A stretch of 64,000 nucleotides of DNA from contig CM060732.1 of NCBI GenBank assembly GCA_030704615.1, positions 8,556,001 through 8,620,000 of the forward strand. Reading direction: 5' to 3'. Below, piece by piece: positions 1-64,000 of the stretch. Within the stretch, counting starts at the first letter, position 1. Each line of letters begins with the position of its first letter. The notes under the pieces are model-generated. The model saw only the letters and a list, made by a program, of their open reading frames with translations, did not search any database and was not told the DNA's origin. A program made the position numbers and the translations under genes. This DNA is from Takakia lepidozioides. Taxonomy: Eukaryota; Plantae; Bryophyta.

Positions 1-350
1 TGGAGAACAGCTTCTAGATTGGCAGTATCTCTCCGTCATAAGGAGCCATTAGATGTGCCAACTTGGGTGCCAATATAAATTGTAATGGGCATTCCAGGCC
101 CTAATCAAACTTAATCTAAATTCTAATCTTGGGTCCTCAAGATTATACAAACGAAATGACTGTATCAGAAATACGTGCACTTCTTTTAGGGGAGTATATG
201 TACTATACAGTCCAAGTATTTAAATATTGTGTGTTTCATGTCTTGATGTTAAATCAATGTTAGTACTCAAAAGTGCATTCTGCAAGTCTTCTACAAGGAT
301 AGATACAGATTTACCAACTCAGGTGTCACATAACCAAAAAGAGGACCCAC

Positions 351-3300
351 CATCACTTCAACTCCATCGAGAATAATGCACCCTATTAGCCGAACTCCAG
401 GGCCAATACGTGCATTTGCGGAGATTGATACATTGGGCCCGAGCTGGAAACCCCCAAACAAAGCGACCATTCTCAGTACATACAACCAAACCTGCTGTTT
501 TATAAATTTCCTTACCATTTCCAATCACTTTATGCTCTTATGACAACAAACTGCGAAAAGATGACCCATGCTTAATTCAATAATGTGTTGAAGTGGAGCA
601 TTAAGACCTTACCTTGGCTGTTGCATGAACTTTAGCAGATCGATGGATGAAGACATCCCCTACAATTGTTGGCAATTTCTTTCCATCTGCAGTTGCTAAG
701 AGCTCAGGTGTGGTCCACTGGTACTGCGATAAGTACAGAGATGAGCACCGCAGCGACATCCTGCCACCCAGCCCTCCTAGTGAAGGCAATTACTTTTTTG
801 GAATTTACTTTACTGTTAGATTCCATGCACAGTAGTATTTCCAGAAGATAACTGTCACAAGAAATGCTTGCATTATGCCCAGTGGTTTAAGGTTGAGACA
901 TATGCCATAGATGAGGAAAGGAGTTGCCAGCATTAGCCCTGCAGTGAAGAAGAGGGTAACACATGTACTGAAAACCCATCCCACTGTCATACCTACCCAG
1001 GAGTTTTGATTTGTTCCCAAAACTCAGTAGTCTCAAAAGTGAAAAGCTTCTTCTTGCCCGCCAGCGGTGTGAGGATGTCCTGATCTAGCCTCACAAAATC
1101 TGTTGGTGTTCTGCACCAATGCCACATCAAATATGTTATTTAAAACTCTCTCTCCCTCTCTATACCCTACCATGTCCCTGCACCTCTGTTCACCAACGTT
1201 CAAAATCTTGAGACTGAGCCTAAAGCCCTGGCCCTCTTGGGTCTGATTGCTGGGCAGCTCACACACAGCTAGTTGATGCTTGTGTGAAGGGCTTTCGTGA
1301 AGATATCTGGAAAACCCGAACTAATTGTCTTTATCAAGGTAAGTCACAATACCAGAGTGAGCCCCTCACAAAGGTAGTTTCTACTCCCTTTTGTTCCGCC
1401 CACACTGGGCACAGGTCTATGGCCACAAGGCTACGGCAAACGATGTCTTATGAATACATTCTATACCCTACCATGAAACCCTGGTGGGTGCAAACCCCAC
1501 AAAAGGCTCCGGAGGGTTAGTTCCCCCCGGGGCCAGTCCCAAGGCTGTGGCAAGCCAACATTCGTGGGTCTTATGAGTACATTCTATACTCTACCACTGT
1601 TCTGCTGGGAGCGGGATCTATGGCCACAAGGCTATGCAAACAACATCTTAAGAGTACATTGTATACCCTACCCCTTTCTGACGTCCCTGCAACGTTCGCA
1701 CATGCATTTGCATCTCTCCTGCATAATCCTCCCTTCTTTCTCACTTTATGTCGATATTAACAAGCATTTTCAAGTAAAACCCAGCCTTGCCTTGGCCACC
1801 ATAGACGGTTATTGCATGGGGAAGATATGAGATCCAGGACATAATCGCGTCAATGAATAGCCTCTACCTTGTGGCAAACCCCATAAAGTGAAGCACTTAC
1901 TTGGCAGTAAAATAAAGAGCCTCAAAGCTGGACACACGCCGGAGGGTGGCTGGCAGGCAAAAAACAACACCAGAAAGCAAGAGTTAACGCAAACCTTGGC
2001 CATTTTCTGAAACCCATGTATAGCCATCTGGAGTCTTCGTCATCCAGCCACCTTACCCCTTATTACCCCTACATAAACTCGATGTGAAATTGCAGTGTAC
2101 TGGATCAATTTTTGCGTATCAAGAAAACACAGAAGTACAACCTGCCAAGAAATCAAAACTCAAAATATTAAGTATGGATTTACAGGCTGTTGCAAGGCAG
2201 ATCATCCAGGTGTAAAAGAGTGTACAATTAGTAACTGACCTCTGTCTATGTGGGAAGATGCCACATCCTTGATGGCCAGAAAAATGTCAGGTGTGAAAAT
2301 GTAAACCCCGCAATTGATGAAGTCACTCACCTGCAGAGTCAAGATGTCAGTAACCCACTTGATAAATGACGGCCAGAGTTGGATGTCTCCATACATGGAA
2401 AAAGTTCCTTTGTGGTGGAGGGTGGTGAGTGCACTGATAACAGTAATCCTTAGACAAGATCGAGATGAGACAACTGCAGCTGTAAGCCTTAGGGGATAGG
2501 ACCTCTCTAGGCTGCATAATGAGCTTGAGATGGACCGCTCTAGCTCCATCATCCCCACGAACATAAGTGCGAGGTGGAGAAAGAGAGAGAAAAAAGGACG
2601 AAGAAAGAGAAAGAAAGGTTCAACCAGGTCCTCATTGGTGTTTCAACTCTGTTTAGTGGCATCTGGACACAAGCTGGTCTGCCTTCTACATCAGAGGGGC
2701 TTACAAATGTCTCCGGCTTCTCCGCATAGTGAAGGAGCTCTCCAGTTTGTGGATCAGCCACAAGTTCGCCAAACTCGCTAGCCACCTCCTTTGATACCTA
2801 TAACCCATCGCATCCCAGTCAAATTTCCACTGGTTCCAGAAATCACTTGTTTCAGGTGATGCACTTGTGTCAGTGGGGGAAAGGTGGATTGGCGGGGTGG
2901 AAAACATGGAAGAGAAACAGAGATGGAAAATCAAAATACCCAAGCCCAGTTTACACAGACAGACAGACAGACAGACAGAGCGAGAAGGAGAGACATCACC
3001 TTCTTAACTAGGAGGGTGCCCATGCCTCCATGCTTTCTATGAGCCGCTGCAGCAGGCACATCAGCATAGATAATGAGAGCTCGCACAGAATCCCATGGCA
3101 TAAACAACTCTCCTTACCCACAGTTTACCATCTTGTCTCTGTCACTTTTTGCCCCTCTTTCTGAGTGCAAGCTGCAACCTCAAGGAAACTTTACAACTGA
3201 GGGGGCACACATCGCCAACCTACCAAGCATTTCAGTCAAAGGAAAGCTGCAGCACACGTCACAATTCAGCACGACAATATCATCCTGGACATAGCCAACA

Positions 3301-6300
3301 CTCCCATCAGTCCAAAAGTGTGACTACACACACACTCTCTCTCTCTCTATACATATATATATATATGGCTCTCTATAGGCTACGGCAAACAAGTCCTATG
3401 AGTACATTCTATGGCTCTCTATCTCTCTTACGAGTACATTTGGCTCTCATACCGTGGGCCATCAGGCCCCATGTAGACATTATATGAGCTTCCTTCTCTC
3501 ATTCTTTCTATTTTCAGGGGGTAATCCTTTTCGTCAGAAGGCTTCAGTTATGAGGAGCAGAGGTGTTTAGCACTCTGTCTCCAAACATTGTTAGGCGGGA
3601 ACTTACCCAGTCTGTAAGAGCTTCAGCTTTTTAGGTTTAGTTGACTTTCTCATTCTTCTTCTTTCTTCTCTCGCACACACAGTGCACCTCTGTTTTCTCA
3701 GTTTGAGAAGCTCAAGACAATGCCAAAGCTGCAACATTCCTTCAGCAGGAATACTGGCACCCAAATGATGGTATCATACATTTCTTTAGAGGGTCTGGAA
3801 GGCCAGAATCAATCTTATGTGTAAAACAAGTCCCGCTACCAGAGAGGGCATTCTCAGAAAGTATTGGACTTACTCTGCTCCCTTCACCACCCACTTTCTA
3901 CTCTGCCAAACCGGTATGGGATTTACGGCCACAATGCTACAACATGCATATTCTAACGAGTACACAGCTCTCTCTTTCTTGCTCACATAATCCTTTCTCA
4001 AATAGGTTTGACACCAATGTTCAACAAGTGGCAATCAACCCAATTACTCACAGTTACCAATCCCAAAAAGCTGCAATGAACTGGCAAATCATGAATGAGA
4101 ATGCAACAATGATGGCAAATAGTGACGTGACATTACAGGATCTTCCTCCATAAGAAGATCTCTGAAGTTGTACAGGCCACCTGCTGATCCATGTGGCCTA
4201 TCCTCTCGCAAGTACCTACAAAGCACAGAGTTTTGAGCTGTTGGTGTACAAATAAGAGCATTCACGGCAGTAAACCCTGCTATGTTCGGTTGGTGGGCCT
4301 CACATACTTTACTGTCCTCCCAGAAAGTGAATGATTCCAGCCAAAAACTGAAAATCTGAGTGCTCCTAGCCTCAGAGGGCTCCTGCATCTGCCAAGAGTT
4401 GGACACTTACTGACCACTTGAAATGCAAGTGTGTGGCGACCATCCAAGATAATCTCACGTGTGGCTAGCTGGACCACATAGTAGGCCTCCAACATAGGCA
4501 ATGGGTGCATGTAAAGCGGGACCATGCATTCCGTGGCCCAACCACTGGGCACTCTGTAGTGCGGGAAAACAGACAAATGGTGGTTGAATCGTGGAAAATA
4601 TTCCAGACTATTTGACTCTCAACAATGCTCCACATGGACTTACCTCACAGGAACCTTAAGCTCATTCGAAAGAGCCGAGATGTAAAGAGTGAATTCCCGT
4701 TCTTCATAGAATCCTATCAAGAACACTTGAGCCAAATCTGGTATCTGTCAACCAAAAAACAACAATTTTAGTCCCCATACCTGCCATCCTCTCCCTAACC
4801 AGTATATATAGGAATACTGCCTGAGGAACATCCACAGCAACAAGATAAACTTCATACTAGGACTTTCTCATGGAAATGTAAGTGAACAGTCTACAGACAA
4901 TCCCTACGAGTCGCTTAGTTACAGCTCTACTATGACAAGTTGACATCTAAGTCTTCTTAAATCCATATATATAATGTTTCACCAGAAGCAACTGCTCCAA
5001 GGGTTGAAGAGGATAGATCCTGGAACTGTTTTTACACTTGGACTGACTTCACTGCATGCTGTTCCTTACTCCTCTCTTCCCCCCCCCCCCGGGTCTTTGT
5101 TCTGGTATGTGGAGAGACAGCTATATGTACCCCATGAATTTAGGTTGCTTTTGTCAGTTGCCACAGACCCCAGCGAATCACAGCAGAATGGGGAGGGATT
5201 GGGAGGACAGCAGAATGGAGACAATTACCATTTTCGCAAGGTTCCTCTCTGTAGAGGTCTCACCTATTCTGGGTTTCTAGCTTTTACTCAGCTCCTGAGG
5301 CAACTGGGAAACCCTAACTTATGTGCCTATTCCAGACTGTAAAACGGAAAAGTCAGTGGTAATGAGAGCAGTGTTTTTCTTCCGGCCTAGAAATATCCAT
5401 TTCAACCATTTTCCAGTGCATTTGTGAAACATTTCACCAGATTTTCGACCAAATTTTTTTGAGAAAATAAACATTGAATAGGAGTAACTATTTTGTTTCG
5501 TATTCACCATTTGTAAGCTGTGAAACTCCAATGGACAACGCGGTAATATATTCTGGGAACATTCGCATTTGAGTCAATTGTTCCATACAAACCTCAGGTT
5601 TTTCATGTTTCCAGCTCTCAAGATTAACTTGGTCCATGGAGATGCAGCTATTTACCTTTCTGTCTTCCATCTCTCCTTAGTTTGTAGCTTAATGCAAAGT
5701 GAAGCTTCTACTATGTCACTGCAGTTTACATAATTCCAAGAAGTGAAGGAAGACAGATCGAGATTTCAAATGTTCAATGCATGTACCTTTTTGCAAGCAA
5801 GAATTGGATGGTGCACCATCGGTTGGCCTGCTAACGGGAAGAGTGGCTTTGCAAGATTTAGGGAGAGTGGTCTAAATCGGGTACCTGCCAAGAGCTGTCT
5901 TCAATAATATGAAACCGGCACATTGGAGAGAACTAAAAAATGAACCACAATGCCAATCTCCAAAGCTGGCAAGATGGTCATCTCTCTCTGGAAATTCAAG
6001 CTAAACTGAGGGCTCTCTCGTTGGAAGAAGAAAGTGACTCGGGCCAAGGTTCACAGGGCCCAATCAACCAGTATCTCAAAACTTAAGCCTCAACTTTGAG
6101 TGAATTTGTGATACAATCTGGATGGATAGCAGAACTGATCTGGCTCGAAGGAAAGTACCTCTACAGTTTATGACAGTGCCTCTTCTTACTATTCTTGCCC
6201 TCTTATTCAACATTATGTTTCGTGCTTTTGAGTGTCCGGATAAATGGTCGGTCCATCTCAGAACTACATGACTCGCAGATCCGCAGATGCAGACATACCT

Positions 6301-6356
6301 TTTGTTGGACCGCCGACCATGATGACTGCAACAGTCTTCCCTTCAGACACTACCAT
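351..6356 (-). CDS. GMPPA: Mannose-1-phosphate guanylyltransferase alpha / KONJAC-type (GMPPA), multi-exon, 3' end beyond the left window edge
   Basis: Twelve GT-AG exons read on the minus strand with consistent phases: 6356-6299, 5884-5787, 4744-4644, 4215-4137, 3284-3224, 3046-3000, 2797-2705, 2330-2240, 1949-1901, 1110-997, 760-613, 443-351. Spliced translation: [168 protein letters not shown]. These are the hallmark motifs of the GMPPA/KJC nucleotidyltransferase plus hexapeptide-repeat domain. Confidence 0.95.
1380..1675. repeat. Short dispersed intronic repeat (two adjacent copies; related copies near 3375-3440, 3920-3965 and 14610-14770)
   Basis: Recurrent motif ctatggccacaaggcta(c/t)g(g)caaac...ttatgagtacattctataccctacc seen at several positions. 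Confidence 0.6.
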
Positions 6357-7696
6357 GGCTGGTGCGTCATGGCCTGTCTCAACTCCTGCCATAGCTTCAG
6401 CCTCCTAATCGCCGGGTCAATTTGGCAACCGCGGCAGAAAGAGAACGGCAAATAGTCGACTGTGGACTACGAAGACGTTGTAGGTTGTGAATAGCTAATG
6501 CTTCCATGGACTTCACATCCACCTTCTCAGCTGGAATGACGGCAGCTGTCTGCCAAATTGCTCGAAAACAAGAAATATGTCTGCAGACCGTCCAAAGTTC
6601 AAACGATCTGAGCCAGCCTTCGAAGCTCTTACCCAATTGTTCCCGGGATTGTAAGTAGGATATATCTCCTGCTTACTGTAGGGAGTCAGGCCAGAGCCAC
6701 GACCTCTGTCGTCTTCATGCCGGGTACCAAAATGACACGCTGTTTCTACTCTCTGCGTTAGAAATTATTGAGGAGCGAAAGCGACTTCCACAGCATATCC
6801 CTTCTTATATTCATCCTCGAGGTCACTTTCTCCCTTATGTAGCTGCCATGGCAAGTGATCTGTGTCTCTCTCAGATTCTTGCACGGAGGCGCAAGTCAAT
6901 CAACCACCCAATCGACCTGCAACACACATTCATGACTGCAGAGCATACATGTACACTCACATTAATCACTCCTCCACTCTGCAATCTAATCTCTGCCTCA
7001 TCTCTGCCAACCAAGCTCAATCACTCCTCCCCAACCTCCCCTTCTCGACGCCCTCTGGCCTCGCAGTCAATCGTGGTAAATCGGTTTTCACCTCCTCATT
7101 TGTACCTTCCTCTATTCAGGCTCTTTTTCTTTATTTCCTTTTTGTTTTTTTTAATGAAAAGGGAGTGAGGCCAGGCTGGAAAAATTATTTGGAATTATTA
7201 GGGGGAAAATTTTTAAAACCCCCGGGTATTTTCCTATATTTTCTAGGTTATTTCCTTAAACCAAAAGGGGACTCGGCGAGCCCTGTTTTTCCGTATAATG
7301 TGTATGTAGAAAATTTAAATAGATAAATAAAATAATATCAGTTAATATTTATAATTAAACAGTCGACTGAGTTATGAGAGTCAATTTTATGTTTTCTATA
7401 ATTTCGACGTGGCAGTAATTATTTTATATAATATAAATAGGGCAGAAGAGTGTCAGGGCCAATTAATGACTTAACGGTGCCTAGAATATTCTAAGCATCA
7501 ATCCATCCCCATCTGACCATGTGCTCCATTATGATTGAGGTGTGATGGTCATGATGCACCATACACGTCGCATGATACATGACCCCACATGTACATGTCA
7601 TACCACCATCTTGATTTGCGGACACATTATCCAATCAGTTTAGGTTTTTATTTTTTTCATAAAATATTGTTTTCTTAAATTAAAAGCCATGCACAT

Positions 7697-9075
7697 CGGC
7701 TGGTAGCTCAGCGGGTAAGTGCACAGTGTGACGCCATGGGTGGTTCGGGGTTCACACTTCACACCTAGGGAATTCCAAAAAGGCCTTGATGTGCACCGCA
7801 TTGCAATTCACTTGATCACCCCCTAAAAGTGCGCAATTCAATTGAACTAACCGTAATTTGCAATTCAATTGAATTGTCGGCACACGATTCAATTGAATCG
7901 CTAGTTGGCAATTCAATTGAATTGCTGACTACAATTCAATTGAATTGTAATCTATAATTTTTAACTTATTTCTGTATATAATATATATATATATATTTAA
8001 ATTATACATATATACATACACAGGTATAAGCTAAAAATACATGTTGCCCGTCTATTCTTGTTGTCCGTCTGTCAATCCTTTGCCCGTGGTAAGGCTTGAG
8101 CCCAAGATAAGCCTAAGATAAGCCTAAGGGAGAGCGAGAGAGGGAGAGAGAGAGAGGAAGTCACGAAGCGCTTGTAAAAGCGGGATTGTCTCTCTTTGTG
8201 GATGTTGGTGCCAATATATGGCTATGTACATATACCAAACATGATACCAATGTAAGAGTATCAACGTGTAAGAGTTTGATATATTAAACTTATATAGAAC
8301 ACACATCCCAACTTCAACATGATACCTTTGTAAGGGTATCGAAATTTTTGATAATTCTCAAGATGAACATATTTTTTGTTTTCTTTGTCTTGGGCCAGAT
8401 ACTAGTGTTAGGGGACTACATGGTGATGCAGGGGAAGCCTTTCATCATTTGTCAGGTTTGATTTTGTCTGTTTTTTTCGGAGCCAGCCATGTTTCTTTTG
8501 CCAGTGAATCAGAGGAAGCTACTGATCTATCTCCGTCTCTGGCTCTCCCTTCCTCGCTGAGGCTGGCTTCACAACTCCACAATTTCCTCAAGGGCACAAG
8601 AAAGAGGGCCAGCAAGAATAGACGGGCAACATGTATTTTTAGCTTATACTCTTATATGTGTATAAATATAATTTGAATATATACATGTACATATATATTA
8701 TATATTATATACAAAAATAATTAAAAATTATAGATTACAATTCAATTGAATTGTAGTCAGCAATTCAATTGAATTGCCAATTCACAATTCAATTGAATCA
8801 TGTGCCGACAATTCAATTGAATTGCAAATTAGGGTTAGTTCAATTGAATTGCGCACTTTTAGGGGGTGATCAAGTGAATTGCGATGCATTTCACATCAAG
8901 GCCTTTTTGGAATTCCGCTGCCCTCCCATGTGTGTGGATTGTGTGTGACGGGATGTCTGGGCGTTGTTCGTCCTCTAGGTCTCATGGCCCATGAATGGTT
9001 AATTCTTCCCCTCCTCAAGGGCCTGATTTGTGGGCTATCGCTCCAAGGTTTCAATTTTTTTTTAATAAAAAAATC
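7697..9075 (+). mobile_element. Putative tRNA-derived SINE, split by the fold-back element at 7769-8916
   Basis: The head cggctggtagctcagcgggtaag has an A-box-like TAGCTCAGCGG, followed by a degenerate B-box-like gggttcacacttc. The body resumes at 8917 and ends in a T/A-rich tail (tttttttaataaaaaaa, about 9055-9073). Confidence 0.5.
7769..8916. mobile_element. Fold-back/MITE-like element with ~290-bp terminal inverted repeats
   Basis: 7769-~8060 (GGAATTCCAAAAAGGCCTTGATGTG...CATGTTGCCCGTCTATTCTTG) is the reverse complement of ~8612-8916. Each arm carries five copies of the palindrome-cored motif (CA)ATTCAATTGAAT(TG). There is no coding capacity. Confidence 0.88.
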
Positions 9076-9651
9076 CATAGGCAGTTACTTTTACTGAAAA
9101 GGGGAGGAGTAAAGTAAAGTTTGTTTTAATGTCCAGTGAATTTACAGAGCCTACTGCTGCCCATCGAGGGGCCAAAGGGGCAAAGTAAAACCCCCCCGAG
9201 ACACACCCAGAACGAGCCCAGACAGAATGAAGAGCAGCGATATTTTTTGGAAATTTTGGAAAATAGCACGAGTGGCTGCTGAGTTTTGTAGAAATAGCCG
9301 CATATTCTGTTCATCCATTGAAATTTGGATAGAATCATCCTCCTCTGTACTTTCATCCACTGATATCATCCATATTTTGGCAAATTCATCCATTTTTTAT
9401 TTTTTATTTGGAGAATTTTGGTGATTTCATCCATGAAAAAACATGGAATTTGTGATAGAGTATTCCATTTTATTTTGTGAGGTCGAAATTTGGCAATTAT
9501 TTGCCACAAACAATGGCGGTGAAGAGAGAGACGGCAATTGCCAAAATATATATATGAGAAAAATGCGAGCACCCGCTCCCCATCAACCGTTTACGTTCCA
9601 AGTAAGCCTCAACCCTTCTATCTCATTTATCATATATTCTACTTATGTTAA

Positions 9652-10002
9652 CCCCTAAAGGACGAGAGGTGTTTTGGGGAGGGCCTCACAAGCCCCCCAC
9701 TCCAACCCCTGCATTGCCCCCCGCCGCAAAATCCCACCCGCGTGGCCGCTGCCACCTGCCACGTTGACGGTCAACTGTCGTGCCCCCCCCACTCCACCCA
9801 AAATCCTACAATTTCCAAACTTCAAAAAATTCATGACGGCAGAGTTTTTCTCTGTTGGGGGCGCCATAAAGACCTGCGTGTGCAGCTCGTTCCGCGCTAC
9901 ATTTTTCGTTCAAGCCGCTTGTTCATCGGACTTCATCCGTGCATGCTACGGATGGATGAAAAATTGGGCCGACCCGATTCGGGTCGGCTCGTCGTTTAGG
10001 GG
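9652..10002. mobile_element. piggyBac-like non-autonomous element (MITE) with TTAA target-site duplication
   Basis: TTAA|CCCCTAAAGGACGAG (9648-9666) ... CTCGTCGTTTAGGGG|TTAA (9988-10006): a 15-bp TIR with one mismatch, starting CCC and flanked by TTAA. A subterminal hairpin gccgacccgattcgggtcggc lies near the right end. Confidence 0.72.
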
Positions 10003-10029
10003 TTAAGAACCCTAGTAGATGTAGAATCT

Positions 10030-12258
10030 TATGCCTCAAACCCCATAAACCTCATCTATCTGGATGGAATATCCTCCTTTCCATCACATGAAGGTGTATT
10101 CAATATGCTATTAGGTTTGGATCTTCTTCCCTTTAGCATCCCAATTCCTCAAGTTAAGCTCATCTTACTCTCTAAATTCTTCATGGAGCTAGTGAGGAGG
10201 CCTAAAGCAGCTCGAACTGGACTTGAGCCCTTCACTCGTTTTATGCCAATTCCTCCCCACATACATGATGCTAGTATCAATCAAGAAACATACATCATGC
10301 TCAAGTGGAACTCCGTAAGCCAATGTCTAAAGCTTCTCTTTATCACAAATGGATCTCCTCCGCTCTACCCTCGGACAAAAGGACCAGGTTTCGTTTCTTC
10401 TGCAACATGCCATCATTTGAGTGGACACATACCCTTAGCCTGACACAACCAAACGATGCATATTAAACCATCATCTTGGAACATTAGGGGGATAGGCTCA
10501 GATCATTCTAGTTTTAAGAAAACCAAGTAAATAGCATGGCTCAATCCCAGCCTCCTTGCCTTGGAAGCCATTGTTTCCTTGAAGAGCACAAACTATGCCA
10601 TAGCAAGATACTTAGACTCACTGGCCACCTTTGGCCTATTAATACAGCCCTGTGGATTAAGCCTTCCTCTGAGGGCTCAAGAGGAGGAACGGCGATCCTC
10701 AGGTATCCCCCTCACTCAGACAATACCTGTTCAAAGATGACATTTGGGAGCATGGTATGGTACAATTATGTAGAATGGATTTGTGTAACTTCATAAGTAA
10801 ATAGATGAGTCGTGAGACTACAACATGCACAGATGGCTACTTGCTGGCAATTTTAACATGGTAGAAAAAGAGGAGGACATGAGGGGCAAGGGCTCTCCTC
10901 ACCTAAGCCCCGAGAAAGAAAATCAATGGTAGTTCTTGATTAATACACACAATTTGATGGAGATAGAGGGACCCCAATAGACCCGAATGGGATCCACACT
11001 TTCTTCACTTGGACAAATAACCATAGTATGCAAGATCTGAGTATATATGGCTAGACTAGATAGATTCTACGCTTCAATTCCCCTAGTAATCAACGTACTT
11101 GGTGCCACATGAACCAATAGCCCTAGGTTTTGATCATGCAGTTCTAGCCGCCACCCTTTCTCTGCCTTTGGTGTAAAAGCAAGGTAGGGGTATCTATGAA
11201 CTAAACACCATCCACCTTAAGATACCATCTAATTTCAAGTTAGGGTTGGAAACTGCCTGTTCTCAAGTCGACAACCATCTACTCTGCTCGATCATCAAGT
11301 TCCGAGCAAAGGTTATTGCTTCTTGCAAAGCCAGCCATGGATCTAAGCAAAGATATCTTTGTACAACAAAAAAGACGCACCCTCGCACTAAAGACATGTT
11401 TAGGGATTTGTCAGAAAAAGATAGAAGCAAATTCTTGTGATGACCACACATTCTAAACTTACCTAGTTCATTGAGATACAACCTGGGAGATTGTCAGTTC
11501 CTTCATGAACAGAGAATGAGGATGCAGGTCGGCATCACCTGGTCCTGTAAAAGGGAGAAAATGTCCAAATATTTCTTCAAGAAAACTAAACTTAGGAGAT
11601 CGGTTCAAAGAATCTTGGGACTCTATATCAATCAAGCAAGAACCAGATCTTCGAAGCAGGCAAAAGAGACGTGTGCAATAGCCTTTGCACATTTTAGTAA
11701 CCTATTCAAAGCAGACACTCATGATCCTCAAAACCTCCCACAGCTCCAGCACTGCCTCTCACTCATCCCCCCCTAAGCTGAATCTGATAGAGTCTGCTTT
11801 CATAGCATACATCTTTATGGAACAATAACTGGAAGACGCACTAAACCTTATGAGCAACAACAAAACACCCGGTGTAGATGGTCTACATGTGGAATTCTTC
11901 CTCATGTTGCAGAAGACTTCTGCAAGGTGGCTAACTCAATAAAAACCTGCAACTTGATGTCAGGTGCTATGTCTCAGGGCGTGATCACTCTCATGTTCAA
12001 AAATGGGGATAGGGCTAATATTGGTAACTATAGACCCATCACCCTCCTCAAGTTTCATACAAGATTATAGCAAAGCCACTAGCTCTGAGAATTCAGCCCC
12101 TCCTCCCATCTTTAATTAGAATGGGACAGGTTGGTTTCATAAAAGGTAGATACATTCTGGACAACGTACTATTGGCTCAATTGGCCTCTTCCTACGCCTC
12201 TGAATCCAACAAAGCCCTGGCCTTATGGCTTTTGGGCTTCGAAAAGGCATTTGATAAG
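10030..12258 (+). mobile_element. Degenerate LINE (APE endonuclease plus 5' part of RT), truncated by the element starting at ~12259
   Basis: WNIRGIG at ~10478 (APE start), W.L.GNFNMVE, NKTPGVDGL (~11860), NYRPITLL (~12027), GQVGFIKGRYILDNVLL and FEKAFD (12121-12258), with many stops and frameshifts. It resembles the LINE at 57-62 kb. Confidence 0.85.
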
Positions 12259-12893
12259 AGGTTTGTATTCCATGAGCCCATGAGCATGAGCGGAGCAGTA
12301 ACGCACTCAGGTTTCATGCGCTGACCAGCAAGAATCTCCCAATAACGGCAGTGTACGGGAAAATAAAATTTTATTCATATAATTATTAAAAATAATATAA
12401 TATAATTATATCCAATATATTGGCGACAACTGTAATGAAACAATGTTGGGTTCACATGTCCAAGCATAGATTCTTCTACAGTTTGTGGGCATAACTGCAC
12501 CGATATGGAAGGCGGACCCCCATATCCGCGGAATTACATGTAGTATGACCGTTAAGTACAATGTCTATAACCGTGGAAACACTTGCACGAGCATACCCGA
12601 TATTGGAATAAAGGCACAATTATAGTGAACAGGGGAACTCACGAAACTTGAATGTGGAAAAAAAGCACAGTTATAGGAGAACAGAAGCATGTCCACACCA
12701 CCAACGGGAAGCAGTTTCGGATTCCCGGAGGGAATATTGTTTGGGGTAAGTTAGGCAAATACATGGCATGTCATACAGAATGAAAAAACGAACCGAAATA
12801 GTATTGGGCCACGGTCATTATAACGAACAAAACATCTAAACACCTCAACACAGGCGCCAAAATAGAGTGCAAAGTTTCATGAAACCGAAGACA
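12259..12893. mobile_element. Probable 3' terminal segment of the Mutator-like/SWIM element whose coding part lies at 20.5-22.8 kb (separated from it by the CACTA insertion)
   Basis: It begins exactly where the LINE RT breaks off. Its terminal motif (tattccatgagcccatgagcatgagcgg) resembles the motif downstream of the SWIM ORF at ~62960 and the inverted one at ~40460-40497. Removing 12894-20419 joins it to the end of the SWIM ORF. Confidence 0.5.
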
Positions 12894-14088
12894 CACTAGT
12901 ACGGATTAACGTTTTTATGACTATGGATATCACTACATTTGCAGTGATAAGTGCTTTTTTATGACTACCTCACTCTACAGTGACAAACACGAAGTCAGTT
13001 CTACCATGACTACAGAGTGATAAGTGCAAAGTCATGGTCGTCACTGAGGACGTGGCGTGGGATAGTGATGTAGGGTTTGGTGATGTAGTCATAACAAAAA
13101 TAACTACACGACTGTAAGTTATGACTATATCACTACAGTATTGCGCCTACATGGAGAGCCCTCTGTGTGACACGTGGGATCCTTGGGATTTGATATGTGT
13201 ATTCATCTCCATATGGTGCAGTGAACTACACGACTACACGACTACATGTCATGACTACCATGATAACTACATTACTACAGAAGTCCGCCTACATAGTTGT
13301 CTGCGTGACACACGTAATCCCTCTGCTATGACACGTGTCCAAATCGTGAGATGGAGTGTAGTGATGTAGGCGTAACGTTATGACTACATGACTACATTGT
13401 GTGACTGCACTGATGACTACATAACTACTCAGTATATCGTTGAGGATGACATGTGGCACATTTCCTGAATACATGTATGACTACATTACTATGGGTGTGA
13501 CTATATCACTACAACACTACATATGCCACATGGTCTTGTTGGAGTATGTGTGAATGACACGTGTTGGTCATGTAGATTTTAAAATTTGTTGTATATTATT
13601 CAATTTCAAATGACTAATTTAAATAATAAATTAAAGTAAATTGATATGAAATCTAAACAAACCATGTGGAGCTCTCATAAGCACAGCAATTGGCAAAGCA
13701 ATTGGCCCACTATATCAAGACACACCCCCTCTGCAGGGAAGGAGAGCCTTGGTTAATGACCAAAGAGTGGATGCCCAATCCTGCTGGCAGTTGCAAAGAG
13801 TGGCAAAGAAAGATTCTACCACCAACACTGTTGCATAGACTGACAGAAGCACCAATATGATACAGTCTGAAAGACAACTACAATCAAACATGTCATCCAT
13901 AGAATAGCAACATCACAACCACAGCACATACATTCATGTGGTGTTCAAACCAGTCTTTGTATATAAATTCATAAAATAAACTTCATTGTTCAAGCACGAT
14001 GTTGCTAAGCACTTACCTAGAAAAAACTAGATTCAACAAATACTGCTAGAAGTAAGGGCTTTATTGACAAACAAAGCAGTAGCACTTC

Positions 14089-14352
14089 TTAAACCTCATG
14101 TCTCAGTAGCTTCAAACTCCAAAGTGTGGTGCTTCCTACCACATCCCCCAACACAGTATGTTTCTTAACATCGTTGAGATATGGTAAAGGAGCGTTAGTG
14201 ATGTATGCCTCTTTCATGTATATAGCTGCATACTGAGCTGGCACGGCAGGGTAGCCCTCACTTACCTTGCAGCCTTGCAGAGAACATATAATCCCTGATC
14301 CAACCTTTGTCCGTTTGGACATCACGTTAAGGAGCCGAACTTGGTCACCCAC
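14089..14352 (-). pseudogene. En/Spm Tnp1/TnpA-like (DUF8039-type) domain remnant inside the CACTA element
   Basis: GDQVRLLNV..KVGSGII..VPAQYAAIYMKEAY..NAPLPY..LGDVVGSTTLWS fits the VA.G....V.V......LP.P...LG...G..I.W pattern of CACTA accessory proteins (recognised by eye). Confidence 0.5.
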
Positions 14353-15089
14353 CTTAAATTGTCATCCCAGCACCCACCAGCAAAAACATTGAGTGAAAAT
14401 ACCATGCACGCTAGACTACGGAGGTCCAAGCATTACAGTACTTAAGTACCGGGAGGGGGGTTGAAGCTACTAATAGGGATGGATGGAGGGAGGGGAGGGA
14501 GGAAGGGCAGGCAGGAAGGTCTACGGTCAAAAAGTGCAGCAAACAACATACACACACATACACACATACACACACGCATTTCAATTTCTTTCTCTCTACC
14601 TACCTATCCAAAAGGCTATGCCAAACACAAGGTTTTATGAGTACTTTCTGTACCTACCCTTGGCAATAAACTGAAGTAAATCCCTCACAATGGTCTCCCA
14701 CTAGATGCGGAGTCTATGACCACAAGGATACTGCAAACGTGAAGGACGGTAGTCTACACTCCTGTGGCCAGATAAACAAAATTGGAAAAGATATCCAAGG
14801 AATGTCATTGATACGTTGAGTACAAGGTCATGGACTTACACCAAGCTGACTTTCAGGCGGCTGCGAGAACTGCTTGAGAGCGCTACTTTCCAGCTCCTCT
14901 ATTGACTTGTTGACAGCATGGAGCCGCTTCATCACAGGTCCCTATATCTCAAACCATTACAATTTCTTCATTGGCATTACAACCTGAAATACGCTAGTTA
15001 CACAGCTCACTCAAGAGAAACCCAGAGCTCATGCAATTCACAAGCAACCCAAGAATTCCAAATGTGGACCAGACTTACAGTACATTGTT

Positions 15090-15390
15090 ATACCTTCTGA
15101 CGATTACACTGAGCAGAATTGTAGGGCTGTTGTCCAAAGAGAGGCTCAGACTTCAAAAACTGTGGAATACTAGGAGTCTTGCTTGCCCTCTCCAAGAACG
15201 GCCACAACACATTGAGTAGATAGCCATCTTTTGGCCTTGATGATCGCATTTTCCATGGCTTCGGATGTATCCCACTAAATGGAGGATTGTTTGATGTCTT
15301 TCTTGGTGTGTCATCAACAAGAAGTGTCTTCAGGACCCCATTCTGGCCACTCTGCCCACACTCTTGATAGGTTCTTCAAATTCAAATCAT
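15090..15390 (-). pseudogene. Captured fragment of an FCP1/NIF-like (HAD) phosphatase domain
   Basis: LKNLSRVWAEWPEWGP / (frameshift) KTLLVDDTPRKTSNNPPFSGIHPKPW..DGYLLNVLWPFL..LFGQQP matches the K.L..VW...NTLLIDDSP.K...NP pattern at the end of plant FCP1-homology domains. Confidence 0.6.
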
Positions 15391-16299
15391 GCAGATAATA
15401 AATCATAAATACATCCTCAGCCTTGCTGCTAGCAGCTGACACTGACGGTGTGAAGTTTCCAGCAAACACCTGAGCCCTACTTATTACAGTAGCTCCAATT
15501 CTATATTGCATCTGCTTCTCTCTGTAGTCCAACAGCCATTCACCTTTTTGTCTCCATTGTCCCACCATTGACTGGGGTCAGAGTGTTCATTTCAAAGCTT
15601 CTCCTCATCTCAGTTATCTGTTTCTGGATACTTCCTGCGGCCACATCGGTAGTAACTTGTCAAAGTCACTCCAAACCACCACAGATCCACCCAACAAGCT
15701 AACTTACAAAATTCAATATGCATCTCAGGGCCAAGTCTGATGAGAGGGCAAAACAGGCTGAAATAGGTCAAAGAAGAAGGTGCCCTTGCCACATTGTTCT
15801 TGACCTATGGAGGATTTGACCGACCGTCAACCCAAAATGACCTCTTGTGTGTGTTGTTTGTGTTTGTAGTCAGGTAATGTCGGATTGGTCTATGAGAACC
15901 ACCACGGTGCAGCTGAGTAGGCAGAGATTGAAACACGGCCTACTAAGACCAAGCTGACTTTCCCAAGAACCTTGTAAACATCAGGAATACCAAATCATGG
16001 TACTAACAGGAGCCAAGAGCCCACCTTTGCAGGATGGACAAACTTCTTCACATCGTACATTAAGAAAAGCCACACCTTGTGATTGCGGCTGTCCCACCAT
16101 CGTGAAGGATCTTAATAAAACTCATGCCAACTCACACCACGAACAAGCTAACTTGCAGAATTCTACATGAAATTTTAGGGACGACTGTGATAACAGGGCA
16201 AAACAGGGTGAAATGTATTGAAGAAGGTACCTTCATTAACAGCGAATTGTTCTACCAATTGTGTTGCTGCCGCTTCTGTTTCCAGGATGACATCTAGTA

Positions 16300-17240
16300 C
16301 AATTCTAGCTTTGATAATGTCACTATGGACCTCTTTCCTCTTTTCCAGAGCTCCCAGGCTTGCACACGCATTCCAAACACAAACAAATGTAATGTGGTTG
16401 GGCTTCACCGCTTCGCACATCATTTGCTCATATGTCTCCAAAACATTCCTACCACACCTATGCTTGGTAAATCCTTCCAACATAATTCTCCACGTGATAA
16501 AAAAATCATTGAGGCATTATGTTGAACACTTGGTGAGCATCCCTGATGCTCCGGCACTTAACATACATGTTGACAAGGGTGTTGAGTATCAAAAAAATTG
16601 GCGTGAATCCACTTTGGATAATGTGAGTGTGCACCTGCTTTCCACCTTCCAGACCTTCCATCTTGATGCACTTAAGCAAGAGACAGACATACATATCTGA
16701 ATCTGCTGACATGCCTCTTTGGTTTAGAGTCTGTAGAGCCTCTGTCAGGCTGCCTACCGCACAAAGTATCTTTACATGCCCAGAAGTGCCAGAGGAGGCA
16801 TTTGTGGACTCCCTCTCTTGATCCTCTAATTTCAGAAGTTGTGGTCATGGTTGAGGTGCATGATTTTATCAACTGTGCCGCTGCAGCTGTTGCCTTTAGT
16901 TGACCATCTACCCATGCAGGTTTCTTGTAGCTACTAATCCACCTGGAATCAAGGTAATCTGGAGCTTGAAGTCCAGCCCTCTTGGATGAATCTGGACCCA
17001 CACTCTATTCCCGCTCCTTCAGCTATCCATGCCTCTACACAAATCATGCATACATCCTTGCCTTGCAGCTGATAATGACAGCCTAGATTTGTTCTAGGAA
17101 ACACCCAACTTACACTAGTTCTATACTGAATTGCATCTGCTACTCTCCTGTAATCTAACAGGCATTCACCTTTTTGCCTCGATGTCCCACGATTGACTGG
17201 GTTTAGAAAAGTATTCATTCCACAGCTTCTCCTCATATTT
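16300..17240 (-). pseudogene. OSB-type PDF motif followed by PLS-class PPR repeats (captured, decayed)
   Basis: EEKLWNEYFSKPSQSWD (17235-17170), then an intron, then ..WISSYKKPAWVDGQL (~16900), a linker, and YVCLLLKC..GKQVHTHIIQSG..LNTLVNMYVKC.SI.DA.QVF..M / LEGFTKH..ETYEQM..VKPNHITFVCVWNACASLGALEK.KEVH. Confidence 0.75.
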
Positions 17241-17454
17241 GTTACGTGTTCTTGGATACTTTCTTGTTGTCACAGTGGCAGTATCATAGCAAAGTCACTC
17301 CAAACTATATTCACTCAACCAGCTAACTTGCAGAATTCAACAAGGAAATTTAGGGCCGATTCTGATAAGAGGGAAAAACAGGGTGAAATGTGTTGAAGAA
17401 GGTGCCTTGATTACCAGTGCCTGATTTTATCAGTTGTGCTGCTGTTGCTGCGGA

Positions 17455-17555
17455 ATCCAATTGACCATCTACCCATGCAGGTTTCTTGTAGCTATTGATC
17501 CACAGGGAATCATAAGTAATCTTGTGCTTGAAATCTGGCCCTCTTGGATGAATCT
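17455..17555 (-). pseudogene. Exon encoding the core of an OSB-type PDF motif (duplicate copy)
   Basis: After a CAG acceptor: IHPRGPDFKHKITYDSLWINSYKKPAWVDGQLD, containing the diagnostic PDFKHK...LW....P.WV. Confidence 0.8.
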
Positions 17556-17769
17556 GGACCCACTCTCTATCCCTGCTCCTTTAGGTATCTCTGCCTCTCT
17601 GTTCCAGCAAACACCCTAACCCTACTTATCACACAAGTTCCTATGCTGACTTGAGCTTCCAACAGGCATTCACCTTTTTGCACCAACGAGCTAACTTTGT
17701 AGAATTCAACCTGAAAATTTAGGGACGACTCTGATAACAGGGGAAACAGGCTGAAATGTGTTGAAGAAG

Positions 17770-17997
17770 GTGCTCATAGGTCTCCAAAGCCTCCATCCCA
17801 CGCCATTGCTGTGCATATCCTGCAATCATCGCACTCCACGACACCACATCTCGTTCAGCCATTATGTTGAACACTCCCTTTGCATCCTCGATGCACCCAC
17901 ATTTTGCATACATGTCCACGAGAGTACTGTTCAGAATGACATCGGGTACAATTCCAGCTTTGACAATGTCACCATGGACCTCTTTGCCCTTTTCCAA
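17770..17997 (-). pseudogene. PLS-class PPR fragment
   Basis: EKGKEVHGDIVKAGIVPDVILNSTLVDMYAKCGCIEDAKGVFNIMAERDVVSWSAMIAGYAQQ..MEALETYE. Confidence 0.9.
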
Positions 17998-19039
17998 TGA
18001 ATAGTCACCAATGTTTGATGCTCATTACTTGTTTCCTAATAATGTTGTGGAATTTGTTGCAGTGAGTGCCACCCACTTATAATTAAGGAGCCTTGTTCCA
18101 GTTCCTCATGCAAACATGTCGGTCATCTGCTCCGATCCTGGTCATACATTCGTGTTAGCTTTGTATATGAAGCCCTGTAATCTCAGTAAACTTTCAGCTC
18201 CTTGCAATCATTAGATGTTGCATGATGACACTGGTGAGTGTCTCTCGTCATTCTTTCTACAAGTAAGCCCGTCTTGCAACTGCAAACATTCTCTACTTCT
18301 GAGTGTGATGGGTAAAGGGGAAGGAGGAAGGTGGATTTTGATAGGGAACAGAAATAGGAGAGAACACATACCAACCACAGGTTCAGAAAGGAATAAGAGG
18401 GGGCAGTGGTGCGCATGTCAATTACAATAATTTACTTTAGATGATGAGGCTGTAACATGTTGAGGGGGGCAGCAAGGCTGCCGGCTCTTTTGCTGCACAG
18501 CAATGACTCAAAACCGAACTATTTGCAGGATGCTATGCAAGTAAGGTCATAGATGCCCCTCACAGAGAACAAGGGAAGAGAAGGCCGAAGTGAAGATGTA
18601 AAGAGAATTTCCTGCAGGATTACTGCCTTCTTTACACTCTAAATGAATGGTTGAGCTGCTTCTTTTGAACACTTTGACCAATGAAGCAAACTCTCCCTTG
18701 AGCCCTTAGGTTTGGCTACCATACACATAACCAGGATTAACATGAATGACTTCGAGCATCAGTGAAGATTTCGCAGTAAACTCTGACCTAAGAATTTCAA
18801 GGGAAAGTCCAGCACCCACTAGGGCAACTGCTGATGGATTACATTCTGTGGGCAACGTTAGCTTCAGTGATTAAGTAGCTTCAACATGATATTCTTTCAG
18901 ATTATTCTACTTTCCAAACCAAGCATTCTTGTGTCACTGTTGTGCCCACAAGCTAATGGCTTAAATGTGAGATAGAGGCACAAGTGTGTCTGGAAGAGCT
19001 CAATCTGGACTCACAGCAGGTGTAGGTCTGATGGACTCA

Positions 19040-19830
19040 ACCGTTAGGCTTGCACATGCATTGCAAATGCAATCAAATGGATGTGGTCGGGCTTCACCCC
19101 TTCCGCCATCATTTGATCGTAGGTCTCCAAAGGTTCCTTCCCGCAACGTTGTTAGGCATACCCCGCAAGCATCGTCCAACCATACCGTTGCAAACTCCCT
19201 TTGCATCCTCGATGCACCCACATTTCGCATGCATGTCCACGAGGGTATTGTTCAAATGACGTCAGGTACAATTCCAGCTTTGATGATGTCACCATGAACC
19301 TCTTTGCCCTTTTCTAGGGCTGCCAGGCTCGCACACGCATTGCATATACAAACGAACGTGATCAGGTCTGGCCTTACCCCTTCCCGCATCATTTGCTCAT
19401 AGGTCTCCAATGCCTCCATCCCGCATCCATGCTGGGGAATATCCCGCGATCATCACACTCCAGGACACGACATTTCGTTCAACCAAATTCTCAAACACTC
19501 CCTGTGTATCCTCAATGTCCACGAGGGTATTGTTCGGACATCGGGTACAATTCCAAATTGACAATGGCACCATGGACCTTTTACCCGTCTCCAGGGCTGC
19601 CAGGCTTGCACACGCATTGCAAACTTAAACGAACGTGACCCGGTTCGGCTTCACCCCTTCCCACATTATTTGCTCATACGTCTCCGAAGCCTCAATACCA
19701 CACCCCCGCGCTGTGCATATCCTCGCCCTTCCTGCATCATTTGCTCAAGAATAGGTCGCAAACCCTCAATCCCACGCCCCTGCATTGCATATCCTGCGAT
19801 CATCGCGTTCCATGACACAAGTTCTCACTG
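19040..19830 (-). pseudogene. Frameshifted array of PLS-class PPR repeats
   Basis: Repeated LVSWNAMIAGYAMQG, PDLITFVCICNAC, TLVDMHAKCGCIEDAK and EKGKEVHGDIIKAGIVPDVI motifs across several frames. Confidence 0.85.
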
Positions 19831-20519
19831 CTTCGGCTCGATACTACGAAAACATATGATAGCGCGGGAGACAAAAGGAGGCTAAGTCCCAGCCCTCTGT
19901 GTTCACGGCTGAACGTGGGCAACCCTAAAGCAACTTTTTCAATTTTTTAACTTTTTGCAACTTGTGTCATTCCATTGACACAAGTGTTTCATTAAAGATA
20001 GATGGATGAGGTCATCCAATGGATGAACCCATTCATGTATATGCCTTAAGATGCCACGTGTGGTGATGTAGTCATATAAACAGAGTTGTGAAACCTCTTG
20101 TAGTCATGTAGTCATAAGCTTCTATGGCATGTCATCAATGTGTAGTAGTGGTGTAGTCATTTAGTCATAAGCTTATATGACACGTGTCTGACGTGTAGTA
20201 TTGCGTATGACTACTAGTTATATAAACCAAGCCTATATACTTGGTCAACAATGTTTGACCGCGGCTCCTAGTCATGTAGTAAAATGTATGACTGCATTAG
20301 ATTAAAATATATTAAAATGCACCCAACAAAGGGTTTCATCACTTTGTAGTCACATATATAGTCATGGTTACCAAGGTTTATATCATCCGTAGTCATAAAA
20401 ACGTTAATATGTAGTAGTGACACTAGCCTTAGTACATATGTTGAAATACTATGAGAACCTGGTCTACTCGACACGAATAGAATGGACATTGACTCATCTG
20501 GAATTTTGTTCTTTACGAT

Positions 20520-22770
20520 AATGGGTCCATACCAAGAAGCTTAATGACCTTGTTGAAACTCAACGTTGGTGCATGTATGAAGTCATGTGTTGGTGGAGAT
20601 ACACTTCAAGTGTTTCAGGTAGATATAGTACATATGCTTGCATGGGTAGAAGGCGCATGTCTTCTTCTTCTCCATTATCAAGAAATCCGGACAGTTGCAG
20701 GCAAGATTTTCAGAGGTGGTAATAGTGTACACCTCTTTGCGTGCAACCGATCCAACAGTGGACACTTGGTATACCCGGCCCCACCCTGGCACAAGAACGT
20801 CTTAGTATCCCAGAAGTGTACAAGCCATTCCCACAGCACTGGTCATCCTGGTCTCGTTGTTCTTTGACGGAGGTCGTCTTCTTTTTACTCCTCATCGCAT
20901 TGTAGCATGTGCTGAATTATCCCTCCCATGCCCTCTATTCCGCGTGTTAGAGGGCCCCGCAGGTTCAGGGCGCCCCCCTAGCCTATGGTTTGGTTCTCGG
21001 TCCACCATGTTAAAACCTGTTGCAGTGAGGGCATCAACCTCATCTTGTGTGAGGTTAGTCTCCTTAGACACAGGCCATTTCACGGGGAAATTTGGCATTT
21101 CCTCTATGCCATATTTCGGTTTCCCCTTAACACAAGTCTTGATATTATCCATACAGAACCAGAAGTCTTTGAAGCTCACATCGACAAACTTGGAGTGAAC
21201 AAACCTTTATGTGAACATTGGCGCTGGAACTGTTCCCAAGGGATTGCGACGAATCATCTCATTGCATCTCTTATTCGTATCAACTCTTATAGCACAGCAC
21301 CTTCCCCGGAAGGATGAGTGGGTCCTGCTAATTCTCCACTGAGAACGAGGGACGTCCCGTTCGACAATGGGAATGCCGTGCTGGGTCACAACAGGGGGTT
21401 GCTCGGGAATTATGGAAGTCAAACTTTCTTCACTATGCCCATCGTTAGAGCCACCGGAAGCCGTGTGCGACCCAATTGGACTCAAACTCCGGGGGGTTAT
21501 CTCTGGCAAGACGGAGGGACCACGAGCCCTAGTTCGAATGTTGACATCCGGTTGCCAGGAATCTTCCTCTCCTCCAGGCCGCTCGTTAATTATCCATCAA
21601 ACTGGCCGAGTGCGCACATCCCCCTCCAGAAACTCCCCTATACGATGAAGCGGTGTCCCCTTAATTGTTGATTTTACTGCTTTTGCCCATTTCACAGGGT
21701 CCTTTGAGCGGCTAGCCGTGCGTACCAACAACTCTTCCCTATCAGGTCCGATCCCCCATTGTTTTCCATTTTGGAACTGATAATAGGCAGATTGTTGCTG
21801 AATGGATCTGATGATGTCCTCTGTAGTCGCTGTCAGCAGGTCAACCAAGTGAGTAGCGGATGACGCACGCCAGGAGGAGTGCACGGACTCCGCCATGTTA
21901 GTTGTTGGCATATCTATGTCAGAATCAAGTGTCATATCCTGCAACACATATGAGCAAGGAAGTTTAGGAATGGAGGAACGAAAAACTACATGTCTAAAAA
22001 AGAACATCAACCACTGATTAAATTCTTGTACGACCGGACCTGTCGCATGTAGTTTCCAAATTTCTGGAATCGGTAATGCCACTATGCCATCCAGCTATCC
22101 ATTGACGCCAGTTCTTTCTTGCCCACAGCTCCAGAGGATGCCCACCAAGCTCAGATGGAGGCAAACTCTGAATCGGCCTCATCCAGAGTTGGGGCATCCC
22201 GCCACGCAAGACACATGGCGCGATGGGTGGCCCTATGTTGTGTTGCAATGTACTTCGTAGTATACTGTGTCAAACTTTGCAAGAAATGAAAACCACAAGA
22301 CCTCTCCCGACCATGTAAGGGCACTCCTGGACCCTCTCCATATACCCGACGCACTGCGGCCCAATTGTTGTCGGCCATGAAACCGCAAAATGTGGTAGAG
22401 GGTATCCTGCCTGTAACATCTGCTCGTTGATAGCCTCCCAAAATATGACCTCCAACTCTGTGTCCTCCCCCCTCATTTCACAGATCACTATAGTCATCAG
22501 TTTCCTGCAGTGTGGCTCATAAACATGTGCTGCCATTGTGACCCAGGCGTGGCCCGTTATGCGTTTGATGTGGTCGAACATGACCCCACAATGAGACAGG
22601 TCCCCCGACGTCATGCGGTGAACCAAGTCGACGCCACTGCCAGGACCACATGTAGACATCTTGAATATGTAGCATCTATCTGTATCCGAACCCTGACCTG
22701 GAAATCGGCTCCCGTGGATGAAGTCGTATACTGGAATGCACATCCAGTATCATCGACGTTTAACCATCCC
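20520..22770 (-). mobile_element. Mutator-like (MULE) DDE transposase with C-terminal SWIM zinc finger, frameshifted
   Basis: VMFDHIKR, GFMAD, CGFHF and TTNMAESVH (D/D/CxxH/E MULE signature), plus the SWIM motif YTIT...ACNCPDF...YPCKHMYYI (20583-20792). Confidence 0.8.
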
Positions 22771-22772
22771 AG

Positions 22773-23730
22773 TTCATCCAATAACAACGCAGTTATTGGA
22801 TGTAGAAGGACTACGGCAAGTAAACATCTATCCTTCGGAAGCAGTCAGAAAAAGGTTATTGTATTTGAAATGAGAACTGAAGGATGGACAACTTGAATAT
22901 GACTCACATACATCCAGAGGATCCGTCCAATAACTGCGCAGTTATTGGATGAACAGACAGACTTCTAATAATAATAATTGCGACGTGGATAGCTTTCATC
23001 GTCGCCAACCTCAGAGGTGTTGGACGCCTAAGGATCCAGGGTGTCACGTTCATCCTCATGCATAATCCAATAACATCGCATTTTTTTGTTACCGACCCAT
23101 GGAAACCTGTAACTGCGCAGTTTTTGGATGAAAACGGGCAGGTTATGGACGGATAACGCCAGTGAGGGGTCACATTTACTGCTATGCTCATCCTATAACT
23201 GCGTAGTTATCAGATGAAAACGGGAATGTTATGGGCGGATAACGATGATGGAGGGCACTTTCATCCTATGCCTCATCCAATAAGTGTGTCGTTATTGGAT
23301 GAACAGGGGCTGGGCCAGAAGATCATCCTTCCCTGACAGCAAAAGTAAAAGTATGACGGCTCCCGAAGGGAGCGTAACTTACGGTGTCTCTTCACCACAA
23401 GGGCCACTGCCTTCCAGCTGAAAGGTGGACAAGCAATAACTGCGCATTTTCCTGTACACTCTTTCCTACACGCACCGATTTTCATCCAAAAACGACACTG
23501 TTATTGCTTCTCATGCAAAAGATGCTATTATGGCCCTGTCCCGGTTTATCCAATAACTAAGCAGTTATTGCTTGTCAGAGACAAATTATTGTCTAGCCTA
23601 GTCCCCTTTCATCCAATAACTGCTTGTTTATTGGGGGAACATGAAGATGAATATGACCCATATCCTGTACCCTGTCCCTAAGTGCCCATTTTCATCCAAT
23701 AACTGTGTTAGTTATTGGATGAACAGGAGG
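22773..23730. repeat. Array of ~9 dispersed imperfect palindromes, consensus TTCATCCAATAAC-n(5-8)-GTTATTGGATGAA
   Basis: Copies at about 22773, 22925, 23110, 23189, 23274, 23481, 23548, 23608 and 23692, separated by partly related 50-200-bp spacers. Confidence 0.8.
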
Positions 23731-24041
23731 ATGAATGTGAGCCTATCCTCTAGCCTATACGTGCCCGTTTTTATCACAGAGCATGCCCATGTGAAAACAC
23801 ATATGGCCCACTACCTTTACAGGGTGCGTTCGGTTGGGCAGGCTTCTCTGTCTGACTACGAAACAAGTCTGGACCTTGAAACGTTGAGAAATGCGAACAA
23901 AAAGCGGACCGCACCTGGTATCGTCTCACACTCGCTGCCGTGGTGGAGCACATTTTCTCAGTAAGCCATGTTCTACCTACACCTGCTTTGGATAAATGTT
24001 GTTTCAATTCCAATTTTGATTCACATTGTCTTTGTTTGTAG

Positions 24042-24584
24042 TTGGATATGATGCAAGATCTTGACTATGCGAAGAGGCAGTATATGGAGACTGATCCAGA
24101 CGTGCAAAAGACGTACGAAGGGCTACGAGCAGTATTGGAAATGGGGAAGGCTCGGTCAAAATCAAAATACAAATCGAAGATGGTGAAATATGTGGCCATA
24201 GCGGATCCTGGACTTGGGGAAGGCTTCCTGCCAGAGATATCCATGCATTACTCTAGGGCCATGAAACCGGAAATGGCATTGGAGAAATTGCACCAGCTTT
24301 CCACAGCCCTGGTCGATGGGGCAGAGAAGGTACTATTTTCTTCTGAAATTGTGCTTCAAGTCTTGCTGCTCTCCATCACAAGTTCTAAATAAATGTTTGT
24401 CATTTCCATGCAGACATGCTGGTTGCAGATATGGAACTCGAACAACGCCAATAAGCTGATGTGGGGATTTCCAGCGAAAGATCCTACAGACAAGCAAATG
24501 GACGTGTGGTTGAACAAGATGACATGGTGGTTTCAGGTGCGTGGCTTCCAAATTTTCACATACCGTACTGACCTAGCTTATTAG
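24042..24584 (+). other. Unidentified ORF pair, possibly spliced exons of a TE accessory gene
   Basis: An acceptor-like tgtttgtag precedes the 116-aa ORF, an internal aag|gtac donor and gcag| acceptor could join it to IWNSNNANKLMWGFPAKDP.., and cag|gtgc follows. No family recognised. Confidence 0.3.
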
Positions 24585-24719
24585 GCACTTCCGCCCCTAA
24601 TATTTAATAAAAATGGAATATTATTAGGCAGATTTGTTTTTATTATTTAGGCACCTCACCTAGGTAATTTCCAAACATTAGGCATGTATTACAGTCGACC
24701 CTGGATAATAATCAACAAT

Positions 24720-25108
24720 TGTTTTTTACCTCTCTCAAAAACTATTGTTGAGGTAATTTTCTTTAAAAAAAGCATAATGGTCTTGAAAATAGATATTACC
24801 TCAACAATAGTTTTTGACCTCCCTCAAAAACTATTGTTGAAGTAATTTTCTCTTAAAAAAACATAATGGTCTTGAAAATAGATATTACCTCAATAATTAT
24901 TTTTGACCTCCCTCAAAAACTATTGTTGAGGTTATTTTATTAAAAGAAACATAATGGTCTTGAAAATAGATATTACCTCAACAATTATTTTTTACCTCTC
25001 TCAAAAACTGTTGTTGGTAATTGTCTTTTAAGAAAAACATAATGGTCTTGAAAATAGATATCACCTCAAACATTATTTTTGACCGCCCTCAAAAACAATT
25101 GTTGAGGT

Positions 25109-25153
<45 letters not shown>

Positions 25154-25330
25154 GGTCTTGAAAATAGATATTACCTCAACAATTGTTTTTGACCTCTCTC
25201 AAAAACTATTGTTGAGGTAATTATCTTTTTTTAAAAACATAATGGTCATGAAAATAGATATTACCGCAATAATCATTTTTTACCTCCCTCAAAAACTATT
25301 GTTGAGGTTATTTTCTTTTTAAAAAACATA
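24720..25330. repeat. Tandem repeat, ~7 copies of an ~88-bp AT-rich unit with internal inverted repeat; (TA)n inserted in one unit
   Basis: Unit ~ tttttgacctccctcaaaaactattgttgaggtaattt..aaaacataatggtcttgaaaatagatattacctcaacaatag. The segments attacctcaacaatagttttt and aaaaactattgttgaggtaat are reverse complements. Confidence 0.9.
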
Positions 25331-28300
25331 ATGTTTGATATGTGAATTATTTGAATTAATTATGCCTCTCATTTTACAATAATTGGGACGTTATGGCTCA
25401 CGCACGAGCTGACCGGTGGGCCCCGCGCACGGTCGCCCGGCTCCCCCCACCCGGACCCCCTTGCCCGCCGCTGCGCGCGGTCGCCCACCTGCTGCCGCGC
25501 TCGCGCTCCGCCAAACCCAGTCCGCTGCCCGTGAGTCCAGTTCCCCTCAGTCCGCCAAACCGCCAATCTGCCGGCCAGTCTGCTATGCACGCCAGTCTGC
25601 TGTGCCAGTCCCCGCAAGTCCACCCAACAGTCCGCTGTGCCCGTCTGCTGCCCCCTAGTCTGCCAATCTGCAAGTCCGCGCCGGCCGAAGGATCTGGATC
25701 GTCCATTTTGAGAAACCCATCCGCGCCATCCATGTTTAGGGCATGGAAGATCGTAACACCCTGCCACGAACTCGCCCACTCGTTCTTATTGTCTCGTTCT
25801 TGCGGCTCTTTGTTGTCCAATGTTGCGGAGGTGACTTTGCACGCATGCGGCTGTTGTTCTTGTTTATGGCGATTTTAATGACGATGAAGGGTGTGCCTGA
25901 ACATGAGAGGGCTGGCGGGGCTCTACAGCCACCATCGTGCATATGCTTCCACTATTTTCGTCCTCGTTTTGTGCTGACGTGCTTATTTTTTAGGACGATA
26001 TGTGGAAAAATTGCATGCGTTTACGGTTTGTGGTGTGTCTCCGAGTCCGAGCTCCTTCGTATGGAGCAGGAAACCATTGGTAACACGATAGCGGAAATCG
26101 CGGAAGCATATGCACGTGGGGGCGTGTATACATTGCAGAATTTATGTCCACCGATGAGACTGTTCATGGGAGGACGTCTCTGCCACCACATGTCTAGGAA
26201 CTGCGGAGAGTGTGAACGGAACAGGATCTAGTCCGAAGGTCCTCAAATATCCAGATGCACCTCCTGAAACTCATATCTCAACCACTACTGTCTCCTTGAA
26301 AACTGGACAATGGGAAATGAGACGTAGCCTGAGAGATGTGGATTCACGTTGCTTGTGGATGTTCGAGGTCCTTACGACTGCAAATGCGCGTGGATCAACA
26401 GGCTCTTCGACTGCGTCTTTGTCAGTATTTTCTCTAAGCAGTGTGTTGTGCCATGAGTATGGGCATATGCAAGTCTGCTGGACGGATGAAATGCAACCAC
26501 GGCATGACGGCGACGCCAAGCGTGGTTCTGATGGGATATCGTCTGGTCTGCTGGACTGTTGGTCTGTAAGGATACAAGTCTGGTATGGCGTGAGTCTGTT
26601 CTTCACTGGACTATTGGGCCGTCACTGGCTGCCGAATTCCGAAGTGTCTTCTCTCGTCTTATCCCCGAAGTCTCTTCTCTCGTCAGTCTGTTGAACCGTT
26701 GGTCAGCTGGAAGTCCGTCTCTTCGGATATGAGTCCGTTTAACAACTACCTTTTAATTATCCGCATTGTCGTGAGTCTGCTGAGTCGTCGGACTGCTAGT
26801 CTGTCCGTCTCTTCTGATATCAGTCAGCTGGACTGTCACAAAGTCAGTCTACTGTGGCGCAAGTCTGTTTGCGCTGGGTCTGTTGAGCCGTGATTATTAT
26901 CACGTGTAAGTCTACTGGACGCGGTTTACGGTTTACTCCCGTATCACCCGGCCGCCTAGGGAATACTTTGTCTTTTGGGATATTAGTCTGTTAGAAATCA
27001 GTCTATTGTCACGCAAATTACTCTGCGCCAGTCTCTTCGTCAGTCTGTTGAACCTTCCGTCTGCTGGACTGTCCGTTCAGTGGCATACGAGTCTGTTGTT
27101 GCGCAAGTTTGTTTGCAGTGGGTCTGCTCGGCCGTTATGTCATTAGGTTTAAGTCTGTTGGACGCAATAAATGCAGCGACAGCGGTAAGGAGGCCCAGTC
27201 ACGTCGCGGCACGTCATCAGACTCCGCACTCGCCTTAGTCTCTTCGTCAGTCCGCTTAATCTCAGTCGCCAGTCTGTCCTTGCGGTGGTATATGAGTCTG
27301 TTGTGGAGGGTACTGGGTCTGCTTGGCCGTCTTTGTCATCAGGAGTAAGTCTGCTGGACTTGATGAATGCGACGACGGCAGACTGACAATAGTCCCACTC
27401 ATCCCGTCTGCTGGACTGTCCGTGCAGTGGCATACCGCCAGCACGTGTGAGGGGTCTGCAACTATTTAATGCGATGGCGGCCAAAAAAGGGCGGCAGTGA
27501 AATCTCGCCACGTCACCCCGCACATACAGGGTCCACTTCCCGCTGGACTTCTTTCGCATTGTTTTGTTTAGGGCCCGTCCACCTCCCATTGGTGCGAGCC
27601 CGCTTTCCTTTGTGCGTGTTAGGTTTTCGAGGCGTGGACAGTCGCGTGAGCACCGAATCGTCGCAACAACCGTCGCCTGTTGCCCAGTGAGCTTTCCTCT
27701 TTGTGCTTTGTGCTTTGGTTTCTTTCCATTCTCTTTTCCACTCTTCTCTGCTTTCTTATTCTTAGTCTGTCTGTTGCTCATTGCCGCTGCATCTCTTGTC
27801 TGATTCTGCAGCCATGGAGGATGCTTGTGTAAAGGGTGGAGCAGACTGGTTGCATTTCATGCACAAGTCCAGGCTAAAGGAGCGAAGGTACTGGTACTCA
27901 CCTGAGGAGTATGATGCAAAAATAGTCGAAGCATTCTTAGACCTCCGTGCAATCAAGCCTGCAGCAACTGGCAGAAGGATAAGCTCCACTGTCCCTTCTG
28001 TAGTGAAATTATCAAGGACAAAGTGCAGCTAAACCGCCATTGTGTTGACACGGGTTGCAAAAACAAGCGCTATATCCCACTTGGCTTCAAGCCGTGGCCA
28101 GTTCAAAGTTCAATGAGGGTGGTGAATGCGGCCACCGCCAGACTCCGTGGCGCAAACCCAAAGGCCTGCACTTTGGCGGAGGTGCACGCACGGTATGGGG
28201 TGCAAGATGTGCATGACCTGACATCGCCATTGCCTGTGGCTCCCAGAAAAAGAAAACTTAGTGATGGGGCCCAGAAGAAGGAAAGAGAAAAGGCTGCAAG

Positions 28301-29524
28301 GTGGGAGGCTAGGGCGAAATCTCAACAGCAGACTCGTCCCCAAGGCAGTCGGAAAGTGTCACGGGCTGTGCCAGGGAGACGGTCTACACAGCAGACGCAG
28401 ATCATCAGTACTTTGAGTGAGAGCCATTCTGCTGAGCCGTCTGCAGACATCATTCGGAATGATGAATTCGTAGGTCTGGGAGGTGTCTCATCTCCCGTCG
28501 ACATTGTCTTACCTGACCAGTCAAGGGTTCACGTGGACGAAGTCTAGTCGAAAGAGACTACCAGTGGAGTCTGTCCTGGCACATTGCGCCTCATACCATT
28601 TGGGCTTCTCCCATCGGTGTGCCCACCAGTGGACGATCCAGACTTCTTCCGTTTTTTTCTACAGTTTCGCCCAATCCGGACAGCTCAGCAGAACCATCTA
28701 AGCAGCGGAGGAAAATTGGTTGAGCTCCCTTAAAGATGAGGAGGATGTCTGTGTCGACGACGACGACGAGGTAATGCCCAGTCTGTCCCCATAGTTGGTG
28801 TCTGTTGTCATAGAGTCTGTTGGTTCAGTCTACATGCTCGGTCTGCTGCGTCAGTCTGCTTGTGGACTTGCTGGTCAGTCCCCTGTTTGTGGACTTGCTC
28901 GTCAGTCCCTGGAGTTTGCTGGTTCCTTTGTTCTGTGCCACGATGCTGGTGAGTCTGCTCGTGAGTCTGCTGCTAGTGTGTCCGATGCTGAGTTTTTGGG
29001 TTTTCTGTCATATACCAGGATGAACGAGCCAGTATTCGGGAGGCCTTGTGTGCTTGGCGGACGGTGAGCTCGGACCCTCCTTTAGCAGTGAATGTGGTGC
29101 GCCGGGAAGTGGAGCGGGTGCGGGAGTACATCTTGTTTAAGTACCCTGGCTCAGCAGACGCCATAGCAGCACTGGACTCTGCAGACAAAGCACGTGCCAA
29201 CTCCCCGATCAACACCATATTCACTGCAGACTCGGTGGACACAGACCTCACCCAATCTGGCATCCAGCAGACTCTTGCCCAGCAAACTCTTTCCCACCAG
29301 ACTCACAGTCAGCGCAGTCTTGTCCAGCACACTCCCATGTACCAGACTCTCGTCCAACATACTCCCATCCAGCAGGCTGCTTTGCAGATTCCCAGCCCGC
29401 AGACTGCTATTTATGAGACTCCCAACCGGCAGACTGCCACCCAGAAGACGCCCATCCACCACACTGTTGTCCAGCGGACTCCCAGCCAGCAGACTCTCAT
29501 TGTCACGACCACCACGGGACTTTT

Positions 29525-31025
29525 TTGGTGAACAAACCTTTGATAAGTGGAAGGATAGCAAGGTGGTTAATAATCTTGCACGAGTTTGAGTTCGAGGTTG
29601 TTTACAAGCCTGGTTGTTTGCATCTTGTGGCAGATCACTTGTCACGCCTATCAACAGGAGAGCCAGCCACAGGAGTAGACGACCAATTACCTGATGCGAG
29701 TTTATTTGCAGTGGAGGTGCAGGGAAATGCAGATGACTGGTTAGATTGGCAGTGGCCAATCAGATACTACCTTACTCATGGTCAGTGCCCACCTAGTTAT
29801 GGAAAGGAGCAGAGGAAGAGAATCGCTATCAAGGCTTTACCTTATACTATGGTAGGGGGCAGAATGTATAAGCTAGGACCTGATGGAGTACTTAAACGAT
29901 GCTTGTATCACCATGAAGTAAATAAAGTTTTGGAGGAAGTTCATAAAGGAGTGGCTGGAGGTCATTTTGGAGAAGAGACTACCAGTAGAAAGAACTACTT
30001 GAAAATTACTGGTGGCCTACTTTGTTCAAAGATGTACACAAGTATTGTAAGAATTGTGATGAGTGTCAGAGGCTAGGACCATTGCAGAGATCTGGGAAGA
30101 TGGCTTTGCATCCTACGATGCCTACTGAACAATTTCAGAAATAGGGACTAGACTTTGTTGGACCAATTAACCCACCAGCCAAGAATACACAGAACAAGTA
30201 TATAATCACAGCCACTGATTATACTACAAAGTGGGTGGAAGCTAAAGCTCTGAGGGACAACACAACTAAGTCCACAACAAGGTTCCTGTATGAGAACATA
30301 CTTACACGATTTGGCTGTCCCATAGAATTTATCAGTGACCAAGGAAGTCACTTCATTAATGAGACCATAGAACTATTGACTAAAGAGTTCATGATTGTGC
30401 ATAGAAAGAGTACAACTCACAGGGTAATGGGCAGGCAGAGGCTACCAACAAAATACTATGTACTATCTTGGCTAGGATAGTCTATGCAAACAGAACAGAT
30501 TGGGATACAAAGCTGCTGACAGCTTTGTGGTCATACAGGACTTCATATAAAGTCACCACTAAGTATACACCATTCCAATTAGTTTATGGTATGGAAGCTT
30601 TACTTCCAGTGGAATTCTTGTTACCTACCATGAGATTTGAATGGGGAAGGAGAATGGAATTGGAAGATTCAATTAAGGTCAGGAAACATGAATTATACCA
30701 TGTGGAAGAAGTACGTGCTGATGCAGCTGATAACATGACCAGAATTCAGATGAAGAGGAAGGATCAGTTTGATGAAGGTAAATTAAAGACTTTTAAGATG
30801 GGAGATTTGGTTATGTGGTTGCAAAAGAAGGGGAAGATTAAGGCTTCTAAGCTTAAATCACCATGGAAAGGACCTTATGTCATACAGAAGATGTATGATA
30901 ACAACACCGCCATGTTACAAACCATTAACAAAGAGATATTGGGAAGAGTCAATGCCAATAAGTTGAAGGGATACAGTGGTATCCATGACAAACCATTGCA
31001 GCACGATTTGCATATTGAAACATAG
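29525..31025 (+). pseudogene. Gypsy RNase H C-terminus and integrase (frameshifted)
   Basis: ORFs 29525-30076, 30235-30480 and 30468-31025 carry consecutive integrase motifs, including the GPY/F motif (SPWKGPY). Confidence 0.92.
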
Positions 31026-31124
31026 AAACAGTCACGGGCTGCACCGGTAATACCAACGGAGCATGAAGCACTTGTCGTAAAGCTGAATGTGTATGGCCTG
31101 AGCAGAGAACACGGGTGTTCGCAT

Positions 31125-31330
31125 AGTTATCACAGCCCACCACAGCATCACACAGCTTATCACAGCCCATCACAACATCACACAGCCTATCACAACCCAC
31201 CACAGTGCCACACAGTTTATCACAGCCCATCACAGCATCACACAGCCTATCACAGCCCACCACAGTGCCACACAGTTTATCACAGCCCACCACAGTTTGA
31301 CACAGCCTGCAACAGCCCAACACAGCCCAC
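31125..31330 (+). repeat. 10/30-bp tandem repeat (CACAGnnnnn)n; related array at 36638-36765
   Basis: cacagcccac cacagcatca cacagcttat ... repeated about 20 times in a 10-bp register. Confidence 0.9.
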
Positions 31331-32119
31331 GCGGGTTACACAGTCCATAGGGTCAGTGACAGGTGGACGTGGGTTAACGTTCGAAAAGTGGCCGGCCGGC
31401 AGAAGAAAAGACAGCTTGGAAGTCAAACTCGGAGAATGTGTCACGCGGACAGGGAAAGACGAAGGCAGGTCTAGAAACGAACACGTGGTCGCCAAGGCGA
31501 AGCACACCGCAGTGCATATATTGCAAAAGCGAATGTCATCATGCAAGAAGACAAATTGGGCTATCAAAGTACCTACCCGGTACATCAAACCCAACTATTT
31601 GTGGGCCCATTAATGCATTCAGGGCAAGGGTAACGGAACCCTTTACGAGTACAGAAAAAAAGGATCTTTGCCGCATGTGCTATCCTAGTGGACATTCCAG
31701 GGGGGGAAGTCCACTGAGGGGAGTTAAATTAAGAAGTTACCCAAGGAGGCAACAGCCAATCACGAGCGAGAATTACATGCAGGTGGTTTCCTCCAAAAAA
31801 CAAGAGCAAGAAATTAGCAGGGTTATGAGCGCGAGAGTCGTGGTGGCTCCGAATAACCAGTGTCTCGGCAGGAGAGGCAATCAAAGCTATAGCTTTGTAG
31901 CTATGGCGGATATTACAGATTACACGCTCGTTTTACTTCTCACGCAGTGGCACAAGGACGGACAGGTTGAGAGTACATTCTCTCTCACTCGATACTTGCA
32001 AGCCCCAGAGGCTTACACGCACTTATCCGTTCCATTCTGTGCCAACCATACCTTTATGCTCTATGCCCTGCAAGCTTTTCTTTCAGCTGTTTCAAACAAG
32101 GCCTTTTTGTTTGTGTAGA

Positions 32120-33903
32120 ATGAAGAGAGTGAGGGGAATGGAGGATATCAGGGTGAAGAGCACCACGATACTGCAGAAGCAAACAATTGCTACACCGCAG
32201 GCAGTGCAGCTGCTGAGGGAGTTGCGATTGGAGGGGCTGCTACGCAAGGACTGGTCCTTGCATCATCGGTAGTATATGCTTCAATTTCTTCAGAACTTTG
32301 AGCCTAGGACGGGAGTAACCCAGGTGAGGGGAGTAGATATAGAAATTACTCCCCAGTACCTACAGCAATTGTTCGAATTGCCATCGGGTCATGTGGATGT
32401 GGATGAGCACAGGGCAAGATTGCAGATAGGGAATCCAAGAAGGAAGTTTCTTTAAGACTCAAGGTTACGCTTGCACCAAAGCCGAGTACCCAGGGCTCAG
32501 AGACGTTGGCCAAATACTGAACGTTCTGTTTGCCATGAAACAGAACCAACAGTATTTGAGCAGGTCATTCACAGAGGAGATACTAAAAGCCTTGCGAGGA
32601 GAGGATGTAGCTTGGGCAGAGTTAATGTACAATGGTCTGGTGGAAGAGATGAAGAGGTTACAGGGCACTGCTGCTAAGTCTCCGATCATCGTGTCTGGCC
32701 CAGTCATTGCTCAGATCATTCTTGACTCTTGCATACTTGATGCGCGAGAACGTAATGAGATGGGAGTGTTTGAGGCAGCAACCATTGCAATGGAGGAGCA
32801 GGGTTCTTCACATAGTGAGGGTGGACTGGCAGAGCAACACCAATCTAAGAGACAGAAGAGGGGTATGACTGTAGTGGCGGATCCATTGGCTTCAAGAAAG
32901 CCGCAAGATGATGTTTCCCAAGCTCTTGTGCAGGATGGGGCACAACAACACAGAGGGCTGTTATTACTAAAAGCACGACCTTTGGAGAGGGAAGAAGAAG
33001 TCACTTCGGTACCATAGCCATCACAGCCAGTTGAATCGGTTGTCTCTGAGGTACCTCAGTTAGTACATGCTGTTCCACCAGAGCCTATTGCTCTGGAAAG
33101 AGAAGGGTTGGACATTCCCACTACAGAGCAGGTCGTGGCAGAAATTGAGAAGGGTGACCTTCTCTATGAAAACTCTGGCTTGGTCAGGGAATCAGTGGTA
33201 CCAGAGGTGCAGAGTCTGTCCAGGGAAATCCCTACTGTGCATGTAATACCCACACCTGTGACGGAGGTACCAGGGGCAGAATATAAGGACACTGCAGCAC
33301 CTGTGGAAGATGAGGTGGTTCAGGAAGAGGATCTGGTGGGGCAATGGCCTGAATGGTTGGTGAAACATCACACCGTGGAAGATCAGGGAGAACAGCAGCA
33401 AGTTCACCATGATGACCCCCAGCAGGCCATGCTTATGAGTTCCATAAGGCAGGACACTCAATTTGTTGGGCACTTATATGAAATCAAATGTTCCATCTAC
33501 CCAATTGGCAGCTTTGAGGGAGGAACTCAGGAAAGAGTTTGAGACTCAAATTGTCATTGAGTGTGCTAACAAGGTAGATGAGGAGATCAATCTCAAGTTA
33601 CAGCAAGAGTTGGAGGACACAAAGGCTGCCTTGCAGTTGGTTAAGGGACATTTGATTGAATCACTACAACAGATCGTGGTATTTATGACTGTATATATGA
33701 CTATTCTGCAGTCATAAACGGTACATATGACTTCTATGACTGTAAGTCGTGCAAACCAAGTCAATACAATGAGTACAGGATGGTACGGTCCGTATGACTA
33801 CAATCATATGAACCAAGTGATATCTCTCACTGCAGTCATATATACCATATTGTAGCCGCCGCTGCCGCGCCACGTGGCGAGGCGCATTTGATTTTAAATA
33901 TTT

Positions 33904-33937
<34 letters not shown>

Positions 33938-36526
33938 ATATGTCAAACGCCGCGTCGCACCGCATTGTGCCAGATGGCATAATGCATTTTATAATGATGA
34001 AAAAATCACGTGGCAGTCCATCTAGGGTACCACGTGCTATCCCTAGCTCGCCTACTAACCCTAGGGCTATCTTATCCATTTGATTGTACTTAGAGGAGTT
34101 TGAACCTGCAACCTCTTTACTATAAGAGTTATAGTTCACTACCTGTTAACCAATACACCCATTAGTCATTCATATGATCATATGGTGTTTTAATTGTATT
34201 ATACACACCAAATTATAAAATCCCCATTAATCATCATGACTATATAACCTCATCCATGTACACTGTAGTCATGAAAATGACTATAAATGGTGAGCTAAAT
34301 TTGGTCAATTGTCGTTGACCAGCCTTCCGCCCATTCCGGAGCCATGTAGTCATACAGACGACTATTTAGATAGTCGTTCATATGACTACAGTCATATGAA
34401 CGACTACGGGAGGTCAATTTCATATAAAAACATGGTGCAGTCATGGTCAAAGTCATGAAAACCATGACTACCACGGTTTGGCAGTCATAACTACCGCGAT
34501 CTGTTGTAGTGGAAGTAGGTCTCGAGCAGGACCAGTTGCATGAAGCACATAAGCAACAGTTATAACCATTGCAGGTGAAGCATGAGGGCAAGTTGCAAGA
34601 AGTGAACATACTACATACAGAGTTGGAGGCAGTACATCAAATGATGACCATACAATGTGCTACACTCACAACTGCTCTAGAGCAAACTGCATTAGAAGTT
34701 AACAGACAAGGGGAGAGATGTATGATGGCAGAAGCTGAGATAATAGAGCAAGAGAAACTCATTGTTGATTTGCAGGCTACAATCTGTCGCAATGATAATA
34801 CTTTCCAACAGTACAGACACGTTGAAACTGACCAGGAGAGGTACATCCTGGAGTTGCAACAAACAATCATGGTCAATAGAAATGAACTTTCTAACAAGGC
34901 TTGGAAGGAAGCCAATAATCTGGCTGTTGCCTATGCGAGCATGGTTGAACCTCATGCAAAGCGCATGGAGGCTTTACAGCAGCAGTTAGATGTGTACAGA
35001 CTCACAGAGGAGCAGACTCTCAGGGTGCCACACATGACTTGGTGGATAACCACCTTATGCAGATATGGTTAGCACAAGGGCCGGTAGAAGGCAAAGCACC
35101 AAGGAAGCTTACCTAGGGCGAGATGAATGAGCTCAGATTGCAGGTGCAGAACATTGCCACAATTACTATAGACAATGTCTATAGTAGGATAGCAGAGCTA
35201 CAGGAGGATGTGGAAGGCCTGCAGACTCAAGTGAATGACCTGAGTTCAAATATTGACAAGAGAGTCTTTGTTCCTGAAGAGCAGCTGATGGCTACTTATT
35301 TACATGCCAGAACTCTAATTTTTCAGTCTTCTTCGCAGGGGGTGCAAAAGATGCCAGTGGTAGAAGGGCCAGTGGTACTAATACCACAGCAGGTGCCTGT
35401 GCAGGTAGCTGACCCTGTTGCTACTACAGCCAAACCACAGCCTGAGGTATGGGGGGATGCTGCTTTTAACCCACCTAGGACTCATGTTGCACGGGAGTAC
35501 AGTCGGGCTATGATTATGCCCTTCAACCAAATTCCCATTGTGCTGGATTTGGCTTAGAATGAATTTAGTCCTCCGCAATCGTTGGTACATTACTACCAGA
35601 TCATACGCATTTGGTTGCCAGTGGCAACTCGGATTAAGGTTCTTCCGAACAATCGACCCATTGAGGATCATCACTTTGCAAGGTACTGGTCTGAGGCAGG
35701 TACCATGCTGAAGGAATTAATTGCTTTCCAGGTTGTACATGGGTACATCTATACCAAGACCAAGGAGGTATCTAGTATTGTCATGGGCTGTGGATTATAC
35801 TATGCTGTTTGTTTTATGGCACATTATCACATTGAGCAGCAGAAGATGCAATCACGATTTCTGAGTTATTCCAGTGGGGATCATTGGGTCTTACCTTCAG
35901 TGCCACCTCATATGTACCTATATGATGCAAAAGTTATGATGCAGAAGGATTCCCAACTTCGTTCATGGTTTAATTCGGCTTGGAATAATTTGGCAACAGA
36001 GAAATTCGTCCCTGCGGATATTTTCTTTAAGGGACATGAAGCCTGGAAATATTTACACTGTTCCAAATTCATTGGCACGCCTCTCACCTATACGGCTAAG
36101 GAGTTCAGGGCGTTCACTAATTTTGCTTGCAAACGCTTACAGCAAGTCGTACAGTTTAAACTTCCAGACATGGTGGGCCCACATTGTATGCCACGCAGGA
36201 TTCCCGAGAAGCCACTTAAAGTTCGGCCATTAAAACACCTAAGGGGGGACGAGGATTATGATACTACTGTTTCTTCAGAGGACTCTTTTGACTTGGCAGA
36301 GGACTATGCACTTCAGATGGCAGAGAAGAAACGACGGGGATCTCCTATGCCTGAGGGTTACCTTGTTATCAGCCAAAGGAGGGTCAGACATTTCCAGGTA
36401 GTGCTCAATCGTCTCCATCAGCCAGTGACAGGACTCGGGCTCGCACACGGAGTCCTTCACGAGACTCTCACCGACAGAAGGGTGCTCGCTCACAAAGGTT
36501 TGCTGATCCCAAATAGTAAACCGTGA
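32120..36526 (+). pseudogene. Extra 3' ORF of the Gypsy element (env-like/accessory, with coiled-coil stretch), broken by stops and a CACTA insertion
   Basis: Same-strand chain of ORFs at 31967, 32535, 33108, 33463, 34569, 35123 and 35582. The reading frame resumes across the CACTA MITE (KGHLIE | EVGLEQDQLHE). A heptad-rich segment lies at 33.5-35.3 kb. Confidence 0.6.
33662..34511. mobile_element. Non-autonomous CACTA element (~850 bp)
   Basis: TIRs CACTACAACAGATCGTGGTATTTATGACTG / CAGTCATAACTACCGCGATCTGTTGTAGTG. The flanks gaa(t)| and |gaa fit a 3-bp TSD. It has ATGACT/AGTCAT subterminal repeats and an internal A-run. Confidence 0.9.
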
Positions 36527-37409
36527 GGACACGGCTTTTTGAGAGGGAGAGGGGGTACCCTTAATTTTTGCGCAGACTGAGACCAACAGGAGCCTTAGGG
36601 GTGGCAGGCGCAGGCTTTAGGGGGGGTAGACAGCTCGTCACAGTCTATCACAGCCAGACACAGCTTTACACAGCCCGACACAGCTTCGCACAGCCAGTCA
36701 CAGCCCGACACAGCTTTACACAGCCAGTCACAGCTCGGCACAGCTTGACACATCCTGTCACAGTACATGGGGAACAGTTATCATTGACAGGTAACGACTG
36801 TGTGGGAACGACATCTGCAGAGGGAACGTGTTACTTCAGGGGTGACGGTTAGTTAGTTAGGTGGTTAGAACAGCTTGCGGGTAGATTAGGCAAGGCGGCA
36901 ACAGGAAAGGGATCACTTCTTGAGGAGGCGACTTGTTCAGGGGAGGAGGAGACGTAACGGAGAGCGGAAACAATAAAGAGGAGATGATGACTTGATTGAG
37001 GCTTAATTCATGCAAGCTGTAAAATTATACAATAGGATAGATTAGGGACACCATGGCATAAGCATGATACATGATTAATCTTAATCCAATACTGAATCGA
37101 TACAAACATACTGTGTAGAGAGACACAAGAGAAGCTGTGGAATGAATGCATGATTAATTGGAACTTAGTAGATACTGAAGCAATCTGATGCTTCAGTATA
37201 CACGGTAAGGTAAATTGATAACATGAAGACAAGAAGGAATACAAATAGGAAGCACAACCATGATTCACTAGCTGTAGGTCATGACTGATTGTTCTGAGTG
37301 GGCTGAGTGCTTAGAGATATCCAACTATTCTATCTTGGAGTTTCCACCTCGGATAGCAAAGGGATGGGTGAGTTAAAGCCGATCGACAATCCCGACCGGA
37401 TTGGGTGCC

Positions 37410-37835
37410 AGCAGACTTCCGAACAGTCCCCTCGGCGGACTCGCCTGCCAGCGGACCAGAGTGCGGTCGCAGCAGACTGGCGCACGTGAGTCTTGTAGTG
37501 GACTGCTTGCAAACAGTCCCCTCCGGCGGACCTGCTGCAAACGGACTTGCTGGACCAGACTAAGGTCGCAGTAGACTGACGCACGTGAGTCTTGCAGTGG
37601 ACTGCTTGCGAACAGTCCCATCGGCGGACTCGCCTGCGAGCGGACTTGCTCGACCAGACTGAGTCGCAGCACACTGGCGCACGTGAGTCTTGCAGCGGAC
37701 TGCTTGCGAATAGTCCCCTCCGGCGGACCTGCCTGCCAGTGGACTTGCTGGACCAGACTGATATCGCAGCAGACTGGCGCACGTGAGTCTTGCAAAAAGT
37801 CCCCTCCGGCGGACTGGCCTGCCAGCGGACTTGCC
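37410..37835. repeat. GC-rich ~99-bp tandem repeat, ~4.5 copies
   Basis: Units start agcagactggcgcacgtgagtcttgcagtggactgcttgc at about 37471, 37570, 37668 and 37768. Confidence 0.9.
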
Positions 37836-38099
37836 CTTAAGAGACCGGCAGCAGACTTACCCAGACGTTGCTGGCAGCACACCCGAGCAGACTGACCTTG
37901 CAGCATACTTGCGCAAGTGAGTCTTCCAGCGGACTTCGCTAGAGGACATTACCAGTGGACTGGTTTGCAAGCAGACTTGCAGAAATGAATGGGCCAGACT
38001 TGCAGCCAGGACTGCATTGTATGGCAAGGGACTTGCCGAAGAGACAGACAATGGACGCAGACGACGGACTTGCACGCGAGTGTACAGGAGGGTACGTGA

Positions 38100-39160
38100 A
38101 ACTTACGTAATGACGTTTATTTTGGCGTCGGCATCGTCCACAATGAAGGCATTGGGTCGCATTGCGAGGAGAGAGTCCCGCAAGGCTGCCATCAACGGCA
38201 CCAGGTCTGTTGTCTGCTCACGCGCGCATATGATGTACGCAACTGGTATACCGTTAAGCCATTCGTCGAAGACCATCAACGTGTACAATGGGAACTGTTC
38301 AAATGCAAAATGTTAGATGCTGCCAGTGTGCGTACATCCACTACTTCTGCAAGTGGATAAATTGTGAAATGGATGAAGAGTACCTTGTGGTGATTTGTCC
38401 CGAAGGTTGCATCGCATGCAACGATACGGGCATGGCCTAATTGAAGCATTCGCTTCTTCTGCCACTCAGTCTGTATGCCAATTGTGAATGTTAAGTCGCC
38501 ATCGTAGTGCTTGAATGTTGGTGCCAATTTTTCCTCTTGATAGAAGAAGACCGATTTCGGGTTCTGGTCTTTCCACATGCGGACACTCTCCGCATCGTTG
38601 GCATGTTTTTTGAGCGTTTGCCACGCCCGTTTCTCGGCCAGGTTGCGCACATCCTGCTCTAGCAAAAAACCGTCCCGTGTCCATGCATCCCCCAACCCGG
38701 TGTTGTTCATGACGTGCTCTTTATGTTCCATCATGATTTGGGCGACTGACAGGCCTCGGCACAGACACTCCATGATCCATGCTTTCAATTCCTTGCTAAT
38801 GTGTGGTGCGTAGGCGTGGCGAGTGTTCCAAAACTCAACGGACTTCCCATGACAGGGGTTCCATTTCGCGTCTGTATGCTCCATATTGTTGTAGTACGTT
38901 AGGACACAAATGTCGGGGGGAGATGGGGAGCATGAGATAGCATTGCTGGACCTTGAAACAACACTGGCAACCACGCTTGTAAGACTCTCCATATTCCAAC
39001 TTCTTTCTCCTTGGGCCTTTATGAGGGTGAGATGTTCCAGCACCCAGAAGAGGTCCTCCACGTTTCAGTTTCGGATCCTCCACTATCGCATTGTTGGTGC
39101 GCTTGTCATCAGGACCATAGCAGCATTGATACCTGGACATAAAAATCACAATGGATATCC
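38100..39160 (-). mobile_element. Second Mutator-like (MULE) transposase, 5' part
   Basis: N-terminal YQCCYGP..KRGCQCCF..H zinc-binding region, IGIQTEWQ..VACDATFGTNHHK, then after an intron PLYTLMVFDEWLNGIPVAYII..FIVDDAD (MULE domain). Confidence 0.82.
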
Positions 39161-41201
39161 ATCGACTTCTGGAAGCATGAAATCACAGAACGTGGGTACG
39201 AAAAAGGGCAACAGACATGCAATCAGACTACAAAAAGACGATGAGGATGGAGCACACATGATACTGTTCAGAGAACTGCTGGCTCTTGACTCTTTTAGCA
39301 TGCCGGGTTGCACTTTAGTATGGACATTCACCCAAACTGAGTGGGGTAGTCCACCAAACTCTCCTCTCCAAGAAGAAAGTCATCAACTCTATCCCACGGT
39401 ATGCAGGCCTTCAGAACATTCTGTCTGACACACAGTAAGTCCATCTGTGTGCTTGGGGTCCCATGCCAATCATTTTGCTGATTCATGCACTTTCAATAGA
39501 CTCAAATAATAATACTTCCATTCTTTGTGCAGGACTGATTATTCTATTGAGCGGGAACCCCCTTCCCTTTGTCTCAGGGGTGTCATGAAGCCGTTCTATG
39601 CTCAGCCGGATTTCTTCCCTAGCCCAGTAAAGAATTATGAGTTGCCATCCTACGCCGACAAGCTTGCAAGGACCTCTATCAGACGACACCCTAAGCCTAG
39701 TAAAGTGCAGCGTGTTTTGGCTGCATATAAGGATAGAAAAAAGAGGAAAAGATGTCTAGAAGGGCCAGAAGGCTTAGACCTTATGTGTTAGAATCAGCAT
39801 CGGAGAGTGATGGTGAGGATGATTCATCAGAGGTCCAGTGGAGGGTTCCTGATGGAGAGGACGGACATTTTGAACATAGCTCTGGCAGTGCTGGTGGTGA
39901 GCATGATGCAAATGCCACTAGCGATGTAGATTCTCCTATTGGGTCTTCACCCTCATCTTCAGGCAGTGCAGGTGCTGGTTCACACTACACGGCGGGTGTG
40001 GGTGCCGCAGAGTCTAGCATTCACGGTCTGCCTAGCAATTGTTGGGACTTGGAGTTTTCAATTGCAATTTCAATTTGATTGTGTTATGGAAATATGCTTC
40101 ACCTTCTTCCAGTTTAGGTTTTTCATCACGGACTCTGTATGCAGGCGCACTGCTCATAAGTTATAGGGGTTTGGAAGGTTAAAGGTTTGGAAGGTTTTTT
40201 GACATGTCACAACACAACCCCCATTTGCATTTCTGAATTGCTTGTACTATCAACAATACACCAAGATTTTCCTTAAAATAGCCACACCAACTTAATACCT
40301 CTGTCAATTCAACAATTCATCAGTCAATTCATCATCAATTCAACAGTCATGAAAGTGGAGAGCTAAGGTACAAAAACATTACAACTTAGGTGTATTTATC
40401 TACCCTAATTCCGTGGAAAGGACACCCTATTTCCGCGAATAAAGCTAAGTGTGTTACACTGTGAGCATGACGCTCATGCTCATGAAATAGCAACCCCCAG
40501 GGCCTCTCGCGTGTCATACTTGTTTGAAGCATGATGTATTTGCTGCAGATCATTTTGTTTGTCGGTAACAAGGACAAGCAGGCCTAGACCTGATGGACAG
40601 CTGGTGAAGCTCCATCGATTGGAGTGGATGTCTACAGATGATGGGAAGTAAATAATCCCTTCTCCCAAGTACCATTGAACTCATGTGGCTTGGGATTCTC
40701 ATGGATCAGCACTGCTTGAAAAAATTGAGACTTTGAACGTTTGTAATCCATATATCCTAGCACTTGGAATGAAAGTGACCTAGGCTGGATATGTTAGTTG
40801 AGTTCCTCAGTATGCCAAACTTTTTTCAGAGTATGAATGTTTTGAGTGGCCTTTTTCCTATAAATCAAAACAAGGATGCAGAGTCAGCCTTTTGATATTC
40901 AAGAAGCATGATACTTGAGCACTCCTACCTGGCTTAGACATGGAAATACAAGGCATTTCTCACTAAATTTATGTGAGAACAAGTCTGGTGGAGTACCTGG
41001 TCTGTTTTTTTAAGCTAAGCTATGACTTGACCTTTTTGGTAGTTGTATATACCCCCGACATGATCTGGTCACTACACTTTATCCATTTGTGGCTATATTG
41101 TATAACTGGTGTCTAAATCTTTAGGAGTCATGTGGTTGAACAAGCTGAACCACTGGCTACCTTGACTGGCACTGTGTAATCTTGGTGGTTTTGACAGCAT
41201 G

Positions 41202-41342
41202 TGTCGTGCGCATACATATCGCTACACAACTACATCGTTGTCCAAAACCACACAACATATGTGCACACCAAACACTAGTCTATCACTAGTCCACCACTAG
41301 TGCACCACTAGGCTGCCACTAGACAACCACTAGTCCATCACA
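41202..41342 (-). repeat. LTR copy (shorter) of the DNMT-bearing Gypsy family
   Basis: TGTCGTGCGCATACATATCGC...CTAGTCCATCACA, near-identical to 41663-41857 apart from fewer internal CCACTAG repeats; TG..CA termini. Confidence 0.85.
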
Positions 41343-41662
41343 ATGATAAGGAAATGAAATATACAAGCACACAAGCTCTCTCAAACTCACACACTTGCAA
41401 ATGAAAACATCACTCGTATATTAAGTCGAGCCAAGTGCACCCCACGACATGGGGAATCCACACTACGGCGCCATAGCTAGACGCGATGAGGCTCAACTCA
41501 AGAAAGATGAGCCCACCGCGATCTGCCGTGAAGATAACAACGCCAGGTGCCCAAACATGTATTGGTCCCTGGATTGACACTTGGGTCAATCCCAAATGTC
41601 AATATATAAAAGCTAGCTATTTCCTAGCTAACTTCACACTAGTGATAAAATAACTTGACAGC

Positions 41663-41857
41663 TGTCGTGCGCATACATATCGCTACACAACTACATCGCT
41701 GTCCAAAACCAACAAATATGTGCACACCAAACACTAGTCTATTACTAGTCCACCACTAGTGCACCACTAGGCTGCCACTAGCCACCACTAGTGCAGCCAC
41801 TAGTCCAACCACTAGGCTGCCACTAGCCACCACTAGTGTAGCCACTAGTCCATCACA
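41663..41857 (-). repeat. 3' LTR (~195 bp) of the DNMT-bearing Gypsy element; polypurine tract at 41858-41872
   Basis: On the minus strand AACTAGGGGGGCGAT (PPT) is immediately followed by TGTGATGGACTAG...CGCACGACA. Confidence 0.85.
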
Positions 41858-42117
41858 ATCGCCCCCCTAGTTGGCGCTTAGGTCCCTCTAAGTCCAGGTA
41901 GCCACAAGATGTGATAGTGGCCATAGCCTCACCAAGTCCTCCACCACTGTCCCTACTACACTCAAACTCAATAGATCAAGAGGCCGGGTACAAGAGTTGC
42001 CCCATCGTTAGTCGCCGTCTTGCAACCTGTGAACTTGAGCCTGAGATCTTGGGTATTGACTCCTATGAGCTTGGTCTCCCATGTCTTGTGAGCTGCCACT
42101 AGTCATATCCACTGCCA

Positions 42118-42300
42118 CTATCCCAAGCAGTGTGGACATAACCAATCTCCATCAGGAACCCTTTCAAGAGGTGGTGTCAAGCATCACATGTGCCAACCTC
42201 TTGAGCATCAATCACACACCAGCATAGTGGCAGCACCACGAGCATGCCCACATAGCATGCAACGCAATCCTGCAGGTACCACTGCAAGGTTGGGATCTAT
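42118..42300 (-). pseudogene. PHD finger at the integrase C-terminus
   Basis: Manual translation: IDPNLAVVPAGLRCMLCGHARGAATMLVCD*CSRGWHM*CLTPPLERVPDGDWLCPHCLG*. This is a C4-H-C3 PHD pattern with two internal TGA stops and a frameshift from the integrase ORF. Confidence 0.9.
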
Positions 42301-43450
42301 CCTCCATCCACATGTGGAAGGTGACATGACGCACAATTACGCACATGGTCCTTCCATACCATGCCATCTCGACCCTCCAGAATCAACATTCCTGAAGGCA
42401 ACACCTCCCTGACCCTTAAAATCACACGTCCTGCTGTGACATCTAAGGTCGTAGGCGCTGTCTGCTGCAAATACACATAGTCCCCAGGGTAGAAACGCCG
42501 AACACCTGGCCAATATCCCCCTCCACGTATAGTGGCATACCTCAATGTGTCTCGGTATTGGGCAATAGAAAGATTCTCAAAAGCCATAGGCATGACTCTC
42601 TTGAACAACTTTGCCCGCTGGGCACATGTTTGTGTCCACACATCCGGATCATCAAGGTTGAGGACAACTGCAGCCTCCCTGCGAATAGATGCAGACAAAT
42701 CCGGCTCTCGGCCAAAGAGAAGGAAATATGGTGAGAAGGAGGCAAGTGATGCTTGCTTGCTGAACCTGTAGCCCATGGCTAACCAAGGTACCTGAAGATC
42801 CCAATCTCCTAGGTGTCCCTTTTGCAAGCCATACTTGCGCAAACCCCTCTTCACTGTCTAAACAACTCTCTCTGCCAAGCCATCGGCCTCAGGATGATCC
42901 CGAGAAGTGGTACGGTGGTCTATCAAGGCTTTATCACACAAAGCCTGAAACTCCCCCAAGAACTCTCTACCTTGGTCTATGAGTACCTCAGCTAGAGCAC
43001 CGAATCGGCTAAGCACACGATCCAGGAATGCATACGCAACCCCCTCACTAGCCTTGTCAGGCAATGGAACCAACTCAATCCATTTGGAGAAGTGCTCCAC
43101 CATCACTAACACGTATCTGTGGTGACGCATCGTCAGTGGCAAAGGCTCTGCGAAGTCAAGACTCCACCTGTAGCCCAATCCCATGATTGGTAAAGGATGC
43201 AACTGTGGTGTAAGGGCGTTGAATGAAGCACGCACCCTGTCACACACCATGCACCTAGCCACGAACTGTTGCACCTCTGTGTGCATACCGCGCCACCAAT
43301 ACTGCCCCTGCAGTAAACTATGAGTGTGTCGCACTCCAAAATGCCCCAACTCCTCATGGGCATGCCGCACTAACCGTGCACGCTGTGTTGGGTGAGGCAC
43401 AATCCTCACCCGACCATCCTCCCACACTCGAAGCAGGTGTATCCCCTCCT
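42297..43450 (-). pseudogene. Gypsy integrase
   Basis: AHEELGHFG..YWWRGM..CMVC (HHCC zinc finger), WSLDF, VEHFSKWIE, IDQGREF, HPEADGLAER and SPYFLLFGR. Confidence 0.93.
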
Positions 43451-45130
43451 ACTTGAACCTCTTGGCTCGTTGTAGGATCCGATCCCTCTCCTTGGCAGTC
43501 ACACTAGCTGCCGTGTCTCTAGTGCGGAGGTAGTCAAACACAACCAAATCCTCATGTATATCTCTGGCACCACCTGACTCATCACTAGCCTCAGGGTCCT
43601 TAGACACTCTGTCTACAGTCATCCCTGTTGTAGGTCCAACATGACCTCTCGATGCCAAGATACACAAAAATGCAGATGCATGCCATCCTGGCACCATCTC
43701 CTCGTCCGTCTCACCATGCCACCGAGCTCCAGTGTCATCCTGCTGGCTTGTGCATGGATTGCGACTCAATCCATCCGCATCCCTATTGACCAAAACCGGT
43801 CGATGCACAACCTGAAAGTCATACTCCTTGAGTATAAGTGCCCACCATGCAAGCTTCCCCGTAAGCTTGTCTGACTCCATCAACCACTTGAGTGGCTGGT
43901 GATTCGTGACAAGGGTGAAGAGATTGCCGTATAGATAGCACCTGAAGTGTGCCACGGCCCACACTGCAGCTAAGCACTCCCCCTCATATGAGCTATACTT
44001 AGACTCTGCAGCGTTGTTCAAGCGGCTAGCATAAGCCACTACGAACTCTCTTCCCTCATCATCCACATGTGTGAGCACCGCTCCAAGCCCCAGCATGCTC
44101 CAATCTGTATGCACCTGAAAGGGACGCCCCTTGATAGGTCGTCTCAAGATCGGCGCCGAGGTCAACCTCGCCTTGAGCTCCTGAAAAGCTTGCTCTTGCT
44201 TATCTTCCCACTGCCACTCCTGGTCTACCTTGGTTAGCTTGGTTAGAGCCTTTGCAATAGCACTAAATCCCTTGACAAACCGTCTATAGTAGTTTGCCAA
44301 CCCCATGAAAGCTCGAACTCGGCTCACATCCGTGGGACGTGGAATCTGTGCGATGGCCTCTACCTTAGTCTGCTGCACCCCTAATCCTCCAGGATATATC
44401 ATGTGGCCCAGATACTCAATCTGGTTGTGGAAGAACTTGCACTTCCCCGGATGTAATTTCAATCCATGCGCTCTCAAGCGCTCAAACACCACCTGAAGGT
44501 GTCTCTCATGCTCCTCCACGGTAGCACTAAAGATGATGATGTCATCTATGTAGCAACGAGCAAAGTCCACCCCTGCTAGAATCCTGTCCATGACTCTCTG
44601 GAATTCTGCAGGAGCGTTCTTAAGCCCGAATGGTAAGAATCACCACTGATATAGGCAATCCTTCTCGTGCTCATTGATCCCCCAGAATGCCGTCTTCTGC
44701 TTGTCCGCCTCCTTGATCGGCAACTGATGATATCCGGACCGCAAGTCCAAAGTGCTAAAGACCTTGGCATGCCCAATGGCATCAAAGATCTCCTCCGGTG
44801 TGGGCATGGCATACTTATCGGACTTGGTCTGACGATTTACAGACCGGTAATCGTCTCTCCGTCCAATTGCCATAGACATCCTTCTTGACTGGCATCACCG
44901 TGGCTGAAGCATACTCTCCACCAGAGAGCTCCACCAAACCAGCCTCCCAGAGATCTTGAAATCTCATCTGAATCAAAGACCTCCCCATGTCATTGTATCT
45001 ATAGGGTCTCCGAAAGATTGGCGTGTCCGTGGCCAACTCAATACGAATCTCCTGACCCTTCAGTGCTCCCAAATCCTTCAAACTGAAGGCAAAGCAATTC
45101 CTGTAAGTCCTCAGGAACCGCCGTATACGT
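43449..45130 (-). pseudogene. Gypsy reverse transcriptase and RNase H
   Basis: PIFRRPYR, DYRSVN..DKYAMP, FSTLDLRSGYHQL, KTAFW, PFGLKNAPAEFQ, YIDDII, LHPGKC, FMGLANYYRRFV, VHTDWSMLGLGAVL, YEGECLA and NRDADGLSR. Confidence 0.95.
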
Positions 45131-45544
45131 CGTCTCTCTCCTCCAGGACAATGGGTCCAATGTCAGGCTCCCAATTGTCCTCCATAACTGCAACCTTACG
45201 TCCAGCAGACTTAGAGGTAGGAGACGCGTCCCGTGGTTGCTATGCCGCAACCTCATGAGCAGTATTCCCTGCCTGCTCAGTCAATGACAAAGCCTCATCC
45301 TGCCCCATCATCTCATCCTTGAGGACCTCCTCAACCCGAGAAGAATCCCCAACCTCATCCATTACAGCCGCCTTGGCTGCCAACTCCCTCTGAACCTCGA
45401 GCACCTCACACGTGTGCCATGGATGTCTACACCCCGTGGTCCTCACCGGCTCGCCCCCACTCACTGCCTGTACCATCTCGGTAGGCAGAGAGACCGTGAA
45501 GGGAAGTGCACTCCGCACTCTACGTTGCTCAGCCATAGCCAAGC

Positions 45545-46500
45545 TGATAATCCAGGTCAAGCAATTTAGATCCATTGCTTGCCCCAAACACTGACGACGT
45601 GATGTGCCTCAGAAAGAGAAGGCACCGCCGTGGTCCCGGTGGAAAAACCCATAACCCGCTCTCGCTCGTTGGCATTAGGCTCCACTAACTGCTGCAACTG
45701 AGCATCCCACAGGAGGCCAGGTCCACTATCCGGGAAAGCATGCGATCCTGGGAAGCTGAGCAGTGTAGGTAGTGCTGCTCGTGGTTGATCCACCTTGTTG
45801 ACCACTGCCAAAGGCGAACGGTCATCGTGTCTCACACGCTGAGACTGCCTCCCTATGTCTAAAATGCTATCCACTATGAGGTGTGCTAGCCGCTGCACCC
45901 CATCAAATGCATGCTTGAGCAGTGCGGGTGGCATTAAGTTAGTCCACCATAACCGTGGACGATGAGCCCGTGACCCCACTGCAGCTGCATCCAGCAACAC
46001 TGCTGACCCAAGCCATGACCGGACTTGATGCACACTGGCCATCACCCTGGCCCAAGAATCGCCCATCAGTGGCACAATTCTCCAAGATGTATGTTGGAGA
46101 TACAGCCTGATGAAGCTGTAAGTGGCGCAAAACCCGCACCATCTCTCAAAACAGACCCGACCTTGAGTCTCGCAATCCATTGCCAGTCCGGCGGATGAAC
46201 GCCCTTGGCAGGGCCAACCTGCCACTACCAAATCAATGAAGCCAACCCGCTCCAAATCCTGCGCCCCCAGCAAAGAGATGTCTGCTGGCAAGGCCTGCTC
46301 ATATCCACAAACTGCAGACACCGGCACAACTCAGGGTAATGCTGCACCAACTGAGCAACATGACGGAGTGAGACGCGTCGTGCGGTCTCATCCCTCTCCA
46401 CATACAAGTAACGCCGTACTCATACACCTGCCTGTAGAACAGCAGCCAACCCGGTGTTGATCCCGCCAAACAAGTCCAGAAGGCAAATGCCTTCATCCGG
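45545..46500 (-). pseudogene. DNMT3-like DNA (cytosine-5) methyltransferase domain within pol
   Basis: Motif I LLDLFGGINTG (~46451-46482), II YVERD (~46390-46405), IV DLVVAGWPCQG (~46202-46235), VI YILEN(V) (~46075-46091, 1-nt insertion), VIII DAAAVGSRAHRPRLWWTNL (~45937-45993), IX ERERVMGF (~45645-45668) and X LGQAMDL (~45565-45590). Confidence 0.9.
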
Positions 46501-46859
46501 ACACTGCCACACGATCGATATGGTGTCCAATGGTGACAACTGAGGTGGTCCTGGTGCAATCCCTGCATTGTCCTCCTCTCCTGGCGGTACAAAAGCCTCT
46601 ACCCAGGCTTGTTGCACACGACAATCAGCAACCCACTGCAAATCCTTGCTCGAAACCCACAATGGAGTGTGAGCAACCATGGCAGGCAACTCCGCCATAC
46701 CATACATATCATCTTGCTCTCCCGGAGTTGACACATCCTCTGAATGAGTATTGCCATCCAACAACTCTCCAGGCCAAGTCACTGCAGCTGTGAATGTTGC
46801 CAGTGTTGGCATCTTGCCTCGCTGGGCAACCGCAACTCCTCCTATGAACGTCACAGGGA

Positions 46860-47273
46860 GCTGCACACGCGGGCCCTCCCCTGACTGCCATTCAGGCCTA
46901 TAGGAAGCTGACTCCTCCCAAATCGTGAAAATGCGTATCTTACATGACTCTTAACCAGAGCCATAACACACAGCCTCTGATGTGAGGTGTGGCCTTTGGT
47001 ACGAAGTGATTGTTGAAGCCTTCAAGTAAAGCTGGAATGGAGAACCAGGGTGAAGCCCATGGGGTACAACACTGCCACACCAACAAGGACATCGTACGAG
47101 ACTGCGTCTGACACAATGGCCTTGGCTCTCATCACTGAGCCATCTATAGGATGATCCGGCTGTAGTCGGATAGCCAACTCACACCGGGTCATGCCCCGAG
47201 CCTGCTCTGATCCTCCCAGAGATGTCTGTATCTGGAAAGGGCACGGCTCCATATCCACCTCCGTGAGGCCCAA
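46860..47273 (-). pseudogene. C-terminal half of a retropepsin-type aspartic protease, with a ~120-bp insertion (~46922-47044)
   Basis: ..IQTSLGG...AIVSDAVSYDVLVGVAVLYPMGFTL, resuming ..WEESASYRPEWQ. The YDVLVG segment corresponds to the retropepsin D/ILG flap-closing motif; the catalytic DTG would fall in the gap. Confidence 0.6.
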
Positions 47274-47773
47274 NNNNNNNNNNNNNNNNNNNNNNNNNNN
47301 NNNNNNNNNNNNNNNNNNNNNNNNNNNNNNNNNNNNNNNNNNNNNNNNNNNNNNNNNNNNNNNNNNNNNNNNNNNNNNNNNNNNNNNNNNNNNNNNNNNN
47401 NNNNNNNNNNNNNNNNNNNNNNNNNNNNNNNNNNNNNNNNNNNNNNNNNNNNNNNNNNNNNNNNNNNNNNNNNNNNNNNNNNNNNNNNNNNNNNNNNNNN
47501 NNNNNNNNNNNNNNNNNNNNNNNNNNNNNNNNNNNNNNNNNNNNNNNNNNNNNNNNNNNNNNNNNNNNNNNNNNNNNNNNNNNNNNNNNNNNNNNNNNNN
47601 NNNNNNNNNNNNNNNNNNNNNNNNNNNNNNNNNNNNNNNNNNNNNNNNNNNNNNNNNNNNNNNNNNNNNNNNNNNNNNNNNNNNNNNNNNNNNNNNNNNN
47701 NNNNNNNNNNNNNNNNNNNNNNNNNNNNNNNNNNNNNNNNNNNNNNNNNNNNNNNNNNNNNNNNNNNNNNNNN
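47274..47773. other. Assembly gap (500 N)
   Basis: Run of N. Confidence 1.
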
Positions 47774-50700
47774 ACCTTCCGTTCTAGCTCTCTAAGGCTT
47801 GAAAACAAGAGCCTCAATGGGCTGAAGGCATGCTCCACACATGCCCCACTCTCACCATAAGAGAATCAGCTCCTTTGCTTCATTTCTTGCACCCACAAAC
47901 CTGATAATACAAGCTTCAGCAGGCTGAAAGCATGCTCTACATGCCCTACAGGGAAACCAGCCCCTTCCTTCCTTTCTTGCACTCTCACACCTAAAAGTGC
48001 AAGCCTTCACCAGGCTGATAGCATGCTCCACACATACATTGCCCTCACATAAGGGAAGTCAGCCCTTCCCTCTTCCTTGCTTGCCCTCCAAGCTTGAAGA
48101 TGGAAGCTTCAATGAGCTGAATACATGCTCCACACATGCAACCTCTTCACACAAGAGATATCAGCCCCCTATCTTGGCTCCTTGGCTCCTTGATGCTCTC
48201 TAAGACAAGACTAAGCACTCCACAGCCCTTGCCAAGCTCTTGAAACCCTAAGGCTTACATTTCCAGCCACAAGACACTTCTCTTGTGGTGCAAGAGCTCT
48301 TCTTCCAAGCTCTGAAACCCTAGGTGCACATTCCATGGCCTTGCCGCACCTCTTAGCTCCTGTTCCAGCCCTGCTCTTGCCATGACAAGAGCCCTCTCAA
48401 TGCTGAAGCTCGAGATTGAAACCCAATCTCACCATACTCCACAAAGTGCACTGATTTGCCCCAAGCCAAATCAGCCCTTTCGCTTGGTCTTGCAATCCTT
48501 CACACAATGACAGCTCGCATTCCCAAGTCCAGTTCTCAGCTTTGCCACCAAAGCCACTATAACCTGCTCTTGACTGGTCCTCTTCCCAATCGTGCTTGCT
48601 CATGCATGTACACAATCTGAAACCATCAAGGTGCTCTGGAATTACCTACAGTATGGTGCTTTCATCTCTGAAGCTGAAGATCGAATGCCAAGGTTTACCA
48701 CCTCGTAACCCACATCGCCTCCGCTTCTAACAACCAAGAGCTCCACGGTGCTCCTTGCATAACAACTTGGTTTCTCTCATTCTCAAGCAAAAACCACAAG
48801 TGCTACAACTAACTCGTATCTAGCACTCATAGATACGAGCTCATCTTTCTCGAGTGATAAAGAAGAAGAATACAAGCACAAGCTCATGCGAGCTCACAAA
48901 GCTGAAGCATAAACTCATGCATATATAACCTCATCACTCAAACAGAAGTCAAGCCAAGTGCACCCCACGCCATGGGGAATCCACACTACGGCGCCATAGC
49001 TAGGCGCGGTGAGGCTCAACTCGAGAAAGATGAGCCTCCCGCGCTTGCCGTGAAGATAACCACTCCAGGGCCTAAATCTGCCTTGACCCCTGGATTGACA
49101 CTTGGGCCAATCCCAAATGTCAATATGTAAAAGCTAGCTATTTCCTAGCTAGTTTCACACTAGTGGTAAAATAACTTGACAGCCTCTTCCCAAGGCAGCT
49201 CAATCTCACCTTTGATGCTGGACTCAAAAATCTTACGAGCCTCACCTTTCAGGCACACCCGGAAAGTCTTAACAACAAAACGAGATGGAATGGAATTGAT
49301 CTCCCTACTGATATCAAAGAATTCAAAAAACGATTCAAAATCATCCCCTAAGTTAAAATCAGGGTATGGTTGTTTGTGCATTTTCTCTGTATGGTCAGGG
49401 GGTTTATCAGCAGTAGACACGGGTGTTTTGCTGAATCAACATTTTCATTAAAGGAGGACAGTTGGACACTACACCCATGGCCTCACAAAGCTCCTCCACA
49501 TCAAGAGCTGGCTCCTGAGTGACCTTATCCTTTGCTACCCCTCCCTGATAAATAGATTCTTTAGCTTGAGAGATCTCATTCTTGTCACTAGCTAACTCTC
49601 TCTCTCTTCTAGCTTCAAGTTCACTTAAACCTACCATCTCTTCTGCTTCTTTTTCCAGCATGGCCCTAGTGTAGACAGGCATGGGCAGGACCAATACAGC
49701 TTATCTCCGACCTGCTGGAGCTTGAAGGAACTCCTCCCAGTTCGCCACACAGTGGCAACTGATGTACTTGTGTTTGGGCAAAAGGTAGATCGCCTCACCC
49801 AACTGATCCTAGACTTCCCGGTCTGATTTGAGCCAAAATGAGACTTTGGCAATGGAGCGGATGATACAATCAGGGTATGTGGAGGGTATTCCGCGGCTTC
49901 CGCCACCTGACTGAGCCCCACGCGTTCGTATTTGTAGCTTTTGCCAGGGAAGATCACGACGTTCGTGGCACAATGAGAGAAGCGTTGCTCAAGCACCCTA
50001 GTGACTACCTCTTCCCAGATCGGATCAGCAGCAGCCTTAGTAACCTTGGCCTCACGAAGATTGGCAAACACAATAGCCGTGCCACCCTTGACAAATTCCC
50101 AAAGCCGCAAAGGACTGGGCCTGTTGGAATGCGAGAAGCTCTCCAAATCACGGCCAAGCTCACGAGAGACTGTAAACTTAGGAACACCCACTTCCACCCA
50201 GCTGAATTGTTCACCAGCACTCATACGTTGTTTGAACACTGAAAATGGGATTCTCTGAGCAATCTCCTCCGCGTGCAGTTCCTGCAACAATTTCCCAGCC
50301 CAACCCCCTATAGTGCCTCGTCCACTTTGCGCTTTTGTTCACGTTTTTGAGCGGCAATGGTTGCAATTTTTGCAACTTCCTCAGCAGCCTCTTCTTCGAA
50401 CTTGGCAATCCAGTAATCAAAGGGAGTATCCAGCACGATTTCTTCACGCGTCCATGCTTCCCTGTTATCAACAGGAGCGTATTTGCAGATATCTTCACTC
50501 AGACGGACTCGTAATTCATGTAAAAAGGTAAGCTCAAAGTTGAGCTCAGGAGTAATCTCAGGAAGCAGCGACTCAGAGTGGGAAGGAGACGCCATCGCGT
50601 ACAGCAGACAGAATCAACACAAGTTTGCACAAACCAAAAACAAAAACAACGAAGCAAGGAGTATAAGCCGCCGCCATCGTGCTTGATAACGGCTGTACCT

Positions 50701-51309
50701 TATGCTCCCTGCACAATACCAGCACCTGAAAATGATTAGTTCATACATCCATAGTAACAGATAAAATGCCCCCCATCTCCACCAAGATTCCGGGGCCGGG
50801 GATATATTCCCCCTTTCAGTCCGGTATTTTACCGATATGAGGGTTGTAGCACAGTAGGGCAGTGACCCGCTTGATAGGATGGAACCTAGCACAAAGATTA
50901 ACCTTACTCATACACATTCATCCAAACACTTCAAAGGTACACTGTACAAGATCTGTGACCAAAATCCACCACCCCGATTCTTTGAGTGCTTTGATTTATA
51001 TAGTACTTAAGCATGTAATCCTATCTCGGCCAAACGACCATCATTCATTGGCTGGCCAGATGCCATCCCAGCTAGGCCACCTCACCTAATCTAATCCTAA
51101 TCTAACTGTTAACTAAAGACAACATCAACTTAATGTAGCCCGCTGTTCCAGCACCTAATACGTAACGGCTACTCCGTCATCATCCATCTAGGACTAACTG
51201 AGAGCATCATCCTGCACGCCATTCCCTGAATGAGCATCTCCATCCTGCTCCATCCATGCTCTCATACATCCATGCCCAAAAGCAAGCAGGTCGGAATCAA
51301 GCCTTTACA
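47774..51309 (-). mobile_element. Remnant of another LTR retrotransposon family (gag-like ORF plus upstream ORF, possible 5' LTR ~50845-51309)
   Basis: Gag-like YPDFNLGDDFESFFEFF..F.VCLKGEARKIF..LPWEEA (49160-49420) and ORFs 49631-50595. The candidate LTR has TGTA..TACA ends. Region 48870-49183 is duplicated at 41343-41662. Confidence 0.55.
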
Positions 51310-53757
51310 TCCCCTTTCTCCCAAATTTAAAAAAAAAAATCGATTAAAGAGGAAACAGAGATAAACCCCAGCAATGCTCAAAAGCCCTCATTCAATGTTT
51401 TACACCCAAGCAATTTCATAGTAGCATCAGATTCTAAGCTTCCACATCCAAAGCAACTCTATCCTTCCAACATTCATGCGTGCTCGGTTACATACTCTGA
51501 AACCAAAGTGGTTGCAAGCTTCCATTTTTCCCTTTTTTATCATTCCCCACACCAATTACACATCTGCCTGTTCAGTCAAATCACAGCTTTTGTTCTGCTA
51601 CCACCACCTCTCTGCTGTGAATATTCCCAGCTACTACAACTGATCATTGACATTATTGGGATGAGCAACTTCGTAACTTCCTGTTAAGCAGGTATGTGAC
51701 ATCCACTTGAATTTTTTCATCAGTTTCTCTTCCTCTCTCTGACACAGATGGTTTTCCTTTTCAGGTGCAGGGTTGGGAGCATGAGAAAGGGAATGAACTA
51801 AGGTAGACATCTAAAACTAGTAAGGCTGTCTCCCATATTTTGTGACAGCAGATCCTTCTACTGGGCCGATGGTGTAAGCCATTGAAGTGACCTCTCCATG
51901 GGAGTGTCACGTTTGGTCACAGTTAATCCATGCATCTTCATGAAAAGAACACAGAGATAGCTGAGCCAACAGTGAAAGCCATTGAAGTGACCTCTTCATG
52001 GAAGTGTCATGGGAGTGTCTCGTCAAATCATGCATCTTCATGAAAAGAAAACAGAGATAGCACAGGCAAGAATTTCTGCAGTTCAGTTGTAAACACCTAA
52101 CAAAAAGAAGCCATCTAGAACCATTGAATGGCAAGTTCCCCTTTGAAGGAAAGACATCCGGAAAATGTGGCTTTCAAAAAAGTTGGGAAATATCCAAAAA
52201 TACAAGAGTGAGTAAGCAAAAACAGCGCATAGAGCTAGGTGGCAACTACTGATAGGTACAGAAGAGAGAGGTGAAGGGGGGAAACCTACAGGAAAGTCTT
52301 TAACCCTGTGAGGACCTACAGAACCTGCTAAGGCATAGCATCTAGCTCCTCAAACTAAGCCACAAGATCTATCTGCCAACCTTAACCCTCTGTTCATCTG
52401 GGGAAGACCAGATGCCCTCGATGTTGCATATCCAAAGAAAGTATACAAAGACACCAGCCGCAGTACCTCCCCACCAAAGAACAACCATCGTTTCCACATA
52501 CCGACTTCACTTCTTAGCCTGCATTCCTCTGGAGTACTACATGCCCCATCAGTAGCCTCCGTTGCCTCCATTTTGCAGGTCCAAAGTTCTCCAAATGACT
52601 ACCACCAACCAAAAGTCTAGCTCACTCAAACCAGCAACTTCAGCTTCTCAACCACAGGTATCTATTACAAGAATATGCCACCCACCATTGAAAATCCCAT
52701 GTCCACAATGCCAAACATCACAGCATCCAAGCCCTTCAGAAAAGAAAAGAAAATCAAACACACACTTAAGGGCTCTCGAAAATACTGCAACCCCAGCCTG
52801 CTAGTTGCTGCATGAATAAACTTTCTACCAAAACTGGATCCAACCAAGAAACTTTTCCTTGCTCGCATCCATAGACAGAGGGATAACCCTCACCTATGCA
52901 ACAAATCCGAAGTTGATTCATTGACCCTTGGCTGCTGTAGGTTCCCCACATCAGCTCCCAAGAGCACTTCCTTGGAAAGCCTCCAAGGCTCTCCTAAGGG
53001 GACAGTGAAAGGCCCCAGGCTCTCTCCTAGGAAACCTTTCAACTATGCAGGACAACCAAACAAACTCTACATTGGTTCATGTCATTGGCATGCTTGTAGG
53101 GTTGAGATTAAAGTGATCCCACCCTTCACAACCCCAGACAAGCAGCCAAAGTGAAAGTAGGACCTTCCCTTAAATCTACAAACCCCCCAAAAAGCTGCCA
53201 AGCCAAAACTTCCATATTGTTACCATTTTTTTTTTTTTCTCTCTGAAGGCTTTAAAGCTGCTGGCCGAGTCCTATGCGACAACCCTTAACCCAAGTGCCA
53301 ACCAAAAGACAGGAAGCAAGAAAAGTCAAAGAACAGCAATCCACATTCCAGACAGTCACTCAGCCCCTGAGTTAACCAAGCATGTCAACGACTGCAGTGT
53401 CCACAGAAGTAATGGATCTGGTTGAATTCCTTCAGAGTGTGTTGTCTTTGATCAAAATTCCACAATCAAGATGCCACTCCTTCCTTTCGGACATAGAAGG
53501 TCTGGTGCAGGTTGGTACCCCATTTGTGCACTGCACTTATGCAGCCTCCCTGAGTGCATGCACACACTCCAAGGCAGGGCTGCAACGGAATGATCCTATG
53601 TACAGTAGCCGCTTTCCTGCAGAAACAGAATCTTCTCCCAAATTGTCAAGGACATGGAAAGAATGCCCACATGACTTCTCTTCACTGGTAACACAACAAA
53701 GACCTCTCATTTCATCCCCCTCTCTCCTCCGCCCCCTTTCCCCCAGGGAAGCGGATC

Positions 53758-54537
53758 TCATTTTGTCATCACTCCAAACCTTGCCATCCGAGCCTTCTTC
53801 TTCGCTTCATCGTCAGCAGACAGCTGTAATTTACCGCCACTCTCTGTAGAAACTCTGAATCTCTCCGCCCGAGCTTTCCTTTTCACTGTCTCCGCCTCAT
53901 TGCTAGTAGGACTCTTCTTGCTAGCTTTGTCTGCTGAAGGAGGAGGAGTCACTGCTCCCTTCTCATTTCCATTGGGACTTCCCCCATTAAACCTGACACC
54001 CCGCATGCGGCGCTTTTCGACTTCAGAGACAAAAAATTCAGTTCCAAACCGTTCCGCGCGTTTCTGTTTCTTCTCAAGATCTGAGAGGGGAGTGGTTGCT
54101 CCTGCTCCGTTGGTTTCTTGAGGTTTTACGTGCTCTGCTGGGGCGCTGTCACCCTCTTTCTTACCCTCTTCAGTGCTCTCAGTAGCCAGTGGCTGAGATT
54201 CCACGGAAGTTCCACTAGTGCCCGTAACAGTCACAGCCGCTTCGACCTCGATTGTAACTTCCGACGTCTTAGCACTCTCACCGTCTTCCAGCCCATCACC
54301 TTCGTTCTCATCAACTTCGTTCTCAATTCTTTCACCATCTTTTTCAATCCCGTCACTTTCAATCTTTTCTCCATCTTCTTTAGCGACATCGGCAGTGTCA
54401 CTGCCATCAGCCAGCTTAGAAGAATATTTCTCCAGACGCTCAACCAATGTCGCCTTCAGGCCCACAGTGTCCAACCCTCTGTTTGCCAGCTCCTCCCGCA
54501 GAGCTTGCACCTTCATCTTCTTCCACTCAGCCGCCAT
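53758..54537 (-). CDS. MOS11: SAP-domain ribonucleoprotein, THO1/SARNP(CIP29)/MOS11-like mRNA export factor
   Basis: MAAEWKKMKVQALREELANRGLDTVGLKATLVERL (SAP domain), an acidic linker, and repeated KK.KRAERFG / KRKARAERF / KKKARMARFG motifs typical of the Tho1/MOS11 C-terminus. The CDS is intact and uninterrupted, with a likely 5'UTR intron acceptor near 54572. Confidence 0.85.
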   Translation of the reverse strand: MAAEWKKMKVQALREELANRGLDTVGLKATLVERLEKYSSKLADGSDTADVAKEDGEKIESDGIEKDGERIENEVDENEGDGLEDGESAKTSEVTIEVEAAVTVTGTSGTSVESQPLATESTEEGKKEGDSAPAEHVKPQETNGAGATTPLSDLEKKQKRAERFGTEFFVSEVEKRRMRGVRFNGGSPNGNEKGAVTPPPSADKASKKSPTSNEAETVKRKARAERFRVSTESGGKLQLSADDEAKKKARMARFGVMTK

Positions 54538-55249
54538 TCCGATGCAGTAAGCAGACTTGTGGGGTGAGACTCCTACAAAAAAATTCTCACTCACAGGAAC
54601 GAGGTTTTCAAAGAAACCCCTTGCAAATTTGCACGATGTTTCTACTATGACGTGCAAATGTGAGGAATGCAGCAATGACAAGAGACCTTCCTTGCCAGTT
54701 AACAGCCCAGGAACAAATGCAAACCTTTAAATGCAAGGCAGAACTTTTCGGAAAACCAGCGTTTGGTAAGACAGACAATTCAATTCAGACAATAAGGGGA
54801 TGGCAGACCCTACAGTTGAACAGCTGTCACTAGAAAGAGTAGGTGATGACCTAAACCAGCCCCGTCTACACAGAAGAAACCCTAACCTCAATCTCTCAGA
54901 AATTCGTTCAAGGAACTCTTGACCTGACAATCTACACTCGGCAAAAGGAAACAGTCAGCCGTGATAAAAGGGTAACGAAGGTCCGGTAAAACTGGGGTAG
55001 AAGAACGAAGCCAAAGAGCAAGAAAGACACACCAAAAAAAAATTGCAGTAACAGAGCGGGGGGAAAGAGGGGCTCAACACAACGAAGACAACGGTTCCAG
55101 AAGCAAGGGATGCTTAGTGGAAGAGTCAGACTACAGTAACAAGAAACGGTCAGACTAAGGTTGAAACAAGAAACAAGAGGCCGGACTGCAGAAACCTCAA
55201 CCTTCTAATAACATCCTCCGAAAGAAGTTGAATGGAAAGGTATAGGCAA

Positions 55250-55500
55250 CCTCGAAGAAGCCAGCGGGCTACCCAGACAACCCACAGGAAGAAATCGATC
55301 ACCGGAGCGAGCAAGAGAGGCCCACACAAAATTATCGAGCCCCGATCCTCAGGTCCAGAATGAGGTCCCCAAGTGAGGTCCCGATGTTCGTTTTCGGGGC
55401 CGTTGGATTCTAGGTCGACCAGATTGTCTGGGGCCCAGATTAAGTGAGGACGTGTTGGCTGCTATAGAAAGCCTGGCAGCATCGAGGGTTTGTTTCTTAC
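55250..55500. promoter_or_regulatory. Putative shared bidirectional promoter for MOS11-like and RPS21
   Basis: Divergent genes with start codons ~1 kb apart, site II-like GGCCCA motifs at ~55319 and ~55432, and a telo-box-like AGGGTTT at ~55485, all typical of plant ribosomal-protein promoters. Confidence 0.5.
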
Positions 55501-55592
55501 GTGGTTGTGTTGCTCAGGGCCGGTACTTGAGGCTGCTCTCTCTGCTCTTCGCGCCCATCGCTTGCTCGTCATTGCATCTGCAAGAAGGCACC

Positions 55593-56310
55593 ATGCAGAA
55601 CGAGGAGGGTGAGAACGTGGATCTCTACATTCCCAGGAAATGGTGAGTTTGTTGATAGTTCGCAGGTGTGGCTTATTAATCTTGTACAGTTTATAGATTG
55701 AAGGAGTGGAAGGAAGAATGGAGTGGCATGTCTAAGCATGAGTTTGGCGATGTGCAGTTCCTCGACCAATAGATTGATCACATCAAAGGACCATGCGTCG
55801 GTCCAGTTGAATGTGGGCCATCTTGATGAGAATGGCATCTACACAGGCCAGTTCACTACCTTTGCCCTCTGCGGCAACGTCCGGGCGCAGGTATCTATCT
55901 CATGTTCTTCTCTTACTCCCGTTTGCTGGTTGTATTGTTCAGTTCATACCAAGTATTGACCTAGAGTTTTGAGTATGATGGATTGCTTACTCTCCAGTCG
56001 AATTCGTGTCCTGTGTTAGAAGTTCCGTTGGTATGCTGTATCTCCATATGGCTTTTAAAACTTCCATCGAGATACATTTACAATGAACGCAACCTGAGAA
56101 GGCGTTTCAAAATATGATTTTTATGACGAGTCTAATTCCTGTGCTGCGCTGCACACACTGAAGAAATATGTACATAACACAGTTTATAAAGAATGAGAAT
56201 CGGAAATTCGCATTTCATATAAGCATAATTGAACTGTGTCTGTGCAGGGAGATGCTGATAGTGCTTTGGATCGGTTGTGGGCAAAGAAGAAATCCGAGCT
56301 TGGTCAGTGA
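55593..56310 (+). CDS. RPS21: 40S ribosomal protein S21 (eS21), 3 exons
   Basis: Exons 55593-55642, 55758-55890 and 56248-56310 with GT-AG introns give [81 protein letters not shown]. Confidence 0.97.
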
Positions 56311-56899
56311 TATAGATATGGTTCTGTTGCTGGCTGGATGAGTCAGTTGTGACGATCAGCTCTTTGGTGCAGGGCTTTGGTATTAATCACATTTTTACCA
56401 CCTCCAAGTATTAATTATGTCAGCAGAGGGACACTTTTTCTTAATTACTCTGTGGCTTTGGATTGGTTGAGTTGGAAGGATTTTTATATTCATCCAAGCT
56501 CCATTACTTGCTTAAGAGTACATTGTCTGGATTTTGTTATTCCTTGCATTCCACTATCTGCTGGCAGCGCCAACCTTGCTAGTTTGTTTCAAAATCAACG
56601 TGTCATTTTGAATGAGCTTTTTAGGGTGCAAGTATGTTGGCTTACGTGGTGTGCATTGCGTTGGTTCAATTATGTTTTTGACTTGGCTTTCCCAAGATTC
56701 ACTTTTCTAGTCAGCAATTCTTTCCATTTTCTGAAATTGGATGCCAAGCTTCAGCTATTGGAGGAAGATGTTGGATTCATGAAATTTAAAGTGCAGTTAC
56801 CATGGCCAGAAGATGGGCTTTTCCCCCCTAGAGTTAGCTGGGCTCTTGTTGGCTTAGGAAGTGGTGAATCGATTTAAAATAAATAAAAATAAAAATAAA

Positions 56900-59800
56900 A
56901 TGAACAGGGGATTGTTGCCCTGATAAACTTTATTGAGAAGGTAAGGAAAAAATAACCTTACAGGGACCATAAGGCAGAGGAAAGAGGTTCCACTGGTTAC
57001 CAAAAGTCCAACAGAGAACCAGAAGATCCTAGATTAAGATGGTGAAATGGAGTGAAAAGAAGAGGCAGAGAAGCCTGGAGTAAAGGCACCTGCAGAGAAA
57101 AGGCAGAGTTTGAACAGAACTGGAGCAGGGTACAAAGCACTAACACTAGTGCTAGCACTATACACTACCCCTCTTCCTCTTTGGGGCTTCTAAGGAAAGA
57201 TGCAGTTTCAATTTGCCCTTCCTAAGACTATGCTTATGCCTCCAATTGAATTCCCTGTCATCAGTGAGCAGGGGAGAACGACCTGGGCTGCCAGCAGGCT
57301 GGGAGGTTTTTGCTCCATTCGATCCTGGAATCAGACACCCTTATGCAGAAAATACCTTTCCAACCCCAAGATTTGTCAAAGCTTGATAGGAGTTGGGGTT
57401 CGCCGAGAATTTCCGCATTTGTTGAGAGCTGCCACAAGCACAGTCCAAGACTTCCTTGCTTCAGACATAAGGTCTGAGTGAGCTAAGACTAGCACCTTCT
57501 GCAAACAGGGAAGAGCCCCTTGGAAAAGAACAGAGCAACGAACTTTCCAAATATTCCCTAAGATAGCCCCTCTCAAGGATTCCCAGACTGGGCAAGAGCA
57601 AAAGCGAGATCCTTCTTTAGTGTTAAGAAGAAAAGCAGAAGTAGAAAAGGAGAGATCTCTTTCCCAAAGAGCATAGAGCGAAGTAGCCTTTTTCCACACA
57701 TCAGCAGTGAAGGAACAATGGGCAAGACAATGCTCAATGTCCTCTAGGCTATTGGAACTGCACGTGGCACAGGTCAATGGAGGGTCAGAGATGAAGGCAC
57801 CCACTGGAATAATCCTGTTTGCAACCCTCCAAAGGAAGGCTGAAACTTTAGCAGGCCTATGTTTCTTCCAAATATCAGACCAAACATGCTTCCAAGAAAC
57901 GGGGTGCCCGGGGACATGAGCCCACTTCTTCGTCCACTTGCGATCAAAGCTTTGCTTTGGCATTAGCAGAGAATAGCCTAGCTTAACAGTATAGGCAAAA
58001 AAATGCTCATGGTTCTTGTCCATCCATGCCTATTCACCGGGGTCGAACTGGAGTAAGTACACCGAGGCAGAAAGAAACCAACAAAATGAGGCAAGGTAAT
58101 GCTGAACTTCTAGGGGGGGACTTGGATACGATTTCCCAGTGCTGTGACAAAAGACTCTGATCTCATAGCACTCAACACTGTCAGGCAGAATTGAAACCTT
58201 AGGATTGGTTGCACCCTGAAACAGACCCCCTGGTACTGGTTTCCAGCCTTAGAGGTAGCATAAAAGGCATTAAGCCCAGCTTCAGTCGAGAAACCAAGCC
58301 ACTTGGGAAGATGCTAATGAGGGTTCTGGACAAGAAGCTCAGTCCAAAATGGGGGGAGGTTGCCCACAATCATATCCCAACCTGATGTGAGTCTTCTGCA
58401 GGAAAGAGCATGAGAAGCGGCGGCAGGCTCAATGATAGTGTGCAGCTCCGAGTTCCAGAAATGCAGCATGTGAGAAAAACCAGCCGATTCCCAATACGCC
58501 CATCTCTTGACGCAGGAGATTCCATCAACTCATCCATCCATTCCACAGCTTCACTCAGATCTCTCTACACAGTGTGAGTATGAAGAAAGCCCCTCAACCT
58601 GCACCACGCAGTCCAGATGGATTGCCACGATCTGGAGCCAATACCAGGCTTAGCATTTGTAGCACCTCCTTGCACTGTCCATTTTAAGGAAGCAGGTCAT
58701 AAAGGACTAGTCGTAGGTGTAGCATTGAGGAGATGGAGTCTAACCAGTTTACTCCATGGGTTGGAGAGATGGGTGAAAACCCTTGGGACCCATTTCGCCA
58801 AAAGTGCAGTAATTTGCGCTTGCGGATCCAACACACCGAGGCCACCATGCTTTTTCTTTTGAGTGATTTGGGCCCAACTCACTAAGGCCCTTTTGTTTGT
58901 TGTAGCTGATGTAGCACCCCAAATGAAGTTTCTAACCAGAGACTTAATCTTCTTGTGAGCATTCGAGCCAGGGGACCAAACAGAAGCTGAAAACCTAGGA
59001 CCTAGCAGCACTTGGTTCGCCACCAGTGCTCTGCCGACCACTGATAAGTGCAGAGAACTCCAATACGAGAGTTTCCTCTTCAGCTTAGAAATAAGAGCAG
59101 CAATCCTTGAATCGTCAATATGGTCATGCCCAACCTGGTGTCCCAGCAGTTCATGCGCCTGCCCAACTTCAAGCCAGTTCATCCCAAGATCCAAACCCCA
59201 CAGATCACAGTGCTTGACAGGAGAGGCTTCAGGCAACTGACTCAGCAAACCCGTGGACTTATCCCAATTAATTCTTAACCCTGAAGCATTGCAGAAGCAG
59301 CCTAGGGAGTCCAGGGAGGAGGTCACATTAGACATCGAGGTATTGTCAATAAACAACGTGGTATCATCCGCGTAGAGAGAGGACCTGATAGAAGAGGCTG
59401 GGTCCCGAGTAGGGGATTGCGGGATAACCAAACCCAAGGAATCATTTCTCTTATCCAGGAGATGCCCCAACCCATTGGCAGCAATGAGAAACAAGAATGG
59501 GGCAAGTGGACAGCCCTGCCTTACAGATTTGAATAAGGGAAAGGACTTAGAAAGGGTACCGTTGACCAACACCCTGCTGGAAGCTGAGGAGAGCAATATT
59601 CAAATCCAGTTGAGAAAGCTTCCAGTGTTACCAATAGTAGCCAGAGCGCGAGCAGGTAACTCCAATTAATGTTGTCGAAGGCTTTCTGGATGTCCAGCAT
59701 CAAAAGGGCCAGTGGCTGACAGTTCTCTTTCGCAGTATGCAAGGCCTCATTAGTTAGCAGAATGTTGTCCAAAATCATCCTCTTTTTGATGAACCCTGTC

Positions 59801-62800
59801 TGTTCAGGCCTAATGAGGTTTGGCAGCAAGGGCTGCAGCCATATAGCAAGAGCCTTTGCCAATATCTTGTAAGTTGAATTCAGCAGAGTAATGGGTCTAC
59901 AATTAGACATGTTAGCTTTTGGCCACTTTTTGTGGATGAGGGTAATAACGCCTTGTGCAATCTGAGAAGGCATGATGCCTTTCTCAAGGATTCTACAGCC
60001 ATCTTCAAGAAGTCTTCACCAATGCAGTCCCACATAACTTTGAAGAACTCAACAGGTAAGCCATCAAGACCTGGCGTTTTCATAGAGCTTAAAGACTCAA
60101 CAGCTTGGAGCACCTCCATAGTGGAGAACGGCCTGGAGAGAAATTGTTGGTCTTCAGCGGGAAGCAGCGAGGGGAAGACATCAAGCACATCCAACCTGTC
60201 TTGAAGCGAAAGGGGAGAGTCCGTTCCTTCCGAGAAGAGGTCAGCGAAATGGCTGGCAGCAGCAGAAGCCATTTGTTTAGGCTTGTTAACAGAGTGTCCT
60301 TTTGAATCCAAGATAAAACTGAAAAGAGTGGCCTCCCGACGCTGCCTGGATTTTTGAAAGAAGTAGGCCTTCATTTTTTTTCCCTTAAGAGAGCAATTGA
60401 TGCCAGCTCTGACTCTCATAAACTCCTCTTGCTCAGCAGACAGAATACCCAGGTTTCGTTTGGCGGTGAGGTACAAAGACATGGTGAGAGGTCCTGGGAA
60501 GCCGCTTTCCAATCTTTTTTGACAATGAGCAAGGAATTTGAGGAGGGCCTTACGCCTTCCAGATCTAACTTCAGGCACTTCCCGGGCAAGGACTTGGGCC
60601 AACTTTCTGGTAGCAAGCAGCTTGTGGAGGTATGTAATGGTAGGTGACTGGAAACCTTGACCAGAGTTCGTCCATTCGTGCTTCAGTCTCTAGACCAGCA
60701 CCTGATTCTGAAGCATCAAAGGGTTCATCTTGAAGTAACCACGGCCCCTCGAGTGAAGCCCAGGGGGGTTAAAAGAAACAGCCACAATAGCGTGGTCAAA
60801 GTTAGGTAAAATTGGACTTTGGGGAAGAGGGGAGGACCAAGAGAGAGGAGAATGAGAGCAATAGACCCCATCCAGGCGAGCCATACATAGATGGGGGGGG
60901 GTGTCTCAGGTTAGACCAAGTATACTTCAGTCCCATAGTGGAATCAGAGCAAGTATCCACAAACCCCACAGAAAAGCACAACATATCGGGCAAGCGATTT
61001 GCTCGGTATCAGAAAGAAAATGGGAGGAATAAGCAAGGCGGTCATTGAAATTGTCAACCATATTGAAGTCCTTAGCTAAGACCCAGTTTAAGATATGAGC
61101 TGACAATCTTCTCCCTAATGGAGTCCCCAAAAACAGCCCGTTCTTGAGAGTCATTTAGAGCATAGATGTTGATAAAGGTAGTGTTACCAAAAATGGAATC
61201 AGGGCAAGTGAGAAGGCATTGAACACGTCCCTGCTCCCAAATCTGCACATCTTTGATTGCTGAGGCCAACGTCGGAGTGATCAAGATAGCCATATCACCA
61301 CGAGAACTGACGACAGTGGGGTTCTACCAACACAGATTTGGTGGCCAGAAGGTATTACCAATGAGATTGATTTTGTCAAGGTCTAGCTTTGTTTCTTGAA
61401 GGAAGATGAGAGCTGGGGATGATATCAGAGAGGAGGCCCATCGTTTGACCCTTCTTCGCTTGGGCATTGACGCATCGGACCCAATTCCCCCAATGTTCCA
61501 AGAATGCAGAGTCCACGCCATGTAGGAAAAATCGAGCAGCCCTTGAAGAAGACTCCAAGATTTGCAGAATGTGCAGAGACAGGATAACCACAGCGAGTGC
61601 AAGCAGGGGAATTGCAAAAGAGCCGAGGTGCTGAAAGGGTAGGGAGCTGCAATGTCAACAGATCTGTAATGAAGGTCTGCAAGGAAGTAGCGTTCCATTT
61701 CCAGATTTGGGATTGAGATGCACAGGCCGAGCAAAGGTGAAGTCTGCCACTTCGGAGGAGGGCAGCTGCAGTTGAAGGATGGAAGCTCCAATTGCACATC
61801 AGAGAAGGCCAACTTGAGCTTAAGGAGATCTGGCATCCGTCAACCTGTGGCAAACACATCAAACCAAAGAAGAAAAAGGGGGCAACTGCAAGCAGAGCGG
61901 CGAGTCAGAGCTCACCGGGGGTGGGGGGGTGAACCCTATATCTCCTAGGGTGAAGACCTTGTCGTCATAGGGCTCCTCCTCCTCGTCCCTGGGGTTTCTT
62001 TGCTGGTACCAGAATTGCTCCACAATGAGCATCCCAGATCTGTAAATTGCCTCAAGAAATTTCCTGTTTCCAGAATCCCCAAAGCCCTGCGCCGGAATGT
62101 GCTTCCCAGCCAGCCAGGTTAGAGAAGAGAAGGAGGCTTCCTGGAGGTCCATGTCGGACAGCCTAATAGTTGGGAGGAGTTGAATAGAGTAGTTTCCTAA
62201 AGAGCATTGGTTTAGAAAAGAACCAAAGAAGATTGGAGTGGTAGGGGAGATGGTGAGCTGTGGCAGAAGAGCAAGAAAGATATTTTGGACTTTAGGCCAG
62301 AATGACATCCATCTCCTTACCCTCAGAGAGAGAAACCAGATCCTCTTGAAAAAGCCAAGAACTAGTGAAAGTGTCAGTTCTTGTGGCCAGTAAGGCAGGG
62401 GCACCTTCTGGAAATCCAAAAACCACTAATATGGACAGCAACAGACAGGGGTCCTTCCGGGGAGAAATCATCCGGGATACCCAATCTACGGAAGGATTTC
62501 AGCCTAGAACAGAAGGCCCCCAGATTGTCAGGCTCCCCTTCAGCGAGCACAAATTTAACCGCTTCTCCTCTTGATCGAGCTATTGAGGGGACCGGAGAAA
62601 TAAACACATCTCTTGGACTGAGGATGAGAGAGGGGGAGAGGGAAGATTTCACCCTTGACTTCTTGGAGGGGGGATGTCGCTTGGCAAAGCCTCCTCCCGA
62701 GGGCAAGATGAAAGAAAGGTGTCCTTCGCATGAATTCCAACTTCTTTGCCTTGCTTGGCTGCCACAGGAGAAGCAATCTGGTTAGAACTCCTCGCTTTCC
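56900..62800 (-). mobile_element. Near full-length, frameshifted LINE (APE - RT - zf-RVT)
   Basis: SWNIGGIG/FLQETK (APE, ~61500), DFNMV, RLD..Y, DHA.V, KTPGLDGLP.EFF, RPITLLN..YKI.AK, EQTGFIK, DIQKAFD, SVRQGCPLAP.LF, LYADDT, and a C-terminal FLWR..CATC..EDIEHCL.HC zinc knuckle. A minus-strand AATAAA lies near 56930. Confidence 0.92.
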
Positions 62801-62954
62801 TATTTTAAGGGCAATCAGCTTTGATGTGTCCTTCTTTATGACAAAGATGACACAAAATGCATAGATTCTCCTAAAAAACTGGAACTGTGATGTATGAGTT
62901 ATCCAACGTTGGAAGCTTTAGAGATTCCAAAATGCTAGAGGATTCAGGCATCCA

Positions 62955-64000
62955 GAACGAAGCTACCGCGTGAGCATGAGCGTGTGAGCGTAGGGTGACG
63001 TGGCGCGAGCGCAGGCTCACACCAGCTGATGTGGCGTGAGCGTAGGGACACGCTGACGTGGCATGAGCGTGAGGCTCACGTGGCGAGGGCCTACTGACAT
63101 GTCGTTATTCTGCTGACGTGGCAGTCGATAAAATGACGTGGCATTTGGACAACGTGGCGGATGCCATGTCAGCAGAAACATATAGCACCTATAGCCGAGG
63201 GGCCTATAGCCGTGGCATTCATTCATCCAAAACACCACAAATGAAAATCCAGGAACGACTTGTGAAAGCATTCGCATCCCTTCCATTTATTTTGCAACGA
63301 TTTCACACAAGAAATGGCACACATTGCACAACATAATTGGAGGCTGGACTGGTACAAATATACGAAGGGACATCAAGTTCAAGTTTCAATTCATGTCAAA
63401 TCCAGTAAAGAAAATTGCAGATGACCAAAGTGAAGCGGATGCTATGTGCTATCCCAGTGCATAAGTGTATTCACCTCGTTGAAACTCATGGTGGCCTGGT
63501 GAATGAAGATGTCGCGTCTGGGATCACAAACCATTCCGTTCAAGTCTAAGATAAAATACAGATGCTTGCAGGGTATAAATTTTCCTCTCTTTCCCAAACT
63601 TGTTGAAAGCATGTCAACAAAATCAGGACAAGGTGCAGTTGGGGAAATTTGAAACTGTGATGTCGTAGAATCTGTCATGCATAGCAGATGTGGAGGTCAT
63701 CATAGTGTAGATCCGACCATACTCGGGATGTGGAACTTCCGTAGTGCCTATAACACGACCTTGAAGCATTCGAGCGGATTCCATCTTGTCGAAGTGTTCA
63801 GCAGACGGAGGGAAACAACGAACCAGCTTCCCATTTTGTTTTGTTGACCATGCATCAGCTTTGGGTGGTGGCACTCGAGAACTTGCTGAAGTAGAGGCAC
63901 TTGCATGTACAAAGGGTTGTCGCTGAAGGGAGAAGCCTGCCTCCTCCAACATGGCAATCTCCTGAGTTGTGAGATGTGTCCCCACCTTCACATGCCAAAC
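62955..64000 (-). mobile_element. 3' end of a MULE/SWIM element (same family as 20.5-22.8 kb), continuing past the right edge
   Basis: YDITVSNFPNCT / CPDF..GKRGKFIPCKHLYFI (SWIM), and THLTTQEIAMLEEAGF parallels TNLTQDEVDALTATGF at 21 kb. Terminal GTGAGCATGAGCGT/ACGTGGC repeats at 62960-63170. Confidence 0.75.

Follow-up and report, generated by a model that had tools for sequence, protein, structure and literature searches.

The window analysed here, a 64,000-nucleotide stretch of Takakia lepidozioides contig CM060732.1, contains a minus-strand Ty3/Gypsy copy with a protease (PR), a DNMT3-like methyltransferase domain (DNMT), reverse transcriptase (RT), RNase H (RH), integrase (IN) and a PHD finger. 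The copy has stops and frameshifts and is dead, as the initial annotation had stated. That annotation described the protease remnant, DNMT and RT, but missed the PHD finger after the integrase. The features, in the reading direction of the element, are:

49020..49035, minus strand: site in A1 complementary to the primer-binding site (16-nt complement); likely transcript 5' end and self-primer
48855..49181, minus strand: repeat A1, 327 bp, TG...CA; left end of an element of the same family
48839..48854, minus strand: primer-binding site immediately following A1; begins with bases other than TGG
47774..48838, minus strand: likely 5' untranslated leader of ~102-bp tandem units; length fits relatives
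47274..47773: gap in the assembly (500 N), where gag, the zinc knuckle and the active site of the protease would be expected (~2 kb in relatives)
47046..47273, minus strand: aspartic protease, C-terminal part; 54% to residues 654–730 of Marchantia P0006
46921..47045: insertion of ~125 bp peculiar to the window copy; skipped by contigs
45528..46515, minus strand: DNMT3-like C5 cytosine methyltransferase domain, motifs I–X unpermuted, with the catalytic Cys, Glu and RxR retained
46476–46450, minus strand: DNMT motif I, DLFGGINTG
46404–46390, minus strand: DNMT motif YVERD
46219–46202, minus strand: DNMT motif IV, GWPCQG
46088–46077, minus strand: DNMT motif VI, reads ILEN; frame breaks right after
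45967–45935, minus strand: DNMT motif VIII, AHRPRLWWTNL
45667–45644, minus strand: DNMT motif IX, ERERVMGF
45587–45567, minus strand: DNMT motif X, LGQAMDL
45240..45242, minus strand: conserved in-frame stop dividing DNMT from RT; context GCA-TAG-CAA-CCA
44364..45099, minus strand: reverse transcriptase, broken (Pfam RVT_1); YIDD at 44552–44541
43800..44204, minus strand: RNase H (Pfam RT_RNaseH, E = 4.5e-32)
42306..43445, minus strand: DDE integrase and H2C2 zinc finger, broken by stops (Pfam Integrase_H2C2, rve)
42121..42276, minus strand: PHD finger at the integrase C-terminus, two stops; 59% to residues 969–1029 of P0116
41858..41869, minus strand: polypurine tract (PPT) TAGGGGGGCG plus 2 nt ahead of B1; common to relatives
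41663..41857, minus strand: repeat B1, 195 bp, TG...CA; the 'LTR' of the initial annotation
41657..41666: palindromic B/A joint GACA-GC-TGTC; putative integrase attachment site
41344..41660, minus strand: repeat A2, 317 bp, TG...CA
41343, minus strand: A2/B2 joint, one T; variable between copies; putative end-joining scar
41202..41342, minus strand: repeat B2, 141 bp, right element end; 137 of 139 aligned bases as in B1

Relatives of the protease match Asp_protease_2, and residues 969–1029 of P0116 are a PHD finger (Pfam PHD, E = 2e-9; window piece, E = 0.0011). The leader has no similarity to gag; the distance from A1 to gag is 1,172–1,188 bp in five relatives. The private insertion has no match elsewhere in the window or in relative loci. 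An Rfam search of the window gave no match at 40–51 kb.

The DNMT domain is broken by a stop at 46422 and by frameshifts near 46330, 46185, 46076 and 45603. Its motifs all read from the minus strand, in the unpermuted order first described, but the 'ENV' reported for motif VI spans a frameshift, since the frame breaks directly after ILEN. In Pfam searches RVT_1, rve and RNase H pass, but DNA_methylase matches the largest window piece weakly (E = 0.052, below the cut-off). A profile of natural relatives gives E = 1e-67 for this piece and E = 9e-7 to 4e-3 for four pieces next to it, with a best match of E = 2.8 in the reversed window, confirming a Gypsy element with a DNMT3-like domain on its pol strand. 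The unbroken relative P0002 (~60% identical) has DNMT3A as its top match among solved structures (E = 3.6e-11, vs 0.004 for DRM2). With this best match to the DNMT3 catalytic domain, motifs I–X in order and none of the circular permutation of plant DRM in the window domain, the earlier assignment to DNMT3 rather than DRM holds. A low-confidence AlphaFold model (pLDDT 51), useful as a consistency check only, also matches DNMT3A first. Matches in the ESM Atlas are DNA_methylase clusters only, and viral contigs contain distant DNMT matches (16 loci), none with retroelement domains.

Relatives are present in Marchantia, Calypogeia, Sphagnum, Closterium, Klebsormidium and Mesostigma. The 33 DNMT homologues include 11 from Marchantia, 2 from Calypogeia and 1 from Sphagnum. 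The land-plant host proposed from the window alone is borne out, and a single gene places it as likely a moss. The catalytic Cys, Glu and RxR are conserved in the bryophyte, Closterium and Klebsormidium relatives. Motif IV reads GWEC in 56 rows and GWPC in 40. Wherever several domains are present in loci L001–L057, many of which are the same insertion sequenced twice, their order is gag-PR-DNMT-RT-RH-IN-PHD. In one host run 61,663 contigs map to the element, and summed contig depth, which is not copy number, is 0.25–1.3 million over all element parts including the DNMT, vs 68 in the flank. The domain is under purifying selection, as the proposed comparison across copies shows (pN 0.19–0.39, with pS saturated at 0.73–0.79, for the window vs seven loci). 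A one-time insertion of a host DNMT3 fragment into an ordinary Gypsy copy, for which the sole argument is that the broken fragment in the window scores poorly in Pfam, has a negligible probability, being contradicted by this selection, by an intronless domain in frame with the protease, by relatives in six genera and by a DNMT depth equal to that of the RT in host contigs; the domain is part of the element.

The stop at the DNMT/RT boundary is present in 31 of 31 anchored rows, a count that covers the loci with an anchor (27 of the 57 have none). It splits ORF1, encoding Gag-zinc knuckle-PR-DNMT, from ORF2, encoding RT-RH-IN-PHD. This suggests that the methyltransferase is likely made at the Gag level. 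The DNMT had been placed inside pol; it does belong to the element, but as the C-terminus of Gag-PR-DNMT upstream of the stop, and there is no continuous pol. The stop context in the window matches UAG-CAR-YYA, a readthrough motif according to the portion of PMC3159437 available, although the exact motif is found in only 4 of the 31 rows, with TAA in 8 and CAA-CCC in a Sphagnum-like family. Leaky readthrough would generate the long protein, while DNMT made at the Gag level would be packaged and freed by the protease. The DNMT and RT are in one ORF in Closterium P0160, and also in P0156 and P0346.

In an RT tree of 41 chosen rows, 28 DNMT/PHD rows split from 13 others with support of 100/99. 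The K. nitens RT is within the DNMT/PHD group, bearing out the suspected Klebsormidium link. A larger RT tree has 125 rows, RT-RH spans outside 150–520 aa (including four arachnid proteins and one Closterium protein) having been dropped; the DNMT tree is of element-borne domains only. The K. nitens models KFL_013780020 (zinc knuckle-protease-DNMT) and KFL_013780010 (RT-RH-IN), whose DNMT and RT fall with the window family, are consecutive on one 7,497-bp contig. They would be the KnitGypsy-Dnmt3 element of de Mendoza et al. 2018 (PMC5890265), the searched text of which gives no locus identifiers. Since the tested RTs form one group, the window family very likely belongs to the KnitGypsy-Dnmt3 lineage. 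From the text of that paper available, the two share an intronless, unpermuted Dnmt3-like domain with its key residues in a Gypsy polyprotein, purifying selection on the domain, and a DIRS-like A-coding-B-A-B layout (Fig. 4c and 1e legends), which is found in the window 3' end and in L012, L029, L045 and L047. The window family differs in its land-plant host, its very high copy number and its conserved DNMT/RT stop, the K. nitens DNMT being placed in the Pol ORF. The PHD finger, target duplications, palindrome, self-priming and integration route have no mention in the searched text. Judged from these sequences, the window family adds to a streptophyte lineage that was already known and does not represent a fresh capture. 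New here are the DNMT/RT stop, the A-coding-B-A-B layout together with 4-bp duplications, the precise B/A vs variable A/B joints, and the self-complementary primer site. The literature searched, which took in few subscription and no bryophyte genome papers, reports Dnmt3-Gypsy elements from algae only, none from land plants, and no mechanism for split-LTR Gypsy elements.

The domain order PR-RT-RH-IN with a DDE integrase is that of Ty3/Gypsy, as are a PPT ahead of the 3' repeat, a primer site (of the self-primer type) behind the 5' repeat and a short target-site duplication, which is 4 bp in all three complete relatives (L045 AAGG, L029 TCTC, L032 CACA), the window copy being gapped. Two complete identical LTRs around the coding region are absent, the repeats being split as A-coding-B-A-B. 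The 195-bp repeat taken for the whole LTR is therefore only repeat B. The gag and 5' LTR were both thought lost in the gap; gag is expected there, but the family 5' end, A1, lies beyond it and likely belongs to another copy. A1 and A2 are 89% identical over aligned bases (275/309), there is no target duplication between the two ends in the window (flanks AGGC vs CATG), and A1 is probably a different insertion from the element left of the gap; A1 as the 5' end of the window copy itself is unsupported.

None of 13 relatives' 5' ends has B upstream of A. The 10-bp palindrome at B/A is kept in five of five relatives, with a centre that is always 2 nt, GC or AT, whereas the A/B joints are GT, AT, AT, 17 nt or ~21 nt. 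The 17-nt joint begins with primer-site sequence and the ~21-nt joint ends with PPT-like CGAGT. In 3 of 10 distinct cases the 3' end goes no further than B1, which counts against the model given below. In host runs, 20 contigs run out of B at GACA, and the flanks that they enter are unrelated (agreement 0.4); A begins at 41660 beside unrelated flanks. Host contig depth is steady across B/A and drops ~30-fold at A/B, although the existence of two A subtypes and of tandem units that vary within B confounds this dip; depth is down to flank level at ~41200, where loose ends begin. A 55-bp repeat ending L066 and a tandem in L065 and L058 look like assembly overlap and were left uncounted.

These split, rearranged repeats suggest that the element likely inserts through a cut at a palindrome inside an end-joined DNA copy, not through its DNA ends. 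Reverse transcription would give an ordinary linear cDNA with an LTR of B-GC-A at each end, and imprecise joining of these ends into a 2-LTR circle would leave the A/B scar. The integrase would then cut the B/A palindrome of the 5' LTR, drop the 2-nt centre and insert A-coding-B-A-B, as the element ends and 4-bp duplications suggest. Integrase cleavage of an LTR-LTR palindrome has precedent in foamy virus (Delelis et al. 2005, PMC1180852), where, in the part of that paper available, the internal palindrome of a 2-LTR circle is cut to give processed ends. The foamy virus site is the end-to-end junction, giving a normal provirus; the cut proposed here is inside the LTR, and the provirus would therefore be permuted.

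An internal attachment site with an end-joined intermediate is quite probable as the integration route. The circle is symmetric and has two palindromes, yet none of the 13 5' ends shows its A-B-A-coding-B product, and the circle model leaves this unexplained. This absence, and the sparing of the middle palindrome, would be accounted for if the RT makes the joint, the plus strand, on reaching the right end of the minus strand, switching to its left end and recopying B, with the integrase cutting the palindrome nearest each linear end and no circle formed. The primer-site and PPT remnants at A/B joints also favour such a jump, but the ~21-nt L029 filler and deletions near the joint fit end-joining repair as well, and the jump is considered somewhat unlikely. 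It is very improbable that a normal element with a 195-bp LTR acquired the B-A-B end by chance, through nested or tandem insertion or through misassembly. The two window ends do lack a shared target duplication and have a gap between them; however, the layout, palindrome and 4-bp duplications recur in independent relatives, L045, L029 and L032 contradict such an accident, and the same layout is stated for Klebsormidium in the text of PMC5890265 available. A as the LTR of a separate element nested beside the 195-bp repeat is ruled out by the relatives.

The primer site does not start with TGG and is therefore not tRNA-like. A 16-nt complement to it is present in the window, L038 and L045, in sequences that differ but match within each, the different site of the relatives having compensating changes in A; the site is thus self-complementary, as in Tf1. 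Control 25-mers have complements of at most 9 nt, as do 10 of 13 relatives, which are decayed copies. The RNA would start within A and prime on the site after A1. The text of Neumann et al. 2019 (PMC6317226) available describes primer sites complementary to the LTR itself in Tf1/Sushi and plant Tcn1 Gypsy elements also, but these are chromoviruses with normal LTRs, whereas the window group has a PHD finger. The words 'PHD', 'methyltransferase' and 'Marchantia' do not occur in that survey text; the RT trees here include no named Tcn1 sequence.

Overall, it is reasonably probable that the window element is one dead member of a high-copy Ty3/Gypsy family, very likely of the KnitGypsy-Dnmt3 lineage, that its DNMT3-like enzyme ends a Gag-protease protein, and that its A-coding-B-A-B repeats likely arise through an internal-palindrome cut of end-joined cDNA. 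In the weakest step of the model, the DNMT would methylate new cDNA de novo, with the PHD finger reading histone H3 at the target. The element shows no CpG loss beyond that of its surroundings (observed/expected 0.52, vs 0.50 in the window); the ratio is lower in a neighbouring Gypsy (0.24) and LINE (0.34). CpG content gives no support for DNMT packaging or cDNA methylation. The 23 listed transitions, the best-supported subset of 764 differences, are 5 CG, 4 CHG and 14 CHH, vs 364, 518 and 1834 sites, a split that is uninformative.

The DNMT may instead be kept for a role other than CG methylation of cDNA, such as DNA or RNA binding in the particle, non-CG or target-site methylation, or marking of the attachment palindrome. 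The lack of extra CpG loss favours such a role, as does the Klebsormidium domain, which gave no methylation in yeast, a result called inconclusive in the text of PMC5890265 available. Motif IV is often GWEC, and in a sister group the DNMT is between RNase H and integrase (11 of loci L058–L069; RT-RH-DNMT-IN-PHD in 30 of 150 representatives), so the place of the domain is flexible. The conservation of the catalytic residues argues against another role, as do the related SymbioDIRS-Dnmt3 enzymes, which the same text states methylate CG. Another role is a serious, if less probable, possibility; it alters only the cDNA-methylation and PHD step and is compatible with the rest of the model. More speculative, and improbable as a whole, is a streptophyte-wide, probably wider green-algal, Gypsy lineage with an attachment site mid-LTR and obligate end-joined cDNA, in which Gag-level DNMT3 would methylate the cDNA in the particle and shield one palindrome, restricting cleavage to the productive one much as a methylase does in a restriction-modification pair.

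DIRS-type split-direct-repeat elements, including SymbioDIRS-Dnmt3, share the A-coding-B-A-B layout and Dnmt3 cargo with the window family, but the available text of PMC5890265 gives them a tyrosine recombinase. The window family has a DDE (rve) integrase, Gypsy RT and 4-bp target duplications, rather than a tyrosine recombinase without duplication as in DIRS/Ngaro. EpiLTR and DAM-LTR (bioRxiv 10.64898/2026.05.21.726589) likewise combine Gypsy, a DNA methyltransferase and a chromatin reader, but in the portion available these are a DNMT4-related DNMT, an adenine methylase and a chromodomain, in algal hosts. Streptophyte Gypsy-DNMT3 is cited there as distinct, and Marchantia, bryophytes and land plants do not occur in that text.

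Dnmt3-carrying Gypsy elements, so far described from one alga, are thereby extended to liverworts, among them the model Marchantia, and to mosses. End-joined retrotransposon intermediates are usually considered a dead end; the end structure here points to an LTR retrotransposon that would integrate through one routinely. LTR-pair finders require two matching flanking repeats and are therefore likely to miss or truncate A-coding-B-A-B elements, which the split-repeat structure would explain, and bryophyte DNMT3 counts may be inflated. In Marchantia, natural unbroken ORF1 proteins (e.g. Mp4g09160) are annotated as hypothetical genes, making the role of a transposon's own methyltransferase directly testable.

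The protease C-terminus, C5-methyltransferase (DNMT) domain, reverse transcriptase (RT), RNase H (RH), integrase (IN) and PHD finger of the element occupy 47273-42121 on the minus strand. PHD fingers read histone H3 tails. All of the methyltransferase motifs quoted in the initial annotation were found, in the order stated there, although the motif VI 'ENV', while present, is read across a frameshift. The broken DNMT piece is under the cut-off in Pfam; a profile built from natural relatives matches it at E 1e-67, whereas nothing in the reversed-window control scores better than E 2.8. Comparison with solved structures bears out a DNMT3-like enzyme, an unbroken relative matching DNMT3A first, with DRM2 and HhaI far behind. 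A low-confidence structure model of the domain likewise appears to favour DNMT3A. The copy is dead, as had been proposed, with stops at 46422, 44642, 43451, 42860, 42210 and 42186 and several frameshifts. It also has a private insertion of approximately 125 bp.

A search with the DNMT domain returned 33 homologues, of which 14 are named bryophyte proteins (11 Marchantia, 2 Calypogeia, 1 Sphagnum). A metagenome scan found 78 loci, although many are the same insertion sequenced twice. In L001-L057 of these every locus with two or more domains keeps the order gag-zinc knuckle-protease-DNMT-RT-RH-IN-PHD; L038 has an additional integrase upstream. The Sphagnum protein is 79-86% identical to the six of these loci with repeat ends with which it was compared. 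In a public run containing the window DNA, 61,663 contigs fall on the element, and their summed depth is 0.25-1.3 million throughout DNMT, RT and integrase, against 68 for the flank. This shows that the family is very abundant, contig depth giving no copy number. The homologues, the shared domain order and the RT-like depth agree with the view that the DNMT belongs to the element rather than being a one-off insertion; as judged from sequence, it is part of the family. Between the window and seven loci synonymous sites are saturated, with pN of 0.19-0.39 for DNMT and 0.13-0.18 for RT-RH. Inside the Sphagnum-like family, DNMT has a dN/dS of 0.23-0.62 and RT-RH one of 0.33-0.50.

The host is likely a moss, as placed by one gene, the flanking SAP gene described with the other features of the window. 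Relatives of the RT include those of Calypogeia, Marchantia, Coleochaete, Closterium and Klebsormidium. Every DNMT- or PHD-bearing RT falls on the same side of a 1.0 branch in a tree of 125 rows, and of a 100/99 branch in a tree of 41 rows, rooted at its midpoint and without named REXdb references. RT branching approximates host relationships, with the exception of Coleochaete, which is closer to bryophytes than Closterium. Three further streptophyte algae have members of this lineage: an RT-RH-IN-PHD protein from a Coleochaete scutata transcriptome (P0117), the Closterium protein P0160 and a protease-DNMT protein from Mesostigma viride (P0437). In K. nitens, a zinc knuckle-protease-DNMT model (KFL_013780020) and an RT-RH-IN model (KFL_013780010) lie next to each other on a contig of 7,497 bp, and we infer this to be KnitGypsy-Dnmt3. 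Gypsy capture of Dnmt3 is already known from Klebsormidium, and the cargo here has a wider range. A second layout within the group, RT-RH-DNMT-IN-PHD, has the DNMT after RNase H and ahead of integrase. It characterises a large sister group (L058-L069, P0023-P0033 and many further rows), often as a single long open frame, with the full order in 30 of 150 representatives; the hosts are probably green algae, a guess from composition. Among the 15 members listed for the Marchantia ORF1 cluster, four (P0329, P0330, P0331 and P0334) are V sex chromosome genes annotated as hypothetical. Another family member, P0289, was deposited as 'uncultured Synechococcales cyanobacterium', likely through bin contamination.

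The DNMT had been placed inside pol; however, a stop in frame with both DNMT and RT separates the two in all 31 rows where the anchor motif was present, namely the window and 30 of the 57 loci. The codon is TAG in 23 rows and TAA in 8, followed by CAA in 29. Named Marchantia and Calypogeia ORF1 proteins terminate 98-100 residues past motif X, at the position of this stop. The window context, TAG-CAA-CCA, fits the tobamovirus readthrough consensus UAG-CAR-YYA (PMC3159437), which is matched exactly in only 4 of the 31 rows. P0160 and some other proteins have a single open frame. Gag-protease-DNMT would be the major product, with the replication enzymes made through readthrough of the stop, and DNMT domains would therefore be about as numerous per particle as capsid subunits.

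Repeat comparison identified two repeat types, A and B, at the element ends:

41857-41663, minus strand: B1, following the polypurine tract (PPT) and followed by GC
41660-41344, minus strand: A2, followed by T
41342-41202, minus strand: B2
49181-48855, minus strand: A1, a further A repeat past the gap

The 195-bp repeat described as the LTR is only B1 of a PPT-B1-GC-A2-T-B2 end. The layout A-coding-B-A-B is common to relatives, and the legend of a figure in de Mendoza et al. (PMC5890265) gives an identical one for Klebsormidium, the legend itself offering no mechanism. Each of the three distinct loci in which both ends are present shows a 4-bp target duplication, so the TGTC of A and the GACA of B are the integrated ends. 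In contigs from host runs, B gives way to unrelated flanks at GACA, and A does so at TGTC. Ten distinct 3' ends comprise four complete B-A-B, one cut by the contig within A, one disrupted and ending A-B, three that stop at B1 and one that is uninformative. At the B|A joint, the window and 5 of 5 relatives have a 10-bp palindrome, which stays intact where its centre switches from GC to AT. The A|B joint varies among copies and retains primer-site or PPT remnants. Host-run depth is steady over B|A but falls at A|B, a dip that is confounded. In the sister group, L061 has the same GACAGCTGTC palindrome approximately 60 nt past a PPT, and L059 the same CGCACGACA end.

A1 shares only 89% identity with A2, whereas B1 and B2 agree at 137 of 139 bases; the flanks differ too, and A1 is therefore probably part of a different copy. 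This same-family 5' end appears to sit within another element. A degenerate Gag-like frame at 49182-50400 (minus strand) runs into A1. The 16 nt following A1 are complementary to a site within it, which fits self-priming of the kind used by Tf1-type elements (PMC6317226). Loci L038 and L045 have a 16-nt complementary pair of other sequence; the complement is 9 nt or less in 10 of 13 relatives, and at most 9 nt in control 25-mers.

The LTR would be B-GC-A, and the integrated form would still transcribe a complete R-U5-internal-U3-R, its start coming from A1 and its 3' end from B1-A2. Reverse transcription would yield a normal cDNA with two LTRs, joining of the cDNA ends would leave the imprecise A|B scar, and cutting of the 5' LTR palindrome with loss of its 2-nt centre would produce exactly the A-coding-B-A-B form together with a target duplication. 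For foamy virus integrase the cut site is a palindrome at the circle junction (PMC1180852), whereas the site here would be internal to the LTR. The A|B joint may have arisen in such a circle; alternatively, an RT jump may have made it. B was upstream of A in none of the 13 5' ends examined; that the mirror product was not seen points to some asymmetry. The DNMT would most likely methylate the new cDNA, yet this is the weakest step, as no extra CpG loss is seen and the Klebsormidium domain is described as without activity in yeast (PMC5890265). The literature searched, of incomplete coverage, held no report of a Dnmt3-carrying Gypsy in land plants, nor any account of a mechanism for split-LTR Gypsy elements or of such readthrough. 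Together, the end structure, the readthrough and self-priming would make up an unusual, testable life cycle in a model plant.

Other features of the window are:

7769-8916 and 24679-25333: MITE/foldback-like element of approximately 1.15 kb and array of 89-bp units
15700-19900, minus strand: plant PPR gene fragments, duplicated and broken
21597-22896 and 38276-39182, minus strand: two related degenerate ORF sets
27100-37100, plus strand: degenerate Gypsy-like element with integrase remnants (29417-31025) and extra ORFs
53758-54726, minus strand: intronless SAP/Tho1-MOS11 gene (homology and tree)
57376-60689, minus strand: degenerate LINE (RVT_1, zf-RVT)

The two ORF sets have no match in a Pfam search, and presumably resemble DNA-transposase remnants. 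The inverted arms of the MITE/foldback-like element are 203 nt long and 94% alike, and the 89-bp units are internally palindromic. In the Gypsy-like element, 10-bp repeats are arrayed in tandem at 31.1 and 36.6 kb, with 99-bp units at 37.4 kb. The first matches of the SAP gene are from Sphagnum, Calypogeia and Marchantia, and in its tree it is the earliest branch of a group, supported at 97/95, that it forms with Sphagnum and other rows.
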